A stretch of DNA of 64,000 nucleotides. Source: an uncultured delta proteobacterium. Its GTDB lineage: Bacteria > Myxococcota_A > Polyangia > Fen-1088. The translations under genes were made by a program, and so were the position numbers. Numbering within the stretch: position 1 is the stretch's first letter; each line of letters begins with the position of its first letter. This document shows, in pieces, positions 1 through 64,000 of the stretch. The notes beneath the pieces were generated by a model. The model was not told the origin of the DNA. It made no database searches and saw only the letters and a list, made by a program, of their open reading frames with translations. Location: NCBI GenBank assembly GCA_963767925.1, contig CAVYGB010000008.1:3040001-3104000 (forward strand). Reading direction: 5' to 3'.

Positions 1-1
1 C

Positions 2-85
2 GAGATCACGACCGATCTGACCGGGACCGCCACCACCACCGTGGCCTTCATCGTCGACTCCAAGCCGGCCGTGACGGCCGCCTGA
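2..85 (+). CDS. 3' end of a gene entering from upstream; probable paralog of the two following genes
   Basis: Frame from nt 2 reads EITTDLTGTATTTVAFIVDSKPAVTAA*. Its VAFIVDS matches the C-terminal LAWVVDT and VAWTVDT of the next two ORFs. Confidence 0.65.
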   Translation, partial: EITTDLTGTATTTVAFIVDSKPAVTAA

Positions 86-121
86 CGTCCGCCGCCGTGC
101 CACCGCAGGGGTAGCTAGCTG

Positions 122-1240
122 ATGCCGGCCCGCCTCCGCGTGCGCCGCCCGAGCCCGGAGTGGGCGAGCCCCGACAGCGAGGGGCGCCCTTCGGTCGATC
201 CCGGCCGGAGGGCGCCGCCCGTGCGCGGGGAGCGCACCTTCAACGCGATCTTGCCCGACGGGCGGATCGCCTGGCTGGGGCTGCATCCCGCCCTGGCGTC
301 CGCCGGGGAGACCCGGCACTTCGCCCACGTCGTCAACCGGGGGGCCGAGCGCCGGGCCCGGGCGCTCGGGCGGCAGAGCGCCTCGATCCGGGCGCTGGCC
401 GGCACGCTCGACGCCGACGCGCGCCGGCTGGCCGGCGGCCAGCTCCGCGGTGCCGGCCGACTCCGGCGCCGGCTGGTGGCCGACCATGCCCGGCTGGATC
501 GGCGCCTGTCCGCCGGGTTCTCGGCGCACGACGCGGCCCAGACCCGGATCGATCGGCGGCTGCGGAACTTTGCCCGCCGGCTGGCCCGGCGCGACCTGTG
601 GGACCAGCTCGTGCTACTGAGCGCGCTGCCGCTGTTCGCCGCTTACCGGCAGCCCGGCGATCCCCTGGCCCCCAGCAACCTCGCCCTCACCTTGACCCTC
701 GCGGTCTGGGTGCTGGGGGACGACCTCACCGAGCTGCTCTCGGGCTCGCGCCGGGGGCTCCCCCACTACCTGCGGGGTACCGACGCCTGGTCGTTCGTGG
801 CCCCCTTCGCGAATCTCCTGACCGGCTGGCTGCTGCTGCGCGATCTGCAGCACGACCCCTTCATCACCGGACTGGCCGACCGGTTCCACCTGGCCGCGCC
901 GAGCCTCCCCGACCCGGCCAACCCCGGCGACCAGCTCTACATCTACCGGCAGCAGGTCGACCTGGCGCCCTGGATCGCCGCCGGCTACGTCATCGACTTC
1001 ATCACCTTAGACGGCTTGCCGGCGGTGGCGGGGGTGGCCCAGGCGGGGTTCGCGGCGAGCCTCCCTCCCGGCACGGCGCCCCGGCTGCGGGGGCTGTCCG
1101 CCTCCGTGGCCGGCGGGGTCCTGACCCTCACCGCGATCTTCGGCGCCACGATCGTGGGCCCGCCGCCCTCCGATCTGCGGGAGTCGCCCCGGTCGCTGGT
1201 GCTGGCCTGGGTGGTCGACACGCGGGAGCCCCTCACGTGA
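122..1240 (+). CDS. Hypothetical protein, paralog family member (coiled coil, hydrophobic hairpin, C-terminal beta-rich domain)
   Basis: 372-aa ORF with GC3-rich codons. Collinear motif sharing with 1237-2196. Stop overlaps the next start (GTGA). Confidence 0.8.
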   Translation: MPARLRVRRPSPEWASPDSEGRPSVDPGRRAPPVRGERTFNAILPDGRIAWLGLHPALASAGETRHFAHVVNRGAERRARALGRQSASIRALAGTLDADARRLAGGQLRGAGRLRRRLVADHARLDRRLSAGFSAHDAAQTRIDRRLRNFARRLARRDLWDQLVLLSALPLFAAYRQPGDPLAPSNLALTLTLAVWVLGDDLTELLSGSRRGLPHYLRGTDAWSFVAPFANLLTGWLLLRDLQHDPFITGLADRFHLAAPSLPDPANPGDQLYIYRQQVDLAPWIAAGYVIDFITLDGLPAVAGVAQAGFAASLPPGTAPRLRGLSASVAGGVLTLTAIFGATIVGPPPSDLRESPRSLVLAWVVDTREPLT

Positions 1241-2196
1241 CCCGCCCCGGCGACGACGTCCGGACTGCCGTGGCGGGCGCCCTCTTCGATCGAGCCCGCG
1301 CGCGCCTGGCGGGCGGGATGGGCGGAGCGCCACCGCCCGCGTCCGGATCGACGCCCGCCCCGGGGCCCACCCGCGCGCTTCGCTTCCGCCTGCCCGATGG
1401 GCGGACCGTGCCGGTGCGGGTAACGCCGGCGGTGGCCCGGCACGCCGACGTCGCCGCGCTCGCCCGCGCCCAGGAGGAGCTGACCCGAAAGGTGGCCGAG
1501 CTGCAGGCCAGGAGCGACCTGGCCTTGCTCGGCGTGGCGCACAGCCTGGCGGGCCTGCGCCGCCAGGTGCAGACCACCGCCAGCACCCAGGCGAAGACCC
1601 TGGCCACCCGGGACCGCTCGCTGCGGCTCCAGACCCTCCGCCAGCGCAAGCAGCTCCGGACGCAGGCCGCCGTCCAGGGCCGGGTCGAGCAGATCCGGCG
1701 GCTCAATGCCGCCGCCAGCACGATGCAGAGCGCGGCCTACGGGCAGAAGGGGGAGCTGGTCTCCCGCAACAACCTCCTGCTGGCAGGCAACCAGCTCCTC
1801 TGGAGCTACATCGATCCGATCCTCGAGCGGCTGGGGCTCTGGTCGGGTCCCTGGCCAAGCCCCATCGCCTGGGTGTCGCCGCTGGCGAGCCTGCTGGCCG
1901 GACGCCTCACGGTGGGGCGGTTCCAGCACGTCCGCTTCGTCTCGGGGGTGGCCACCTTCGATGGTACAACCCGCACCCGCCACATCTCCCTGGCCGACCG
2001 CATCGGCGCCGCCGACTTTCCCGGACTGCGGCGGCGGACCGACCTGCCGGTCACCTTGACCCAGCTCGACGGGCCGAAGGCCTCGGTCGACGGCCAGGTA
2101 CGGAACGGGACCCTCGTCATCCAGTTCGCCATCGGCACCTCGATGCCGGTCGGGCGGGTGGCCTGGACGGTCGACACGGGGCTGGGCAATGTCTGA
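1237..2196 (+). CDS. Hypothetical protein, paralog of 122-1240
   Basis: Real portion of listed ORF 160..2196, starting at GTG 1237 in a GTGA overlap. Motifs LPDGR, AAYGQKG, QHVRFVSG, VAWTVDT. Confidence 0.8.
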   Translation: MTRPGDDVRTAVAGALFDRARARLAGGMGGAPPPASGSTPAPGPTRALRFRLPDGRTVPVRVTPAVARHADVAALARAQEELTRKVAELQARSDLALLGVAHSLAGLRRQVQTTASTQAKTLATRDRSLRLQTLRQRKQLRTQAAVQGRVEQIRRLNAAASTMQSAAYGQKGELVSRNNLLLAGNQLLWSYIDPILERLGLWSGPWPSPIAWVSPLASLLAGRLTVGRFQHVRFVSGVATFDGTTRTRHISLADRIGAADFPGLRRRTDLPVTLTQLDGPKASVDGQVRNGTLVIQFAIGTSMPVGRVAWTVDTGLGNV

Positions 2197-2755
2197 GAAC
2201 CTCCTGCGGCGAGCGGCCCGGCTGGTGGGAGGCGTCGTGCTCATGCAGGGGCGGCTGGGGCACCAGGTGCTCGGGCAGCTCCTGGTGGCGCAGGCGACCG
2301 AGCTGGAGATCGCCGGCGCCCAGCTCGCCTTCGCCGCCACCGCCGGCCAGCGCAACGCCGTGGCCCAGGTGGCGATCCGGACCGCGCTGCCCACCCTGGC
2401 CATCCGCGGGCTGCTCCGGAAGGACCAGGCCCGCCTGCTGCGGCTGCGCCGGCTGATGCTGGAGAACCAGATGGCGGCGGCGGCGACCGGCGCGGCGCCA
2501 GCGGCGGCGGTGGGCCGCTCGCCCGGGCAGAAGAGCGGGGTGATGCGCCTGCGCCGCCTGATGCTGCAAGAGCGGGTCGCCGCCGAGGCCCGGGGCCGGA
2601 GCGACCGCCTCGAGCACGAGAACCGGCGGCTGCAGGCCGAGGTCGCCAGCCTGCGGGCGCGCCTGGCTGCGGCGCCGGTCAGCCCCACGCTTGCGCGCGA
2701 GGACGGGGACCCGCCCGGCTGCGGCGGTTCAGGATCACGTCGCGGGCCAGGTTGA
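2189..2755 (+). CDS. Hypothetical helical/coiled-coil protein
   Basis: Start overlaps the upstream stop (ATGTCTGA). Internal repeat RLRRLML x2 and a C-terminal heptad segment (RLEHENRRLQAEVASLRARL). Confidence 0.65.
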   Translation: MSENLLRRAARLVGGVVLMQGRLGHQVLGQLLVAQATELEIAGAQLAFAATAGQRNAVAQVAIRTALPTLAIRGLLRKDQARLLRLRRLMLENQMAAAATGAAPAAAVGRSPGQKSGVMRLRRLMLQERVAAEARGRSDRLEHENRRLQAEVASLRARLAAAPVSPTLAREDGDPPGCGGSGSRRGPG

Positions 2756-3449
2756 TCTCGGCGGACATGCGGTTGCGCCGCTCGAACTCCACCGGGTCGC
2801 CGGCCGCCCGGTCGGGGTGGTACTCCATGCGCCGCTTGCGCCAGGCATCGTTGACCACCTCGTCGGAGGCGTCGGGCCGCACGCCGAGCACCTGACAGGC
2901 CCGCAACACGTCGTCGGCCGAGCGGGCAGCGGCGTCGGCGAAGGGCAGCGGCCGGCCCGCCCGGTGGTCGGCGATGGCGCTGCGAAACACCCCCGCCACC
3001 CGCTGCGCCGCCGCCTCCCCGGCCGCCAGGTAGAAGGCCTGCCCCAGGAAGTCGAGGTTGCGCGAGAGCCCGGACCAGACCGCGCCGAGCAGGGCGCTGC
3101 GGGCGATCACCATGACGTCGCCGCTGCTGGGGAGGCCGGACTGCCAGGCGATCATCTGCCCGCCACAGAACAGCCAGTAGCCCGGGGTCACGCCGAACAG
3201 GCTCGGGGCCCCGCAGGCCCGGAGCTGCTGGTGCAGGTACGGCAGGGCCCGCGCCGCCGACAGCATGAGATCGGTGAGCGCCACCGCCCCGAACAGCACC
3301 GGGGCGCCCTCCTCCTCGCGCAGGTGCTGGCCGAGGGCTCCGTTGAAGGTGTGGGCGGGGTGGACCGAGACGAAGACAACCACCACCTCGGCGCTCCCCA
3401 CGAACTCGAAGAAGCGGCTGGCGTCGACCGCGACCGGCTCGGCGGTCAT
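2679..3449 (-). CDS. J-domain (DnaJ-like) protein with N-terminal thioredoxin-like region lacking CxxC
   Basis: C-terminal VLGVRPDASDEVVNDAWRKRRMEYHPDR...AEINLARD is a J domain with the HPD motif. ATGA overlap with the upstream hydrolase stop. Confidence 0.85.
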   Translation of the reverse strand: MTAEPVAVDASRFFEFVGSAEVVVVFVSVHPAHTFNGALGQHLREEEGAPVLFGAVALTDLMLSAARALPYLHQQLRACGAPSLFGVTPGYWLFCGGQMIAWQSGLPSSGDVMVIARSALLGAVWSGLSRNLDFLGQAFYLAAGEAAAQRVAGVFRSAIADHRAGRPLPFADAAARSADDVLRACQVLGVRPDASDEVVNDAWRKRRMEYHPDRAAGDPVEFERRNRMSAEINLARDVILNRRSRAGPRPRAQAWG

Positions 3450-6400
3450 GCGTTCGACCGGCGGCCGCGCTTCCTGGGAAAGCCGTAGGAGTAGTCGGCC
3501 GGCACCCGGTCCTCGATCCCCTCGAACCAGATGTCCATGAACGTGCCCTCGCGGGCCAGCTTCAGCAGGGGCGGGCCGTTGTCCCGGGCGCCCACGAAGA
3601 CGTCGAAGTGGGCGCCGTAGATCGCCCCGCCGGTGTCGTTGACCTGCAGCCAGCCGTCGTGCCGCTTGCCGTCGGGCAGGGTGAAGCCGTCGAGCTGCCG
3701 GATGTAGACCCGGGTCCCGGTGGGGACCAGGCCGGTCTTCCCGTTGATCACGACGCGGGAGCGGCTCTTGCCGACGGCGCCTCGGTAACGGTCGTCGGAG
3801 CTCTCGAAGGCGCCGATGTCGGCGGCGAGGGTCCGGTAGGGATCGAGGGGGATGCCCCGGAGGATGCCGTAGCCCAGGCCCTCCTTGGCGGTCGGGGTGA
3901 CGGCGTAGGCGCGCACGCTGGTAATGTCGTCGTCCTCGAGGGAGATGCCGGAGACCTTGGTGCGATCCTGGTACTTGTTGCCTGCCGGGTAGCGCCGGCG
4001 GTGGACGGCGAGGACGGGGGCGTAGTCGTGGTCGCCGGGGGCGCGCCAGCCGGCGCCGGAGAGGAGGCGGCCGTCTTTGAGGCGGCCGCTGCCCTGCAGG
4101 GCCATCTCGGCGAAGAAGCCGGCGGGGACCTGGGCGATGACGTCGCCGGTTTTGGAGAGGAGGGGGACCAGCGGATCGGTGGTGGTGGGGGGTTCGATGG
4201 CTACGTGGTAGGCGGTGATGAAGAAGGGGCGGAAGGCGGTGGTGGGGGCGGTGGGGGCGGTGGTGGAGAGGGGGGCCGGGGAGAGGGGGGCGGGGACGGG
4301 GACGGGGATGGGGACGGGGGGGTGAGCAGTCGGGGTGGGGAGACGGGTGGGGGGGCGGATTTCGAAGTGGATGTGGTCGTCGTGGTCGTCCTGGGGTTTG
4401 CAGAGGGACTCGGCGATCAGGGTCTCGTCGTTGAAGTAGATCTTTGCGACGGGGGGTTGGGCGCGGAGGGCTTGCAACATGGCGCGGGCGGCGTTCCGGT
4501 CGTAGGTGGGGGAGGTGGGGGTGATGCCTCCGGCCTGGCCGTCGAGTCTCGGCAGGCGGAGGTCGCAGGCCAGACCGGTCTCGTGGCCGCTGTGTTTGGG
4601 GGTGTCGCCGCCCCGGGGGAGGCTCACGTTGTTGGTGGTGAGCGGGGTGGCGGCGGGGTGGGCGCGGAGGTGGTTGTCGCGGTAGTGGGCGCCGGCTGCC
4701 CGGATCACGTCGGCCAGCCAGCTCGTGCCGTAGTCGTGTTTGTCCCGGGTGTCGGTCAGCTCGAAGTTGTGGAAGCCCTCGGCGGGCGAGCCGGCGGGCA
4801 TCACCTGCCAGCGGGGGGCGTTGCGGGCCTGCAGCCAGTCGAGGGTGGCGCCGGGCACGTCGACCCGGCCGTCGCCGCGAACGCGGTGGCGGCCGGCGGC
4901 GATCGACTGCACCAGGTCGATGGCGTGGAAGATGTCGGCGTCGACGGTCCGGCCCGGCTTGACCCAGTGGTAGCCGAGCGCGATGAGGCGATCCTTCAGT
5001 GCCGCCACGTCGTCAGGGGCGTTCACCCCACCCCGCCCCACGCTGGCGCGGAGGATGAAGGTGGCGTCGGGGGCGAGGGGGACCGGGGGGGCGACCGCCG
5101 GGGGCGCGAGCGCGGCCGGCGCGGGGGCGGGGGCGAGCTGGCGCAGGGCCTCGGGGGTGACGATGGCGTCGGCGCGGCCGCCGTCGACCGCGCGCTGCCA
5201 GCGGACGAAGGCCAGGGTGGTCTCCACGTCCATGAGGGCGGTGGCGGCGCCGGTGTAGTGCCCGGCGCGGCGCAGACCCTCCTGCAGGCGGGTCACCTCG
5301 CCGCCGCTCGAGCCGAAGCGCAGCCGGGTCAGCGCCGCGCCCGGGTTGGCGAGCTGCCCGACCAGGCGCGCCTCCCGCCCGGTGAGCAGGACATAGTGAA
5401 AGGCGCGCCCGTCCTCCCCGGGGGGAGCGGCGGCCGGGGTCAGCCCGGCTGCCTCGCGGAAGTCCCGCCAGGCGCCGGCGTGCACCCCCGTCTGCCGATC
5501 GTATTCGCCGGGGACGGTCTGACAGCCCTGCGACGAGAACCCGTCGCTGCCCACCCGGCGGGCGGGGTGGAGGTTGTCGTGGACCACCCCGGAGTCCCAG
5601 GTGTCGGCCACCGTGTAGACGAGATCGTCGAGCGTCCGCAGCACCACCACGGCGCCCTGCTGGCGGAAGGCGCCCTTGACCTCCCGCGGTTTGCTGCGGG
5701 CGTGGGTGCCTACCCGGTACGGGTAAAAGCCGGTCGGCAGCAGGTTGCAGCGATCGCCGGGCTGGTTGTGCACGAACTTCCGCATCGATCCGGCCGAGGG
5801 AACGGTCGAGCCCTTGAACAGGCGGATCCGGCCGCCCGGCCAATCCCAGACCCCCAGCAGGCAGCGGGCGCCGTCGTGGTCGGGGGTGGTCTCCACCAGG
5901 CGCGCGGCGGTGGTCCAGCCGCTGCCCAGGGCCTCCCCTTCCAGTGTGCAACCGCGCAGCCCGAACAGCAGGCGATCGCCGGCCGCCGCCAGCGGGAACC
6001 GGTTGAGGGCACAGAGTTGCTCGAGGTGGGCCACCCCGAAGGAGAAGGGGAGGTGACTGGCGGGGTGGGCCTGCAGGTGCCGGTGATCGGGGGCCTCGCC
6101 GTCCACTGCCCAGCGAGCCGCGCCGGTGGCGGCCGGCGCGGTGGGCGCGGTCGGACGGGTCGCGGGCGCCGGGGGCCGGGGGGCGCGCGCCGCCGCGGCG
6201 GGGGCGGTGTCCTCCAGGGTGCCGCCGGCGAGGAGCTGCAGGAAGTGCAGCGGGTGGTACCAGATCCAGCCGTCGCGATCGCCGGGGTCGGCCCAGTAGG
6301 CCCGGCCGACGTTGCCCCGGGCCGAGCGGTGGCGGTTGGCCTGGGCCGGGTCCATGGCCTGCAGCGCCTCGCGGGAGGCCAGCGGCTCGAGCCCCTCGAA

Positions 6401-7549
6401 GACGTCCCGGCTGATGATCTCGAGGTGCAGGTGGTGCCCGCTGTGCAGGAAGCCGAGGGGGCCCAGCGCCTCGCCGGCCCGCACCCGGGTCCCCGCGCGC
6501 AGGGGGAGGATGCGGCGGCGCCCGCGCAGCCAGGTCGTCCAGTCGACCTTCTCCGCCTCGGTCCAGCGCAGGAACTCCGAGGCGCTCGGCACCCGTGTCC
6601 GGTCCTCGCTGCCGAGGTCGGTGCACAGGAGATTGTGCAGGTGCACGTAGCGCACGAGGAAGCTGCGCCCGTCGGGCAGCTCGTGGCGCACCACCACGAT
6701 GACCCCGCCGTTGCCGGGCCCCGAATAGGCCGTGTCGAGGCTGGCGCCCACCACCGTCCCGTCGCCGATCGAGCGCACCGCCAGCTTGCCGACCGCTGCC
6801 GCCGGGATCGGGATGTCGACCGCGCCGTGCCAGGCCTGCCGATCGGCCTTCTTGCGGCTGTAGAGCGGGAAGTGGCCGCCGAACTGGGCCCGGTAGACCA
6901 GCCCGAGGAACGATCGGTAGCTGGTGTCGCGATCGCCGTCCAGCGCCGCGACACCGGCCGCCCGGGCCCGCTTGCGCCAGGCCTCGTCGAAGTGGCTGTC
7001 CAGCTCCTGCAGCCGGAAGGGGAAGGTCCAGCCGGTCGGCGCCGGGGCGGGGGTCGGTTGCGGCCGTTGCCCGAGGACGAGCGTGTCTTCCCGGATCAGG
7101 CCCCGGGGACCGTAGAGCATGTGCGGCTCGACGTCCTCGCCGAGCACGCGCACGGTGGCCAGCCGGGCCTCGCCGAGCGCGCGCTGGACCACGAGCTGGC
7201 CCGGGGAGAAGGCCTGCAGCGGCGCCGCCGAGCCCGGCAAGGCGACCGGCTCCCAGACCACCTCCGCCCAGGCCTCGTCGGCTTCGGGGCCGTCGGGCGG
7301 AAGCGCGATCACCTGCGCCCCCCCGTACACCACCCTATCGAACACCCGGCCCAGATCAGGTCCCCCGGACGGAAGCGCGATAGGCGTCGGCATCGGCGTC
7401 CATTGCTCGACGGGCGCTGGCGCTTCACCGAACAGATCGGCGGCGAACCGATCGGCGCGCGCCCGCTCCGCGGGCGATCCCGGCGCGCCCCCCCCGCTCC
7501 CGTTGCCCCGAGCCCCCCGGCGCTGCCCCCGAACATCCCGATCCCACAT
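3446..7549 (-). CDS. Multidomain peptidoglycan hydrolase: M23 peptidase, L,D-transpeptidase-like domain, PG-binding domains, MepA-like endopeptidase, 3D domain
   Basis: M23 motifs HGAVD and HLHLEI; LHP...SSQGC; LRFGSSGGEVTRLQEGL and SVGRGGVNAPDDVAALKDRL (PG-binding); SLPRGG..KHSGHETGLACD and HDDHIHFE; NDTGGAIYGAHFDVFVG. Pro/Thr/Ala linkers separate the domains. Confidence 0.85.
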   Translation of the reverse strand: MWDRDVRGQRRGARGNGSGGGAPGSPAERARADRFAADLFGEAPAPVEQWTPMPTPIALPSGGPDLGRVFDRVVYGGAQVIALPPDGPEADEAWAEVVWEPVALPGSAAPLQAFSPGQLVVQRALGEARLATVRVLGEDVEPHMLYGPRGLIREDTLVLGQRPQPTPAPAPTGWTFPFRLQELDSHFDEAWRKRARAAGVAALDGDRDTSYRSFLGLVYRAQFGGHFPLYSRKKADRQAWHGAVDIPIPAAAVGKLAVRSIGDGTVVGASLDTAYSGPGNGGVIVVVRHELPDGRSFLVRYVHLHNLLCTDLGSEDRTRVPSASEFLRWTEAEKVDWTTWLRGRRRILPLRAGTRVRAGEALGPLGFLHSGHHLHLEIISRDVFEGLEPLASREALQAMDPAQANRHRSARGNVGRAYWADPGDRDGWIWYHPLHFLQLLAGGTLEDTAPAAAARAPRPPAPATRPTAPTAPAATGAARWAVDGEAPDHRHLQAHPASHLPFSFGVAHLEQLCALNRFPLAAAGDRLLFGLRGCTLEGEALGSGWTTAARLVETTPDHDGARCLLGVWDWPGGRIRLFKGSTVPSAGSMRKFVHNQPGDRCNLLPTGFYPYRVGTHARSKPREVKGAFRQQGAVVVLRTLDDLVYTVADTWDSGVVHDNLHPARRVGSDGFSSQGCQTVPGEYDRQTGVHAGAWRDFREAAGLTPAAAPPGEDGRAFHYVLLTGREARLVGQLANPGAALTRLRFGSSGGEVTRLQEGLRRAGHYTGAATALMDVETTLAFVRWQRAVDGGRADAIVTPEALRQLAPAPAPAALAPPAVAPPVPLAPDATFILRASVGRGGVNAPDDVAALKDRLIALGYHWVKPGRTVDADIFHAIDLVQSIAAGRHRVRGDGRVDVPGATLDWLQARNAPRWQVMPAGSPAEGFHNFELTDTRDKHDYGTSWLADVIRAAGAHYRDNHLRAHPAATPLTTNNVSLPRGGDTPKHSGHETGLACDLRLPRLDGQAGGITPTSPTYDRNAARAMLQALRAQPPVAKIYFNDETLIAESLCKPQDDHDDHIHFEIRPPTRLPTPTAHPPVPIPVPVPAPLSPAPLSTTAPTAPTTAFRPFFITAYHVAIEPPTTTDPLVPLLSKTGDVIAQVPAGFFAEMALQGSGRLKDGRLLSGAGWRAPGDHDYAPVLAVHRRRYPAGNKYQDRTKVSGISLEDDDITSVRAYAVTPTAKEGLGYGILRGIPLDPYRTLAADIGAFESSDDRYRGAVGKSRSRVVINGKTGLVPTGTRVYIRQLDGFTLPDGKRHDGWLQVNDTGGAIYGAHFDVFVGARDNGPPLLKLAREGTFMDIWFEGIEDRVPADYSYGFPRKRGRRSNA

Positions 7550-7688
7550 CGCCTCGCTCCTTGCCTCGCGACCTTCGACCGCAGTCCGACCCCGTCATGC
7601 TAACACCGCTCGCAACGCCCGCAGCGGAGGAACGACAAAAGCGCAAGACAAGCGCGCGACAAACGCGCGCCGAGCGCAGTGGCACACC

Positions 7689-7717
7689 GGAAATTTTCCC
7701 TGGCCCTGAAAATTTCC
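7689..7717. promoter_or_regulatory. Perfect 10-bp inverted repeat GGAAATTTTC-N9-GAAAATTTCC, candidate operator in a divergent intergenic region
   Basis: Read directly. It is an AT-rich dyad in very GC-rich DNA between divergent genes. Confidence 0.5.
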
Positions 7718-7757
7718 CCGCGCTGATCGTTGTCGATCACGAAGCGCGAGCTGCCAA

Positions 7758-7840
<83 letters not shown>

Positions 7841-7945
7841 GCGGACAACGAGCCAATCGTCGTTTGAGGGGTTCGTTTCTCGATCGGTCGTGATACATTC
7901 CGACCGGGCTCGTGTTCACGGAGGGATCGAGATGAGGGTACGGGC

Positions 7946-8803
7946 ATGAGGGTCAGGGGGCGGACGCGGACGATCCATTCTCTGGATCGCGATACGCTGG
8001 ACTGGGACACGCTGTTCGAGACCCGCCCGCCCGGGTGGAGCGCGGGGCTCCCCGGGCCGCCCGTGTCGGAATCGGCGTCGGAGTCGTTCGCCACCGCCGC
8101 CACCGCGGCCGTGTCGACCCTGCAACTGCGCAGCAGCGTGGCCACGGTGGCCGAGGGCCAGCACGACCGCTGGCACGCCGGCACGGAGACGCTGCAGGAG
8201 TCCGACACCTGGGGCAAACACATCCTCCGGCACGACTACTGGGCCAGCATCGGCATCACCAACCCCGCCACCCAGCTCGGCACGGCGAGCTGGTGGACGG
8301 TGGCCTGGAGCGCCGTCTTCGTCATGTTCTGTGTGCACCGGGCCCGCACCGGGCTGCAGCTCCCCGGCGCCGTGCTGGGGCACCCCACCCTCACGCGCAA
8401 CTCGGCCCACGCCGCCTATAGCTGGCAGGCCCATCAGGACCGCAGCAGCCGCCGGCGCGGGCGGTACTGGGCCTATCGCCCCGCCGACGCGCTCGTCGAG
8501 GTCGGCGACATCATCGTCAAGGGCCGCGAGGGCGTGACCGCGGCGACGGCCTGGGCGGCAATCACGTCCGCCACCTACAGCGGCTTCACCTCCCACGGCG
8601 ACATCGTGGTCCGGGTGGAGGGGGCCAACGCCCGGGCCATCGGCGGCAACCTCGGCAACTCCGTGACCCGGGCCAGCTACCCGCTCACCGCCGACGGCAT
8701 GGTCGACACGACCTCGACGACCAACGACGCCAACCGGGTGGCCGCCGTCCTCAAGCCCGAAGGTGGAGCCTTCTCGGGGCGACTCACGTCGATGGTCACC
8801 TGA
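7946..8803 (+). CDS. DUF2272-like (CHAP/NlpC-P60-related) putative cell-wall hydrolase
   Basis: AWSAVFV, VGDIIVKGR, SHGDIVV and IGGNLGNSV are typical DUF2272 motifs. No signal peptide. Confidence 0.75.
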   Translation: MRVRGRTRTIHSLDRDTLDWDTLFETRPPGWSAGLPGPPVSESASESFATAATAAVSTLQLRSSVATVAEGQHDRWHAGTETLQESDTWGKHILRHDYWASIGITNPATQLGTASWWTVAWSAVFVMFCVHRARTGLQLPGAVLGHPTLTRNSAHAAYSWQAHQDRSSRRRGRYWAYRPADALVEVGDIIVKGREGVTAATAWAAITSATYSGFTSHGDIVVRVEGANARAIGGNLGNSVTRASYPLTADGMVDTTSTTNDANRVAAVLKPEGGAFSGRLTSMVT

Positions 8804-8944
8804 AGCGCCGGCGGGCCGGTCACCCGGGAGCCGATCGCTCGTTCGAGGGGAGAGCGTTTCCAGCCGTCCGACTGGATTGTGTGGAGGGAGAGCACCATGG
8901 AGCATCGAAGAGCCTGGCCCCGGGGTAGGTCGAACCCGCCGGGG

Positions 8945-11047
8945 ATGTCGGAGACGGATCTGTTCGAGCGGGACCTGTTCGGTCCACCCCCGCCGCGGCG
9001 GGCCCAGGTCGTGCCACCGGCGGTGGCGCCCCGCCTGCCCACCGGCGGGCCGGAGGTCTTCGAGATCCACGCCCCCTACGAGGCGCCCGCGCCCGCCCCG
9101 GCCCCCGCGCCCGCCCCGCCGCCTGCCCCCCCTCCCGCTCCGGGGACCGCCGCCCGCGGCGCCGCCGCGCCGGTGGTCCTCAAGCGCGTGCAGATCCGCC
9201 TGCCCCTCACCAACGAGGAGCTGGAGGTCGCCAAGCTCTACGATCCGCGGGCCGACACCGTCGCCATCCGCGGCACCAACCGCCAGGGCCAGCCGGTCGA
9301 CGTGAGCCGCAAGCTGGCCGACGAGGAGCGAGCCCGCCTGCGCCGCTACCGGCAGATCCACCCCGTGCTTGCGACCGCCATGGGGCGCGCCTCGGCCGGG
9401 CAGCGCTTGCGGGTGGCGATCTGGGTGCACGTACCCGAGGACCTCTTCGACAAGGGCCCCCAGCTCGGCTCGTCGCCGGGACCGGAGGGGCCCCTGGTGG
9501 CCTCCTCCGAGAGCGACGAGACGATCGACCGGGGCGTGCGTCCCGGCGCGCCCACCCGCCCGGCCGAGCCCGGCGGCCCGGCGCGCATGACCGACTACCG
9601 CCGCCAGGTGGAGGTCGCCCTCGAGCGGGCGGCGCGCGAGCTACCCGCCGCCACCGGCGTGCAGGTCACCGGCCGGCTCGGCACCGTCCCTACCCTCCTG
9701 GTCGACGCCACCCCCGTTCAGATCCGCGCGCTGTCGGCCCGCCCCGACGTGGCGGGCCTTTACCTGCACGAGCCGGAGGGGATCGACGACCTCTCCGATT
9801 CCATGCGCATCGCCCGGGCCACCCCCACGGTGGCGGCCGGATGGAAGGGGACCAACATCCGGGTGGGCATCTGGGAGCGCGGCCCCGACGACACGACAAA
9901 CCTGCGCATCGAGGAGTTCTTCGACACCGCCCAGACCCAGAAGTCGTCTCACGCCCGCCTCACGACCGCCATCGTCAAGAACCGGGAGTCGGGCGCCCCC
10001 CAGGGGTACGCCCCCGACGCCAAGATCTTCTCGGCCAACTCCTACGGGCTGGACGCGCTCCACTGGGCGGTGGTGACAAAACAGTGCCGCGTGATCAACC
10101 AGAGCTTCCACGGCCCCAGCGAGGAGGGCTCCGGCGTCCTCTCGCTCGAGGACCTGGTCAAGGACTACCTGGCCACCCACTTCCCCTACCCCACCATCGT
10201 GCACGCCGCCGGCAACCAGTCGCCCGCCACCACCGAGTTCGTCAACCACAAGGGGTTCAACAGCGTGGTGGTCGGCAACCACGACGACACCGCCCGGCAC
10301 ATCCAGCCCAGCTCCGTGTTCCGGAACCCGACCTCGGCCCACAACGACCGGGAGCTGCCCGACCTGTGCGCCAACGGCGACGGCATCAGCGCGGTCGGGG
10401 TCAGCATGAGCGGGACCAGCTTCGCCTCGCCGGCGGTGGCCGGCTCGGTGGCCCTGCTGCAGAACGCGGCCAACGTCCTGCTGAGCTGGCCCGAGGGCTG
10501 CCGGGCCATCCTGCTGGCGGCCGCCGGGCGCAACGTGCGCGGCCGGACCTGGTGGGACGACGTCAACCTCCGCAACGACGGGCGCGATGGGGCCGGCGCC
10601 CTCGACACGCGCGAAGGGGTGCGCATCGCCCGGGACCGGGCCCGTCGCGGCGCCGCCGCCGCCCGGCGCGGCTGGGACGTGGGGACCCTGCGCACGGCCG
10701 ACTTCGACGGCAGCGGCAAGAGCACCTTCCGCCACCAGATCGCCGTGCCGGCCGGGACCGCCCCCTGTCCGGTACGGGTGGCGCTGGCCTGGAACAGCAA
10801 GGTCACCTACACCACCGACAGCACCCAGACGCCGCCGGTGACCAACGTCCGCTCCGAGCTGACCGTCGACCTCGACCTGCAGGTCTACAAGGCCGGCGCC
10901 CTGGTCGCCTGGAGCAGCAGCTTCGACAACAGCTACGAGGTCGTCGACTTCCAGGGCGAGCGGGGCGCCACCTACGACATCGTGATCCGCCGCTGGTCCG
11001 GCACCGACTGGGTCTGGTACGGCGTGGCCTGGACGGTCTTCGACTGA
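8945..11047 (+). CDS. S8 subtilisin-like serine protease with prodomain and C-terminal beta-sandwich
   Basis: VGIWERG (Asp position), SSHARLTT (His), HAAGN (oxyanion), SGTSFASP (Ser). Start chosen at ATG 8945; 8879 and 8897 are alternatives. Confidence 0.85.
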   Translation: MSETDLFERDLFGPPPPRRAQVVPPAVAPRLPTGGPEVFEIHAPYEAPAPAPAPAPAPPPAPPPAPGTAARGAAAPVVLKRVQIRLPLTNEELEVAKLYDPRADTVAIRGTNRQGQPVDVSRKLADEERARLRRYRQIHPVLATAMGRASAGQRLRVAIWVHVPEDLFDKGPQLGSSPGPEGPLVASSESDETIDRGVRPGAPTRPAEPGGPARMTDYRRQVEVALERAARELPAATGVQVTGRLGTVPTLLVDATPVQIRALSARPDVAGLYLHEPEGIDDLSDSMRIARATPTVAAGWKGTNIRVGIWERGPDDTTNLRIEEFFDTAQTQKSSHARLTTAIVKNRESGAPQGYAPDAKIFSANSYGLDALHWAVVTKQCRVINQSFHGPSEEGSGVLSLEDLVKDYLATHFPYPTIVHAAGNQSPATTEFVNHKGFNSVVVGNHDDTARHIQPSSVFRNPTSAHNDRELPDLCANGDGISAVGVSMSGTSFASPAVAGSVALLQNAANVLLSWPEGCRAILLAAAGRNVRGRTWWDDVNLRNDGRDGAGALDTREGVRIARDRARRGAAAARRGWDVGTLRTADFDGSGKSTFRHQIAVPAGTAPCPVRVALAWNSKVTYTTDSTQTPPVTNVRSELTVDLDLQVYKAGALVAWSSSFDNSYEVVDFQGERGATYDIVIRRWSGTDWVWYGVAWTVFD

Positions 11048-11085
11048 GGGCAGCGGGGCCAGGGCGCGGGCGGGGAGGTCGGAAG

Positions 11086-12396
11086 ATGGTCTCGAAGAGA
11101 GCGTGGTTGCAGGCGGAGCTGTTCTACGCCGATCTGATGGGGCTGCCGGCCCCCTTGCTTCCGGGCAGCGCCCGGCCGCTGCGGCGGCTGCCGGCCTTGC
11201 CGTACGAGCAGAACCCGCCCGCCCCCGCGGTCCTCCCGCCGCCCACCCCCATCCACCCGGTCCCCCGGGGCCTCAACCTGGTCCCCCACGCCCACCTGCG
11301 CCAGACCTGCGCCGACGGGCAGGCCTTCCGGGCCGACGCCGCCGCCACCCCGATGTCGTCGGCCACCATGAACCCGGGCTTCCTGAAGGCCGACGACCTG
11401 ATCGAGTTCGACACCCGCCTCGACGGCAAGCTGATCGACCTCATCGTGGGCAACGCCGACTACCGGACCATGGTGAGCGCCGAGAGCGTCCGGCGCCGCT
11501 GGCCCAGCCAGGGGGACAAGCTGCGGGTGGCCCTCGTCGACCTCACGGGTAGCAAGCTGTGCCGGCCCGGCTACGCCGGCTGGGGCTCGACCTGGCCGAT
11601 GCCTGGCGGCAGCACCGCCAAGATCGCGATGGTCTACGCCGCCCACCAGCTCCTCTTCGATCTCGACGAGCTGGCCCGGGTGGGCGGCCTGCGCACGGCC
11701 GCCGACCTGAAGACCGCCGCCCGCGCCGCCTGGTCGGGGCTGACCTGCCCGCCCGACCTCGACTGGCTCGTCCAGCTCGACGCCAGCAGCGCTCCGGTGC
11801 GGGCCACCGCCAGCGCCAACCTGCAGCGGCACCTGCGGGAGATGGTGGACGCCTCCTTCTCCGGCGTCAGCACCTCGCGGGCCAGCGAGCTGATCATGCG
11901 GATCGGGTTCGAATACCTCGCCTCGGTGCTGTGGCAGTCGGGCCTGCGCCACCCCACCCGCAACGGGCTGTGGGTGGGTAACACCTTCATGAACGTGTCG
12001 ATCACCGCGCGCGCCCAGGCGGCCTGCCACAGCGGCAACAACCCCATCACCTGGAGCAAGAACCCGCTGGGGGCCACCGGCATCACCCTCACCGGCCTGT
12101 CGGCGGCGACCTATTTCACGCTCCTGGCCCAGCGCCGGCTGGTCAACGACGCGGGCTCGCGCCAGATCGAGACCCTGCTCGCCAGTGGCTGCCGCTTCAT
12201 CTCCCTCTCCGGCGCCACAATCCGGGCCAGCAAATGTGGCCTCACCTCCTCGGTGCGCCACGACGCCGCCCTGATCGAGAACGGCACCCGCCGCTACGTG
12301 GTCGTCGTCCTGACCAAAGACGCCACCTGGTCCACCGCCGTGCGCGCCCGCTTCCTCGACGACCTCGACACCCTCATCCGCAACAACAACCCTTGA
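11086..12396 (+). CDS. Serine hydrolase, class A beta-lactamase/PBP-like fold
   Basis: GGAGG RBS at 11074. VALVDLT..., GSTAK (SxxK), SKCG at the KTG position, RHDAALIE...RRYVVVVLT. Confidence 0.75.
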   Translation: MVSKRAWLQAELFYADLMGLPAPLLPGSARPLRRLPALPYEQNPPAPAVLPPPTPIHPVPRGLNLVPHAHLRQTCADGQAFRADAAATPMSSATMNPGFLKADDLIEFDTRLDGKLIDLIVGNADYRTMVSAESVRRRWPSQGDKLRVALVDLTGSKLCRPGYAGWGSTWPMPGGSTAKIAMVYAAHQLLFDLDELARVGGLRTAADLKTAARAAWSGLTCPPDLDWLVQLDASSAPVRATASANLQRHLREMVDASFSGVSTSRASELIMRIGFEYLASVLWQSGLRHPTRNGLWVGNTFMNVSITARAQAACHSGNNPITWSKNPLGATGITLTGLSAATYFTLLAQRRLVNDAGSRQIETLLASGCRFISLSGATIRASKCGLTSSVRHDAALIENGTRRYVVVVLTKDATWSTAVRARFLDDLDTLIRNNNP

Positions 12397-12467
12397 ACGC
12401 CCGGCAGACGGCGATCGGGAGCCTGCCGGGGCCTCAGCAACGACCCGGACCGTGATACCCTCCCCGG

Positions 12468-13916
<1,449 letters not shown>

Positions 13917-14086
13917 CAAGCTCCGGGCGCACGGGCTGCCCACCGATCCCGGCCCGGCCGCCGCCTGACCGCCCGCGCCCGCGCTCGCCGCCGCCCCGTC
14001 TCCGCGCGGGCCGCCGCCGCTCCGGCGGCGGGGATTGATCGGCCGTCGCCTTGCTTTGTCCACCCGGCGCCCCACCTTCGTGTTCC

Positions 14087-16525
14087 ATGGCCATCAAGAA
14101 GGCGTCGTCGAATTCAGGCCGCTCACCCTCCACCCGCGGTCCGGCCGCCGGAGCCTCCACCTCCAGCGCCCGCTCGACGGTGAGCGGCCCCGCCCGCAAG
14201 GACCGGGCCTCGCGCCAGGCCGGCGATGCCCTCGTCGCGAAGATGGACGGCACCAACGCGCTCGTCGCCGAGCGGCCCTTCAACCCCAACAAGGCGGGCG
14301 AACACGGCAAGGCCGCCCTCGATCCCCAGCCGGGTGCCACCGCCAAGCCGGCCTCGCCGGCCATCACTGCGAGCACCTGGACCGAGGGGAGGGGCTCGGT
14401 TAAGACCGGCTCGGGCAAGCCCAACCTGGGCCACAACCCGGGCAACCTCCCCCTCGACCGTGTCCGCGTCGACTCCTCGGAGCGCGTGCTGACCACGAAC
14501 CAGGGGGTGCCGATCGCCGACAACCAGAGCTCGCTCAAGGCGGGCCTGCGGGGCCCGGCGCTGCTCGAGGACTTCATCCTCCGGGAGAAGATCACCCACT
14601 TCGACCACGAGCGGATCCCCGAGCGCATCGTGCATGCCCGGGGCTCGGCGGCCCACGGATTCTTCGAGTGCTACCAGCCCATGACCAAGGTGACCCGGGC
14701 CTCCCTCTTCGCCGAGGCTGGCAAGCGCACCCCGGTCTTCGTCCGCTTCTCCACGGTGGTCGGCGAACGTGGGTCGGCCGACACGCCCCGCGACGTCCGC
14801 GGCTTCGCCGTCAAGTTCTACACCGACGAGGGCAACTGGGACCTGGTGGGCAACAACATCCCGGTGTTCTTCATCCAGGACGCGATGAAGTTCCCCGACC
14901 TCATCCACGCCGCCAAGCCCGAGCCCCACTTCGGCATGCCCCAGGCCGCCACCGCCCACGACACCTTCTGGGACTTCGTGTCCTTGATGCCCGAGTCGAT
15001 GCACATGCTGATGTGGGCGATGTCCGACCGGACCTTGCCCCGCAGCTACCGCATGATGCAAGGCTTCGGGGTGCACACCTTCCGGCTGGTCAACGGGGAG
15101 GGTGAATCGACCTTCGTGAAGTTCCACTTCCGACCGGTCGCCGGGACCCACTCGCTGGACTGGGACGAGTCGGTGAAGATCATGGGCGCCGATCCCGACT
15201 TTCACCGCCGCGACCTCTGGGAGGCCATCGAGGGCGGCGCCTTCCCCGAGTGGGAGCTGTCATTTCAGCTCTTCTCCGAGGAGCAGGCCGAGCGCTTCTC
15301 CTTCGACGTCCTCGACGCCACGAAGATCGTGCCCGAGGAGCTGGTCCCGCTCACCCCGGTGGGCCGGCTGGTGCTCGACCGCAACCCCGACAACTTCTTC
15401 GCCGAGACCGAGCAGGTGGCCTTCTGCGCCGCCCACATCGTGCCGGGCATCGACTTCTCCAACGACCCCTTGCTGGCCGGGCGCATCCACTCCTACGTCG
15501 ACACCCAGATCTCGCGCCTCGGCGGCCCTAACTTCCACGAGATCCCGATCAACGCCCCCATCGCCCAGGCCCACAACAACCAGCGGGACGGCATGCACCG
15601 CCAGGCCATCAACCGGGGACGGGTGGCCTACGAGCCGAACTCCCTGGGAGGCGGCTGTCCTTTCCAGGCCGGCAGCGCTGGCTTCACCTCGTTCCGGCAG
15701 CCGCGCGACGGAGACAAGGTGCGGGGAAAGCCCGAGAAGTTCGCCGACCACTACAGCCAGGCCACCCTCTTTTACAACAGCCAGACGCCGATCGAGAGGG
15801 CGCACATCCGCCGGGCCTTCCGCTTCGAGCTCACGAAGGTCCAGACGCCCGCCGTGCGCGAGCGGGTGGTAGCCATGATCGCCAACGCCGACGCCGAGCT
15901 GGCCGAGGCGCTGGCCGGCGACCTGGGGATGGCCGAGACGCCCGCGCCCCTGCCCAGGGCGCTCAAGCGAGCGCCCCGGCCCGAGGTGGAGACCTCGCCG
16001 GCCCTGTCGCTGTTCGCCCGCCCGGGCGACGGCAGCATCCGCACCCGCCGGGTGGCCATCCTTGTCGCCGACGGCGTGGCGGGCGAGGCGGCGGAGGCCC
16101 TTCACGCGGCGCTCGGCGCGCAAGGCGCGGTGGCGCGTTACGTGGGACCGCGGCTCGGGACGGTCACCACCGAGGAGGGGGAGCCGCTGGAGGTGGAGGT
16201 CACGCTGGAGACGATGCCCTCGGTCCTCTTCGACGCGGTGGCGGTCCCCGGCGGCCGGCGCGCCGTCGAGGCGCTCGGCAACCTGGGCCATGCCCTCGAG
16301 TTCCTCAAGGACCAGTATCGCCACGCCAAGGCCATCCTCGCCCTCGGTGACGCCGCGGGCCTGCTGGAGAAGGCCGGCATCTCTGCGCTCCTGCCTTCCG
16401 GCAAAGCGGATCCCGGGCTGCTCGTGGTGCCGGCCGAGGGGCTCGCCAAGGTGGTGCCCTCCTTCGTGAAGGCCATCGCCCGCCACCGCCACCACGAGCG
16501 GGAGCTGGACCCACCCGGCGTGTGA
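14087..16525 (+). CDS. katE: Catalase HPII (large-subunit, clade 2) with C-terminal DJ-1/GATase-like domain
   Basis: [38 protein letters not shown]-terminal [10 protein letters not shown]...FDAVAVPGG. Confidence 0.95.
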
Positions 16526-16911
16526 CGCCCGGGGCGGGCGCGGGCGCAGCGCGCCAGGCTCGGGTTGCGCCGAACCGACCGCACATCGGAGCTACGAAGA
16601 CAGGTTCACAGGGAAAACGAACCCCTGTCGGCGGGGCCCGCGTCCTTCACCACCCGGGAGAAATCTGCCGCCGAGACCGCCAAAAGCACGGCCGGGCTCG
16701 AGGTGGTCACGACAAATGGCTGGCTGGGCAACGTCACGAGCCAGGTGAGCACGGCGGGGATCGGGGCAGGGTGCAGCAAGGCCAAGGTGGATCCGACCGA
16801 GCCGACCATCCTGGCCGACGTCACGGTGGCGAGCCGCCAGGGCGAGGGGGACAAGTCTCGCATCGCCGCGGCCTACTTCGGCGACACCACCTGGGTGGAG
16901 CAGCCCTGAGC

Positions 16912-17530
16912 CTATCCAGAGCGCTTGCCGCTGAGCTGGACCTCGTCGATGAGGCCGTAGTCTGTCGCCTCGGCGGCCGACATGAAGTTGTCGCGTTCGG
17001 TGTCGCGGGCGATCTTCTCGGCGGTCTGGCCGGTGTGCCTGGCGTAGAGGGCGTTGATGGTGGTCCGCGCCGCGAGGATCTCGCGGGCCTGGATCGCGAT
17101 GTCGGTGGCGCTCCCCTGGAAGCCGGCCAGGGGCTGGTGGATCATCACGCGCGCGTGGGGAAGCGCCTTCCGCTTGCCCTTGGTGCCGGCGGCGAGCAGG
17201 AAGCTCGCCATCGAGGCGGCCTGGCCCAGGCAGAAGGTCGCCACCGGGCAGCGCAGGGCCATGCATGGTGTCGTAGATCGCCAGACCGGCGGTGACCTCG
17301 CCGCCTGGAGAGTTGATGTAGATGATGACGTCCTTGTCCGGATCCTCCGACTCGAGGAACAGGAGCTGGGCGACGACGACGTTGGCCAGCAGGTCGTCGA
17401 TCTCGGTGCCCAGGAAGATGATGCGGTCCTTGAGCAGGCGCGAGAACAGGTCCCAGCCCCGCTCGCCCCGGTGGGTCTGCTCGACGACGGTCGGAATTAA
17501 TCCCTGCATCGCTCTCGAATAGTCGGTCAT
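16912..17530 (-). CDS. clpP: ATP-dependent Clp protease proteolytic subunit, one apparent +1 frameshift near 17260
   Basis: [22 protein letters not shown], then in another frame [19 protein letters not shown]. Removing one G restores DTMHALRC. Confidence 0.9.
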
Positions 17531-17952
17531 CGCTTCTCCGGTGTGGACAGCCAGGTCACCAGCCCCGCGCGGGCGAACCGCCAGGAGTCCCCGAGCTTTC
17601 GCCCGGGAAGCTCGCCCGACTCGGCCAGCTCGACGATGGCCGCCTCGTCGATCTGGAGGAACTCCGCCGCCTGACGGACGTCCATCACCTCGGGCGGGTC
17701 GTGGGGCTGAAAGGAATACGAGCCGCGGAGGGGCCCGGCGGGGCCGAGCTCGGCCGGGATCGAGCGGGTCGCCAGCGACCCCAGCGCGCTGAGCCCCTGG
17801 CGGCTGTCCGGATCGACGTAGCGCGATACCAGGCCGGCGACGAGATCCTTCTTGCGCATGCCCAGCACCTCCGCCGCGCGATCGAGCTTGTCGACCGCCG
17901 TCGCGGGCAGCCGCACGAACAGCGCGCCCTCCGAGGGGGTCCGCTTCGACAT
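17527..17952 (-). CDS. DNA-binding protein: N-terminal ribbon-helix-helix plus C-terminal excisionase-like HTH_17
   Basis: [29 protein letters not shown] (RHH-like); [13 protein letters not shown]...[14 protein letters not shown] (HTH_17). ATGA overlap with clpP. Confidence 0.8.
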
Positions 17953-17987
17953 GTCCCCTAGGATATCCGAGGATATCTCGGGGTCAA
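17953..17987 (-). promoter_or_regulatory. Sigma-70-like promoter (TTGACC-N16-TATCCT) overlapped by a GATATCC direct repeat
   Basis: -35 at 17987-17982 and -10 at 17965-17960, 7 nt before the ATG. Repeats at 17961-17967 and 17971-17977. Confidence 0.55.
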
Positions 17988-18137
17988 GCGCGCCCGTCGG
18001 CCCGGCGGGTCGGGGGGCAGACCACATCCCACCACCAGGCCACGCCCGGCGGGCGCCCCGGAGGAGCAAAGCGCGCGGGGGCGGAAGTCTCTTCCCCGGG
18101 AGGCCACGGCGCGCATAGACTCGAAGCTGGTCCTGGG

Positions 18138-18623
18138 ATGGTTCGGCTGGTTGGTTGTCTGATCGGGATTGGCGTCGCCACCCTCGCGACCGGGAGCGGC
18201 GCGTGGCGGAGAGACCTCCTCGCCGGCGAGAGCGCTCGGGCCGCACCGGGAGATGGCGAAGGCCGCGCGCCCAACCCCTGGGCCACCCTCCGCGGCTGCC
18301 TGGCGATCCTCGAACGGTTCGACCAGTGCGCCGCGGACAAGGCCTTCAAGGCCTTCATCGACCGCTGGGTCGCCGCCGAGGCGGCCAGCAAGGCGACGGC
18401 CGCCGAGATCAGGCGCCGGCTCGAAGCCTGGAGCAAGGCCGCCGGGCGGCGGGAGCAGTGTGCGATCTGGGCCCGTCGAGGCGGCGCGCCCGAGCACCTC
18501 GGCGAGACCTCCGCCCTCGCGACGAGCGCCCGCTCCCGCAGCGCGCCCTGCGACCGCTACGCCCGCGAGATCGACAAGGACGCCTGGGTGCCGCGCGCGC
18601 TGGTCGACGCCCGAATGGATTGA
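18138..18623 (+). CDS. Hypothetical, probably exported Cys-containing helical protein
   Basis: Hydrophobic N-terminus and GC3-rich codons in the 3' two-thirds. Confidence 0.5.
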   Translation: MVRLVGCLIGIGVATLATGSGAWRRDLLAGESARAAPGDGEGRAPNPWATLRGCLAILERFDQCAADKAFKAFIDRWVAAEAASKATAAEIRRRLEAWSKAAGRREQCAIWARRGGAPEHLGETSALATSARSRSAPCDRYAREIDKDAWVPRALVDARMD

Positions 18624-18690
18624 CGCCGCCTGACCGCTCGACCGGACGGATCTTCCGGGCGGCGGCGGATGCCCGGGCCCCGGCGGCCGG

Positions 18691-19479
18691 TCAGCGAAAG
18701 GCGTAGCCGGTCGAGAGCAGGAGCCGGAGCAACGACGGCGCGCCGGCGACCGTCGCTTCCGCCCGGGCCCCGACCGTCCACCTGGCGATCGTGGCGTCCG
18801 CGCCGAGCCCCAGGATGGCCCGCGCGCGGCCGGCGGAGAGGACCGGCACCGCCCCCGTCGCGGCGGCCAGCCAGCGCAGCGGACCGACCCGCTGGAGCGT
18901 GCCGCTGAGCCCCGCGGTGACCTCGGAGGGGTTCATCGGGTTCACGACCGGGCCCGCCGCCGGTCCATGGTGACCGGCGTGACCATCCAGCGCGGCGAGC
19001 GCGCGGCCGTAACCAACCTCGGCGGCCAGGGCGAGGTGGCTCCAGCCCACGCTGGTCCAGATCCCCGCCATCAACATCGCGTGCCCCATCCCGAGCTGCC
19101 GTCCGGCATCGCCGAGCGGGGCCGACCCCATGAGGGCGAATCCGCCCGCCGGCCCGGCACCCGCGCGCCCGAAGACCGGGACCGCCACCGCCAGGCTCGG
19201 GTCGCCGGGCCCGAACCAGGTGGCCCCCTCCGACTGCAGCCGGTACACGGGGAACCGCACGGCGGCGGAGAACGCCCTCGACCCGCCCGAGAGGCGCAGC
19301 CCCATCCCCTGGAAGTTTCCCGCCCCGTGCTCGTCGCGGAAGGTGGCCACCTCCGGCTCGAAGGCCACCGTCACCGCCGGGCCGGCGGCTTCGTCCTGCA
19401 CCGCGGGAGCGTGTGAATGCGCGCGGGCGACGCCGCCCGCGCCCAGCAGCAAGAGCAACGCGATGGAGAGAGGCACCAT
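18691..19479 (-). CDS. Putative outer-membrane beta-barrel protein with His/Met-containing loops
   Basis: Signal peptide MVPLSIALLLLLGAGGVARA, alternating beta-strand pattern, C-terminal STGYAFR, segments HSH, GMGH, HAGHHG. Confidence 0.6.
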   Translation of the reverse strand: MVPLSIALLLLLGAGGVARAHSHAPAVQDEAAGPAVTVAFEPEVATFRDEHGAGNFQGMGLRLSGGSRAFSAAVRFPVYRLQSEGATWFGPGDPSLAVAVPVFGRAGAGPAGGFALMGSAPLGDAGRQLGMGHAMLMAGIWTSVGWSHLALAAEVGYGRALAALDGHAGHHGPAAGPVVNPMNPSEVTAGLSGTLQRVGPLRWLAAATGAVPVLSAGRARAILGLGADATIARWTVGARAEATVAGAPSLLRLLLSTGYAFR

Positions 19480-19549
19480 GTCCGGCAAGATGCCCCGGTC
19501 GCGGCCGGCTGCGAATGCGGTTTGTTGTCGCAGCTCCCCGGCGACGGGT

Positions 19550-21310
19550 CTACGGGAGCTGCCGGGGGTCGGTCGGCTCGGCGGCGCCCAGCGGGCGCAG
19601 CAGCGGGCTCCGCGGTCGACCCTGCAGCGCGAGGGGCGGCTCACCGGCAAATTGCAGCCAGGCCCAGGTGGGCTCGGGCTCGGGCAGGTCGACCACGAAG
19701 CCGGCCCCGTGCTCGAGGACCGCCCGGTAGACGACGATCGAGCGGATGACAGCTCCCGCCCGGTCGAGCACCTGGGCCACCTCGGCGTCGCCGACCGGCT
19801 GTTGCCCGGGGCGCACCAGGTGACCGAGCGAGAGCCGGCCGTCGGCCGACACAACCGCCGACCGGTGCGGCGAGGTGAGGACCACCTCGCCGATCAGCCG
19901 GGCCCCACCCAGCCGCCCGATCTCGGTCCGGCGCTTGGCCAGCTCGCCGTAGGTGTGGTCGCTGATCCAGGTGGGGTTGCAGTAGCCCATCAGATCCTTG
20001 CGGCTGCTCGGCACCAGGCCGCCGTTGCGCACGTCGAAGCCGGGCACCCCGATGCTGCCGTCGGAATAGGGGAAGGCGCGGTCGACGTCCTCGGGCGTGA
20101 TCTCCCCGCAGGGCGAGGGCGAGTGGCTGCGCCCGTGCTGGTGGCCCAGCTCGTGGGCCAGGGTCTCGGCCGAGATGGCGCCGGTGTAGCCGACGCCGAT
20201 GCTGACCTGCTGGGCGGCGTTCGCCCGCAGCGGTCGGAACGACAGCCCCGCGACGCAGGCTCCGTCGCAATAGGTGCGGAAGCTGCCGGCGGGCGAGATG
20301 AGACCGTAGTAATGCCAGTCCGTGCCCCGCCCCTCTTCCTGGCGCAGGTTGCGCACGCCGTTGATCAGCTCCGGCCAGCCGTCACCGTCGGGCCCCACCT
20401 CCAGCTCGCCGGCCAGCACCGGCTCTCCGACCTCCACCTTGACCTCGCGGGTCGGATACTGGGCCTGCAGCAGCGCCTGGAAGGCCACGATCTGTTGCTC
20501 CGACACGTCGGGGGAGCGATCCGAGCCGTCGGCCTGGTACAGGATCGGCACGAACTTGACCTGCAAGGTCCCGGTGTCGATGGCCCCGAGCGCGATCGGG
20601 CCCGCCGCCGGCACCCGGGTCCGGCCGCCGCCGGGGCAGGTGACGCCGAGGTCGAGCTCGATCTGGGCTGTCGTGTCGGTCCGGACGTGCACACCCGGCA
20701 CCGTGAAGTTCAGGGTCGTCGCCGGTTCCTCCACCTGCGAGTCCCGGGTCAGGTTGAGGCCCGCCGAAACGGTGTGGACGCCCGCCGACGAGGTCAGCGT
20801 GAGCCGGCCGGCCAGGTTGCCCGTCCGCGCGGTCCCCGTGTAACGCAGCAGCGCCTGGAACACGGTCGGGCGACCCACGATGATCGGCGCGTTCCGGTTC
20901 GCCACCACCTGGCCGTCCTGCAGCAGCCGGACCTGCACCGCCTGGTACAGCCCCAGCCCATGGATCTGCAAGTTGCAGGCATGCGGCTCCGGCACCGGCC
21001 CGGCGGCGATCGGCCCCGGCGTCATCGAATTCGGCGGCGCCGGCGGGCTGGGCGCGGGCGCCGGGGCGGGCACCGGAACCGGCGCCGGCATCGGCGGCGT
21101 CGCCATCGGCGGCGCGACCACCGGCGGGGGCGTCACCGCCGGGGGCGGCGGTGCCGAGCCGCCGGGCGAGCCGGCAAACTGGGCGGAAAACTGCCCCGTG
21201 CAGCCCGCTGCGGCGACCGCCAGCACGGGGAGCGCGACGAGGGCCGCCTGGAGGAAGCCCGGACCGCGCCGGGCGAGGGAATTGCCGCGAAGATAGGCCT
21301 TGACGCACAT
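19550..21310 (-). CDS. Metzincin-type (M66-like) metalloprotease lipoprotein
   Basis: Lipobox AAAGC, Pro-rich linker, HELGHQHGRSH zinc motif, Met-turn DLMGYC. Confidence 0.8.
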   Translation of the reverse strand: MCVKAYLRGNSLARRGPGFLQAALVALPVLAVAAAGCTGQFSAQFAGSPGGSAPPPPAVTPPPVVAPPMATPPMPAPVPVPAPAPAPSPPAPPNSMTPGPIAAGPVPEPHACNLQIHGLGLYQAVQVRLLQDGQVVANRNAPIIVGRPTVFQALLRYTGTARTGNLAGRLTLTSSAGVHTVSAGLNLTRDSQVEEPATTLNFTVPGVHVRTDTTAQIELDLGVTCPGGGRTRVPAAGPIALGAIDTGTLQVKFVPILYQADGSDRSPDVSEQQIVAFQALLQAQYPTREVKVEVGEPVLAGELEVGPDGDGWPELINGVRNLRQEEGRGTDWHYYGLISPAGSFRTYCDGACVAGLSFRPLRANAAQQVSIGVGYTGAISAETLAHELGHQHGRSHSPSPCGEITPEDVDRAFPYSDGSIGVPGFDVRNGGLVPSSRKDLMGYCNPTWISDHTYGELAKRRTEIGRLGGARLIGEVVLTSPHRSAVVSADGRLSLGHLVRPGQQPVGDAEVAQVLDRAGAVIRSIVVYRAVLEHGAGFVVDLPEPEPTWAWLQFAGEPPLALQGRPRSPLLRPLGAAEPTDPRQLP

Positions 21311-21469
21311 TGGACACCCATCGGGCCGGGGGGAGCTGCGACCCGTGCCAGGGACGATACCCCAAACCCGCGCCCCGGTGTCTCCTCGGATCGCCGCGCA
21401 CCGCTCCCCGAGGGCCAGACGGAGGATCGCACCCTCAAGGGCGCGCCGGGCTGTCCCGATGTGAGGCCC

Positions 21470-24400
21470 ATGATGCGTCCGGCGCGGATCTGGAAGAAGC
21501 TCGGTCGAGGGCTCGTGGCGATCGCACTGGTGGCTTCAGCCTGCGGCGAGGACGAGCCAGCCCTCGTGCTGCCGGAGATGCCGGTCCCCAGCGGGTTCGA
21601 GGTAAACGCCAACGCCTTCGCCTTCCCCAACTACGGCGGCGTGCGCCCCGACGGGGACCTGACCTCCTCGGAGGTCACGCGCATGTTCGGGCGCGACGGG
21701 GTCTGCGCCGACAGCGAGGCGAGCTGCCGCCTCACCCCCATCGCCCGCGAGTTCGCCACCAACGCCAACGCCTCGATGCAAGGGGGGCGCTGTGAAGGGT
21801 TCGCCGTCCTCACCGGGCTGATGTACCTCGGGAAGATCGATCCGGGCAGCTTCGGCGGGACCAGCGCGCGCGCCCTGATGCTCGAGGGCAACGCTGACCT
21901 GGCCCGGGAGATCTCCTACTGGTTCTCCACCCAGTACCTCAAGGATGTGGTCAAGACGTCCACCCGGTCGCTGAACGCAGCCGAGGCGGTCTCCTTCCTG
22001 GCCGCCGAATACGTCAAGCCCGACCACGACCTCTACCGGATCGGCATGGTCCGGGTCGACGAGGCCGGGCGCCGGGTGGGTGGACACGCCATCCTGGCGG
22101 TGGGGGTGACGCCCGGTGAGACGAAGGGCCAGTACCTGATCGAGGTCTACGACAACAACCACCCCGCGGCGAAGCGGTCGATCAAGGTCGACAGCGCGAC
22201 AAACCGCTGGGAGTACCAGGCCTCCACCAACCCGAACCAGCAGGCCAGCCTCTACGTCGGCGATCCCGCCAACAAGAACAAGCTGTTCATCAGCGGCATC
22301 CGCAACCGGGCCGGCACCCACGCCTGCCCCTTCTGCCGGACGAACGCCATGGAGGCCGAGCAGGCGCTGAGCCAGATCTTCACCTTCGGCAGCGCCGAGA
22401 CCAGCGCCACGGACGCGATGGGCCGGGTGGCCGGTGAAATGAACGGTCAGTTCGTCACCGACATCCCCGACGCGGTGGTGACCCCGGGCTTCAGCGAGGA
22501 TCTCGACCAGGACCTCCCTCCGACCATGATGTTGCTGCCGCCGGGCAAGCTCGACCTGAGCATCCGCCGGCGCCCCGGCGACGCCTCTGGCGAGCCGATC
22601 CGGGTGGCGGCGTTCCTCGGCGGCTCGGTGGTGGGCATCGAGAACGGCACCCTGGCCGAGGGGCAGACCGCCCGGATCGAGGTCTCCGCAGACCGGGAGA
22701 CGGTGAAATATTTCCCCGCGCCCGGGACCGCCGCAACGGTCTTCTCCGCGGTGGAGGGCCCCGACGGCAAGCAGACCCTCATCCGCCTGCAGGTGCCGGC
22801 CGACAAGGGGGTGGAGGTCGCCGCCATCGGCTTCGACGCCGAGACCGGCAACGCCACCCTCTCGGTGACCGGCGCGGGCGACCTCGAGCTGCCCATCGAG
22901 GTGACGAGGTCGTCCTCGGCGAGCGAGGAGAACATCGACGGCGTGGTGGCGGTACCGACCACCGGCAGCACCACCTTGCTGGTCGAGCAATGGATGGGCC
23001 AGGGCGAGAGCCTGCCGGTCGCGACCGACCGCGACGGCGACGGCACCCCCGACGAGAGCGGCGCCCTGGTGGACCGGACCCCCGCCACCCCCAACGAGTG
23101 CCTCCCGGGCGGCCCGGGACTCACCGCCTGCGGCCCCGGCTCCTGCACCGACACGCCCGCCGCCTTCTACTGCACCTGCCCGGCCGGCTTCAGCGGCTCG
23201 GGCACCCTGGCCTGCGCCGACGTCGACGAGTGCGGGACGTCGCCCTGCGGCGCCGGCACCTGCACGAACGCCGTCGGCAGCTTCACCTGCACCTGCCCCA
23301 CCGGTTACACCGGCACCGGCACGGTCGCCTGCGCCGAGGTCGACGAATGTGCGGCGGGCGGCGCCGGCGACCTCGCCTGCGGCGCCGGCACCTGCGAAAA
23401 TAGCCCCGGCAGCTACACCTGCACCTGCCCCACCGGCTACACCGGCACCGGGACCGGCGCCTGCGCCGACGTCGACGAATGTGCCGCCGGCGAGCCGGGC
23501 ACCCTCGCCTGCGGCGCCGGCACCTGCGACAACACGCCGGGGGCCTACACCTGCACCTGTCCGACCGGCTACGGCGGCACCGGCAGCGGCGAATGTTTCG
23601 ACGTCGACGAGTGCGCGCCCGGCGGGGCGGGGATCGCCGCCTGCGGACCGGGCTCCTGCGACAACAGCGCGGGCGGCTTCGCCTGCACCTGTCCGCCCGG
23701 GTTCACCGGCACCGGCACGACCGCCTGCAGCGACCTGGACGAGTGCGCGCCCGGCGGCATCGGCGCGGCGATGTGCGGCCCCGGCACGTGCGACAACCTC
23801 CCCGGCCTCTACGCCTGCACCTGCCCCGAGGGGTCGACCGGCACCGGCACGCCCGCCTGCACCCCGGACACCCCGGAGCCGCAGGGCCTCGACTGCGAGG
23901 GAATCCTGGCCGGCTCCCCCGGCGCCGACGACGCCACCTACCTCATCGATCCCGACGGCCCCGGCCCCATCGCCGCCTTCGAGGTGTTCTGCGACATGAC
24001 CGGCGGCGGCTGGACCCTGATCTTCGATCAGGACAGCAGCGTGGCCCCCGGCTACCGGACTCCCGCCGAGTGGCTGGCCGGCGTCACCGACACCTCCCCC
24101 GGCGAGGGGCAGTGGAGCGCCCTGCAGCACCTCGGCGCCCTCGGCGACTTCGGCGGCGGCTACACCTTCCGCATGACCTGGGACGACGAGGAGACCGGCA
24201 TCCAGTGGCGCCAGACCACGAACCCGCTCATCGAGCGCGGCCTGGTCGTGGACGTCACGATGTTGCCGACGGGCCAGGAGGGCGCCGGCGCCTTCGCCGG
24301 TCTCGGCCCCGACGGGACGACGGCCGCCCTCGACGGCGAGGACGGCGGCGGGGCCTCCTGGTGGGCGATCGGCACCGGGGCCGCCATCTCGGGCGGCATC

Positions 24401-25060
24401 CCGGCTTACAACGCCTCGAGCGACGGACAGCTCATCGCCTCCCGCACCCGCCTCTACGTAAAGCGCACCCCGCCCGCGCCCCGCGACTGCGGCGAGCTGC
24501 TGGCCCGGGACCCGGTCGCACCCGACGGGATCTATCTGGTCGACCTCGACGGCCCCGCCGCCATCCCGCTCACCCCGGTGGCCTGCGACATGGCCGGCGG
24601 GGGGTGGACCCTGGTCTCGGACCAGGCCGCCGCCGTGCCACCGGGCTACCGGGAGCCCGCCCTCTGGCTCGCGGGGGTCGACGACACGCCCCCCAATGGC
24701 GGGCAGTGGAGCATCCTGCAGCACCTGCGCGCGTTCACCTCGCTCACCGGGAGCTACCGGTTCCGCATGACCTGGGACGAAGCCGAGGACCGCTTCATCG
24801 AATGGGAGCAGGACAGCAACCCCCTCGACGGCCGCGGCACCGTCAGCAACATCACGATGGTCCCGGCCAACCAGGTCGGCACGGGCGCCTTCCAGGGCCT
24901 CGCCTCCGACGGCCCCGCCGCCCTCGACGGCGAGCCGGGCGCCGCCTACTCCTGGGCGGTCGGCACCCTCTCCACCTTCGGCGGCGGCATCCCCGCCTAC
25001 GACGACTCGGACACCGGCACCCTCACCGCCGCCCGCACCCGCCTCTACTTCCGCCGCTGA
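21470..25060 (+). CDS. Lipoprotein: papain-like Cys-His-Asp domain, six Ca-binding EGF-like repeats, two fibrinogen-like (CDM..GGGWT) domains
   Basis: Lipobox VASAC; GGRCEG / GGHAI / VYDNN; D[VL]DEC...CxCPxG[FY] x6; FCDMTGGGWTL and ACDMAGGGWTL. Real part of listed ORF 19130..25060. Confidence 0.85.
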   Translation: MMRPARIWKKLGRGLVAIALVASACGEDEPALVLPEMPVPSGFEVNANAFAFPNYGGVRPDGDLTSSEVTRMFGRDGVCADSEASCRLTPIAREFATNANASMQGGRCEGFAVLTGLMYLGKIDPGSFGGTSARALMLEGNADLAREISYWFSTQYLKDVVKTSTRSLNAAEAVSFLAAEYVKPDHDLYRIGMVRVDEAGRRVGGHAILAVGVTPGETKGQYLIEVYDNNHPAAKRSIKVDSATNRWEYQASTNPNQQASLYVGDPANKNKLFISGIRNRAGTHACPFCRTNAMEAEQALSQIFTFGSAETSATDAMGRVAGEMNGQFVTDIPDAVVTPGFSEDLDQDLPPTMMLLPPGKLDLSIRRRPGDASGEPIRVAAFLGGSVVGIENGTLAEGQTARIEVSADRETVKYFPAPGTAATVFSAVEGPDGKQTLIRLQVPADKGVEVAAIGFDAETGNATLSVTGAGDLELPIEVTRSSSASEENIDGVVAVPTTGSTTLLVEQWMGQGESLPVATDRDGDGTPDESGALVDRTPATPNECLPGGPGLTACGPGSCTDTPAAFYCTCPAGFSGSGTLACADVDECGTSPCGAGTCTNAVGSFTCTCPTGYTGTGTVACAEVDECAAGGAGDLACGAGTCENSPGSYTCTCPTGYTGTGTGACADVDECAAGEPGTLACGAGTCDNTPGAYTCTCPTGYGGTGSGECFDVDECAPGGAGIAACGPGSCDNSAGGFACTCPPGFTGTGTTACSDLDECAPGGIGAAMCGPGTCDNLPGLYACTCPEGSTGTGTPACTPDTPEPQGLDCEGILAGSPGADDATYLIDPDGPGPIAAFEVFCDMTGGGWTLIFDQDSSVAPGYRTPAEWLAGVTDTSPGEGQWSALQHLGALGDFGGGYTFRMTWDDEETGIQWRQTTNPLIERGLVVDVTMLPTGQEGAGAFAGLGPDGTTAALDGEDGGGASWWAIGTGAAISGGIPAYNASSDGQLIASRTRLYVKRTPPAPRDCGELLARDPVAPDGIYLVDLDGPAAIPLTPVACDMAGGGWTLVSDQAAAVPPGYREPALWLAGVDDTPPNGGQWSILQHLRAFTSLTGSYRFRMTWDEAEDRFIEWEQDSNPLDGRGTVSNITMVPANQVGTGAFQGLASDGPAALDGEPGAAYSWAVGTLSTFGGGIPAYDDSDTGTLTAARTRLYFRR

Positions 25061-25116
25061 CGACCCTCCGATGGATCGGGTCCTGGTCGCACGGGCGGCC
25101 TACTATCGACGCAGGG

Positions 25117-26886
25117 ATGTTCGGCGCGGGTGAGGGGGGGCAGGCGGGGCGGGTCGGCGCCGCCGTCGGGGCGCCGCTGCTGGCCCTGTATCTGATTACC
25201 GCCAGCCGGACCGTGCAAGGGGGCGACACCGGAGAGTTCGTCCTGCTCGGGCTGTCGGGCGGGGTGGCGCACCCTCCTGGCTACCCGCTGTACGTCCTGC
25301 TCTCCCGGCTGTTCGCGCTGCTCCCGTTCGAGCCACCGCCCTTCCGGGCGGCGCTGCTGTCGGCCCTGGCGGGCGCGGGGACCGCGGTCGTGCTGGCGTT
25401 GCTGGTGCGCCGGCTGACCCGCGAGCCGCTCGCCGCGGTGGTGGCGGGCCTGGCCTTCGGGCTGGCGCCGGTGACCTGGAAGCTGGCCGGCGTCCCGGAG
25501 GTGTTCACCCTCAACGCCCTCCTGGTGGCGCTCGTCGCCTGGGTGGTGGTGCGGCTGCGCGACCTGCTGGAAGCCGGGATCGCCACGCCTCGGGCCGCCC
25601 GCGTCCACATCGGCGCCGCGGCCCTGCTGGCCGGCCTCGGCCTGGCCAACCACCACACCGTGGCACTCGCCGCGCCCCTCGGAGTCTGGGCGGTGGCGCT
25701 CGTCGCCCGCCACCTGGGCGGGCGGGCCGCCCTGCCAGCCGTCGCCACCGGCGCCGTCGGGCTGCTGCTCGGTCTGCTGCCCTACCTGTACCTGCCGATC
25801 GCGGCGCGCGGCGCCCCGCCCGCCGACTGGATCTGGGGCGATCCCGGCACGGCGGCCGGTCTGGTGCGCCACCTGCTGCGCCAGGAGTACGGCACCTTCT
25901 CCCTGGGGCTGAATCAGACCGCGGCGCGGCCCCTCGCCAACCTCGCCGCCTTCTGGGGAGCCCTGCCCCGCGCGCTGCTGGTCCTGTACTTCGCCGCCGG
26001 GATCTGGGGCCTGCTGGAGGCGGCCCGGCGGCAGCGGGGACTGGCGCTCGCCCTGGGCGGCAGCTTGCTGCTGGCAGGTGGACTCTTCCTGGCGGTCTTC
26101 AACTTGCCCGCCGATGCCCTCGCCGCGAGCGTGGCAGAACGCTTCCATCTGCTGCCCCTCCTGCTCTTCTGCGTCTTCGTGGGACTCGGGGTGGCTGCCG
26201 CCCGCCGCTTCCTGACCTTCAAGCTGAGCCCCGTCGTCCTCGTCGCCCCCCTGCCGTTCATGGTGCTGCAGGGGATCGCCCACGCCGACTGGCGCGGCGA
26301 AGCGACCGTCGAGCGCTACCTGCGCACCGCCCTCCACCACGTCGCTCCGCGGGCGGTGATCCTGGGCGTGGGCGACGCGGAGCTGTTCGGGTTCGCCCTG
26401 CTGCTCGGGCCATACCGGATCCGCCCGGACGTGCGCTACCTGGACGTCCACCTGCTGCGCAAACCTTGGTACCACCGCCGGGCCCGCGCCCTGACGCCGG
26501 AGTTTCGGCATCACCCCTTCGATCCCGAGCGGACCGCCGTTGTCGCCCTGGCCGCGACCCTTGCCGACCAGGTGCCCACCTACCTCACGCCCCAGCTCGC
26601 CGGCCTCGTCCGCCGCATCCCCGTCTACCCCGAAGGCCTCCTGCTCCGCGTCCGCCCCACCGGCCAGCCCATCCCTGCCCCCGAGCGCCTCGAGCCGTCC
26701 CTCGAGCGCGCCCTCGGCGACCTGCAGCCGCTCCCCGCCGAGTCCCGCGACCCCTGGGCCCGCGACCTGCGCAACCGCAGCGCCGAGCTCTGGGCCATGC
26801 TCGCCCGGGCCTACCAGATCGCCGGCCGCCCCCAGGACGCCACCCGCTGCCACCAGCGCGCCACCCTCCTCCTCGGCGACCCCTGA
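25117..26886 (+). CDS. DUF2723 / TMEM260-like GT-C membrane glycosyltransferase
   Basis: GDTGEF...GVAHPPGYPLY, EVFTL, GLANHHT, YLYLP...WGDP and many TM segments. Start approximate. Confidence 0.85.
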   Translation: MFGAGEGGQAGRVGAAVGAPLLALYLITASRTVQGGDTGEFVLLGLSGGVAHPPGYPLYVLLSRLFALLPFEPPPFRAALLSALAGAGTAVVLALLVRRLTREPLAAVVAGLAFGLAPVTWKLAGVPEVFTLNALLVALVAWVVVRLRDLLEAGIATPRAARVHIGAAALLAGLGLANHHTVALAAPLGVWAVALVARHLGGRAALPAVATGAVGLLLGLLPYLYLPIAARGAPPADWIWGDPGTAAGLVRHLLRQEYGTFSLGLNQTAARPLANLAAFWGALPRALLVLYFAAGIWGLLEAARRQRGLALALGGSLLLAGGLFLAVFNLPADALAASVAERFHLLPLLLFCVFVGLGVAAARRFLTFKLSPVVLVAPLPFMVLQGIAHADWRGEATVERYLRTALHHVAPRAVILGVGDAELFGFALLLGPYRIRPDVRYLDVHLLRKPWYHRRARALTPEFRHHPFDPERTAVVALAATLADQVPTYLTPQLAGLVRRIPVYPEGLLLRVRPTGQPIPAPERLEPSLERALGDLQPLPAESRDPWARDLRNRSAELWAMLARAYQIAGRPQDATRCHQRATLLLGDP

Positions 26887-26952
26887 TTCGCAAGCGCAGC
26901 CCTCCTGCCGGGCGGGCAGGCGAAGAGGTGCCGCGACCGTGGCCCCGGCCGT

Positions 26953-27100
<148 letters not shown>

Positions 27101-27102
27101 GA

Positions 27103-28011
27103 TCACGGGGTGTCGAGCGCGATCGCTGCGCGCAGCGCTTGCTCGAACTCCGCCACGCTCTGGTAACGCGCGGCGGGGATCTTGGCCAGCCCCCGCGCGA
27201 GCACGGCGGACACGGCGGCCGCCGGCCAGGGGACCAGGCTCGAGAGCGGCGGTGGATCCGCGTTGACGATCTCCATCATCAGCGTTGCCGGATCCGCGCC
27301 CGCGAACGCCGTGCGTCCTGCCATCAGCTCGAAGGCTATCGCCGCCAGGGCGAACTGGTCGGCCCGGTCATCGATGGCCCGGCCGAGGATCTGCTCCGGG
27401 GACATGTACCCGGGGGTGCCCAGAATCTGATCGGGCTTCGTCACCGGAGGACCACGGTGGAACATGAGCTTCATGAGGCCGAAGTCGACGACCTTGACGA
27501 AATCCCGGTCGTTCGCCACCTCGATGAGCATGATGTTCTCCGGCTTCAGGTCCCGGTGGACGACCCCGGCCGCATGCGCGGTCTGGAGGGCGCCGGCGAC
27601 CTGCCGGACCAGGCGGCCAACGCGCTCGATGGGCATCGGTCCCCCGGCGGCGGCCGCGTGGAGGTCGACGCCGTCGAGGTACTCCATGACGAAGTAGGGC
27701 ACCCCGCCCGGACTGACGTCGAAGTCCACGACCTGGACGATGTTGGGGTGCCTGAGCTGCGCGGTAACCTCCGCCTCCGAACGGAACCGGGCCAGGAACT
27801 CGGCGTCGTGCGCCCGATCGCCCTGCAGCGCCTTGACCGCGAACAGCCCGGGCAGGCGCTGGTGGGATGCCGCAAACACGCAGCCGACGCCGCCGCTCCT
27901 CAGGTGCCGCACCACCCGATAGGTATCGCGCAGCAAGACGCCCGGGCGGATGTCTCCGACGGCCACGACCCGTTCAACCGAAGGGTCGCTGTCGGGCGCA
28001 TTCCGGATCAT
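27103..28011 (-). CDS. Hanks-type Ser/Thr protein kinase (kinase domain only)
   Basis: SGGVGCV, AVK, HRDLKPEN, DFG, GTPGYMSPEQ. Confidence 0.93.
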   Translation of the reverse strand: MIRNAPDSDPSVERVVAVGDIRPGVLLRDTYRVVRHLRSGGVGCVFAASHQRLPGLFAVKALQGDRAHDAEFLARFRSEAEVTAQLRHPNIVQVVDFDVSPGGVPYFVMEYLDGVDLHAAAAGGPMPIERVGRLVRQVAGALQTAHAAGVVHRDLKPENIMLIEVANDRDFVKVVDFGLMKLMFHRGPPVTKPDQILGTPGYMSPEQILGRAIDDRADQFALAAIAFELMAGRTAFAGADPATLMMEIVNADPPPLSSLVPWPAAAVSAVLARGLAKIPAARYQSVAEFEQALRAAIALDTP

Positions 28012-28059
28012 GGGCCGGCGCCGAGGTTAGCACAGCCGTCCGCCCCGCCCTCGCCCTCA

Positions 28060-28105
28060 CCTGCAAATTGCAGGGTCGGCGTTCCCGGTGACTGCAATTT
28101 GCAGG
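28060..28105. promoter_or_regulatory. Twin palindromic sites CTGCAAWTTGCAG, candidate operators
   Basis: CTGCAAATTGCAG at 28061 and CTGCAATTTGCAG at 28092, between divergent genes. Confidence 0.55.
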
Positions 28106-28300
28106 GCGCCAGCCAGGGTGCGCGCGCTTTGGCAGCGGCCCTGGGCGATTGGTCTTCCGCTGCGGTCTCGACCCGCGGAAAGTAGCCCCGGTGACCACAC
28201 TCCACTCGCCGCCGGCCCGGCGGTCGGTGCCGAACCGAACCGATACCCGGTGACTTCGACCACCACCCCGCAGGCCGGGACCCGCCGCACCTCCTCCAGC

Positions 28301-30148
28301 ATGCGCGCGATCCCGGACAAGCTGTTCGATCGCCACCGCGCCTCGGGCCGGCTGGGCCCGCTCCTGGCCTGGGCAGTGGTGTTCGCCGACATCGGCACGT
28401 CGATCTACTACGTGCCCGGAATTCTCTTCGTCGAGCTGGGCGGGACCTCACCTTCGCCGGCGGCCCCCCTGATGCTGGCGACGGGGCTGGCCTTCATCCT
28501 CCTGGCGCTCAAATACGTGGAGGTCGCCGCGCGCTACCCGGACGGGGGAGGCGTGGTCTCGGTGGCGGGAGACGCCTTCGGGGACCTGGTCGGCTGCCTG
28601 GGCGGGATCCTCATAAGCGTCGACTACTTCCTCACCGGCGCGATCTCCTCCGTGTCCGGGTTCCAGTACCTGGCGGCAGCCATCCCCGCGCTGGGCCCCT
28701 GGCTGGTCCCCTGCGCCTGTGTAGCGATGATCCTGCTGGGGGCCCTCAACATCGTCGGGATCCGCGAGTCGGCCTTGCTGACCGCCGGGCTGGCCATCGC
28801 CTCGCTGCTGGTGAACCTGGTGGTGCTCACCGTGGTCGCGGTCCAGCTCGACGCGGAGTCGTGGCGCCTGGTGGCCGCGCAGTTCACCTCGGTGCGGAAC
28901 CTGCACGCGGGGCCGCTCGTCATCGGCTTTGCCTCGTCCTGGCTGGCCTTCTCGGGCCTCGAGTCGATCAGCCAGATCGCGCCGGCCTTGCGCGAGCCGC
29001 GGGAGCAGACCGCACTTCGGGCCATGCTCCTCGTTGTGGCCTGCATCCTCATCACGTCGCCCCTCATGACGGCCTTCGAGACGGCGCTGCTGCAGGTGCA
29101 TCGCGTGAACCCGGAGCAGTTCGTGTTCGCCCTCGGGGCGCAGTTCGGACCGCGGGCCCTGCAGATCGCCATCGTGCTGACCGCCTCGACCCTGCTCATG
29201 GGGGCGGCGAATACCGCGATCATCGGCTGTTACCACGTGTTCCTGGCGCTCGTGCGCCTCGGGTTCTTGCCGCCCTGGATGGCCGAGCGCAGCCGCCGCT
29301 TCAGCACCCCCCACCGGGCCATCCTCATCTCGGTGCTCGTGCCGGTGGCGGTCATCATCGCCAGCCAGGGCCAGACCCTCCTGCTCGGGCATCTCTACGC
29401 CTTCGGGTTGCTGGGAGCGTTCTCGCTGACCTCGGTGGGGCTGGATCGCATCCGCTGGCAGGAGCGAAAATGGTCGGTCTCCTTCTTCGCCGGCCTCCTG
29501 ACCTCCGTGCTGGTGGTTGGCGCCTGGTGCATCAACCTGGTTCACAAGACGTCGGCGACGATCTTCGGTGGCTCGCTCACCGTGATCGGGCTGGCGGTCG
29601 CTTTGGCTGTTCGCCGGGGATACCTGGGCGGGGCCAACAAAGGGTACCTGACGCCTGAAGCGGCAGAACGCGCGGCCGCCCAACTGCCGGGCGCCATCGA
29701 GATCCTCACCATCGAGGAGGCGCTCGACATGAGAGCGGTCTACCGCTCGGGCACCCTGGTGTCCATGCGGGCGCCGAACCTACGCCTGTTCCAGGAGGCC
29801 ATCGCCCGCGTGCGCGGCTCGGGCGAGCAGACCGTCTACCTCATCTTCGTCGACGAGATCCCGGGGCTGTTCTTTCCGCCCAAGGTCGGCCCCTCGCGGG
29901 AGGCCCAGGAGGTGCTCGCCACCGGCGTGGAGTTCTTTCGCCAGGCAGACATCGTGGCGGTGCCCGTCTGGCGCATGGCCCACGACGCCGGGGCCTCCAT
30001 CGCCAGCGCGGCCCGGCGGCTTGGAGTCGGCGCCGTCCTGGTGGGCACCTCCCAGCGGAGCGCCGTCTGGCACCTGCTGCGCGGCAACGTCTTGAAGTCC
30101 CTGATCGCCGACCTCCCCAATGAGATCCAGGTCTGGATCGTCAACTAG
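28301..30148 (+). CDS. APC-superfamily permease with C-terminal universal-stress-protein domain
   Basis: ADIGTSIYYVPG, RYPDGGG, AFSGLESISQ, about 12 TM segments, USP-like tail (VLVGTSQRSAVWHLLRGNV). Start approximate. Confidence 0.85.
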   Translation: MRAIPDKLFDRHRASGRLGPLLAWAVVFADIGTSIYYVPGILFVELGGTSPSPAAPLMLATGLAFILLALKYVEVAARYPDGGGVVSVAGDAFGDLVGCLGGILISVDYFLTGAISSVSGFQYLAAAIPALGPWLVPCACVAMILLGALNIVGIRESALLTAGLAIASLLVNLVVLTVVAVQLDAESWRLVAAQFTSVRNLHAGPLVIGFASSWLAFSGLESISQIAPALREPREQTALRAMLLVVACILITSPLMTAFETALLQVHRVNPEQFVFALGAQFGPRALQIAIVLTASTLLMGAANTAIIGCYHVFLALVRLGFLPPWMAERSRRFSTPHRAILISVLVPVAVIIASQGQTLLLGHLYAFGLLGAFSLTSVGLDRIRWQERKWSVSFFAGLLTSVLVVGAWCINLVHKTSATIFGGSLTVIGLAVALAVRRGYLGGANKGYLTPEAAERAAAQLPGAIEILTIEEALDMRAVYRSGTLVSMRAPNLRLFQEAIARVRGSGEQTVYLIFVDEIPGLFFPPKVGPSREAQEVLATGVEFFRQADIVAVPVWRMAHDAGASIASAARRLGVGAVLVGTSQRSAVWHLLRGNVLKSLIADLPNEIQVWIVN

Positions 30149-30211
30149 GAGCGCCGATGCGCTCGGCGAGGTCGATCTCCAGCTAGGCGGCTTCGACCGC
30201 GAGGCCTGGCC

Positions 30212-31101
30212 TCACTTCGACGGAGCGGGCTGGGCCGGCGCCGGGGAGGTTCCTGCCGGCTCGGCCGGAAGGAATCCCGCCGCCGCCAGCCGGCGCTGCC
30301 CCTCGCTCCCCCGCACCAGGTCCAGCCAGGCCCGCGCCAGCTCTGGCGCGGGAGCCGACTTGACGGCTGCGATGGGGTATTCCGCGGTGACGTTCAGATC
30401 CGGCGGGATCGCGATGACCTCGACCTTGCCCTTGCCCTTGCCCTGCTGCCCTTGCCCTTGCCGGCCTGGGCGTCGGTTCGATAGACGATGCCCGCGTCCG
30501 CCTCACCGAGCGTGACCTTGGCCAGCACCTGGCGCACGTTGAGCTCCCGCGAGACGACGCTCGCCTCCAGCTTGGCGCGCAGGTCGGCGCCGTGCTTGTG
30601 CCCCGCCGCTTCGAAGATCTTGACCGTGTAGCTGCCGATGGGCACCTCGGGCGCGCCGACAACGAGACGTTTGGCCCGGGGCAGGTCGATGAGGGCGCGG
30701 ATGCCCGCCGGATTGCCGCTGGGAACCACGATCACGGGCTCGTTGCGGGCAAAGACCAGAGGCTTCTCCACCAACCCCTGCTTCTCCAGGCTGTCCATGT
30801 GCTTGAGGTCGGCCGAAGCAAACACATCGGCCCGGGCCCCCTGCTCGATCTGGGTGCGCAGCTCCTGACTGCCCGCCAGGTTGAGGCGGACCCTGGCTCC
30901 CGGTCGAGCCTTCTCGAAGTCGGCCGCCAGCGCCTCGAAGACCTCGCGCAGGGAGGCGGCCGCGAACACGACGAGCTCCTGGCTGGGTCTGGGCGCGGGC
31001 GGCCCGGGCTGGCCCAGAACGGCGACCGGCCGACCGACGGCCAGCAAACACATGACGATCAGACCCAGGCGCAGGGCGCTGTGAAACCGAGGACTCCCCA
31101 C
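30212..31101 (-). CDS. modA: Molybdate ABC transporter substrate-binding protein, frameshifted inside a hexamer repeat
   Basis: VFAAASL, AGSQEL, GARADVFASAD, VPIGSY, GEADAGIVYRTDA; continues in another frame as KVEVIAIPPDLNVTAEYPIAAV...AGF to TGA at 30212. No modBC nearby. Confidence 0.85.
30425..30462. repeat. (CTTGCC)3-CTGCTGCC-(CTTGCC)2 repeat inside modA
   Basis: Read directly. The 8-bp unit shifts the frame. Confidence 0.9.
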
Positions 31102-31352
31102 CGAGCCACGTTTGCCATGTCGCCCGTCCGTGAGTCAAGGCATTGCTACCTGTAGCAAGACTTCTTTACGTAGTCCGAGAGCAGCTACGAAAGGCTCTCA
31201 AGAGACCGCGGCAACCAGGACATCCTGGCTGTCACCCGTCAATTTAACCTTACGTGTCCACCCGCCGTCTTCCGCGCGCCGGGGAACGAGCGCGCCTACT
31301 ACGCCGCCCACCCAAAAATCCGGCTCCCCCGCCGACACCCGACGACCGGGCG

Positions 31353-31739
31353 TCACCTTTCGCCGAGCCAGGCTGGATGCGACTGGCCAGCCAGGGTCGG
31401 GCGACGGCCTTCGGGTTTTGGCCGGCCGACCTGGAGCAGGTCGCTCACCTGATCCACCCCCGGCGTATCGAGCGCGATCTCCACCAGCCGCGCTCGGAGG
31501 TTCTCGGCCGGGACCACTCCCCGGAGGATCACAAGCCCGTGGCGGTCGGCTTCAACTTCGATCGGTAGCCCTCTCAGGCGACGGTCCCCGGAGATTTCGA
31601 GGCGGATTCTGACCACGACCAGGATATCCACCTCTTCTGGCGCTGGCCGGTCGGCGGCCTCCCGACCCGAAACGGGAGCCGCAACCAGGAGAACCGCGGC
31701 GGCGTACACCACCGGCAACCTCGCGATCAGCTCTGTCAC
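31353..31739 (-). CDS. BON-domain protein
   Basis: GGAGGG RBS before GTG, signal peptide, IEVEADRHGLVILRGVV...TPGVDQVSDLLQV. Confidence 0.75.
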   Translation of the reverse strand: MTELIARLPVVYAAAVLLVAAPVSGREAADRPAPEEVDILVVVRIRLEISGDRRLRGLPIEVEADRHGLVILRGVVPAENLRARLVEIALDTPGVDQVSDLLQVGRPKPEGRRPTLAGQSHPAWLGER

Positions 31740-31922
31740 GATCCCTCCACCCTCGAACCTCGGCCCGGAACTGGAAATGCTTCGAAGCATGCGAGGGCCT
31801 CCCCATCCATCACACGAATATGGGGATCCTCGCGCGGGCCGGGTCGCCTTTTAGCGCGGTATCACGGCAACCGACGGCGCCAGCGTCGGGCCCCATGGCG
31901 ACCCGACGCTGCGCCGGCCGGT

Positions 31923-32198
31923 TCAGATGCGTCGTCGACCGGCGACCGCTTTCCAGAGCGCGATAACGACACAGGCGCCGACGAGGGCCACGAAGAAGCT
32001 TGCGATGAAGCCGTTGTTCCCGCGCAGGTCCCCGAAGACATTGGTGGCGATGAAACCGCCCACGACCGCGCCGATGATCCCGACCACGATGTTCGCGAGC
32101 CCCCCCTGGCGGCCGTCCGTCCCCATGACCTTGCTGCCAATCCAGCCGGCCAGGGCGCCGACGATAATCCACATGATGATTCCATAAGACGGGTTCAT
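31923..32198 (-). CDS. GlsB/YeaQ/YmgE family stress-response membrane protein
   Basis: WIIVGALAGWIG...NIVVGIIGAVVGG, with GGAGG RBS. Confidence 0.92.
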   Translation of the reverse strand: MNPSYGIIMWIIVGALAGWIGSKVMGTDGRQGGLANIVVGIIGAVVGGFIATNVFGDLRGNNGFIASFFVALVGACVVIALWKAVAGRRRI

Positions 32199-32360
32199 GT
32201 TCGGTCCTCCTGTCCCAAATCGGGACGTTCCCGTGACCCATCTTCACTAAGCGTGCCGACCTCGCTCCGCGGCCTTCCGACCCCGGGATTGCGGCGCTCC
32301 GCCTCAATCCAGGCCTTCGATGCTGCATCGGAGTCTCGCCGACGTCACCATCCCGTGACG

Positions 32361-32900
32361 TCAGGCCGACGCCCGTAACGAAAACACGGCGCGCCACGAC
32401 CGCGGCCGACAACCCCCGACCAGAAACAGGAACACCAGCGCGACTCCGGCGCCGGGGGGGCCTCCGTTCGCGGGAAAGGAATCGCCAACCGAACAGCTCC
32501 AGCGTGGGGTGGAGGCAGGGGCCGGGGCCGGCTGACCGGCGGGAACGGCCGGCGCGCCACCGGGGCCGCCTGACGAGCCGCCGCTGCCCCCTGCCGCGCC
32601 CCCGCTGCCTCGCGGGTCCCCGACAGCGGGGTCGACCCGCGCGTCGAGCCCGCCTGCCACGCCACCGCCCGCGCCCCCGCCTCCGCCCGCTTCTGACGAG
32701 GTGCTCGCATCGGCACCGGCCGCTCCGCCACCAGCGTCCAGCGCCGGCGGGACGGGGCCTGCGTCGGCGATGATCAGGCCCCCGTCGGGTGCCCGGGCGG
32801 ACGTGTCACCCTTGCCGTCCCTCCAGAACCGGACGCCCCGCCACCTGACGACCGGGCTGGTGCTGCTGCTGTTGTAGATGACGTATTCGTGGTACCAGCC
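32361..32900 (-). pseudogene. 3' fragment of a surface protein with a MYXO-CTERM-like tail
   Basis: Gly/Ala/Asp linker (DAGGGAAGADA), then WSCSVG, a TM segment and a basic tail. No own start. Confidence 0.55.
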
Positions 32901-33096
32901 CGACGCTGGGGTCCCGGGTGCTGAGCACGCCGAGCAGCTGGGCAACGAACTGGGCGTACACCAGCGTGTAAAGGTGCATGTCCAGGCCATCGAAGGTCCA
33001 CCCCAGCCAGGCGGCGATGCCGGAGCGCCATCGCTGCGGCGACAGGTCACCCAGTCGCCGGGCCTGACCCGCTCCCGCTGCCGCTCCGTCCAGCAT
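32900..33096 (-). pseudogene. 5' fragment of an MFS transporter
   Basis: GIAAWLGWTFDGLDMHLYTLV is MFS TM1. Similarity ends after about 65 codons. Confidence 0.7.
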
Positions 33097-33122
33097 GGCC
33101 CACCCCCGATGTCGCGATCGGC

Positions 33123-33392
33123 TCAGTAGGCGAACGAGGCCCCCAGGCTGAAGAAGCTCACCGTCTGGGTGTTGCCGGCGTGCCAGCCATGCCGGATCAG
33201 CGACAGCTCGCCCACCCAGGTGAGCGGCCCCTGGTGGATCTGCAGGCCGGCGTAGACGTTGCGCTGGCTGCTGTTGATGTTGAAGACGTTGAGGCGGTCG
33301 TTGGCCGACTGGTTCAAGGTGGCCTGGCCGTAACCGGCGTTGATGTCCACGATGCCCAGCGTGATCAGCCCATGGACGTAGAAGCTGTTGCT
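33123..33392 (-). pseudogene. 3' fragment of a porin/outer-membrane beta-barrel
   Basis: NSFYVHGLITLGIVDINAGYGQ...TVSFFSLGASFAY*: alternating strands and an aromatic C-terminus, with no 5' part. Confidence 0.6.
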
Positions 33393-33496
33393 ACCTGCCC
33401 GGCGCGGCGGTCTTGACGGCCGGCCAGCCGCTCCAGGGCCATCGCCAGGTCGCCCGGCAAGGGGGTGCGCGGCACCCTGGAGAAGGGCACCACCCT

Positions 33497-34915
33497 CTAC
33501 GTGCCGCCGAGGATGATGTTGGGCAGGGCGAAGTTCGTGTGGGCGTTGCCGTCGCCGTGCCGGTTGAAGAGATAGACGGTCGTCTCGTCGAGCAAGGTCC
33601 CTCCCGGCGTGGGCACGGCGGCCAGCTCGTCGAGCAGCAACTTCACCTGGCCGGCGACCCAGGCGTTCATCAGCCCGTATTTGCGCAGCTTATCGGCGCC
33701 GTTGCCGTGGTGAGAGACCGGCTGGCCGTTTTCGGTCTCGCGGCGCCGGCCCAGCTGATCGAAGTTCTCCAGGGCGAAGCCCGGCGGATCGAGCAGGACG
33801 TGGCAGGCCGCGCAGGCGAGGTTGCTGGCGTGCTGGGCCACCTCCTGCCGGGTGGTCACGCCAACCACCGGGGCCTCGGGGAGCTGGGGGATGTCGCCGG
33901 CGGGAGGGTGCATCTCCTGACAGAGCAGCTTGCTGCGCACGAACAGCCCGCGGTTGATGGGGTGGGTCTTCTGGGGGCGGGCCAGCTGGGCCATCAGGGC
34001 GGGGTGGGTGAGCAAGCCGTACCGGTCCTCGCCGACGAGGTCGGTGGCGACGAACTCCGGGCCCCCACTCTCCTTGCCGTAGAAGGCCCGCAAGCTGCCG
34101 TCGAGGAAATACGACCCTCCCGAGAACAGCGACGCGATGCTGGGCGACGCCGTCGAGTAGAGCTGGGTGGCGCTCATCAGCAGCGACGTGCCGAGCGCCC
34201 TGACCAGCTCGGTGCTGAAGGTCGCGTCGTCGCGCGCCAGCTCGTTGAAGTTCTCGATGGCCAGCCAGTGCGCGTAGAAGCTGCCGATGCCCCGCAGGAA
34301 CCGCCGCTGGTCTTGCAACGTGCGCCCGAGCTGCTCGGTGAGGCCGGCGACGTCTCGCAGGCCGCCCGCGCTCGCCGCGGCGAACAGCTGGTCGTCGGGC
34401 ATCGAGTCCCAGTGGAAATAGGACAGCCGGCTGGCCATCTGGTAGTCGGTGACGAGCAGGACCGCGCCCGCCCGTTCGCCGGCGGCCGGTCGGCCCAGCT
34501 GGTAGAGAAAGTCGGGTGCCTGCAGCAGACCGGTGAGGAGCCACTCCACGCCGGTGGTGAAGTCCTTCTCCTTCACCCCGGCGTCCAAGAGGTCGATCAG
34601 CTGCTGGCGCTCCACCTCCGACAGCGGGTGTCGGTAGGCGCGCTTACCGATCTCGTCGACGATCCGGAGGTTGCAGGCGGCCGCGGGGGGCAAGCAGGGA
34701 GACCAGGTCGCCAGCCGGGCGGCGGCCTGACGCGCGATCGAGGCGGCGGCGTTCGCGCGGCGCTCGGCGCCCAGGTCGTCGAGCTGGGTGTCGGCGCCGC
34801 CGCCGAACTCCCGGGCGGGGTTGCCGCCGACCTTCAGCAGATCCTCGATCGTGTTGTCGTACTGGCGGGGCGAGAGCATCCGCGCCCGGAGCACCGACGC
34901 CCCCGGCAGGGGCCT
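33497..34915 (-). pseudogene. 5'-truncated DUF1592/DUF1588-type protein fused in frame to a DUF1552 fragment
   Basis: RMLSPRQYDNTIEDL, MASRLSYFHWDSMPD, THPINRG, CAACH, GFALENFD; after NGQPV it switches to SHHG...GTLLDET...AH...LPNIILGG. Confidence 0.75.
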
Positions 34916-35004
34916 GCGCCGGCTAGCGCATGTCTAGCCGGGACAATAGCGCGGACTTGATCAAGACTATCGCTTTCGCATTCATCTCGGAGAAGGAGAG
35001 ACAG

Positions 35005-36042
35005 ATGAGACGATCGGCCTTGTTCATCACTGGCGCAGCCGTGCTGCCCCTCGGAATCGCGATTGGCGCCCTGGCGCAGCAACCCGCCGCGCCTGCCGCT
35101 CCGCAGCCATATTTCGTGGGCAACAGCCTGGGCATGCCGATCAATCCGGCGCCGGACGGCAAGTTCGATCCGATGTCGAAGAACGTGAAGGTCTACGGCT
35201 CGATCTACTCGGCCGAGAGCTGCTCGTACGACGCGACGCGCGGCGTGATCGTCGTTCCGAATCGCGGCGTCGGGCAGACCGTGCAGACAAACAACGCCTG
35301 GATCTCGTTCATCAACCATGACGGCTCCGTGCACACCGCACGGTGGGTCGGGGTTCAGAACTCCGGAGAGCCGCGGTCGACCCTGAAGCCGGCGCTCGTG
35401 CTGAACGAACCGCTCGGCAGCGACATCGTGGGCGGCATCCTCTACCTCGCTGACCGTGACCGCGGCACGAACCCGACCACCGACCCCGCCGTGTCGGTCG
35501 TCCGCAAGTTCGACATGAAGACAGGCCTGCCCGCCGGCGAGATCAAAGTGGACAAGTCGACCGGCTTCAACGATCTCGAGGTCGCCGACGACGGGACGAT
35601 CTACGCGACCCAGACCGGCCAGGCCCCCGACCCGACAACCTGGCAGGTGTGGAAGGTCGACCCGAGCGGCAGCGCCTCGCTCTTCGTTCAGGGCCCGCCG
35701 CTCCGTCAGCCCAACGGCATCGCCTTCGACGAGAAGGGCAACATCGTCGTGGTCAACATCGGGAACAACGAGGTGCTGACGTTCGACAAGAGCGCCAAGC
35801 TCCTGAAGACCGAGCTCGCCGTGCAGGCCGGCAACGACGGCCTGGTGATCATGAAGAACGGCACGAAGTACGTGAGCAGCGTCCAGCAAGGCGGCGTCTC
35901 GCGCATCCGGCCCGGCAAGCCGGCCGAGCTCATCGCCCGGAACATCCCCAACGCCGCGTCGATGTGCTACGACGCCGGCGCGAATCAGCTGGTGATTCCA
36001 ATGAACGCCAACAATGGGCTGGCGTTCATTCCGCTGAAGTAG
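35005..36042 (+). CDS. Secreted SMP-30/gluconolactonase-like beta-propeller protein
   Basis: AAGGAG RBS, signal peptide, SAES, FNDL, PNGI and NDGL blade motifs. Confidence 0.85.
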   Translation: MRRSALFITGAAVLPLGIAIGALAQQPAAPAAPQPYFVGNSLGMPINPAPDGKFDPMSKNVKVYGSIYSAESCSYDATRGVIVVPNRGVGQTVQTNNAWISFINHDGSVHTARWVGVQNSGEPRSTLKPALVLNEPLGSDIVGGILYLADRDRGTNPTTDPAVSVVRKFDMKTGLPAGEIKVDKSTGFNDLEVADDGTIYATQTGQAPDPTTWQVWKVDPSGSASLFVQGPPLRQPNGIAFDEKGNIVVVNIGNNEVLTFDKSAKLLKTELAVQAGNDGLVIMKNGTKYVSSVQQGGVSRIRPGKPAELIARNIPNAASMCYDAGANQLVIPMNANNGLAFIPLK

Positions 36043-36326
36043 CCAGCGACGTCGCCTGCGGCGAGTCACGCGACGCGTCCTGGACGCTGCCAAGGGAGGG
36101 TCCGTCGGAGACGTCCCCATCGGCGAAACAACCTGTCAGCGAAGCAGGCCCTCTTGCGAATGGGCTCGGGGCTCAATCCTTCGGCAGTCTGGCCAGGGGG
36201 AGGTCGGTCGCGGGCTTCCCCGGCCGGTGCGCAACGAGAAGAGCAGGCCGGCCCGCCGCGAGCCCAGGCGAGCAACGCTCTCCTCCGCCGTCGTCCGTAC
36301 TAGTCTCGGTTCCGGCCGTCGCGCAG

Positions 36327-38102
36327 CTACAGGTAGGCCTGGTCGTCCACGCCGGCACGGGCGGGCAGCACCTCCGCTCCGTACACCTGTTTCACGAAGT
36401 TGGCCGCGTGCCGCTCCTTTCCCGACCGGAAGCGCAGCCGGCAAACGCGGCTCTTGCAGTCGACCGCGACCGCCTCGACGGCCGGATCGACCGCCCGCAG
36501 GTCACGTTGCGCGATGCCCGCCAGCGCTCTCTCGACCCGGGCCGCCCAGCCCTCGTCCCGAGCTTCGAAATGGAACCATTGCGGCGTCGACGCGTCCACG
36601 GGGGGCCTGATCACCGCATCCGGGGTCGCGGGGAAAAGTGGTGGCCTTATCCCCGCCTTCTTGAGGGCTGTCTCCACCAGCTGCACCAGCGCAATCCGGC
36701 TGTCCGCCCGGCGGCCGTTGACCACGAACAACGGCCGCGAGGTCAATGCGGCCTGGGCAAGCAAGTCGGCGTCCTCGAGCACCTTGTTCCGGTAGCGACC
36801 CTCGTCGAGGGCGGTCCGGAAATCATCGAGCCGAAGGCCGATCTCGGCGGCGTCCTGCTCGAGGGAGGCCCGCGTCCGGGGGACGTTCCGGGAGAACAGC
36901 CTGTCGTGCAGCTGCCAGAACTTGCCCTGCGCGTGGGCCGTCCAGGCCGCCTCCGCCACCAGCTAATCCGCGGGGCCGGGCGGGACGGACGAGGGCACGG
37001 GTCGGGCAACGATGCGCAGGTTGTCGCCATGGACAGCGCGCAGATGATCGACCATCCGTTTGCCCCAGCCGCCGCCCTGGCCGTCGTGGTGGCCGAAGAG
37101 GTACAGCACCTCGACCGGCGCCCGGGCCGCTCCCAGCGAGGGCGCATCGCCCGTGAGAATGGCGAAGCCCAGCCGCTCGCCCAGCAGCTCGTCGGGGATC
37201 GCGAGCCGCGGAGGCGGCCACTCCAGGGAAGGCTCGAGCGGTCGCGGCGGCGGTAGCGGCTCCTCGCCCACCGTCAGGCCTCGGGCCCGGTTCAGCTCCC
37301 GATCGACGCTGTCTCCGGCCCGGCCCCGGGTCCTCGCTCCACCGGCCCGCCTCCCACGCGCGGGCGGGGATGAGGGGTCCCGGTCGCGGGCGTCAGACCC
37401 TCGCTGGCCGTGCTTTCCGGAGCGCGCGCGCTCGGTGCCGCCCGCAACGCCGGCCAGGTCCCCAGCCAAAGGCCCAGGGCCGCCGCGAAGGCCACCCCCG
37501 CCGCGAGCTTGATCGCGCCAGCGACAGGAAGCGCGGCCCCGACCGGCACGGCCCCGGCCGCCAGGGGGGCCAGCGCGACAAGCCACGCCCGCCGGTCCTT
37601 GCCGTATCGCTCGTCGAGCGCGGCCCGTAGATCGTCGAGTCCGCGCTTCAGCCGCCAGCGCACGGTCCCGGCCGGGATCCCTTGCTTGTGGGCCACCTCG
37701 GTGGGGGCCAGCCCTTGCCCGTAGCAGAGCAGCACCGTCGGCCGGAACGGCTCTTCCAGCTGCGACACCAGCTCGGGCACCAGTCGGCGCGCCTCGTGCT
37801 GGGTCAAGAGGTCCTCGGCGCTGGGCAGCGGCGCGTCGGACTCTGCGGAGAGCCGGCTCTTCCGCGCCGACCAGCGGCTCAACCCGCGACTCCGGTTGCG
37901 CACCAGATTGCGCAGCACCTGCCCCAGCCAGGGGCGCGGCGAGCGCACCAGCTCGGCGGGAGACTTCAGCGCCGCGACGTAGGGCGTCCTGAAGCAGGTC
38001 GTCGACCGCGGACGCCTCGACCAGCCGCGCCGCCAGCCGCTGTAGCCAGGCGGCGTGCGTGAGGAGCTCCTCGGCATCGATGGCGGGATTGTCCACTCTC
38101 AT
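36327..38102 (-). pseudogene. ECF sigma factor fused to a TM segment and a DsbA-like domain; two frameshifts and an in-frame TAG
   Basis: DDLLQD|YVAAL...WLGQVLRN, EVAHKQGIPAGTVRWRLKRG; PSLGAARAPVEV and AEAAWTAHAQGKFWQLHDRLF. TAG at 36963; shifts near 37985 and 37310. Confidence 0.7.
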
Positions 38103-38246
38103 GTCCTCCTGACACCGGAGGAGAACGGGCGTTGGCGACGGGCGGCGGTTTTCTGCGCGCTGGTGGTCGGTCCCGCGGGGCTTATCGATGTCGCCCGGCC
38201 AGTCGGCCGCCCAGGCGCGTCCTGACCCCCGCGCCCAGTCGCAGGA

Positions 38247-39680
38247 TCAAGCGCTAGTCGAGGACTCCGCCTGCCCCTCGGTCGGGGCCGTCTCCGGCCC
38301 CAGAGAGTCGGCGAGAAAAACTCGCCCCACGATGAGACCCAGGGCGCCGGCCGCCGCAGAGGCACACAGGATGCCGAGCTTGGCTGCCTCCAGCTGCGTG
38401 CCCGGACCGAAGGCCAGCGAGGCTATGAAAAGCGCCATCGTGAACCCGATGCCTGCGACGACGCCCACCACGAGCACCTGGAGCCAGCCGACTCCTGCCG
38501 GCAAGGCAGCTATCCCGGTCCGGACCGCGATCCAGGAGAAGGCCACGATACCGAGAGGCTTGCCCAGCACCAGCCCGGCGGCCGCGCCCAGAAACACGGC
38601 CGCCGTTCCACCCGTCAATCGGGCGTCTCCCAGAGTAACGCCCGCATTCGCCAGGGCAAACAACGGCATGATGACGAAGGCCACCCAGCCGTGAAGCGCG
38701 TATTGCAGGCGCTCGACCGGAGAGACGGCCTCCCGGATCGGGACGTCCAGCTCCGCCAGTCTTGCGACCAGCTGGCGCTGATCCGCGTCGACGCCGATCG
38801 CGCGCACGTCGTTCACCGTGGCGGTCGCGTGGTCCACGAATTCGCGTGCGCCGAGCCAGGGACGCACCGGCGTAAGAAGACCGAGCGCGACACCAGCGAG
38901 GGTGGGATGGACGCCGGCCGCGTACGTGCCCCCCCAGACCACCAGCCCGGGAAGCAGATAGGCCCAGGGCCGCCGGACGCCGACCATCTGAAGCATGATG
39001 ACGAGTGCCAGACCCACGACGGCGACGACGAGACCCGATAGGTGGATGCCCGACGAATAGAAGAGCGCGATTACGATGATCGCCCCGAGGTCGTCGATCA
39101 CGGCCAGTGCGAGGAGCAGGATGCGCAACGCCGGCGGTACACGTTTGCCCAGAAGGGCCAGCACTCCCACCGCGAAGGCAATGTCCGTGGCCATCGGGAC
39201 GCCCCATCCGCGTAGGGCCGACGTGCCGTCGTTGAAAAGAACGTAGATACACGCCGGCACGATCATGCCTCCAAGAGCGGCGATGGCCGGCAGCGCTGCC
39301 CGCCGCAGCTCGCTGAGCTCCCCCGCGTGTACCTCGCGACGGATCTCGAGACCAACGACGAAGAAGAAGATCACCATGAGGCCGTCGTTGATCCAGAAGT
39401 GCAGATCCCGCTCGAAGGCCAAGGGACCGAGCCGGAGCCCGAGAGGCGTGTGCCAGAGCGCCTGATAGCTGGCGCGCCAGGGAGAATTCGCCCACAGAAG
39501 AGCCACGCTGGCCGCCACCAACAGCAGGATGCCGCTCGAAGCTTCAATCGACAGGAAGCGCTCGACCGGGGCGATGAGCCTCTTCGCCGCCGCGCGGGCG
39601 GCCGGCCAGGCGCCGGGCGGCGAGGAATGGTGGTGATCGGGTCGTCGCTGGTTTCCGTCGGACACGGCTCCGCCTTGCAT
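38247..39680 (-). CDS. nhaA: Na+/H+ antiporter NhaA
   Basis: [49 protein letters not shown]. Confidence 0.95.
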
Positions 39681-40001
39681 CGGCGTGGCGGCCCGACCAC
39701 CCGAGGAGCCTGCGGCAGCTCGGCCGCACCCTTGAGATGAGAGTGCGGGCAGTGGCGCCGCCCGTCAAGCCTCGTCCGCTACGACTGGCCCGTCCGGCCT
39801 TGCCGAGGTCTCTTGAACGCGGTTTTGGCTTGGATGGCCTCACCCGGTTGCCGATCTTCATCATCCGGCCAGTGTGGCCCGCCCCCCCTCCAGCCGAGGA
39901 GAGTCTCCCGGGATCCGAACGCCCAGATGGAACATCAGGGTGGCGTGCTGCTTGCTTTTCGGGAAGAAGCTCCCGCGCTACCTGGAGCACCTTCTCATCG
40001 C

Positions 40002-41327
40002 TCAGCGGCCCAGGTCACCAGCAAGCTCGTCCTCGAGCGCCGCCCAATCGAGCTCGGCGCCGATCCGCGAGAGCACGGCGTAGAGGCCGAAGCGTATGCG
40101 GAAGAGGAACATCAGCTTCCCCGGCAAGCGCACCTTCATCAGCTTGCGTTTGAGCTTGACCGTCTCCCCCATGGCCACCGCTCGGTCCGCCGGAATTGCG
40201 CGCCGACCGGGTGTGAGCAGCGGTGCGAAGAAGCCGCGCAACAGCCCACGCGTGACATCGAAGTCGGCTGCCGCCCTGGGCATCCCGATAGCGCTGAGGG
40301 CGGCCTGGATCCGGCGCTCGTCGTCAGAGCGCACGGCGCGGGACAGGCGAACGAGCCCGGCGACCGTCTCGCGGTCGAACTCCCGCACGCAACCGTGGTC
40401 CAGTATCGTGACCTTGCCCTCGGGGGAGAAGACCAGATTTCCTGGATGTGGGTCGGCGTTGAACAGGCCATGGCGGTACAGCGTGCCCACGTAGAACTCG
40501 TAGAGGGAGCGCGCCGCCCGTTCGCGCGCGCCGGAGGGTGGCTGTGACTCCAGGAAGGCTTCGAGGGTTGCTCCCCCGCGCCAGCCTGTGGTCAAGACCC
40601 GCGGGCCGCTCCAGTCGAGGTGGACCGGAGGGATGGCGATCGACTCATGGCCCGCGAACAACTCGACGAAGCGCCCCTGCCGGCGCGCCTCCAGGCCGTA
40701 GTCGCACTCCTCCAGGAACCGAGCCTGCGCCTCTTCGACGATGTCGGCGATATCGACGCCCGGAGCAAAAGCTCGAGCCATGACCTTGCCGATGGCGGCT
40801 GCCTTGAAGTCGGCGCGGATGGCGGTGTCGATGCCTGGATGGCGCACTTTGACCGCCACGGGTGTTCCATCCTCCAGCACCGCACGATGGACCTGGCCGA
40901 TCGAGGCCGCCGCAACGGGCTCGCGTTCAAGTCTGGCGAGCAGGTCCTGGCTCCGGGCGCCCAGGTCCTCCCGGATGGTCTGCTCGATCTGCGCGAAGGG
41001 CGTCGGCTGGGAGTAGAACTGCAGTACGGCGAGGAACTGGCGCGCCTCGGGATCGAGGGACCCGTCCACGTAGGACAGGACCTGACCCACTTTCATCGCG
41101 ATGCCCTTCAGTTCGCCGAATGATTCGACGAGCTGGACGAGGGCCTCTGGGGAGAGCGAGCCGAGGTTGAGGTCCCGGCCTCGCATCCTGCCGGCAAGAG
41201 CACCGAGCCCGACCCTCGCTCCAGCGAGCGCAGTTCTGCCGAGCCGACCAAGGGGCGAGGTGGGAATCGGCTTTCCCTTTTCTGCGCGCAGCCGCTCGAG
41301 CAGCTGCTGGAACTGATCCTTGGGCAT
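40002..41327 (-). CDS. ABC1/AarF/UbiB-family atypical kinase
   Basis: KGIAMKVGQ, AAASIGQVH, VAVKV, NADPHPGN, LDHGC. Confidence 0.93.
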   Translation of the reverse strand: MPKDQFQQLLERLRAEKGKPIPTSPLGRLGRTALAGARVGLGALAGRMRGRDLNLGSLSPEALVQLVESFGELKGIAMKVGQVLSYVDGSLDPEARQFLAVLQFYSQPTPFAQIEQTIREDLGARSQDLLARLEREPVAAASIGQVHRAVLEDGTPVAVKVRHPGIDTAIRADFKAAAIGKVMARAFAPGVDIADIVEEAQARFLEECDYGLEARRQGRFVELFAGHESIAIPPVHLDWSGPRVLTTGWRGGATLEAFLESQPPSGARERAARSLYEFYVGTLYRHGLFNADPHPGNLVFSPEGKVTILDHGCVREFDRETVAGLVRLSRAVRSDDERRIQAALSAIGMPRAAADFDVTRGLLRGFFAPLLTPGRRAIPADRAVAMGETVKLKRKLMKVRLPGKLMFLFRIRFGLYAVLSRIGAELDWAALEDELAGDLGR

Positions 41328-41490
41328 CCGGGCCTCCGGTGGGCAGAGGCAGGACTATCCGCTATCCGGCGCTCTTTCGGGACTGCCGAGCGGACACTGG
41401 GGTCTTACACGGTTTTCTGGCCGACTCCTGTTCGGGGCATGGTCGCCCGGTGGATCGCGCGCCGTCGTCCTGACCATCTAGGGGGCATCC

Positions 41491-41542
41491 GGAAGTATCG
41501 GGGGGAAGTATCGGGGGGAAGTATCGGGAGGAAGTATCGGGA
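41491..41542. repeat. 13-bp tandem repeat GGAAGTATCGGG(G/A) x4
   Basis: Read directly, in a divergent intergenic region. Confidence 0.92.
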
Positions 41543-41707
41543 GGATCGATCGAAGGAGGGATCCCGTGGCCGCCGGGGGATCGTGCGGCCGGCGGCGCCT
41601 CGTGCGATACTCGCCGGTAAATCTCCGAACCCGTGTGCATCACCTCCGTGCGTGCACAGTTTTCCTGGTGGTCGAGCCACCAGCCGAACGGTTCGTCCGC
41701 CGGAGTG

Positions 41708-42991
41708 ATGATGCGCGTCCTTCTTGCCACCTACGGAACACGGGGCGACGTCCAGCCCTTCGTCGCGCTCGCGAAGGCGCTGAAGGCCTGCGGCCACCAG
41801 GTCGCGCTGTGCACGCCCGCGGGTTTTCGTGGCATGGTCGAGAGCCACGGCGTTTCGTACGCGCACATGGACAACGCGGTGTTGGAGCTGACCGAGGCGG
41901 TTCTCCGGGCCTCGTCGCGTACAGAACAGTGGCGGTTGTTCAGAGGTTTCGGTTCCATCGTCCGTGCGGCACTGGAGGACGAGTGGCGAGCGGCGCAGGC
42001 GCTGCAGCCCGACGTGCTCGTGTACCACTCCAAGGCCCTCGGGAGTCATCACATTGCCGAGAAGATCGGAGCAGCCGAGATCCTGGCGATGCCGCTGCCG
42101 CTCACGCGCACACGGGCGTTCGCCGTGCCGCTGGTGCCGGACCTCGGGCTGGGTGGATGGTTCAATGCCCTCAGCTATCGACTCGTGGCTCTGGGCATTG
42201 CACTCTGGGCTGGAGCCACCAACGACTTCCGGGCGAAGACCCTTGGCCTCCCGCCGCTCTCTCGGTTCGCCGATCCGATGCGCCGCGCGGACGGCTCTGC
42301 GGTGACTGCGCTCTTTGCATACAGCGAGCACTTGGTGCCTCGCCCGGACGATTGGCCGGCGCACGTACATGCGACGGGCGCATGGTTCCTCGACGAGAGC
42401 GCCGGCTGGGAACCCCCGGCAGCGCTGCGAACGTTCCTCGAACTCGGGCCGCCTCCTGTGTACCTCGGCTTCGGAAGCATGGGCGCTGCCCACGCCGCGA
42501 AGCGCGCCGAGACCGTGCTGAACGCCGTGGCCCTGACCGGGGAGCGGGCGGTGCTGGCGACGGGCTGGGGCGGGCTTCATGCCGACGTGGTGCCCCCCAA
42601 CGTCTTCATGCTGGAAGCCGCTCCCCACGATTGGCTGTTCCCGCGGATGAGCGCGGTGGTGCATCATGGTGGAGCCGGCTCGACGATGGCCGGGCTCCGC
42701 GCGGGCAAGCCGACGGTCATCTGTCCCTTCTTCGGTGACCAACCCTTCTGGGGGCAGATGGTCCTGCGCCGAGGCGTCGGCCCGCGGCCCGTGCCGCAGA
42801 GATCACTCACCGCCGAGCGGTTGGCCCGCGCCATCCGCGACGCCCTGGGCCCGTCGATCGTCGCACGAGCAGCCGCGCTGGGTGAGCGCATTCGCGGGGA
42901 AGACGGCACCGCGCGTGCTGTTCAGCTCATCGAGCAGGAGCACGCCACATGGACGGCGCGCCGTCACCAGCAGGCAGGCCACGCTCGATGA
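41708..42991 (+). CDS. GT1-family glycosyltransferase (sterol 3-beta-glucosyltransferase-like)
   Basis: GTRGDVQPF, VYLGFGSM, PHDWLFPR, HHGGAGST, PFFGDQPFW. Confidence 0.92.
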   Translation: MMRVLLATYGTRGDVQPFVALAKALKACGHQVALCTPAGFRGMVESHGVSYAHMDNAVLELTEAVLRASSRTEQWRLFRGFGSIVRAALEDEWRAAQALQPDVLVYHSKALGSHHIAEKIGAAEILAMPLPLTRTRAFAVPLVPDLGLGGWFNALSYRLVALGIALWAGATNDFRAKTLGLPPLSRFADPMRRADGSAVTALFAYSEHLVPRPDDWPAHVHATGAWFLDESAGWEPPAALRTFLELGPPPVYLGFGSMGAAHAAKRAETVLNAVALTGERAVLATGWGGLHADVVPPNVFMLEAAPHDWLFPRMSAVVHHGGAGSTMAGLRAGKPTVICPFFGDQPFWGQMVLRRGVGPRPVPQRSLTAERLARAIRDALGPSIVARAAALGERIRGEDGTARAVQLIEQEHATWTARRHQQAGHAR

Positions 42992-43075
42992 CATCTTTGC
43001 CGCCCATCCGGAGCGTTTTCCCACGACACACCCGTCGGCAAACGCCCGCCCGACGCAGCCTCGATCAACCGTCCC
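42945..43075 (+). mobile_element. Remnant of the 3' end of an IS3-family transposase
   Basis: Shifted frames read HGRRAVTSRQATLDDIFAAHPERF...P...AASINRP, resembling the AHPERF...WINPP C-terminus of some IS3-family transposases. Confidence 0.55.
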
Positions 43076-43497
43076 CAGTCTGCTCCCGCCCCCCATAGCG
43101 GCAAGCCTGGCGGGGAGGGCGCAGGGGCGGTCTTCGTCGGCGCAGCCGCCGAGCGCTTGGGCGACGGAACCATCGACGGCCCCAATCACTCCCGGATGAT
43201 CGACTCCCACGGGGGCGGGCGTGCGGCCCCCCCATCGCTACTATCGGGTCTGGCCCGCTCGCACTGAGCCTCTCAGGCCCGTGCCAGAGCGGCTTGACTA
43301 ACCGTCCTGGCTAGTGAGGCATTGTTCCTAGCGCGCCCTTCTAGTCACGTCTTCTTTCCTGGTCCTGCGCACCAAGTCAAGGCCGTCCCGAGCGAACCGA
43401 GCGATGGCCAGGCGAAGCACTGGACGATACGAGCGCACGGCGGCTGGTGGCGAGGAGGTTGTTAGCCGCCTTAGAGTGAGCCGCTGAAACCTGTGAA

Positions 43498-44296
43498 TTA
43501 CGCACGAGAGGCAGCGTTGAAGGCAATCAGCGCACAGGCGAGCCGAACGAAGGCTAAGTAATTCTCGGCTTTGCGTTCCCAGCGGATGAGAAGACCTCGA
43601 TATCGGTTGTGCCAGCTGTTGGTGCGCTCGACCACCCAGCGTCGCGGCCTACCGTGAACACAGCCGACCAGTGGTGGTTCGCCTCGCCGGCGGATGTGAG
43701 GAACGATTCGACGGCGGCGAACCTCCTGCTCACAGTCGGCGTAGTCGTAGCCTTTGTCGAGGCACAAGTTCTTGGGGCGACGTGGACCACGAGGGCCCCG
43801 CAGGACCATGGCATCCAGGGTCTGGCCCACCATCCACTTGTCGTGCACGTTCGCCCCTGTGATGGTGACGGCCAGGGGCACGCCGTCGGCGTCGGTCAGG
43901 ATGTGGCGCTTGGTCCCGAGTTTGGCCCGATCGGTCGGACTGGGGCCGGTGAGGTCCCCCCTTTTGGTGCCTTGACAGTGGCGCTGTCGAGCGAGCACCA
44001 GCTCAGGTCGACGCCAACATGCTGGTCGTAGTGAGGACCATCTCCACGTGCATCATGTGGAACACGCCCGCCGCTCGCCACTGCTGGAACCGCTGGTAGC
44101 ACACGCTGCCGCTGCCGAACTCGCGGGGGATGGCATCCCATTGGCACCCGGTCTTGAGCTTGTAGACGATTCCGGACATGACCTTGCGGTTGTCGTTCGG
44201 CGGTCGGCCGCCTTTGGGACTGCGTGCTCGCTTGGGAATCCAAACGCGCGTGCGCTCCCAAACCTCTTCGGGGATGTCTTCGAATTGTGCCGTCAT
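43498..44296 (-). mobile_element. IS5-family transposase (DUF4096 N-terminus plus DDE), split over three frames
   Basis: KGGRP, KTGCQWDAIP, LDSATVKA, AAAAGGGGG slippery site near 43960, GANVHD, DKGYD, RWVVERTNSW. Extra shift near 44035. Terminal IRs not resolved. Confidence 0.9.
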
Positions 44297-44441
44297 GGAC
44301 AGTAGAGATCACGACCTGACGGGCTCGGCAAATTTTCGCTTGAATTGGCACTCGCGCACCGTCGGTTGCAGCCACTGCGATGTCCCGGTCGCTGGTCTGG
44401 TCGGGCGCAACCAAGCCCCAACCGCCGCCGATAACCTGGTC

Positions 44442-44811
44442 ATGTCGCCGGGGCCCCGCACCTTTGACCATCATCGGCTCGACGCTTTCTGCGTGGCCCG
44501 CGATGCTCTACGCTTGGGCGACGCTCTTGCGCGGAGAATGCCACGCGGGTATGCGACGTTGCAGGACCAGCTTCGGCGCGCTGTTGTCGGCATACCTGGG
44601 CATCGCCGAGGCATCCAGCCGAACGGGCGCCGACAGGATCTCACGGTTCCGCACCGCCAGAGGCGAAGCGTCCGAGGCGGCAGCCGCCTTGGAGGCGGTT
44701 GCAATCCTGGGACTTGCTCCCGATACCGAGATCGAAGCGGTGATGTCTCTGCTCGACCGGCTGTGCGCGATGCTCACTCGGCTCGCCGGCATGCACCGCC
44801 ACCAACCCTGA
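44442..44811 (+). CDS. Four-helix-bundle protein (23S rRNA IVP/bAvd-like family), frameshift near 44580
   Basis: FDHHRLDAF...LQDQLRRA | LSAYLGIAEA...RFRTARGEASEAAAALE...LCAMLTRL. Confidence 0.8.
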
Positions 44812-44833
44812 TGACTGCCGCGGCTGTCGTGGT

Positions 44834-45012
44834 CGTGCTCGTGTGCGAGCGCGTGTTCGAGTTCGTGTCCGTGTGTGGTGAGCGTGTTCGGCCCGCGGGC
44901 CTCGGCTCGCGTGATTTACGCGCACCGAGAGCCGCCTGGCCGCCTGGCCGCTCAACGCTCGCCCCACACGAACTCGAACACGAACACGCGCTCGAACACG
45001 CCCACGAGCACG
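44834..45012. repeat. Long imperfect inverted repeat built from CGTG(C/T)T / A(G/A)CACG hexamers
   Basis: Left arm cgtgctcgtgtgcgagcgcgtgttcgagttcgtg..., right arm ...cacgaactcgaacacgaacacgcgctcgaacacgcccacgagcacg. Confidence 0.8.
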
Positions 45013-45110
45013 CGTCCCGGCCTCGATACCTCGTTTCGCCCATCGGCGCAAATTCTCCACAGGTTTCAGCGGCTGGCTCTTAGTGCCCCACCCCCCTGCT
45101 AGCTGGAGAA

Positions 45111-45635
45111 ATGGTCCCTTCGCTCGACTGGTTCATTTACACATTCGTCCGCAAGGAGGCGGTCCTCTCGTCGCAGATCGAGGGCACGCAAGCGACTCTC
45201 GTCGATTTGCTTACCTTCGAGGTCCAGGCGGATGCCGGGCCGAAGGCTCCGCCCAACGCCGACGTCGAGGAGGTCTGCAACTGCCTCGATGCGCTGGCTT
45301 TCGCGCGCGCCGAGCTCGCCGATCCACGTGGTCTTCCGCTGTCGATGCGCCTGTCGAACGAGACGACTACTATCGCCGGCTCAACGCGGCACGCGTCGAC
45401 GGCGACTGGAGGGCTGGCTCGACTTCTTCCTGGACGGTGTCGCGACCATCGCCGACGAGGCGGTTGCGTCCGCGCGGGAGCTGTTCGCCCTCGTGTCCAT
45501 GGATCGTGCCCGTGTGCTGGCCCACGAGGCGATGTCGATCGTAGCGGTCCGACTCCTCGAGCTGCTGCCGCGGCACCTAATTGTGACCGTGGCCTCCGTG
45601 ATGAAGCTCGTGGACACGACCAAACCCACCGCGGG
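45111..45635 (+). pseudogene. Fic-family protein with the central catalytic part deleted
   Basis: RKEAVLSSQIEGTQAT...LPLSMRL joined to DDYYRRL...GD..EGWLDFFLDGV...TTKPTAG. No HPFxxGNGR motif. Confidence 0.8.
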
Positions 45636-45688
45636 GCTGGGGTTCCGGCCCGGCGGATCCTCCTCGAGAGAATCCACCGGTCGCGCTG

Positions 45689-45762
45689 CGCGCCCGGGCT
45701 GAGTCGAACAGCCAACCCCAGGCTTCGTAGGCCTGTGCTCTATCCAGTTGAGCTACGGGCGC
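45689..45762 (-). tRNA. tRNA-Arg (ACG), CCA not encoded
   Basis: GCGCCCG acceptor stem, D-arm GCTC-AACTGGATA-GAGC, anticodon arm CAGGC-CTACGAA-GCCTG, T-arm GGCTG-TTCGACT-CAGCC. Confidence 0.96.
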
Positions 45763-45814
45763 AGGAGGCGAATGTATGCCGCGGGGCGGTCCTCCAAGTC
45801 AAGGGCGAGGGGGG

Positions 45815-45847
45815 AAAATCGCCGTCGGGGGGGCGCTCCCCCCGACG
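45815..45847 (-). terminator. Putative intrinsic terminator after the TonB-dependent receptor gene
   Basis: 11-bp GC stem (45823-45847) just past the stop, followed by GATTTT on the minus strand. Confidence 0.55.
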
Positions 45848-45856
45848 ACCCCCACC

Positions 45857-48595
45857 TCAGTAGCGGTAGCGGAGGCCGAAGCGGACGCGCAGGGGGGGCA
45901 TGCGGCCGCGCTGGACGCCCCAGAGGGGGCCGTCCTCCTCCTCGACGGCGGTGGTGGTGCGGAGGGCCAGGACGTTGAGGACGTCGACGAAGGTCTCGAG
46001 GTTGTGGCCGATCAGGGGGAGCAGGTTGAGGGCCACCTGGGCGTTGAGGCTCTGGTAGTCGGGCATCCGGAGCTCGCGGTCGTCGGTGGGGTCGTTGATG
46101 TTGGTGCCGGGGTTGGCGCCGACGCGCGCGCGCTGGTTCTCGAAGCGGCCGGTGACGTCGTTGCGGAAGCGGCGGTTGAAGGGCAGGCCGGAGTAATACG
46201 AGTAGCGCACGGCGCTGGTGAGCCAGGGGGTGAAGCGGTAGCTGAAGTTGGCCTTGATCTCGTGGCGGTGGTCGTCCGGCAGGGGGCCGTACAGGAACAG
46301 GTCGCGGGGGGCGATGTCGCCGAAGGCGTTCTCGTTGCCGTCCATCACCGTGCCCTCGAGGCGGCTCCAGGTGTACGAGGCGCGCAGCTTGAGGCGGCCC
46401 TCGCGCCGGGTGACCGAGCCTGTGATCCCCTTGTAAGTGCGCTCGGCGCCCTCGGGGGTCTCGAGGTCGGAGATGGTCTGGTTGCGCCCGTTGCGGTAGC
46501 CCCCGGTGCGCTCGAGCTGGCTGCCGCTGACGTTCCAGACCCGGTTCGTCTCCAGCCGCTCGTACTGGTTGCTGAACTTGCGGTAGATGGCGTCGAGGCC
46601 CAGGGCCAGGCCCGGGATCACCTCCCGCTCGGCGCCGACGGTGTACTCCCAGGTCCTGGGGATCTCCAGCTTGCGGGTGCAGGGGGTGCCGGTGTCGTCG
46701 AAGCCGGTGGGGCCGCAGGGCAGGCCCACGGTGGCGCCCGAGCGGCCGCCCGAGAAGGTGCACTCCCGGTCGTAGGCCGCCGTGGCGTCGTTCCAGCGGC
46801 AGCGCTGCGAGACCTGGCTGCCGAGGGTGTGGCTGGCGATGGGGCTGACGTCGACGTCGACGTACTGGTTGACGCTGCCCCGCAGGACGGTGCGCCCGTC
46901 GCCGGTGGCGTCCCAGGCGGCCGACAGGCTGGGCGACAGGGCGTTGGTCGAGAGGATGTCGTCGCCCTGGCTGTTGAAGGCGCTCGCGCTGGTGAAGGCC
47001 ACCCCGGGGGTGAGGGTGAGGTAGCGGGTGGGGCGCCAGCTATCGCTCAGCGACAGGGAGTTGCGGGCCGAGCCCCAGGTGGTGATGAACCAGCCGAAGC
47101 GCGCCGACTCCAGGCGGGGATCGTTCGAGTAGTAGGTGGTCAGCGAGTCGCGGCTGGGGCCGTTGAGCTCCTCGATTGTGTCGCCGGGGATCGAGCGGCG
47201 GCTGACGTCGCTCTGGCGCACGTAGTGATCCTTGAGCTGGAAGTGGTGCTCCCCGAAGAACTTGCTCGAGTAGAACATCTCGATCCGGTTGGCGAACTGG
47301 AGCGAATAGGTGCTCAGCCGCTCGTGGATGTTGAGGTTCCCGGTCACCAGGCGGGCGGGGAAGATCTGGGCGGTCGAGGCGACGTGGTCGCAGTTGTCCG
47401 GGTCGGTCACGCAGAGCTCGGGGAAGGTGTGGCGCTGGTTGTGGATGTACCCGGCCTGGCTGCGGAACACGATGTTGTCGGTCAGCAGCGACTCCCAGAT
47501 CACGCCCATGAAGTAGTTGCGCGACCGGTGGCGGCCCTGGGCGTCGTCGGCGAAGCCCAGGCCCTGGCGCTGCTTTTGCCAGAACTCGTCGAAGTTGGTC
47601 ACCGTCTGCAGCTTGTTGCGGGTGCTGACCTGCCAGCTCAGCTTGATGGTGCCCTTGTGCCAGTAGCGCAGGTCGGGCTGCGGCTCGGGCAGCACCCCGG
47701 CGGCGTCGCGCTCCCGCCCCTGGTTGCGGGTCAGCACCTCGAAGTTGGCCGAATACCAGAGCTTGTCCTTGATGATCGGCCCCGAGACGGTGGGGTTGAG
47801 GATGTAAAAGAAGCCGGAGTTGGTGGGGTCGGTGGCGTCGCGCATGAGCTCGAACCGCTCGTGGTCGGCGGTGGCGTTCAGCTCGAATTCGAACTTGTTG
47901 GATCCCGAGCGGGTCACCAGGTTGACCACGCCGCCCGGGGCGGTGGCGTTCTCCGCCCCGTAGGCCGCCGACTGGATCTCGTAGGCCGCCGAGGCCTTCA
48001 CCGTCGGGTACTGGCGGAGCATGTTGAAGCCGTCCATGGTCAAGATGGTCTGGTTGGCCCCGCCCCCTCGCATGCGACCTCCCCGGATGGCGCCGGCGGC
48101 GTAGTCGGTGATCTGCCGGAAGATCACGTCGCGGTTGTCGTGGGGCATGGCGTCCACGAAGTCGACGTCGAACACCTCCTTGACGTTGGCCGTGCTGGTG
48201 CTGATGAGGGGCGCCTTCTCGACGACCTTCACCTCCTCCACCCTGGACGAGGCGATCTCCATGATCAGGTTCAGCTCGGACGGGGCGTTGATGCCGACCT
48301 TGACGTTGTCCTGTACGACGGTCTGGAGCTTGGGCGCCTCGACCTTCACCTGGAACACGCCGGGATCGAGCACCGGGAAACGGAAGCCGCCCTCGGCGTT
48401 GGTGTAGGTGGTCTTGCGGCCGCCGATCTGGGTCTCCGAGGAGATTGTCACCTTCACGCCCGACAGCGGCCCGCCGGTCTGATCGAAGACGTAGCCGACG
48501 ATCGATCCCGAGTCGCCCCGCTGGGCCCGCGCGCCCGGCGCCGCGGCCAGGACGCACACCGTGCCGAGCAGGCCTATCAATACCCTGGGTACCAT
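45857..48595 (-). CDS. TonB-dependent receptor (Oar-like) with N-terminal carboxypeptidase-regulatory-like domain
   Basis: AAGGAG RBS, signal peptide, GSIVGYVFDQTGGPLSGVKV, GGVVNLVTRSGSN, C-terminal RFGLRYRY. Confidence 0.9.
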   Translation of the reverse strand: MVPRVLIGLLGTVCVLAAAPGARAQRGDSGSIVGYVFDQTGGPLSGVKVTISSETQIGGRKTTYTNAEGGFRFPVLDPGVFQVKVEAPKLQTVVQDNVKVGINAPSELNLIMEIASSRVEEVKVVEKAPLISTSTANVKEVFDVDFVDAMPHDNRDVIFRQITDYAAGAIRGGRMRGGGANQTILTMDGFNMLRQYPTVKASAAYEIQSAAYGAENATAPGGVVNLVTRSGSNKFEFELNATADHERFELMRDATDPTNSGFFYILNPTVSGPIIKDKLWYSANFEVLTRNQGRERDAAGVLPEPQPDLRYWHKGTIKLSWQVSTRNKLQTVTNFDEFWQKQRQGLGFADDAQGRHRSRNYFMGVIWESLLTDNIVFRSQAGYIHNQRHTFPELCVTDPDNCDHVASTAQIFPARLVTGNLNIHERLSTYSLQFANRIEMFYSSKFFGEHHFQLKDHYVRQSDVSRRSIPGDTIEELNGPSRDSLTTYYSNDPRLESARFGWFITTWGSARNSLSLSDSWRPTRYLTLTPGVAFTSASAFNSQGDDILSTNALSPSLSAAWDATGDGRTVLRGSVNQYVDVDVSPIASHTLGSQVSQRCRWNDATAAYDRECTFSGGRSGATVGLPCGPTGFDDTGTPCTRKLEIPRTWEYTVGAEREVIPGLALGLDAIYRKFSNQYERLETNRVWNVSGSQLERTGGYRNGRNQTISDLETPEGAERTYKGITGSVTRREGRLKLRASYTWSRLEGTVMDGNENAFGDIAPRDLFLYGPLPDDHRHEIKANFSYRFTPWLTSAVRYSYYSGLPFNRRFRNDVTGRFENQRARVGANPGTNINDPTDDRELRMPDYQSLNAQVALNLLPLIGHNLETFVDVLNVLALRTTTAVEEEDGPLWGVQRGRMPPLRVRFGLRYRY

Positions 48596-48869
48596 GGCAG
48601 CAAGCTCCTTCCCGCAGGGCGGTTGATTTCGCCCCCTCGAACCGCGCCCCCCGACGCCCCCCCTCCATTGCCGGGAGAGGACGAGATTTGGCGAAATATT
48701 GGACGGACGTGGCGAGCGGCTCAAGCGGCGCGGCATGGCTGGCCGCGCCCATCGGCCGCCGGTGCACGCGTCATCGGGGCCGGACTACCAAAGTTTCAGG
48801 GTTTTGACCAGTATCCGCCGGCCCGCGGTACACTGCGGCTCTAGTTTGGGTGGAGGGAAGCCAGAACCT

Positions 48870-49202
48870 ATGTCCGAAACTCCGGAGCTACCTCGGGAGC
48901 ATCCGCGCTACGAGGTCAACGCCTACGTCGACTATACCGGGAACGAAGTCGTCCTCTATCACCGCATCCAGAACATCTCGCTGGGCGGTGTCTGCATCCA
49001 GTCGTCGGGCGTGGAGGACGTGGGGACCACCGTCGATCTGGTGATCAACTTCCCCGACCTCAACGCCTCGCTGTCGATCCGGGGCGAGGTGGTGTGGGTC
49101 AACCGCGAGCCCCCCATGGACATGGGGATCCGCTACGTCGACCTCGACAGCGAGCGCAAGGAGATGCTCCGCAAGTACATCTCCATGGTGCGCAAGGGCT
49201 GA
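48870..49202 (+). CDS. PilZ-domain protein
   Basis: REHPR and NISLGG motifs, GEVVW, MGIRY. Confidence 0.9.
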   Translation: MSETPELPREHPRYEVNAYVDYTGNEVVLYHRIQNISLGGVCIQSSGVEDVGTTVDLVINFPDLNASLSIRGEVVWVNREPPMDMGIRYVDLDSERKEMLRKYISMVRKG

Positions 49203-49208
49203 CGCCCG

Positions 49209-49233
49209 GCGGGCGGGCACCCCACCCGCCCGC
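49209..49233. terminator. Hairpin between convergent genes, possibly a bidirectional terminator
   Basis: GCGGGCGGG-N7-CCCGCCCGC; no U-tract. Confidence 0.4.
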
Positions 49234-49239
49234 GCGCTC

Positions 49240-50208
49240 TCAGACGGCGAACAGCTTGCCCTCGCGGGAGGCGCGCTCGATGGCCCGCAGGCGCTGCAGG
49301 TAGCGCCGGAAGTCCTTGCCCGGCGGGGCGCCGGCGTGGCGGCGCAGGTAGACGTCGGTGATGCGGGTGACGGCGAAGCGGCAGGCGGCGAAGCGGAGCT
49401 CGTCGGTGAACGACTCCCGCTCCTCCAGCTCCAGCGGCCGCATGCCGGTGTAGCCTTCGATGAAGGCCCGGGTGATGTCGGGGCGGAAGTCCTCCCGGCC
49501 GAAGCCGAAGGCCAGCACCGACACCGCCAGGTCGTAGGACAGCCGCCCCCAGGACGCCTGCTCGAAGTCGAGGATCGCGCTGAGGCTGCCCTCGTGAAAC
49601 AGCACGTTGTCGATGAACAGGTCGCCGTGGATCAACCCGAGCGGCAGCGAGCGCGCGCGGCTCGTCTGCAGGCGGGCCAGGGCGGGCCCCAGCTCGTCGA
49701 CCGCGGCGGCCAGCTCGAGATCGCCGCTGGCCCCGGCCTGGATGGTGGCGAAGCGCCGGGCGATCTCCTCGGGTTCGTAGCGGCCCGGGCTCGTGTCGGG
49801 GAAGTCGGCCCCCACCTGGTGCAGGCGGGCCAGGGCGGCCCCCGCCTGGTGGGCCTGCTGGGGGTGCAGCTCCGACCGCTGCAGCACCTTCCCCGTGACC
49901 CAGGGGAACAGCGAGACCAGCAGCCCCCGCCAGGAGACCCAGGCCTCTCCGCCCTGCGCCCGCAGCGGCCGGGGCACGGGCAGCCCCCGCCCCGACAGGT
50001 GCTCGACGATGGCGGTCTCGCGCGCGACGTCGGCCGGGGCCTTGCCCTCGTTGATGCGCAGGAAGTAGGTGCCCCCCTGGAGCTCGACGGCGAGGTTGGT
50101 GTTGATGGTCCCGGCCGCCACGGCGCGGTGGCCGCGGTAGCCGGTCAGTCCGTAACCGGACAGGACTTCCTCGACGTCGGCCGTCGAGAGCGTGCGAAAC
50201 GTACCCAT
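49240..50208 (-). CDS. thrB: Homoserine kinase type II (APH-like)
   Basis: GTINTN, GLIHGDLFIDNVLF, ILDF, RFAVTR, KDFRRY. Confidence 0.85.
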   Translation of the reverse strand: MGTFRTLSTADVEEVLSGYGLTGYRGHRAVAAGTINTNLAVELQGGTYFLRINEGKAPADVARETAIVEHLSGRGLPVPRPLRAQGGEAWVSWRGLLVSLFPWVTGKVLQRSELHPQQAHQAGAALARLHQVGADFPDTSPGRYEPEEIARRFATIQAGASGDLELAAAVDELGPALARLQTSRARSLPLGLIHGDLFIDNVLFHEGSLSAILDFEQASWGRLSYDLAVSVLAFGFGREDFRPDITRAFIEGYTGMRPLELEERESFTDELRFAACRFAVTRITDVYLRRHAGAPPGKDFRRYLQRLRAIERASREGKLFAV

Positions 50209-50366
50209 GAAGGAGGAGTGAACGTAGGCCGAAACCGGCCCGGGCGCGAGGGCGACACAAAAGGAGATGGGAGGAAGCGAAGCATTGTAAACCCTTGACG
50301 TCATCGCGTCCTGCGCGGTCTAGTCAGCCCTGGTCCACCCCCTTTTGCCCAAGGCCCGGCGGCGAC

Positions 50367-51050
50367 ATGAATTCCGAGCGCGACAAGCTGGTTTCGGAGC
50401 ACCTCTCACTGGTGCAGGCGATCGCCGGGAAGCTGAAGCGGACGCTGGGCAAGGCCATCGACTTCGACGACCTCGTCGGGTATGGCCACAAGGGCCTCAT
50501 CGAGGCGGCCGACCGCTTCGACTCCAAGCAGGGCGTCACCTTCACCACCTTCGCCTATTACCGGGTGCGGGGGGCCATGCTCGACGGCCTGCGCACGATG
50601 GGCTGGTACTCGCGCGCCGACTACGCCCGCTACCGGGCGGAGGAGCGGGCGCAGGAGCTGTTGCGCAACGCTTCTGACCGGGAAGCCGGGGCCAAGGAGG
50701 CGGGGGCCGACACCGAGTCCGACAAGGCCCAGACCCTGGAGAGCATCGCCGAGATCCTGAGCGGCATCGCCACCGTCCACATCACCTCGATCGAGGCCGC
50801 CTCCTCGGTCGCCGACGATCGGCTGCCAGCCCCCGACAGCGAGCTCGAGACCGGCCAGGTGGGTGCCCGGGTCCGGCTGGCGGTGTCCGGCCTTCCGGAC
50901 AAGGAGCGGCGGCTGATGGAGCTTTACTACTTCGAGGAGAAGAACCTCGAGGAGGCGGGCGCCGCGCTGGGTCTATCCAAGTCCTGGGCCAGCCGCCTGC
51001 ACGCCCGCGCGGTGGGCCTCCTGCGGGACGCCCTGGCCGAGGAGTTGTGA
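50367..51050 (+). CDS. FliA/WhiG-family (sigma-28-like) sigma factor
   Basis: DDLVGYGHKGLIEAADRFD, FTTFAYYRVRGAMLDGLR, LGLSKSWASRLH. Confidence 0.9.
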   Translation: MNSERDKLVSEHLSLVQAIAGKLKRTLGKAIDFDDLVGYGHKGLIEAADRFDSKQGVTFTTFAYYRVRGAMLDGLRTMGWYSRADYARYRAEERAQELLRNASDREAGAKEAGADTESDKAQTLESIAEILSGIATVHITSIEAASSVADDRLPAPDSELETGQVGARVRLAVSGLPDKERRLMELYYFEEKNLEEAGAALGLSKSWASRLHARAVGLLRDALAEEL

Positions 51051-51215
51051 CGGTGTGCTGCCGTTGCGGGCGGGCGCGGCCGTGACCGCCGGGTTCGAGG
51101 CGCCCAGGGCCCCAGCCTTTGATCTCCAGAAAATGATTACGCACCGAAGCACCATCTGGTAAGAGGATCAGTCAGGACCGAAGCAACTTTTCGGGAAGGG
51201 GGTCGAAACAAGACC

Positions 51216-51755
51216 ATGGACATCTCGAAGGCCGTCAGTGCGACTGCCCTTTCCAACCCTGCCGAGCAGGGGAACAAGGCTGGCCCTGCGGGTGCCGGCT
51301 CACCCGATCGGCGCTTCTCCGACGTCCTGGCGCACGGCGGGCAAGGTGGACCGGGCGTACACCAGCCGAACGGCGCCTCGCCCTTCTCCGCCCCCATCCT
51401 CGATCCCGGCCTCAGCCCGGCGAAAACCAACGCCGTGGCCCGCCACCGCCCCACCGTGGAGATGGTCGGCGAGCGCTCCGGCGTGCGCCCGGGCGGTCAG
51501 GGCGCGCCTGTCGATCCTTCCCAGAACGCCTCCAGCGCCGACTGGAAGCAGAAGCTCGCCAGCGACACCTCCCGCGCGGAGAGCAAGATGGACGCGATGA
51601 TCGATGCGGCCCGCAAGGGCAAGAACTTCAGCGCGTCCGAGCTGCTGGCCATCCAGGTCGAGGTGTTCCGCTACTCGCAGACCGTCGAGGTCATCTCCCG
51701 CTCGACCGACAAGCTGGTCGGCGCCGTCAAGCAGACCCTGGGCACCCAGGTCTGA
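51216..51755 (+). CDS. Putative T3SS inner-rod (SctI-like) protein
   Basis: Low-complexity N-terminus, C-terminal ELLAIQVEV...DKLVGAVKQTL helix, position directly before sctJ. Confidence 0.55.
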   Translation: MDISKAVSATALSNPAEQGNKAGPAGAGSPDRRFSDVLAHGGQGGPGVHQPNGASPFSAPILDPGLSPAKTNAVARHRPTVEMVGERSGVRPGGQGAPVDPSQNASSADWKQKLASDTSRAESKMDAMIDAARKGKNFSASELLAIQVEVFRYSQTVEVISRSTDKLVGAVKQTLGTQV

Positions 51756-51833
51756 TCATTGCGGGAAACGCCGGGCGGGGGCCGATTCACCCGGCTCCTT
51801 TTTCTGGCGTTTGGTGCTAATTTGCCGCGAGTC

Positions 51834-52616
51834 ATGCGCCGCGTATTCGGTTTTTGTGCGTTTGCTCTGCTCGCTCTCGGCTGCGACGTCCCGGTCCAGT
51901 ACGGGCTGGACGAGGGCGCCGCCAACGAAGTGGTGACCGCGCTCGAGCGGGCCAACATCGCCGCCGCCAAGGTTCGCCAGGAGGGCGGCGGCAACGAGGC
52001 GACGTTCATCATCACGGTGACGAACCAGGAGGACGTCCGGCGGGCCATCGAGCTGATGCGCAACCTCGGCCTGCCCCGCACGCGCCGGAGCGGCCTGGCA
52101 GAGGTGTACGGCCAGGCCAGCCTGGTGCCGAGCGCCACCGAAGAGAAGGCCCGCTTCATCAAGGCCCTCGGCAACGACATCGAACGCACCCTCGAGACGA
52201 TCGACGGCGTCGTGAGCGCGCGCGTCCACATCGTGCCGCCCGAGACCGACCCCCTGGCCGCCGACCCCAGCAAGCAGCGGGTGAGCGCCCAGGCCGGGGT
52301 GCTGATCAAGACCCGGGCCGGCGTCATGATCCCCCTCAAGGAGCTGGACGTGCAGCGGCTGGTGGCCGGCGCGGTGGCCGGCATGGACCCCTCCAAGGTC
52401 GCGGTTGTCGTCACCGCCGCGCCCGACTGGGCCACGACCGGACAGCCCTCGCTGATCGCCGTGGGCCCGATCCGCATGACCCCCGGCAGCCGGACGGTCC
52501 TGATCGGGGCCCTCCTGATCGTGCTCGGCGTGGTGGCCGTGCTGGCCCTCGTCCTGCTGCTGATGGCCCGCCGCCTGGCGGCAGCCCAGCGCGCCCTCAG
52601 CACCCGCCGCGGCTGA
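51834..52616 (+). CDS. sctJ: Type III secretion inner-membrane ring lipoprotein (YscJ/HrcJ family)
   Basis: Lipobox LALGC, GLDEGAANEV, LVPSATEEKAR, IDGVVSARVHIV, LVAGAVAGM, C-terminal TM. Confidence 0.9.
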   Translation: MRRVFGFCAFALLALGCDVPVQYGLDEGAANEVVTALERANIAAAKVRQEGGGNEATFIITVTNQEDVRRAIELMRNLGLPRTRRSGLAEVYGQASLVPSATEEKARFIKALGNDIERTLETIDGVVSARVHIVPPETDPLAADPSKQRVSAQAGVLIKTRAGVMIPLKELDVQRLVAGAVAGMDPSKVAVVVTAAPDWATTGQPSLIAVGPIRMTPGSRTVLIGALLIVLGVVAVLALVLLLMARRLAAAQRALSTRRG

Positions 52617-52633
52617 GCCCGCCGCTCGCGGCG

Positions 52634-53290
52634 CTATCCGCCGAGCTTCTTCTTCAGCTCGGCAAGGGCGTCGTCGACGGTTCGGTCTTCGGTCAAGGCC
52701 TGCAGCTTGCGGTCGGTCTCCCGGCGCTCGGGGGTCTCGCCGGACAGCTCCTCGGTCAAGCTGGCCTCCGCCTCCACGGCTTCGATCTTGCCGGACATCC
52801 GCTCGAAGTCCTCGAAGGCGGAGGTCTTGGTCGAGGTGGAGCTGCGCCCCTTGGAGGCGCGCGCCTTCTCCCGCAGCGTCCCCTGCCGCAGCTTGACCTC
52901 CTTGACCCGCGCCTCGAGCGCCTTGAGCCCGGCGGTAAGCTGGTCGACGTAGGCCTTCTGCTCGTTGAGGGCCTTCTCGGCCTCGAGGCGATCGGCCTCC
53001 TTCTCGGCCTTGCGCTTGAGGGCCTCGCGCGCGAGCACGTCGTCACCCGCCTTGACCGCCTTCATGGCGTGCTCTTCCCAGGTCTTGGCCTCGCCGATGA
53101 GCTGTTCGACCCGCTTGGCCTGCCGCTTCTCATCGGCCATGCACTGGGCGACCTCGGTGCGCGCCTGGCGGGCCGAGTCCTCCATGTCGAGGATCATCTG
53201 GTCGAGCTCCTTGGCAGGGTCCTGCATGGAGTCGATCATGTCGTTGACGTTGGACTTGACGAGGGTGGACAGCCTTCCGAGGATCCCCAT
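52634..53290 (-). CDS. pspA: PspA/IM30 family protein
   Basis: MGILGRLSTLVKSNVN...DPAKELDQMILDME, long coiled coil, AFEDFERM. Confidence 0.9.
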   Translation of the reverse strand: MGILGRLSTLVKSNVNDMIDSMQDPAKELDQMILDMEDSARQARTEVAQCMADEKRQAKRVEQLIGEAKTWEEHAMKAVKAGDDVLAREALKRKAEKEADRLEAEKALNEQKAYVDQLTAGLKALEARVKEVKLRQGTLREKARASKGRSSTSTKTSAFEDFERMSGKIEAVEAEASLTEELSGETPERRETDRKLQALTEDRTVDDALAELKKKLGG

Positions 53291-53372
53291 TTGGTGCGCG
53301 GCCCCTTTCCGGGATTGAGGATACATCCGGGGTCGCGCCCGAGCCAGCGACCGGGTAGGTTTTCAGCCGCCC

Positions 53373-54422
53373 ATGATCCTCTCGGACATCGCCGGCCAGG
53401 AGCACGCCCTCGCCGTGCTCAGGCGCGCCCTCGCCGCCGGACGGCTGGCCCACGCCTACCTGTTCGACGGACCACCGGGTGTGGGCAAGGCGCGCGCCGC
53501 GATCGCGCTGGGCCTGGCCCTGGCCTGCCCGGTGGCGCCCCGGGAGGGGTGTGGACGGTGCGAGACCTGCCAGCGCGTGCTGTCCGGGAACCACCCCGAC
53601 GTGCTGCGGTTCGACGCCGCCCAGCTCCCCGAGCTGGCCAAGGCCTCGAGCGAGAAGAGCGCCGTCAAATACGCCGCCCGCCACGTCTTCCCCTACGCCC
53701 TGCAGGCCCCCCACGAGGCCCCCGCCCGCCTGCTGGTGATCGACAGCGCCGACGAGCTGAGCCCCGACGTGCAGAACACGTTGCTCAAGACGCTCGAGGA
53801 GCCGCGCGCCGCCGTCCACATCGTGCTCGTGACGGCGGCCCGCGATCGGCTGCTGCCGACCATCCTGTCGCGCACGCAGCGGGTGCGCTTCGGGGCCGTG
53901 CGCGGCTCGGTGCTCGAGCAGCTCGCCGAGCGGCACGCCCTGGCCCCCGACCGGCGCAACCTGGCAGTCGCGCTCGCCGGCGGGTCGGTGGCTCGCCTGC
54001 TCCAGCTCGGGGCCGGCGAGGGCGGGGTCGGTCCCTGGGTGCAGCTCGAGGCCCTGCGCGAGGGGGCGGCCGGGGCGAGCGCGAGCGCCGTGTTCGAGAC
54101 CGCCGCCTCCCTCGGCGACAAGGAGGGCAAGCAGCGGCTGCCCGAGCTGCTGGCCCTGGCGGCGGGGTTCTACCGGGACGCGGTGGTGACGGCGGTGGGC
54201 GCGCCCGAGCTGGTGGTGCTGGGCGAGCGCGGCCCCGACATCGAGCGGCTGGCCGAGCGGGCCCGGACCGGCGGCGGGCTGCTGCGCCTGCGCCACGCCC
54301 TGCGGGCGGTCCTCGACGCCGAGGAGGCCCTGCGGGGCAACGTCAACGCGGTGGCGGCGCTCGAGCACCTCATGTTCGAGATGCGGGCCTGCGAGGGGCC
54401 GGCCGGGCGAAGCGGGCGATGA
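53373..54422 (+). CDS. holB: DNA polymerase III delta-prime subunit
   Basis: HAYLFDGPPGVGK, zinc motif C..CGRCETC, HPD, LLKTLEEP, LPTILSR. Confidence 0.9.
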   Translation: MILSDIAGQEHALAVLRRALAAGRLAHAYLFDGPPGVGKARAAIALGLALACPVAPREGCGRCETCQRVLSGNHPDVLRFDAAQLPELAKASSEKSAVKYAARHVFPYALQAPHEAPARLLVIDSADELSPDVQNTLLKTLEEPRAAVHIVLVTAARDRLLPTILSRTQRVRFGAVRGSVLEQLAERHALAPDRRNLAVALAGGSVARLLQLGAGEGGVGPWVQLEALREGAAGASASAVFETAASLGDKEGKQRLPELLALAAGFYRDAVVTAVGAPELVVLGERGPDIERLAERARTGGGLLRLRHALRAVLDAEEALRGNVNAVAALEHLMFEMRACEGPAGRSGR

Positions 54423-55072
54423 ACCTGGTGGACGTGCGGCTGGCGCCGGCCGGACGGACGGTCGAGCTCGACGCCGGCGAGCTGCGGCTGCAGACCGGCG
54501 AGCAGATCGTCGTCGAGGACGGGCGGGGCGGCACCCGACTGGCGGTGGTGGCGCTGCCGACCGGCTGGCGCACCCCTCCCGGCCCGGTCGGGCAGGTGCT
54601 CCGGCGGGCCGGCCCCGAGGATCTCGCCCGGGGCGCCGCCGGCGAGCGGCGCGATCAGCAGGCGCTCGAAGTCGCCCGGGCCTGCGCCCGCGACCTGGGC
54701 CTCGCGCTCAAGCTGTTCCGGATCGAGCGGGCGGCTGACGACGACCGCACGATCTTCTATCTCTCGGCCGACCGGCGGATCGAGCTGCAGGCGCTGGCCC
54801 AGGCCCTGGCCGCCCATTTCCCCGAGCGCCTCGAGCTGCGCCAGGTCGGGGTGCGGGACGAGGCCAAGGGGATCGGCGGCATCGGCTCGTGTGGGCGCGA
54901 GCTGTGCTGCACGACCTTCCTGCCACGTTTTTCGCCCGTCACACTCCCCATGGCCAGAGATCAGAATCTGGCCCTCAACCCGGTGCGGGTGTCCGGTCAG
55001 TGCGGCCGCCTCAAGTGCTGTCTGGTCTACGAGGAGGCGCAGTACCTCGAGGCCCCCGGCAAGCCGGGTTGA
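54419..55072 (+). CDS. PSP1-domain protein (RicT/YaaT-like)
   Basis: ELRQVGVRDEAK..GGIGSCGRELCC, SGQCGRLKCCL. ATGA overlap with holB. Confidence 0.9.
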   Translation: MNLVDVRLAPAGRTVELDAGELRLQTGEQIVVEDGRGGTRLAVVALPTGWRTPPGPVGQVLRRAGPEDLARGAAGERRDQQALEVARACARDLGLALKLFRIERAADDDRTIFYLSADRRIELQALAQALAAHFPERLELRQVGVRDEAKGIGGIGSCGRELCCTTFLPRFSPVTLPMARDQNLALNPVRVSGQCGRLKCCLVYEEAQYLEAPGKPG

Positions 55073-55087
55073 GGTAAGGTGGCGGGG

Positions 55088-57102
55088 ATGTCCGAGGTCT
55101 TCTACGTCACCACGCCCATCTACTACGTCAACTCGGTCCCCCACCTCGGCACCTTCTACACGACGGTGGTGGCGGACGCCCTGGCCCGCTTTCATCGGGC
55201 CCGCGACGCCGGCGGCCGCCAGACCTTCTTCCTCACCGGCCTCGACGAGCACGGCCAGCGGATCGAGCGCATCGCCCGCGAGCGCGGCCAGCCCCCCCAG
55301 GCCTACTGCGACGAGATAGCGGCCAAGTACCAGGCCACCTGGAAGCGGGCCGAGATCTCCTACGACAACTTCATCCGCACCACCGAGGAGCGGCACCGCC
55401 TGGCGGTGACGGAGATGTGGCGCCGCCTGGTCAACAAGGGCGACATCTACGCCGCCGACTATGAAGGCCATATACTGCGAGGGCTGCGAGGAGTGGAAGA
55501 CCGACGACGAGCTGGTCGTCGAAGGGGGGGTCAAGCTCTGCCCCACCCACCGGCGACCGGTGGAGAAGGTGAAGGAGAAGAACTACTTCTTCCGCCTGTC
55601 GGCCTACCAGCAGACAGCTGCTCGACCTCTACGCCGCCCACCCCGACTTCGTGCGCCCGGAGTCGCGCCTCAACGAGGTGCGCTCCTTCGTGTCCGGGGG
55701 CCTGCGCGATCTGTCGGTCTCGCGCATGTCGGTCAAGTGGGGCATCCCGGTCCCCGAAGATCCCAGCCACACCATCTACGTCTGGATCGACGCCCTCACC
55801 AACTACGTCACCGCCCTGGGCGGCCTGCGGGCGGTCGAGGAGGACGCGCGAGCGAGGGCCCTCTGGGCGGCCAGCCACCACCTCATCGCCAAGGACATCC
55901 TGCGCTTTCACGCCGTGTACTGGCCGGCCCTGCTGATGTCGGCCGGCTTGCCCACGCCGGCGAAGATCTTCTGCCACGGCTACCTCACCGTGAAGGGACA
56001 GAAGATCTCCAAGTCGATCCCCGCCACCCGGGTCGACCCCAACCTCATCGCCGACGACCTGGGGGTCGATCCCCTGCGCTACTTCGTGCTGCGCGAATAC
56101 ACCCTCGGCGCCGACGGGGACTTCAGCTACGAGGCGCTGCTGCAGCGGTACGAATCGGACCTGGGCAACGACCTCGGCAACCTGCTCAACCGGACCGTAT
56201 CCCTGGCCCGCCAGCTCCCCGACGCCCCCATCTTGCCCGCCCGCTCGCTGCACAAGGGGGAGCCCCAGACCGAGGAGGACCTCGGGCTGCAGGCGGCGGC
56301 GCTCACCGCCCTGACCGACGCCACCGCCGCCTGGGAGGACTTCGCCCCCGCCCGGGCCCTCGAGGCGACCTGGGGCCTGGTCCGGCGGGCCAACGCGTAC
56401 ATCGATCGGACCGCGCCCTGGAAGCTGTCCAAGGCGGCGAGCTGGGACGACCTCGGCCGCGTGCTGTCGGCGGCCTGCGAGGCCATCCGCCGGGCCGCGG
56501 TGATGGTGGCCCCCGCCATGCCGGGGGCGGCCCGGGAGATCCTCCGGCAGATCGGCCGCCAGGACGACTTCGGCCGCTGGCCCGAGCCCGAATGGAGCGG
56601 CTGGCCCGGCGGGTCGCTGGGCGACCCCCGGCCGGTCTTCCCCCGCTTCGACCCCGACCGGCAGGCGGCGCTGATCTCGAAGTGGGTCGGGGAGGCCGTC
56701 CCGGCCAGCGCGGCCGCGCCGGCGGCCGCGACCGGGACCGCCCCTGCCACCCCGGACGCCGCGCCGCCCGCGGGGGACGGCGCCGTCACCATCGACGAGT
56801 TCGCCCGGATCGATCTGCGGGCCGCCCGGGTCCTGACCGCCGAGCGGGTGCCAAAGACCGACAAGCTCATGAAGCTGATCCTCGATCTCGGCAGCGAGCA
56901 GCGCACCGTGGTCTCGGGCATCGCCGCCCACTACACCCCCGAGCAGCTCGTGGGGCGGACCGTCGTCTACCTCGCCAACCTCAAGCCGGCCAAGCTGCGG
57001 GGAGTCCTGTCGCAGGGCATGATCCTCGCCGCCAGCAACGATGGCGCGCTGGCGCTGGCGGGCGTCGACCAGGACATCCCGCCCGGCAGCAAGATCCGCT
57101 GA
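55088..57102 (+). CDS. metG: Methionyl-tRNA synthetase, two apparent +1 frameshifts (near 55467 and 55612)
   Basis: YVTTPIYYVN..PHLG, TGLDEHG, YVWIDAL, KDILRFH, KISKS, C-terminal tRNA-binding domain (LRGVLSQGM). Confidence 0.93.
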
Positions 57103-57178
57103 GTTTCCCCGAGGTATCGGGGCCCCCGGCCCTCCCGGCGCCCTTTGAGAGACCGGGCGAAAATGCTATTTACGGGTG

Positions 57179-58430
57179 ATGCCGTCAGCACGACCATCTA
57201 TCCCCGCGGGTGGCGAGGCCATCCGCATGAGCCAGTCCGGAACGCTGGAGGTGCCGGATCATCCCATCATTCCATTCATCGAAGGCGATGGCACGGGGCC
57301 CGACATCTGGCGATCGTCGGTGCGCGTGCTGGACGCCGCCGTGGCCAAGGAGTTCGGGGGCAAGAAGAAGATCGCCTGGACCGAGGTCTTCGCCGGCGAG
57401 AAGGCCAAGAACGCCGTTCGACACCTGGCTGCCCGACGAGACCCTCGAGGCCTTCAAGACCTACCTCGTCGGCATCAAGGGGCCGCTGACCACCCCGGTG
57501 GGCGGCGGCATCCGCTCGCTCAACGTCGCCATCCGCCAGGTGCTCGACCTCTACGTCTGCCTGCGCCCGGTGCGCTACTTCACCGGCGTCCCCTCGCCGG
57601 TCAAGCACCCCGAGAAGGTCGACATGGTGATCTTCCGCGAGAACACCGAGGACATCTACGCCGGCATCGAGTGGGCGGCCGAGTCGCCCGAGGCCAAGAA
57701 GGTCATCGACTTCCTGCCGAAGGAGATGGGGGTCAAGAAGATCCGCTTCCCCGCCACCACCGGCATCGGCATCAAGCCGGTCTCGCGCGAGGGCTCCGAG
57801 CGGCTGATCCGCGCCGCCTTCGACTACGCCATCAAGGCACAAGCGCAAGAGCGTCACCCTGGTCCACAAGGGGAACATCATGAAGTTCACCGAGGGGGCC
57901 TTCCGCGACTGGGGCTACGCCCTGGCCAAGCGGGAGTACGAGGGGCGCGTGATCGGCTGGGACGACTGCGGCGGCAAGCCCCCGCCCGGGCAAGTCTTGC
58001 TCAAGGACTCGATCGCCGACATCACCTTGCAGCAGGTGCTCACCCGTCCCGACGAGTTCGAGGTCATCGCCACCATGAACCTCAACGGCGACTACCTGTC
58101 GGACGCGCTGGCCGCCCAGGTGGGCGGCATCGGCATCGCACCCGGGCGGGAACATCAACTACCTCACCGGCCACGCCGTGTTCGAGGCCACCCATGGCAC
58201 GGCCCCCAAGTACGCCAACCAGGACAAGGTCAATCCGGGCTCGGTCATCCTCTCGGGCGTGATGATGCTCGAGCACCTCGGCTGGACGGGGGCCGCCCAG
58301 GCGCATCGTCAAGGCGCTCGAGAAGACGATCACCCAGAAGACGGTGACCTACGACTTCGCGCGTCTCATGGAGGGGGCCAAGGAGGTCTCCTGCTCGGAG
58401 TTCGGCAACCGGATCATCGCCAACCTGTGA
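57179..58430 (+). CDS. icd: NADP-dependent isocitrate dehydrogenase, four apparent +1 frameshifts
   Basis: [67 protein letters not shown]. Shifts near 57415, 57838, 58145 and 58300. Confidence 0.93.
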
Positions 58431-58491
58431 TCGAGACACCGGCCGGGATTCTCCGGACCCGGGGCTGACTTTGCGCTAACTTGGATCGAGC

Positions 58492-59487
58492 ATGCGGTGC
58501 TCGGTCTGTGGCGCGGAGACGGCCCCGGGGGCTCGGTTCTGCGCCGCCTGTGGTCAGCCTCTCGCCCAGGCGGCCGCGCCCACCCCGGTCCCACCCGCCC
58601 CGGTCCCACCGGCCGGCGCGGGCGCCCCCGCCGGCGCGGTCCCGCCCGCCCCGCCGGCCTACCTGCCCCCGCCGGGCACGGCGCTTCAGGTCAACCTCCA
58701 CCTCCCCCACGGCCTGCCCGCCCCCATGCAGCGGGGTGTGTATTGCGCCTCCTGCCAGCAGCGGACGGTGCCGGTCCCCTATTTCTCGAGAGGGATCAAC
58801 ATCGCCAAGCTGGCGGTGCTGCTCCCCTTCACCTTCGTGGGGCCCCTGCTCTTCTTCCTCATCCGGAAGGACCGGCTGGTCTGCTCCTGGTGCCGATCGC
58901 TGCTGCCCGGGGAGATGCCCCTGCCCCTGCTCGACGCCTTCGAATCGGCGCCGCCCGCCATCGCCGAGCGGCGGCTGGGCCTCCTGCCGGGCGAGGGGGC
59001 CATCGGCAACCGGGCCCAGGCCGGCCTGACCGACTGGCCCGGCAACGAGCAGGCGAGCCACGAGATCGCCCACCTCGAACGGCGCAGCCGCCGCAACCGC
59101 CGCCGATCCTGGAGCCTGGGGGCCGTCACCGCGATGATGACCGCTCTCGGCGGCATGGCGGCCAGCACGGGCGGGGCCGAGCCCTCGGTCTTCTTCTTCG
59201 CCATGGGCGGCCTGACCGGCGCCGGCGCCCTCGTCAGCTCGCAGCGCGGGAAGCGCTTCAGCGCCGAGGCCTCGGGCAAGCGCACCCGCCAGCGCGTCCT
59301 CGAGGTGCTGGGCCTGGCCCGGGCCAACGGGGGCCGACTCAACGTCACCCTGGTGGCCTCCCACATGTCCCTCGACCTGCGCGAGGCGGAGGCCCTGCTC
59401 GACGGCATGGTCGACGGCCGCCGGGTGGATGTCCATGTAGACGACCAGGGCCGCCTTACCTACGTCTTCCCAGAGCTTCAGCCCTGA
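58492..59487 (+). CDS. Zinc-ribbon membrane protein with C-terminal winged-helix-like region
   Basis: CSVC..CAAC, a second CASC-TM-CSWC pair, two further TM segments, LDLREAEALLDGMV. Confidence 0.7.
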   Translation: MRCSVCGAETAPGARFCAACGQPLAQAAAPTPVPPAPVPPAGAGAPAGAVPPAPPAYLPPPGTALQVNLHLPHGLPAPMQRGVYCASCQQRTVPVPYFSRGINIAKLAVLLPFTFVGPLLFFLIRKDRLVCSWCRSLLPGEMPLPLLDAFESAPPAIAERRLGLLPGEGAIGNRAQAGLTDWPGNEQASHEIAHLERRSRRNRRRSWSLGAVTAMMTALGGMAASTGGAEPSVFFFAMGGLTGAGALVSSQRGKRFSAEASGKRTRQRVLEVLGLARANGGRLNVTLVASHMSLDLREAEALLDGMVDGRRVDVHVDDQGRLTYVFPELQP

Positions 59488-59531
59488 CCTTCCGGCCCGG
59501 CGCATCTCTGCTATTGGCTTTTCCCGGTTGA

Positions 59532-61693
<2,162 letters not shown>

Positions 61694-61700
61694 AAGCGAC

Positions 61701-62573
61701 ATGGCCATTCTCGTCGGAAAGAACACCAAGCTCATCGTCCAGGGGCTGACCGGCTCGGCCGGGACGTTCCACGCCAAGCAGATGCGGGAGTATGGCACCG
61801 CCATGGTCGGAGGGGTGACCCCCGGCAAGGGCGGCACCGTGCACGAGGACTTCAAGGTCTTCGACACGGTGGCGGAGGCGGTGGCGAAGACCGGGGCCAA
61901 CGCCTCGGTCATCTACGTGCCGCCGCCCGGCGCGGCCGACGCCATCATCGAGGCGGCGGCGGCCGGCATCGAGGTCGTCGTCTGCATCACCGAGGGCATC
62001 CCCATCCTCGACATGGTGCGGGTCAAGCGGGCCCTGGCCGCCTACCCCAAGACCTTGCTGGTAGGGCCGAACTGTCCGGGGGTGATCACGCCGGGCGAGT
62101 GCAAGATCGGGATCATGCCCGGCTACATCCACACGCCCGGCCCGGTCGGCATCGTCTCGCGCTCGGGCACCCTGACCTACGAGGCGGCCCACCAGCTCAG
62201 CGCCCTGGGCATCGGCCAGTCGACCGCGGTCGGCATCGGCGGCGATCCGGTCAAGGGGTTCGACTTCATCGACTGCCTGGTGCGCTTCGAGGCCGACCCC
62301 CAGACCAGGGCGGTGCTGATGATCGGCGAGATCGGCGGCTCCTCGGAGGAGGAGGCGGCCGCCTTCGTGAAGAAGAACATGAAGAAGCCGGTGGCCGCCT
62401 TCATCGCCGGGGTGACCGCTCCCCCCGGCCGGCGCATGGGCCACGCTGGCGCCATCATCAGCGGCGGCAAGGGCGGGGCGGGCGACAAGATCGCGGCCCT
62501 GCGCGAGGCCGGCATCGCGGTGGCCCCCACCCCGGCCGAGCTCGGCAAGACCGTCGCTCCGCTCCTGCGCTGA
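61701..62573 (+). CDS. sucD: Succinyl-CoA synthetase alpha subunit
   Basis: [31 protein letters not shown]. Confidence 0.97.
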
Positions 62574-62599
62574 ACCTCGCGACCGATAGAGGAAACGTC

Positions 62600-63019
62600 A
62601 TGGCCACTGAACGAACCTTCGGAATCATCAAACCCGACGCCGTGGCGAAGAACGCCGTCGGCGGCGTGATCTCCCTGATCGAGGCGGGCGGCCTGCGCGT
62701 CGTCGGCCTGCGCATGACCCGCCTCAGCCTGGCCCAGGCGGAGGGGTTTTACGCCGTACATCGCGAGCGGCCCTTCTTCCAGGCGCTGGTCACCTTCATG
62801 ACCTCGGGACCTGTGGTGCTCCTGGCGCTCGAGGGGGACAACGCGATCAGCCGCTACCGCGAGCTGATGGGCCCCACCGACTCGAAGAAGGCCCCCCCCG
62901 GCACCCTCCGGCAGAAGTACGGCACCGACATCGAGCGGAACGCCGTCCACGGCAGCGACGCCCCCGACACCGCCCGCTTCGAGCTCGGCTACTTCTTCAT
63001 GGGCCACGAGCTCGGCTAG
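62600..63019 (+). CDS. ndk: Nucleoside diphosphate kinase
   Basis: [24 protein letters not shown]. Confidence 0.97.
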
Positions 63020-63113
63020 CCGGCGCGATCCCGCGCACGCTCGGCGCAAGATCGCGCGGCGCGCTTACGCGCGGCGCGTGGTACCTTCAAGGGGTCCACC
63101 CTGGAGGTTCCCC

Positions 63114-63491
63114 ATGGTCCGGTACGCGTGCTTCTTCTCCGTGGCGCTGCTGCTGACGCTGATCCAGCCCGGGACGGCTGCCGCCGATGACGGCTTCCGC
63201 TGCGGCAGCGGCCGCCTGGTCAGCTCGGGCGACAACATGCACGAGGTCCTCAACAAGTGCGGCGATCCGGACTCGGCCGGCCAGCGGGTCGAGAAGCGCA
63301 CCCGCAAGGAGCGCGTGCGCCGCTGGGTGGGCGGGGTATCCGAGGAGATCACCGAGGAGCGCGAGGTCGAGGTGGTGCTCGACGAGTGGGTCTACGACCT
63401 CGGGCCGCGCCGCTTCATCCGCACCGTCACCTTCGAGAACGGCCGGGTGGTCTACGTCGAGGCGGGCCAGAAGGGCAGCCGCCGATCCTAG
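63114..63491 (+). CDS. DUF2845-like exported protein
   Basis: Signal peptide, FRCGSGRLVSSGD, KCGDP, EWVYDLGPRRF. Confidence 0.8.
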   Translation: MVRYACFFSVALLLTLIQPGTAAADDGFRCGSGRLVSSGDNMHEVLNKCGDPDSAGQRVEKRTRKERVRRWVGGVSEEITEEREVEVVLDEWVYDLGPRRFIRTVTFENGRVVYVEAGQKGSRRS

Positions 63492-63552
63492 CCGCCCCCG
63501 GCGCTGAACCCGGGCGGTTCGAGCGGCCAGACCGGCTATACTAGCCGGCTTC

Positions 63553-64000
63553 GTGGATCTGAGGTCTTTCACCCCCGCCGAGCTGGAGGCGCGCGTTCAA
63601 TCGCTCGGCCAGCCGATTTATCGCGCCGAGCAGGTGTTCCGCTGGCTGCACGGGCCGGGCGCCACCCCCCCGCCCGAGGGGGCCGAGGCGAGCGGCCCCC
63701 GATCCCTGCGGGGCAAGACCAACGTCCCGGCCGATCTGCGCGCCGCTCTGCTGGAGGAGGCCCCCCTCCTGCCGCTGACCCTCGAGGTGCACCAGCAGGC
63801 CCGCGACGGCACCCGCAAGCTCCGCTTCCGCACCCACGACGGGCGGGCCATCGAGTCGGTGCTCATCCCCGACGAGAAGCCGGAGCGGGGCAAGCTGACC
63901 CTCTGCATCTCGTCGCAGGTGGGCTGCGCCCTCGATTGCCAGTTCTGCGCCACCGCCACCCTCGGCTTCACCCGGCACCTGTCGCCCGGTGAGATCGTCG
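63553..64000 (+). CDS. rlmN: Radical-SAM rRNA/tRNA methyltransferase RlmN (partial, runs off the window)
   Basis: Translated by hand: YRAEQVFRWL, DGTRKL, IESVLI, TLCISSQVGCALDCQFCAT. Confidence 0.92.
   Translation, partial: MDLRSFTPAELEARVQSLGQPIYRAEQVFRWLHGPGATPPPEGAEASGPRSLRGKTNVPADLRAALLEEAPLLPLTLEVHQQARDGTRKLRFRTHDGRAIESVLIPDEKPERGKLTLCISSQVGCALDCQFCATATLGFTRHLSPGEIV

Follow-up and report, generated by a model that had tools for sequence, protein, structure and literature searches.

The window analysed here, a stretch of 64,000 nt, holds in its positions 1-13,916 the right-hand half of an approximately 31-kb cluster, in which a TcA-type toxin gene without neighbouring capsule genes is followed by a six-gene module, a gene for a thioredoxin-fold J-domain protein (Trx-J) and genes for cell-wall-degrading enzymes, three of which carry a common N-terminal tag. 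This gene content recurs in two phyla, Myxococcota and Acidobacteriota. New in the cluster are the six-gene module in place of capsule genes, a dedicated Hsp70 co-chaperone, and batteries of hydrolases with one sharp tag. We give about an even chance to the reading that this is a capsule-less Tc variant, in which the TcA/Par machinery has the tagged wall-degrading enzymes as its clients and Trx-J assists as co-chaperone. Our literature search, with subscription journals outside its coverage, returned no description of such a system.

The genome of the window (G000; 9.3 Mb, 84 % complete) carries the cluster on contig C8, at G000:C8:3023042-3053916. Its G+C content is 71-76 %, and genes were therefore called by frame-specific GC3 (Table 1). 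The genes and their coupling as given in the initial annotation were borne out by these calls; from its layout the genes and overlaps stand, while the strand had to be corrected, as the Trx-J and PGH1367 genes, which overlap by 4 nt, both lie on the minus strand. The paralogy of the unknown genes is real, but there are three paralogs rather than two, and the first of them already begins upstream of position 1. The locus does continue upstream, as had been expected: a 3397-aa TcA-type gene, u450, u167 and the start of parA were found there, giving the order TcA, then u450, u167, ParA, ParB, ParC and coil188 as the six-gene module. The NtrC-type regulator is the probable right border of the cluster, and the genes past it (catalase, a ClpP piece) are unrelated.

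Table 1. Features of the cluster inside the window (positions are those of the window)
Feature	Position	Strand	Remarks
parA, 3′ end	1..85	+	full gene G000:C8:3038736-3040085, 449 aa, GC3 call
parB	122..1240	+	372 aa, pI 11.3, second paralog
parC	1237..2196	+	319 aa, pI 11.8, third paralog; 4-nt overlap with parB
coil188	2189..2755	+	188 aa, basic; 8-nt overlap with parC; last gene of the module
Trx-J (J-domain gene)	2679..3449	-	DnaJ Pfam 5.8e-8 (PF00226, 33.2 bits; cut-off 27.8 bits)
PGH1367	3446..7549	-	1367 aa, multi-domain peptidoglycan hydrolase
N-terminal tag of PGH1367	7427..7468	-	residues 28-41, ERARADRFAADLFG
DUF2272 protein	7946..8803	+	PF10030, 7.6e-12, 45.9 bits; cut-off 27 bits
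S8_716 subtilase	8897..11047 (start 8879 or 8897)	+	profile match to S8 catalytic domain, Peptidase_S8 (PF00082), 5.5e-14
Weak tag of S8_716	8948..8983	+	residues 18-29
Beta-lactamase/PBP-like protein	11086..12396	+	Beta-lactamase2 (PF13354) 20.9 bits, below 22-bit cut-off; STAK / SGN / KCG motifs by eye
Tag of PBP-like protein	11095..11142	+	residues 4-19; best tag in G000
NtrC-type sigma-54 enhancer-binding response regulator	12468..13916	+	Sigma54_activat 6.8e-71, Response_reg 3e-29

The upstream gene is the only TcA gene in G000. Its product matches TcA_TcB_BD (PF18276, 5e-99), ABC_toxin_N (8e-49), the neuraminidase-like family (3.3e-29) and PA14; PF20220 and PF18413 are among the accessions matched. 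Residues 2443-3244 align with the C-terminal regions of YenA2, TcdA1 and XptA2, which are solved TcA-type chains (E 1e-84 to 1e-64); the C-terminal channel region and the TcB-binding domain expected of a Tc complex are thus both present, the latter well preserved (338 bits). An N-terminal extension of about 1700 aa, containing PA14, is a further trait of the Par-linked TcA. Among the loci the C-terminal ~1000 aa of Par-linked TcAs are 60-72 % identical, and identity to the TcAs of G034, a Par-less genome from the same family, is 31-37 %. Judged by these comparisons, Par-linked TcA is a distinct, separate clade. It is shared horizontally among soil Myxococcota and Acidobacteriota.

The capsule is absent beside this clade. 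A Pfam search of called genes from -45 to +40 kb gave no TcB (SpvB with TcdB mid-N/mid-C), and no RHS family, the sign of TcC, was found among the locus proteins. Over the whole of G000, SpvB gave partial matches alone (≤45 bits, profile positions 2-92) in proteins of about 2200 aa with lipoprotein-like N-termini, for which tblastn returned no match in the related loci; the RHS proteins of G000 had no match in G021 or in the fetched loci L020-L072. No full-length SpvB was found in G000 (84 % complete), G021 or G061. The TcA genes of G034 adjoin a 2640-aa TcB-TcC fusion (SpvB 4.5e-113, midN, midC, deaminase tip) and RHS genes. Both kinds of locus occur in G063 and G064, with full-length SpvB beside other TcA genes on contigs C88, C191 and C777 and the Par-linked TcA genes on C95 and C14. 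Since TcB genes stand elsewhere in these two genomes and the TcB-binding domain is well preserved, a capsule could still be borrowed.

If the capsule genes are replaced by six others, then we can ask: What are the proteins of this module? ParA and ParB are 31 % identical (E 5e-27), ParA and ParC match at E 3e-11 and ParB and ParC at E 1e-6, and a single alignment spans the three groups. In its AF2 model (mean pLDDT 69) ParA has an acidic head rich in S/D/E, then a long helical hairpin and a 3-helix bundle, with a beta domain at the C-terminus. None of its 57 homologs bears a functional name in its source. With the Par alignment as profile, 1.84 billion representatives were searched, which gave 357 proteins at E ≤1e-3, 239 of them at ≤1e-30, and by this measure the family is small and tight. 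The Par proteins, u450, u167 and coil188 reached the cut-off of no family in Pfam or NCBIfam, and the module proteins had no match in PHROGs.

The paralogs had been proposed to form a delivery or pore apparatus or a particle, and eCIS, T6SS, phage-tail or capsid genes were to be sought upstream. Pfam showed no sheath, tube or baseplate family among the genes called between -31 kb and +36 kb. No 19-residue hydropathy window reaches 1.6 in ParA, ParC, u167, u450 or coil188 (the scan covered ORFs of at least 70 aa); as ParA and ParC thus lack a transmembrane-grade segment, the idea of a pore is unsupported. The obvious delivery device is the adjacent TcA-type gene rather than the paralogs. No kinship of the paralogs with parts of known pores, capsids, phage tails, eCIS or T6SS was detectable, nor is the suggestion that they form a particle or apparatus supported. 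Foldseek gave no match to the ParA model at E ≤1e-3, and a wide VIA fold search produced generic helical matches alone (Z ≤9). Profile-profile comparison gave a relation of Par to TcA or to a TcB-TcC fusion a probability of <1 %. As a separate observation, the C-terminal beta domain of ParA resembles C-terminal domains of phage tailspikes and tail fibres (7eea, Z 6.9, rmsd 2.5 over 70 residues, 20 % identity), and Atlas rows of viral clusters appear too; this tailspike likeness is a lead only.

The module recurs in 53 fetched loci from Myxococcota and Acidobacteriota, 6 on genome contigs and 47 in metagenomes. In loci of 60-65 % G+C the synteny rests on tblastn, as the ad hoc gene caller under-calls there. 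G021, which belongs to a different genus, has kept TcA-u450-ParA-ParB-ParC-coil188 and the convergent Trx-J at 41-59 % identity. The same arrangement is seen in the six genome-contig loci, titled Acidobacteriota, Vicinamibacterales, Polyangiaceae, Nannocystaceae and "Deltaproteobacteria", and in the 47 metagenome loci. Nineteen loci span at least 10 kb, and 12 of these have all six module genes; the remaining ones break off within the module, are a fragment only (L024), or lack one gene at 1e-5. Trx-J occurs in 13 of these 19 loci, and coil188 is conserved after parC in other loci. TcA was found in eight, with a ninth (L020) 1 kb past the fetched end, and was not seen in the other ten, where contig ends or the 10-kb flank bound the view; wherever the contig suffices, a TcA of 60-72 % identity lies within about 15 kb. 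The expectation that homologs of the paralogs recur beside peptidoglycan hydrolases also proved right, with at least one tagged ORF in 13 of the 19 loci.

In Trx-J a helical linker joins an N-terminal thioredoxin-fold domain to the C-terminal J domain, whose HPD motif (H211-P212-D213) is invariant in all ten orthologs. Among the top Foldseek matches listed for the AF2 model (pLDDT 79) most are thioredoxin-fold proteins (E 5e-3 to 3e-2). Only the fold is matched: the ortholog alignment has no conserved CxxC and C79 as the sole invariant Cys, so Trx-J lacks the signature of a redox-active thioredoxin. In this its N-domain is like HyaE (2hfd, rank 4 in Foldseek) and ERp29/Wind (ERp29 at rank 12), which are redox-inactive chaperones of thioredoxin fold; unlike them, Trx-J carries a J domain in the same chain. 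The ligand of HyaE is an N-terminal signal peptide. A complex predicted for Trx-J and the tagged N-terminus (alignments A3 and A4) scored 0.00, which is evidence neither for nor against binding.

The enzymes of the cluster form a variable set of peptidoglycan hydrolases and proteases, made in the cytoplasm. PGH1367 contains, in order, the tag, an N-domain, an M23-like domain (residues 237-309, weak MepM/M23 match in NCBIfam), an unknown domain, PG_binding_1 (4.6e-5), a LAS-like domain and 3D (7.8e-7), where the HxxxD/HxH and LAS-type motifs were recognised by eye. Its residues 462-1078 are 57 % identical in G021, while the N-terminal 190 aa, compared with longer proteins, gave only two foreign matches. 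DUF2272 is placed in the papain-like NlpC/P60-CHAP group and compared with Tse1 in PMC10318531. PDB sequences gave nothing meaningful for PGH1367, the DUF2272 protein or the PBP-like protein. A further subtilase, S8_588 (PF00082, 7e-31), recurs in the loci; for S8_716 and the PBP-like gene no homolog was detected there at 1e-5, bar weak cross-matches of S8_716 to S8_588 orthologs.

The absence of Sec, Tat and lipoprotein signals from the four enzymes, already noted in the initial annotation, was confirmed: by a crude test the best 10-residue hydropathy in the first 70 residues is 0.71-1.38, against 2.1-2.7 in three lipoproteins of G000 taken as controls, and no twin-arginine or lipobox pattern was found. 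Corrected start codons might have revealed ordinary signal peptides, but no upstream in-frame start extends any of the four. Contact-dependent antibacterial systems usually carry immunity genes; no immunity-like small genes lie beside the hydrolases in G000.

The feature that joins these enzymes is a tag near the N-terminus, with the consensus ER[RQ]xADLF[FY]ADLxG and usually an Arg-rich stretch after it. It was searched with the regular expression F[FYAEW][ARD][DAT]L[FMLT]G, a stricter earlier version having missed PGH1367. Five matches were obtained in the six frames of G000, three of them N-terminal, in PGH1367, S8_716 and the PBP-like protein. The related loci (0.89 M residues) gave 21 matches, 16 of them distinct, most lying 24-66 residues below the upstream stop and four further down still-open frames. 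A profile built from these 16 foreign instances only was then run against 59,366 ORFs of G000: the PBP-like gene came out best (E 5e-5) and PGH1367 second (E 4.7e-4), with the next ORF at E 0.46. S8_716 scores 5.5 bits with this profile, and the tag-like N-terminus of the DUF2272 protein is degenerate. Among 3,022 locus ORFs, 32 distinct ones score at least 11 bits, up to five in one locus. When tag alignment A4 was searched against 61 relatives, strong matches fell in G000 and G021 only, both of which are in A4 by construction, with weak ones (21-24 bits) in G007, G024 and G043; this search is not counted as independent support.

Most of the tagged ORFs in related loci are peptidoglycan hydrolases. 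By Pfam the foreign ones have Phage_lysozyme2 in four cases (one together with M23), DUF2272 in six, Peptidase_M15_4 in one and below cut-off in another, PG_binding_1 with M74 in one, Trypsin in one, a Rv2525c-like domain in one (below cut-off), DUF7800 on one cut tagged ORF, whose full-length look-alike in L031 has DUF7800 and PhoD, and no family in the others. In length the tagged proteins run from about 220 to 1367 aa. Conservation of the tag on at least eight unrelated catalytic domains, in two phyla and in these loci only, suggests a dedicated reader.

Tc toxins are known to act on insect and mammalian cells, and they carry their cargo, a small enzyme, shut inside the TcB-TcC capsule. Those of Photorhabdus, Xenorhabdus and Yersinia are like our cluster in the TcA homolog and in components without export signals. 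According to PMC6868009, Tc cargo travels only inside the capsule, measures 20-35 kDa and must be unfolded with a pI of at least 8. The cluster differs in the absence of TcB/TcC beside TcA, in the ~1700-aa N-terminal extension and in a six-gene module of unknown family; its candidate payload consists of separate tagged enzymes rather than a TcC tip, and its hosts are soil Myxococcota and Acidobacteriota. Chitinases belong to the Yen-Tc complex. The cocktail that Yersinia entomophaga releases with its Tc toxin consists almost entirely of proteins without export signals, which exit by lysis of a subpopulation of cells, and the toxins are freed by a holin/endolysin/spanin cassette, the type 10 secretion (PMC10847048). 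Here too barrier-degrading enzymes without export signals accompany a TcA-based complex, and a peptidoglycan hydrolase lacking an export signal, one of the components of type 10, is present in our cluster. However, peptidoglycan rather than chitin is cut, the enzymes have a common N-terminal tag, and no holin/endolysin/spanin cassette was recognised.

Payloads of eCIS (PVC/Afp) provide another parallel, since otherwise unrelated proteins carry an N-terminal loading signal, which is read in the producer cytoplasm with the help of the Pvc15 ATPase (PMC11495950). Our cluster differs in having no sheath, tube or baseplate, a J-domain helper implying Hsp70 instead of an AAA ATPase, and a sharp 14-residue tag. 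The peptidoglycan-hydrolase effectors of T6SS (Tse1/Tae amidases) are antibacterial payloads of the same enzyme classes, but T6SS genes and adjacent immunity-like genes are absent from the locus in G000.

If the tagged enzymes are clients of TcA, the tag would be the address by which they are recognised inside the producer; Trx-J may read it and hand them to Hsp70. The tag would then couple the enzymes to the TcA/Par assembly, perhaps as physically loaded cargo, and this assembly would leave the cell and carry or conduct the cell-wall-degrading cocktail to its putative targets, other bacteria. This reading rests on the identity of the TcA, the gene order kept among loci, the distinct TcA clade and its contrast with canonical loci, the tag, the families of the tagged proteins and the features of Trx-J. 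A pI of at least 8.9 in 13 of the 16 first-found tagged proteins also favours it, given the pI of known Tc cargo. Against it stand the size of the tagged proteins and the missing capsule, compared with the small capsule-borne Tc cargo; the ten long loci in which TcA was not seen, within the limits of contig ends and flank; the well-preserved TcB-binding domain, with TcB genes elsewhere in G063 and G064; the lack in G000 of immunity-like genes and of a recognised holin/spanin-like release gene; the three acidic or neutral proteins among the 16 and the degenerate tags of the DUF2272 protein and S8_716; and the alternative that the tag serves as a propeptide or marks a site of cleavage. If the tag does act as a signal for loading, the cluster would encode the first Tc-type machine aimed at bacteria, and the first with separately encoded, exchangeable payloads; this would be relevant to the way in which predatory and competing bacteria deliver lytic enzymes that lack signals. 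The tag is also an easy means of searching metagenomes for the range of payloads.

The best-placed alternative, possible but doubtful, is a co-regulated lytic island, where the genes are expressed jointly, for example by the sigma-54 activator, the products exit by general lysis, and the tag is a propeptide, inhibitory or maturation site, cut for example by S8_588. The lytic exit of the signal-less Yersinia entomophaga cocktail (PMC10847048), the recurrence of S8_588 and the position of the tag near the N-terminus, where propeptides sit, speak for it, but the spread of one tag over unrelated catalytic domains in these loci only does not, and the conserved J-domain co-chaperone and the six-gene module would need another role. 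A homolog of the NtrC-type regulator occurs in 8 of the 53 fetched loci, there upstream of u450. A crude scan for sigma-54 promoters (TGGCAC-N5-TTGCA, at least 9 of 11 matches) found none in the intergenic regions of G000 and matches upstream of u450 in 2 of 24 loci, and so gives no backing to sigma-54 control of the cluster.

We regard as unlikely a capsule-free Tc in which large tagged hydrolases pass straight into the TcA channel, kept unfolded by Hsp70 that Trx-J recruits, while ParA/B/C-u450-u167-coil188 serve as docking device or adaptor replacing TcB-TcC. If so, TcA would be the conduit of a new export or injection route, against bacterial walls rather than animal cells.

Self-lysis of type 10 kind, where the hydrolases cut the wall of the producer to free the TcA complex and the tag and Par gate access to the periplasm, seems quite improbable. 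The enzymes are indeed wall hydrolases without export signals, and a holin/endolysin/spanin cassette does free the Tc toxins of Yersinia entomophaga (PMC10847048), but the module proteins scanned, being without transmembrane-grade segments, offer no recognised holin or spanin candidate, and up to five tagged enzymes in a locus, with proteases and a PhoD-like phosphatase, exceed the needs of a lysis cassette.

Chance neighbourhood, with the paralog operon and TcA as one system and the hydrolases as unrelated housekeeping or wall-remodelling genes, could draw on the lack of S8_716 and PBP-like homologs in the fetched loci, but it is scarcely credible, since the tag is shared with enzymes of related loci and otherwise absent from G000, and differing tagged hydrolases occupy the same neighbourhood in different genomes.

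The locus was supposed in the initial annotation to run on upstream of the window. The genes for TcA, u450, u167 and ParA do lie directly there, all on the plus strand; in the source genome the window occupies C8:3040001-3104000. In Tc toxins the channel is made by TcA. By its domains the 3397-aa upstream protein is TcA, the syringe subunit of a Tc toxin: its Pfam matches are TcA_TcB_BD (5e-99), ABC_toxin_N (8e-49), Neuraminidase-like (3.3e-29) and PA14, and residues 2443-3244 align to the C-terminal regions of the solved YenA2, TcdA1, TcdA4 and XptA2 (E 1e-84 to 1e-64). It is the sole TcA of the source genome (G000; other G numbers are compared genomes). The upstream search for eCIS, T6SS, phage-tail or capsid genes led to TcA instead: Pfam detected no sheath, tube, baseplate or capsid families among the genes called between about -31 kb and +36 kb. 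The protein runs about 160 residues past the Pfam TcB-binding domain (stretch L001 16066-16630, residues ~3235-3397), and Par-linked orthologs align up to residue 3396 of this tail. Right after the TcA stop codon, 5′ of u450, lies the repeat (ACGGTG)x11.7 (stretch L003 636-705 = G000:C8:3036636-3036705).

Genes of the TcA/Par locus in the source genome (C8, contig positions; other numbers, window positions; E values from Pfam)
Feature	Position	Strand	Domain match
u350 and second subtilase, S8_588	upstream of TcA	opposite to TcA	
TcA, 3397 aa	C8:3026437-3036630	+	
u450 (Pro/Gln-rich head, acidic Ser/Asp/Glu tail)	C8:3036905-3038215	+	
u167	C8:3038236-3038739	+	
ParA	C8:3038736-3040085	+	
Tail of 449-aa ParA gene	1..85	+	
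ParB	122..1240	+	
ParC	1237..2196	+	
coil188	2189..2755	+	
J-domain gene (Trx-J), coupled to PGH1367	2679..3449	-	DnaJ 5.8e-8
PGH1367, 1367 aa	3446..7549	-	3D 7.8e-7, PG_binding_1 4.6e-5
DUF2272 protein	7946..8803	+	DUF2272 7.6e-12
Subtilase S8_716	8879/8897..11047	+	Peptidase_S8 5.5e-14
Beta-lactamase/PBP-like protein	11086..12396	+	Beta-lactamase2, 20.9 bits, under the 22-bit cut-off
NtrC-type sigma-54 activator	12468..13916	+	

The window DNA has 71-76% G+C and therefore many open frames on both strands; genes were called by third-position G+C and the order GC1 > GC2. Pairwise comparison and a joint alignment proved the paralogy proposed for the unknown genes at the window start to be real, but there are three paralogs (ParA, ParB and ParC), not two. 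The coupling proposed for the J-domain and hydrolase genes stood (they overlap by 4 nt), and their strand was corrected to minus. PGH1367 also has a weak MepM/M23 match in NCBIfam. The four enzymes had been described as having no Sec, Tat or lipoprotein signal, and crude checks agree: their N-terminal hydropathy is 0.71-1.38 against 2.1-2.7 in three lipoproteins of the same genome, no twin-arginine or lipobox pattern is present in them, and no upstream start would give them an export signal. The gene calls, paralogy and export-signal checks thus confirm the original observation with two corrections. By eye, the triad Asp of S8_588 (GICDWG) is replaced by Glu in S8_716 (GIWERG; window 8897-11047). 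The divergent intergenic region of PGH1367 and the DUF2272 gene carries (AGCACG)x7 plus a 31-nt tandem repeat (window 7757-7853) and, also by eye, a near-palindrome, GGAAATTTTCCC...GAAAATTTCC, at ~7690-7730.

The model of ParA (mean pLDDT 69) begins with a disordered acidic head (residues 1-91), followed by a long helical hairpin that bears a beta-hairpin where the conserved LPNGR motif lies, then by a three-helix bundle spanning the conserved FAAYG/NNL/QHERF motifs, and a small C-terminal beta domain whose last motif is the conserved VAWxVDT. The FEYDE motif of the head is almost invariant in 24 homologs; the acidic Ser/Asp/Glu tail of u450 and the ParA head are encoded by repeats of 24 nt and 18-36 nt (L003 2035-2131 and 2824-2965). 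No membrane-grade 19-residue hydrophobic window was found in ParA or ParC, and the single such peak of ParB lies inside the beta domain. Fold searches with the ParA model gave nothing decisive. Its beta domain resembles phage tailspike C-terminal domains (7eea: Z 6.9, rmsd 2.5, 70 residues), and the Atlas neighbours of a ParA homolog's model are mostly viral; we treat this modelled likeness as a lead rather than a finding. Profile comparison gave no relation of the Par proteins to TcA or TcB-TcC, and none to phage families was found. The module proteins fall into an acidic group, ParA, u450 and u167 (pI 4.5-5.3), and a very basic one, ParB, ParC and coil188 (pI 11.3-11.8). This split, together with the constant gene order and the overlap of stops with starts, suggests that the module proteins form a hetero-oligomer.

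The J-domain protein, Trx-J, keeps the HPD motif invariant in ten orthologs. Its model (pLDDT 79) has an N-terminal thioredoxin fold, and most of the Foldseek matches listed have a thioredoxin fold, HyaE and ERp29 among them; the best E is only 5e-3. A conserved CxxC is absent from the ortholog alignment. Given the fold, the missing CxxC and the HPD motif, Trx-J is, as modelled, a fusion of a redox-inactive thioredoxin-fold domain with an Hsp70-recruiting J domain.

How widely is the six-gene module (u450, u167, ParA, ParB, ParC, coil188) distributed? A set of 5.8 billion proteins yielded 57 ParA homologs with no functional source name, the few named ones being "hypothetical protein", and with a profile covering the three paralog groups only 357 representatives out of 1.84 billion reached E ≤1e-3. 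Just one of 60 relatives, G021 from another genus, has the Par family; it keeps the order TcA-u450-ParA-ParB-ParC-coil188 with the J-domain gene convergent to it, and also S8_588 and a homolog of PGH1367. Species genomes supplied six of the fetched loci (titled Acidobacteriota, Vicinamibacterales, Polyangiaceae, Nannocystaceae (two) and "Deltaproteobacteria"), and metagenomes another 47. Nineteen of the loci are 10 kb or longer, and 12 of these have the full module; in the others the contig ends within it, just a fragment was seen (L024), or a single gene was missed at 1e-5. The J-domain gene occurs in 13 of these 19 loci and TcA in eight; a ninth (L020) carries TcA 1 kb past its fetched end, and in the remaining ten the view is limited by a contig end or the 10-kb flank. 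Wherever a complete Par module came with enough sequence, TcA lay within ~15 kb in every genome seen (G000, G021, G061 and loci L021, L022, L023, L025, L027/L028, L057 and L065).

Side-by-side reading of the N-termini of the hydrolases revealed a common motif, the tag. The pattern F[FYAEW][ARD][DAT]L[FMLT]G matches five times across all six frames of the genome (9.3 Mb); PGH1367, S8_716 and the PBP-like protein account for three of these, each at its N-terminus. The related loci give 21 matches (16 distinct) in 0.89 million residues, mostly 24-66 residues past an upstream stop, with four further along still-open frames. Since G000 had helped to shape the pattern, a profile restricted to the 16 foreign instances was run on all 59,366 G000 ORFs with a length of 80 aa or more. 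First and second in rank were the PBP-like protein (E 5e-5) and PGH1367 (E 4.7e-4), with the third ORF at E 0.46; S8_716 scored just 5.5 bits, and the DUF2272 protein of the window was not matched. In the related loci 32 distinct ORFs out of 3,022 reached at least 11 bits, with a maximum of five per locus, and half of the 32 (16) were outside the building set. The consensus is ER[RQ]xADLF[FY]ADL[MTLF]G, often with GF.xxS before and an Arg-rich stretch after it. It had been proposed to test whether homologs of the paralogs recur beside peptidoglycan hydrolases; 13 of the 19 long loci contain at least one tagged ORF.

By Pfam, the tagged foreign ORFs include DUF2272 (six), Phage_lysozyme2 (four, one also with Peptidase_M23), Peptidase_M15_4 (one, plus one below cut-off), PG_binding_1 with Peptidase_M74 (one), an Rv2525c-like glycoside-hydrolase-like domain (one, below cut-off), a trypsin-like domain (one) and DUF7800 (one, in L030, cut by the contig end); the remainder have no Pfam family. 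A full-length look-alike of the L030 ORF in L031, the 17th query, combines DUF7800 with a PhoD-like phosphatase. One source assigns DUF2272 to the NlpC/P60-CHAP amidase group (PMC10318531). The tag is therefore shared by many catalytic domains that are unrelated to one another, and the majority cut peptidoglycan. The pI is at least 8.9 in 13 of the 16 first-found tagged proteins.

TcA occurs in five of 61 genomes (G000, G021, G024, G034 and G040), two of which have Par. Par-linked TcAs of both phyla share 60-72% identity over the last ~1000 residues, against 31-37% between G000 TcA and the TcA genes of G034, which is without Par. The latter adjoin RHS genes and a 2640-aa TcB-TcC fusion (SpvB, the TcB marker domain, 4.5e-113; mid-N, mid-C, FG-GAP and a deaminase tip). 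This canonical Tc locus lies at L076 2033-9955 (G034:C2), and the fusion ends in a Pput_2613-like deaminase domain. Both kinds of locus occur in G063 and G064, with Par-linked TcA genes on contigs C95 and C14 and full-length SpvB beside other TcAs on C88, C191 and C777. Full-length SpvB was not found in G000, G021 or G061, an absence that is unproven because G000 is 84% and G021 90% complete. The partial SpvB matches of G000 fall in RHS proteins of ~2200 aa, whose N-termini are lipoprotein-like and which have no counterpart in the related loci. The three proteins (G000:C10:437529-444203, C1 ~456,400 and C10 ~1,431,100) have partial SpvB plus TcdB mid-N and differing C-terminal tips, and by sequence they resemble exported polymorphic toxins of the RHS type rather than Tc capsules. 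Neither a TcB nor a TcC was found to accompany TcA in the cluster. TcA is a clear member of the Tc family; the system, without TcB/TcC, adds a module and a tag that are undescribed.

Whereas known Tc toxins have a TcB-TcC capsule, the Par-linked clade has in its place the six-gene module together with tagged wall hydrolases and a co-chaperone of the J-domain type. We see an even chance that the tag would act as an address on the wall hydrolases and, with Hsp70 help, couple them to a TcA/Par assembly, and that this system would then bring a wall-degrading cocktail to other bacteria. One report states that Tc cargo must be unfolded and basic, and that the known cargoes have 20-35 kDa and are enclosed by TcB-TcC (PMC6868009). 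Against the address reading count payload sizes far above known Tc cargo, the intact TcB-binding domain of TcA, TcB genes elsewhere in two carrier genomes, the lack of immunity-like genes, and the fact that two of the four enzymes in the window have degenerate tags. Tc complexes and co-released enzymes, as described in another source, are without export signals and exit by lysis of a subpopulation (PMC10847048). A rather unlikely alternative is a co-regulated lytic island, with the tag serving as a propeptide or processing site. That the locus is a self-lysis release device seems less probable still. That the genes are chance neighbours is scarcely credible. The literature searched, subscription journals being outside its scope, held no description of such a system.

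Plus-strand genes upstream of S8_588 (L002 19020 to L001 3079) code for a dynamin-like GTPase (748-aa ORF), an unknown protein of 328 aa and a patatin-like phospholipase; these are probably a separate unit, because no homologs of them were detected in the related loci. Past the sigma-54 activator come a catalase and a piece of ClpP, both unrelated. The latter, a 116-aa ORF (window 16912-17262, minus strand), aligns to the ClpP profile over positions 73-178 only and may be a truncated gene or have a miscalled start. Further along (window 19130-25060, plus strand) a 1976-aa protein with calcium-binding EGF repeats is encoded.

Follow-up and report, generated by a model that had tools for sequence, protein, structure and literature searches.

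Three neighbouring genes in the window (the whole 64,000-nt stretch of DNA that was analysed) encode a peptidoglycan hydrolase (PGH), an S8 subtilase and a serine hydrolase (SerH). Each protein has an N-terminal match to the motif [DE].F..DL[FM]G (Table 1). An initial annotation had described this motif as a common tag on three unrelated enzymes. All three copies are present where it placed them, and according to Pfam the enzymes have unrelated catalytic domains. The motifs are in-frame and are 3' of ATG codons with AGGAG/GGAGG-type ribosome-binding sites (positions 7549, 8897 and 11086 for PGH, S8 and SerH). The leader codons of the three genes have GC3 values of 0.79–0.92, which are of the coding type.

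Table 1. Genes and leader elements in the left part of the window
Feature	Position	Strand	Remarks
gC, 3' end	1..85	+	gene start at window -1264
gD	122..1240	+	
gE	1345..2196	+	third paralogue; start somewhere between 1240 and 1345
gF, 188 aa	2189..2755	+	conserved in all four clusters
Thioredoxin-fold (no CxxC) protein with C-terminal J-domain (HPD)	2679..3449	-	start overlaps PGH stop
Multi-domain peptidoglycan hydrolase (PGH), 1367 aa	3446..7549	-	Pfam PG_binding_1 and 3D domains
Wider PGH leader	ATG at 7549 to about 7391	-	
PGH leader core DRFAADLFG	7427..7453	-	residues 33-41 (D33 at nt 7453); regex
Divergent intergenic region	7550..7945	.	between PGH operon and DUF2272-S8-SerH operon
DUF2272 protein, 285 aa	7946..8803	+	Pfam; N-terminal DTLDWDTLFE unsupported by leader HMM
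S8 subtilase, 716 aa from MEHRRAW	8897..11047	+	Pfam Peptidase_S8
S8 leader core DLFERDLFG	8957..8983	+	regex
SerH, class-A beta-lactamase-like serine hydrolase, 436 aa	11086..12396	+	weak Pfam Beta-lactamase2
SerH leader core ELFYADLMG	11116..11142	+	regex

PGH has weak M23/MepM and SleB similarity, and a hydrophobic stretch of the Sec or Tat type is absent from its N-terminus. Residues 28–188 are homologous to the N-terminus of a 1173-aa leader protein in an Acidobacteriota genome (G041). The match of SerH to Beta-lactamase2 is 20.9 bits, just below the curated cut-off of 22; its orthologue P0128, from a Polyangiaceae MAG, retains EADLFFEDLMG. The segment of the DUF2272 protein that had been listed as a weaker form of the motif receives no score from the leader HMM. 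DUF2272 proteins elsewhere bear a true leader (P0170 and one on metagenome contig L017). The intergenic region between the two operons contains (AGCACG)x7 and 31-nt tandem repeats.

Sequence properties and distribution of the leader

A regular-expression search of the whole 9.3-Mb host genome, translated in six frames (18,673,934 residues), gives exactly three matches, and these are the PGH, S8 and SerH genes. The number expected from residue composition is 0.07. The reversed motif has no matches and five permuted control motifs have 1, 1, 0, 0 and 1. Given an expectation of 0.07 and the adjacency of the genes, the three copies are not due to chance, and the motif stands above background in the translated genome. 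Enrichment throughout the proteome is not seen, as these three are the only copies in the genome. When an HMM of the motif is compared with the 89,170 ORFs of the genome, the same genes are at the top with E values of 8.9e-5, 0.0026 and 0.033, and the next ORF has an E value of 2.4.

The motif is the core of a longer leader with a consensus of roughly FGxVSxRERRxADLF[FYL]ADLxG-RPxRRR. The invariant core is A-[DE]-L-F-x-A-[DE]-L-x-G, within an N-terminal leader of 25–35 residues. The leader consists of one short amphipathic helix with Arg-rich stretches on both sides and then a disordered linker rich in Pro and Arg. The three leaders of the window are divergent versions without the FGxVS..RERR part. 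The leader HMM detects 87 protein clusters at E<=1e-3 among 1.84 billion proteins. The motif is within the first 140 residues in 86 of these, at a median position of 24, and is in tandem in 28. A PYE followed by a Pro-rich tract, which the initial annotation considered a shared feature, is present in two window proteins and in two of the first 21 (P0001–P0021) of 120 listed S8 homologues, but in none of the 87 leader-bearing representatives.

Pfam was used to scan 55 of the 87 clusters. The domains behind the leader are mostly peptidoglycan hydrolases or binders: Amidase_2 (three), M15_4/VanY (three) and PG_binding_1 (four, including three that also have OmpA and Big_2). Also present are M23 with Phage_lysozyme2, Metallophos, DUF2272, an Rv2525c-like glycoside hydrolase, Hemopexin (two) and Poly_export. 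The tagged set includes proteins of ~1090 aa that have PG-binding domains only. Three clusters have unrelated matches, P0187 and P0193, which are apparent false positives, and P0206, with hexapeptide-repeat domains. There is no Pfam match at E<=0.001 in 32 of the 55. The leader region itself is covered by no curated model in Pfam or NCBIfam, and a literature search with four leader variants as strings gave no match.

Among the 120 listed S8 homologues, the leader is found in 18, of which 12 are close full-length orthologues and six belong to a second architecture of ~1100 aa. The 12 close homologues with an intact N-terminus are 57–76% identical and all keep xADLFERDLFG; three others are truncated at the N-terminus. 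The motif is therefore conserved in orthologues. In homologues with 49% identity or less the N-terminus is unrelated, and no S8 orthologue was found among 40 relatives. As a tag, the leader is portable and does not depend on which enzyme family follows it.

A hydrophobic stretch (12-residue Kyte-Doolittle mean >2.0 in the first 70 aa) is found in just two of the 87 representatives, so the leader is not a Sec or Tat signal. One of these two is a false positive, and the leader core has two acidic residues. Other short motifs were compared by their consensus sequences and rejected: a beta-clamp-binding motif (the substrates are extracytoplasmic), a double-glycine PCAT leader (the residue after G is variable), a Tat signal (no h-region) and colicin-type Ton/Tol boxes (no resemblance).

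The TcA gene and its accessory module

Upstream of the window, an ORF of 3397 aa that ends 3.4 kb away encodes a TcA, the A subunit of an ABC/Tc toxin. It has the TcB-binding domain PF18276 at 5e-99, together with ABC_toxin_N and a neuraminidase-like domain. This TcA gene and its accessory module are a context that the initial annotation missed; the paralogs and the J protein that it mentioned belong to the module. The leader is known from four genomes, with kin not being independent: the host of the window (G000), G041 from the Acidobacteriota, G042 from the Polyangiaceae, and G268. A TcA with the TcB-binding domain is likewise present in the latter three.

Genomes with strong leader matches are rare, being two of 401 sampled in the host phylum and one of 401 Acidobacteriota. 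Five of the seven matches in G041 and one in G268 are outside the HMM training alignment. A syntenic cluster is common to all four leader genomes and consists of the long TcA and five or six novel soluble proteins (gA–gF). TcA and gB–gF are found in 4/4, syntenic with leader genes, and leader-tagged hydrolase genes are about 7–25 kb or less from TcA in each. TcA occurs in all four leader genomes vs 23 of 401 genomes in the phylum sample. Prediction held in both directions, from leader to module and from module to leader. G041 and G042 were found via the leader, and their TcA is adjoined by gB–gF plus more leader genes. G268 is the only other genome of 400 that was found via gD, and at least six leader genes flank its TcA.

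Each genome has three to seven tagged genes, which are partly dispersed. Leader genes are far from TcA on contigs C1, C8 and C19 of G041 and on metagenome contigs L013–L019, one of which (L017) has five within 9.4 kb. Because several leader genes are distant from TcA, the linkage is genome-wide and not always local. The TcAs that have the module form their own subfamily, with 51–60% identity over nearly the whole length. Two of their segments, about 1240–1510 and 2150–2380, show no alignment to six module-negative TcAs. No TcB/TcC-like genes adjoin the module, and none were found in G041, which is a MAG.

The leader defines which proteins make up the accessory set of a conserved module of genes around a long TcA. 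Besides TcA, the module members are gA, gB, the coiled-coil/lectin-like paralogues gC–gE, gF and a thioredoxin-fold J-domain co-chaperone (Trx-J). The N-terminus of gC is an acidic/aromatic repeat. In a structural model of gD, a beta-hairpin at the N-terminus is followed by a ~107-residue helix and a small helical region, and the C-terminus is a beta-sandwich that resembles an H-type lectin (Z 7.1, 97 residues aligned, rmsd 3.6; Foldseek E 8e-3). Other fold matches of gD are mostly generic coiled coils, and the H-type lectin alone matched a separate domain. A likeness of the beta-sandwich to the gamma-adaptin ear was dropped as too weak (probability 0.57–0.66). gF has a conserved amphipathic N-terminal region of ~100 aa and then a coiled-coil tail. 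No 19-residue window with a Kyte-Doolittle mean >1.4 is present in gA–gC or gE–gF, and the only hydrophobic stretches of gD, at about residues 285–347, fall in the modelled beta-sandwich. NCBIfam gave no match for gA–gF, PHROGs gave nothing but J-domain matches for gA–gF and the J protein, and a protein atlas search gave no usable match for gD.

Possible functions of the leader

The leader is conserved, separable from the catalytic domain, N-terminal, often tandem and restricted to genomes that have the module. These properties strongly support the initial suggestion of a shared targeting or recognition function, as judged from sequence; the leader is not proteome-wide and occurs in rare genomes. 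We propose, at a probability of about 0.45, that the leader is a putative recruitment tag that would bring wall-degrading accessory enzymes to the TcA assembly. The parallel is with the YenTc chitinases, which are anchored by terminal peptides. The tag would be recognised by a component of the module. Candidates are a subfamily-specific insertion in the TcA shell and the gC–gE fibre, where the poly-acidic/aromatic N-terminus of gC may complement the Arg-flanked leader; the Trx-J protein may act first, as a holding chaperone. Peptidoglycan amidases, endo- and carboxypeptidases, the subtilase, the phosphoesterase and PG-binding proteins would be tethered to the toxin particle. Once released, the particle would reach a walled target cell already equipped with enzymes that strip the wall.

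The conserved J-domain protein is superfluous to such docking, and a chaperone or export role fits it better. The leader could be a signal that is bound by the thioredoxin-fold domain of the J protein, which would pass the enzymes to DnaK. The enzymes would be kept inactive or unfolded and sent with TcA to a non-classical release, and the tag would not be a docking peptide. The J gene is translationally coupled to PGH by their overlap at 3446–3449, and the protein, with an invariant HPD, is present in all three clusters whose contig extends to this region (window, G041 and G268). The substrates of all tagged proteins are extracytoplasmic, although the proteins themselves show no Sec or Tat features. 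The CxxC-less N-domain has Foldseek matches to thioredoxins, HyaE and YbbN/CnoX at E values of 1e-3 to 1e-2, and HyaE binds an N-terminal signal peptide. These fold matches are weak, however, with none at E<=0.001 for a model that has a pLDDT of 72.6 and was built on three sequences. Kyte-Doolittle analysis of gA–gF also indicates no membrane translocon in the module. We consider a chaperone or export signal unlikely overall.

A different route is one in which the tagged PG hydrolases lyse a subpopulation of the producer and free the TcA, the leader coordinating their activation. Release of Tc toxins that depends on a T10SS is described in the available portions of two papers (PMC10847048, PMC10847046). 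In the present module PG hydrolase genes adjoin TcA in four genomes, and TcA and the enzymes alike are without signal peptides. A PG hydrolase (endolysin) is therefore present as in a T10SS, but a holin with TM domain(s) was not found in gA–gF, and no holin- or spanin-like TM proteins are in the module. The tagged set is far wider than an endolysin, with a subtilase, a phosphoesterase, the ~1090-aa PG-binding proteins and hemopexin repeats. The number of tagged genes per genome and the scatter of some of them also argue against lysis, and holin-type release requires no recognition tag. Self-lysis is thus rather improbable.

It is very improbable that the leader is a cargo-loading peptide of an encapsulin, eCIS or T6SS encoded elsewhere, with a coincidental TcA linkage. 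The format is like that of known loading peptides: a short conserved helix and a flexible linker on unrelated cargo. There is also one encapsulin gene in the host genome (C8:606766). But this gene is 2.4 Mb away, and encapsulin (PF04454) is found in one of the four leader genomes. The phage sheath (PF04984) is found in G042 and G268 and not in G000 or G041. VipB of the T6SS is found in three; it was not found in G000, whose genome is 84% complete. TcA and gB–gF are found in all four. The distribution of phage-sheath and encapsulin genes does not match that of the leader, and that of T6SS genes does not seem to. The view of the initial annotation that the leader is unlike eCIS or encapsulin signals is borne out by the sheath and encapsulin counts.

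Tc/ABC toxins are insecticidal or anti-animal injectors. To our knowledge their sole cargo is in the TcB-TcC cocoon, with one exception, a recently evolved chitinase-decorated clade, and we know of no described role for PG hydrolases in them. Among the papers listed in searches on Tc toxins, none dealt with PG hydrolases or a common leader at Tc loci, as judged by title and abstract. A broader extension of the recruitment reading, which we regard as doubtful, would be an unrecognised ABC/Tc toxin class in soil predators (Myxococcota-like, Acidobacteriota) that is directed at walled cells. The peptide ADLFxADLxG would be a universal plug-in that mounts any enzyme, and a heterotrimeric coiled-coil gC–gE fibre with lectin-like heads would, with the dedicated Trx-J co-chaperone, be the adaptor and loader. 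If true, the injector would have a modular system for enzyme docking, and it would be the first Tc toxin to bear an arsenal of antibacterial enzymes that breach the wall. A conserved, portable leader that links peptidoglycan-degrading enzymes with a TcA subfamily of its own, across two phyla, would point to bacteria or other walled cells as targets of some Tc toxins. Such a leader would supply a sequence rule for the discovery of effector sets, including unannotated families such as the clusters without a Pfam match. It would also define five or six new protein families (gA–gF) and a specialised J protein, and the sorting of signal-less wall hydrolases would become tractable by means of one 10-residue motif.

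Comparison with known systems

The leaders of eCIS/PVC, the cargo-loading peptides of encapsulins and the encapsulation peptides of BMCs are short terminal peptides with a flexible linker. Like the leader, they occur on unrelated proteins, which are the cargo of one machine. We know of no sequence resemblance between them and the leader. A difference from eCIS/PVC and encapsulins is that here the occurrence of the leader is not matched by that of sheath or encapsulin genes. HyaE and YbbN/CnoX are chaperones of thioredoxin fold that lack CxxC. The J protein of the module is similar in its predicted, redox-inactive fold of this type, which could accommodate an N-terminal peptide. It differs in its fusion to a J domain, and the likeness is weak and one of fold only.

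In Yersinia, Tc toxins are released by T10SS-dependent, phage-type lysis cassettes, according to the available portions of PMC10847048 and PMC10847046. The cassettes described there resemble the module in the linkage of PG hydrolase genes to tc genes and in a toxin that is without a signal peptide. They have one endolysin, whereas here there are many diverse tagged enzymes with a conserved leader and no holin or spanin candidates.

The incorporation of chitinases into the YenTc ABC toxin is described by Low et al. 2025 (PMC12705794). In the available portions of that paper, Chi2 docks to the YenTc TcA through a strand at its N-terminus and Chi1 through one at its C-terminus, and each strand occupies a hydrophobic cleft in a domain that is inserted into the TcA shell. 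PMC13018210, from its available portions, concerns teneurin-like proteins and is not relevant to the leader. In both YenTc, as described there, and the present module, wall- or matrix-degrading enzymes without similarity to TcA, TcB or TcC are encoded beside TcA. The hosts here are Myxococcota-like and Acidobacteriota soil bacteria, and the module has the extra gA–gF and Trx-J. In place of chitinases, it has proteins that hydrolyse or bind peptidoglycan, together with a subtilase and a phosphoesterase. The YenTc anchor strands are enzyme-specific, whereas here one conserved helical motif, often tandem, is found across many enzyme families.

The leader motif in the source genome

The source genome (9.34 Mb, 71% GC, 13 contigs, 84% complete) carries the motif [DE].F..DL[FM]G exactly where the initial annotation had placed it, in the genes of the peptidoglycan hydrolase PGH, the S8 subtilase and the serine hydrolase SerH. 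These are the only matches in 18.67 million six-frame residues of the whole genome, with 0.07 expected from composition, and the motif is thus above background. The reversed motif has 0 matches in the same genome and five permuted motifs have 1, 1, 0, 0 and 1. A small motif HMM searched against the 89,170 ORFs ranks PGH, S8 and SerH as the top three; the fourth match has an E value of 2.4. The possibility that the motif lies upstream of the true start codons fails because the motifs are downstream of ATGs preceded by AGGAG/GGAGG ribosome binding sites and the GC3 of the leader codons is that of coding sequence. Two smaller claims did not hold: the weaker motif ascribed to the DUF2272 protein of the window obtains no HMM score, and the shared PYE sub-motif is carried by none of the 87 leader-bearing representatives and by 2 of the first 21 S8 homologues among the 120 listed.

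The DUF2272, S8 and SerH genes form an operon that is divergent from PGH. The PGH gene converges on a row of six genes, gA to gF, which follows the gene for the sole TcA of this genome, and the PGH stop overlaps the start of a J-domain gene. No family was found for any of the six. The paralogs and the J protein mentioned in the initial annotation prove to be gC–gE and the J-domain gene of this TcA-linked module. The gC stop codon, a TAG, is at window positions 83–85, and gD starts 36 nt on in the same frame at position 122; one in-frame TAG was flagged by the genome search. The junction could be that of two genes or of one interrupted gene.

Features of the TcA-linked module and the tagged locus (window positions unless contig 8, C8, is named)
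Feature	Position	Strand	Remarks
TcA, 3397-aa ORF	C8:3026437-3036630 (locus L005 6437-16630); end 3.4 kb upstream of window		ABC_toxin_N, neuraminidase-like, PA14, TcA_TcB_BD at 5e-99
gA		plus	Pro/Gln/Gly/Phe-rich, acidic tail
gB		plus	coiled coil
gC, gD, gE		plus	three paralogues; gC N-terminus a poly-acidic/aromatic repeat
gF		plus	last of the row
J protein, 256 aa			C-terminal J domain (HPD)
PGH, multi-domain peptidoglycan hydrolase, 1367 aa	7549->3446	minus	PG_binding_1 and 3D domains
Tandem repeats in the divergent PGH/DUF2272 intergenic region	7633-7853		(AGCACG)x7.2 at 97% match; 11-nt and 31-nt tandem repeats
DUF2272 protein	7946-8803	plus	
S8 subtilase	8897-11047	plus	
SerH, class-A beta-lactamase-like serine hydrolase	11086-12396	plus	Pfam Beta-lactamase2 weak, 20.9 bits vs cut-off 22
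NtrC-type sigma-54 activator	12468-13916		comes after SerH
Large-subunit catalase	14051-16525		DJ-1/PfpI C-domain
1976-aa protein	19130-25060		multiple calcium-binding EGF repeats, fibrinogen-C-like segment

Spread of the leader and the domains behind it

The leader is a family-independent, N-terminal and often tandem tag. S8 homologues number 156 at E<=0.001, and the motif was sought in the first 120 residues of the 120 listed. It is present in 18. Twelve are close full-length orthologues (57–76% identity) that read xADLFERDLFG, and these, with a SerH orthologue from a Polyangiaceae MAG (P0128, locus L007), bear out that the motif is kept in orthologues. The other six share an architecture of ~1100 aa with additional domains joined to the N-terminal side of S8 (PG_binding_1 in three, by precomputed annotation); here the motif is ADLFFEDLTG or AERFYRDLIG. 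The N-terminus is truncated in three near homologues. All listed homologues at <=49% identity have an unrelated Ig-like N-terminus, and the leader is therefore a separable module. Leaderless homologues P0030–P0120, of about 740 aa, 40–48% identity and with the Ig-like start, have no evident signal peptide either.

Word-based and pattern-based searches with leader alignment A1 located the leader on the SerH orthologue, on an Ala/Gly-rich 458-aa protein (P0126/P0127), on the S8 of an Acidobacteriota MAG (locus L006) and on seven metagenome contigs. Five leader genes are present on one 9.4 kb contig (L017), encoding an unknown 516-aa protein, an Amidase_2 protein, an M15_4 peptidase that carries the leader twice, the 458-aa protein, which is helical, and a DUF2272 protein. 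On contig L015 the tag is borne by the S8 protein and by a Metallophos protein of 919 aa. The A3 profile (25 sequences, 36 columns), searched against 1.84 billion representatives, gave 87 clusters at E<=1e-3. The motif is within the first 140 residues in 86 of these, at a median position of 24; the leader is tandem in 28, and a hydrophobic stretch is present in only 2. The column consensus is FG-x-VS-x-RERR-x-A(96%)-D/E(96%)-L-F(96%)-[FYL]-A-D/E-L(98%)-x-G(95%)-R-P-x-RRR. No Pfam or NCBIfam model matches the leader region, and four leader strings are absent from the searchable literature.

Most tagged proteins are peptidoglycan-directed, and Sec or Tat features are lacking. Pfam analysis of 55 of the 87 representatives shows Amidase_2 (three), M15_4/VanY (three), PG_binding_1 (four, three of them with OmpA and Big_2), Hemopexin (two) and Poly_export (one), and one each of M23 with Phage_lysozyme2, Metallophos, DUF2272 and an Rv2525c-like glycoside hydrolase. 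Three have unrelated matches, P0187, P0193 and P0206 (hexapeptide-repeat domains); P0187 and P0193 are probably false positives. The remaining 32 have no Pfam family at E<=0.001.

Two further domains recur behind the leader. A small conserved domain, VFDxVVY...W.VVA.PG...GDL, is often directly behind it, in PGH at residues ~60–190 (window ~7370–6980, minus strand), where PGH is homologous to a 1173-aa protein of the Acidobacteriota MAG (36–41% identity by tblastn), and also in P0145, P0168, P0182, P0188, P0191, P0203, P0204 and P0208. A PAGFRxGVWxDVGG domain, with no Pfam family, is carried by ~1100-aa S8 fusions and by a 359-aa protein beside TcA in G268, a genome of the phylum sample (P0015, P0017–P0021 and P0202; locus L026 6771–7847).

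Association of the leader with a TcA-linked module

The leader is restricted to genomes with the module of TcA, gA–gF and Trx-J (the thioredoxin-fold J-domain protein) and is syntenic with it, in four genomes from two phyla, of which related ones are not independent. Both genomes found through the leader, the Acidobacteriota MAG (G041) and the Polyangiaceae MAG (G042), have a TcA; the family is absent from all 14 control genomes and present in 23 of the 401 sampled from the phylum of the source genome. The order in G042 is TcA, gA, gB, gC, gD, gE, gF and then a 623-aa M23+lysozyme protein with EADLFWADLMG. Adjacent genes in G041 are gB, gC, gD, gE, gF, the 1173-aa leader protein, a Trx-J homologue and a TcA split between frames. 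In this MAG the S8 gene and the C-termini of gC and gD are, like TcA, broken into several frames (loci L022/L023 on its contig C16, and L006), which may reflect assembly errors or pseudogenes.

The G268 locus was retrieved with a gC/gD/gE profile (A2), the leader playing no part. In the 401-genome phylum sample this family occurs only in the source genome and G268, both TcA-positive. The locus consists of gA, gB, gC, gD, gF, Trx-J, three leader proteins, TcA (3466 aa) and three further leader or leader-like proteins. Two tagged genes in G268 are followed by ORFs of lipoprotein type (568 and 275 aa, signal plus Cys; L025 5957–8015 and 10529–11353), which may encode immunity proteins or inhibitors; the window showed no counterpart.

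Strong leader-profile matches (27 bits or more) in the same sample are confined to the source genome (3) and G268 (6, all around TcA, one of them absent from the training alignment). One TcA-positive genome, G393, has a borderline 24-bit match, and the other 72 genomes with matches at E<=0.1 have mostly single, noise-level ones. Among 401 genomes of its own phylum, G041 alone scores, with 7 matches, four beside its module and five outside the training set.

TcB/TcC-like genes number 4 in the source genome (709–2281 aa, on other contigs or far off), 11 in G268 and 1 in G042, and were not found in G041; none adjoins the module in the four leader genomes.

No TM-grade segments were detected by Kyte-Doolittle analysis in gA–gC or gE–gF, and the hydrophobic stretches of gD, at about residues 285–347, are only inside its modelled C-terminal beta-sandwich. 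Candidates for a holin, spanin or translocon are therefore absent from the module. The 24 gD homologues among 5.8 billion proteins are all hypothetical or unnamed. An AF2 model of gD (29 sequences, pLDDT 78) displays a beta-hairpin, a ~107-residue helix, a small helical region and the sandwich, which gives middling scores against the Helix pomatia H-type lectin (Foldseek E 8e-3, TMt 0.54; VIA Z 7.1, 97 residues aligned, rmsd 3.6). For the remainder, the matches are to generic coiled coils, the reovirus sigma1 tail among them. The occurrence of this design in three paralogues suggests that gC–gE may assemble into a heterotrimeric fibre bearing lectin-like heads. In the model of the J protein (3 sequences, pLDDT 72.6) the N-domain adopts a thioredoxin fold and lacks CxxC; Foldseek matched it to thioredoxins, HyaE and YbbN with E values between 1e-3 and 1e-2, and no match reached E<=0.001. 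Module-positive TcAs share 51–60% identity almost from end to end. With six module-negative TcAs, alignment is confined to the conserved cores, and segments at about 1240–1510 (with PA14) and 2150–2380 are therefore subfamily-specific.

Possible role of the leader and comparison with known systems

By analogy with YenTc, a Tc toxin with chitinases anchored on TcA, the leader would bring tagged enzymes to the TcA assembly, and the toxin particle, once released, would bear wall-degrading activities. We place this reading somewhat short of even odds (about 0.45). In YenTc the TcA shell has adhesin-like domains inserted in it, and a strand of each chitinase, N-terminal in Chi2 and C-terminal in Chi1, docks in a hydrophobic cleft of such a domain (PMC12705794). 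An alternative docking scaffold may be gC, since the leader flanks are Arg-rich and the gC N-terminus is conserved as poly-acidic/aromatic. Upstream, Trx-J could act as a holding chaperone. That the leader instead serves chiefly as a signal for chaperoning or export, with Trx-J and DnaK as its readers, is rather unlikely.

A self-lysis cassette resembling a T10SS is improbable: the module has no TM proteins and the tagged set is broad and dispersed. Loading of a shell or injector encoded elsewhere is disfavoured by the co-occurrence data and seems very improbable. VipB is present in three of the four leader genomes; none was detected in the fourth, the 84% complete source genome. Phage sheath is in two of the four and encapsulin in one, in keeping with the initial statement that the leader does not match eCIS or encapsulin signals; sheath and encapsulin machines do not track the leader, and T6SS probably does not either. 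The source genome has a single encapsulin (Linocin_M18) gene at C8:606766-607521, 2.4 Mb from the tagged locus. Membership in T10SS, eCIS, encapsulin, Sec or Tat systems was rejected on the features tested.

No description of the leader, of gA–gF or of a link between PG hydrolases and Tc toxins was found in the open-access full text searched. It is doubtful, though conceivable, that the system amounts to a Tc toxin class of its own, modular and wall-breaching. Of known systems, the YenTc clade with its chitinases comes closest. In contrast to that clade, there are other enzyme classes here, other host phyla, additional module proteins and one universal helical tag, for which docking is proposed.
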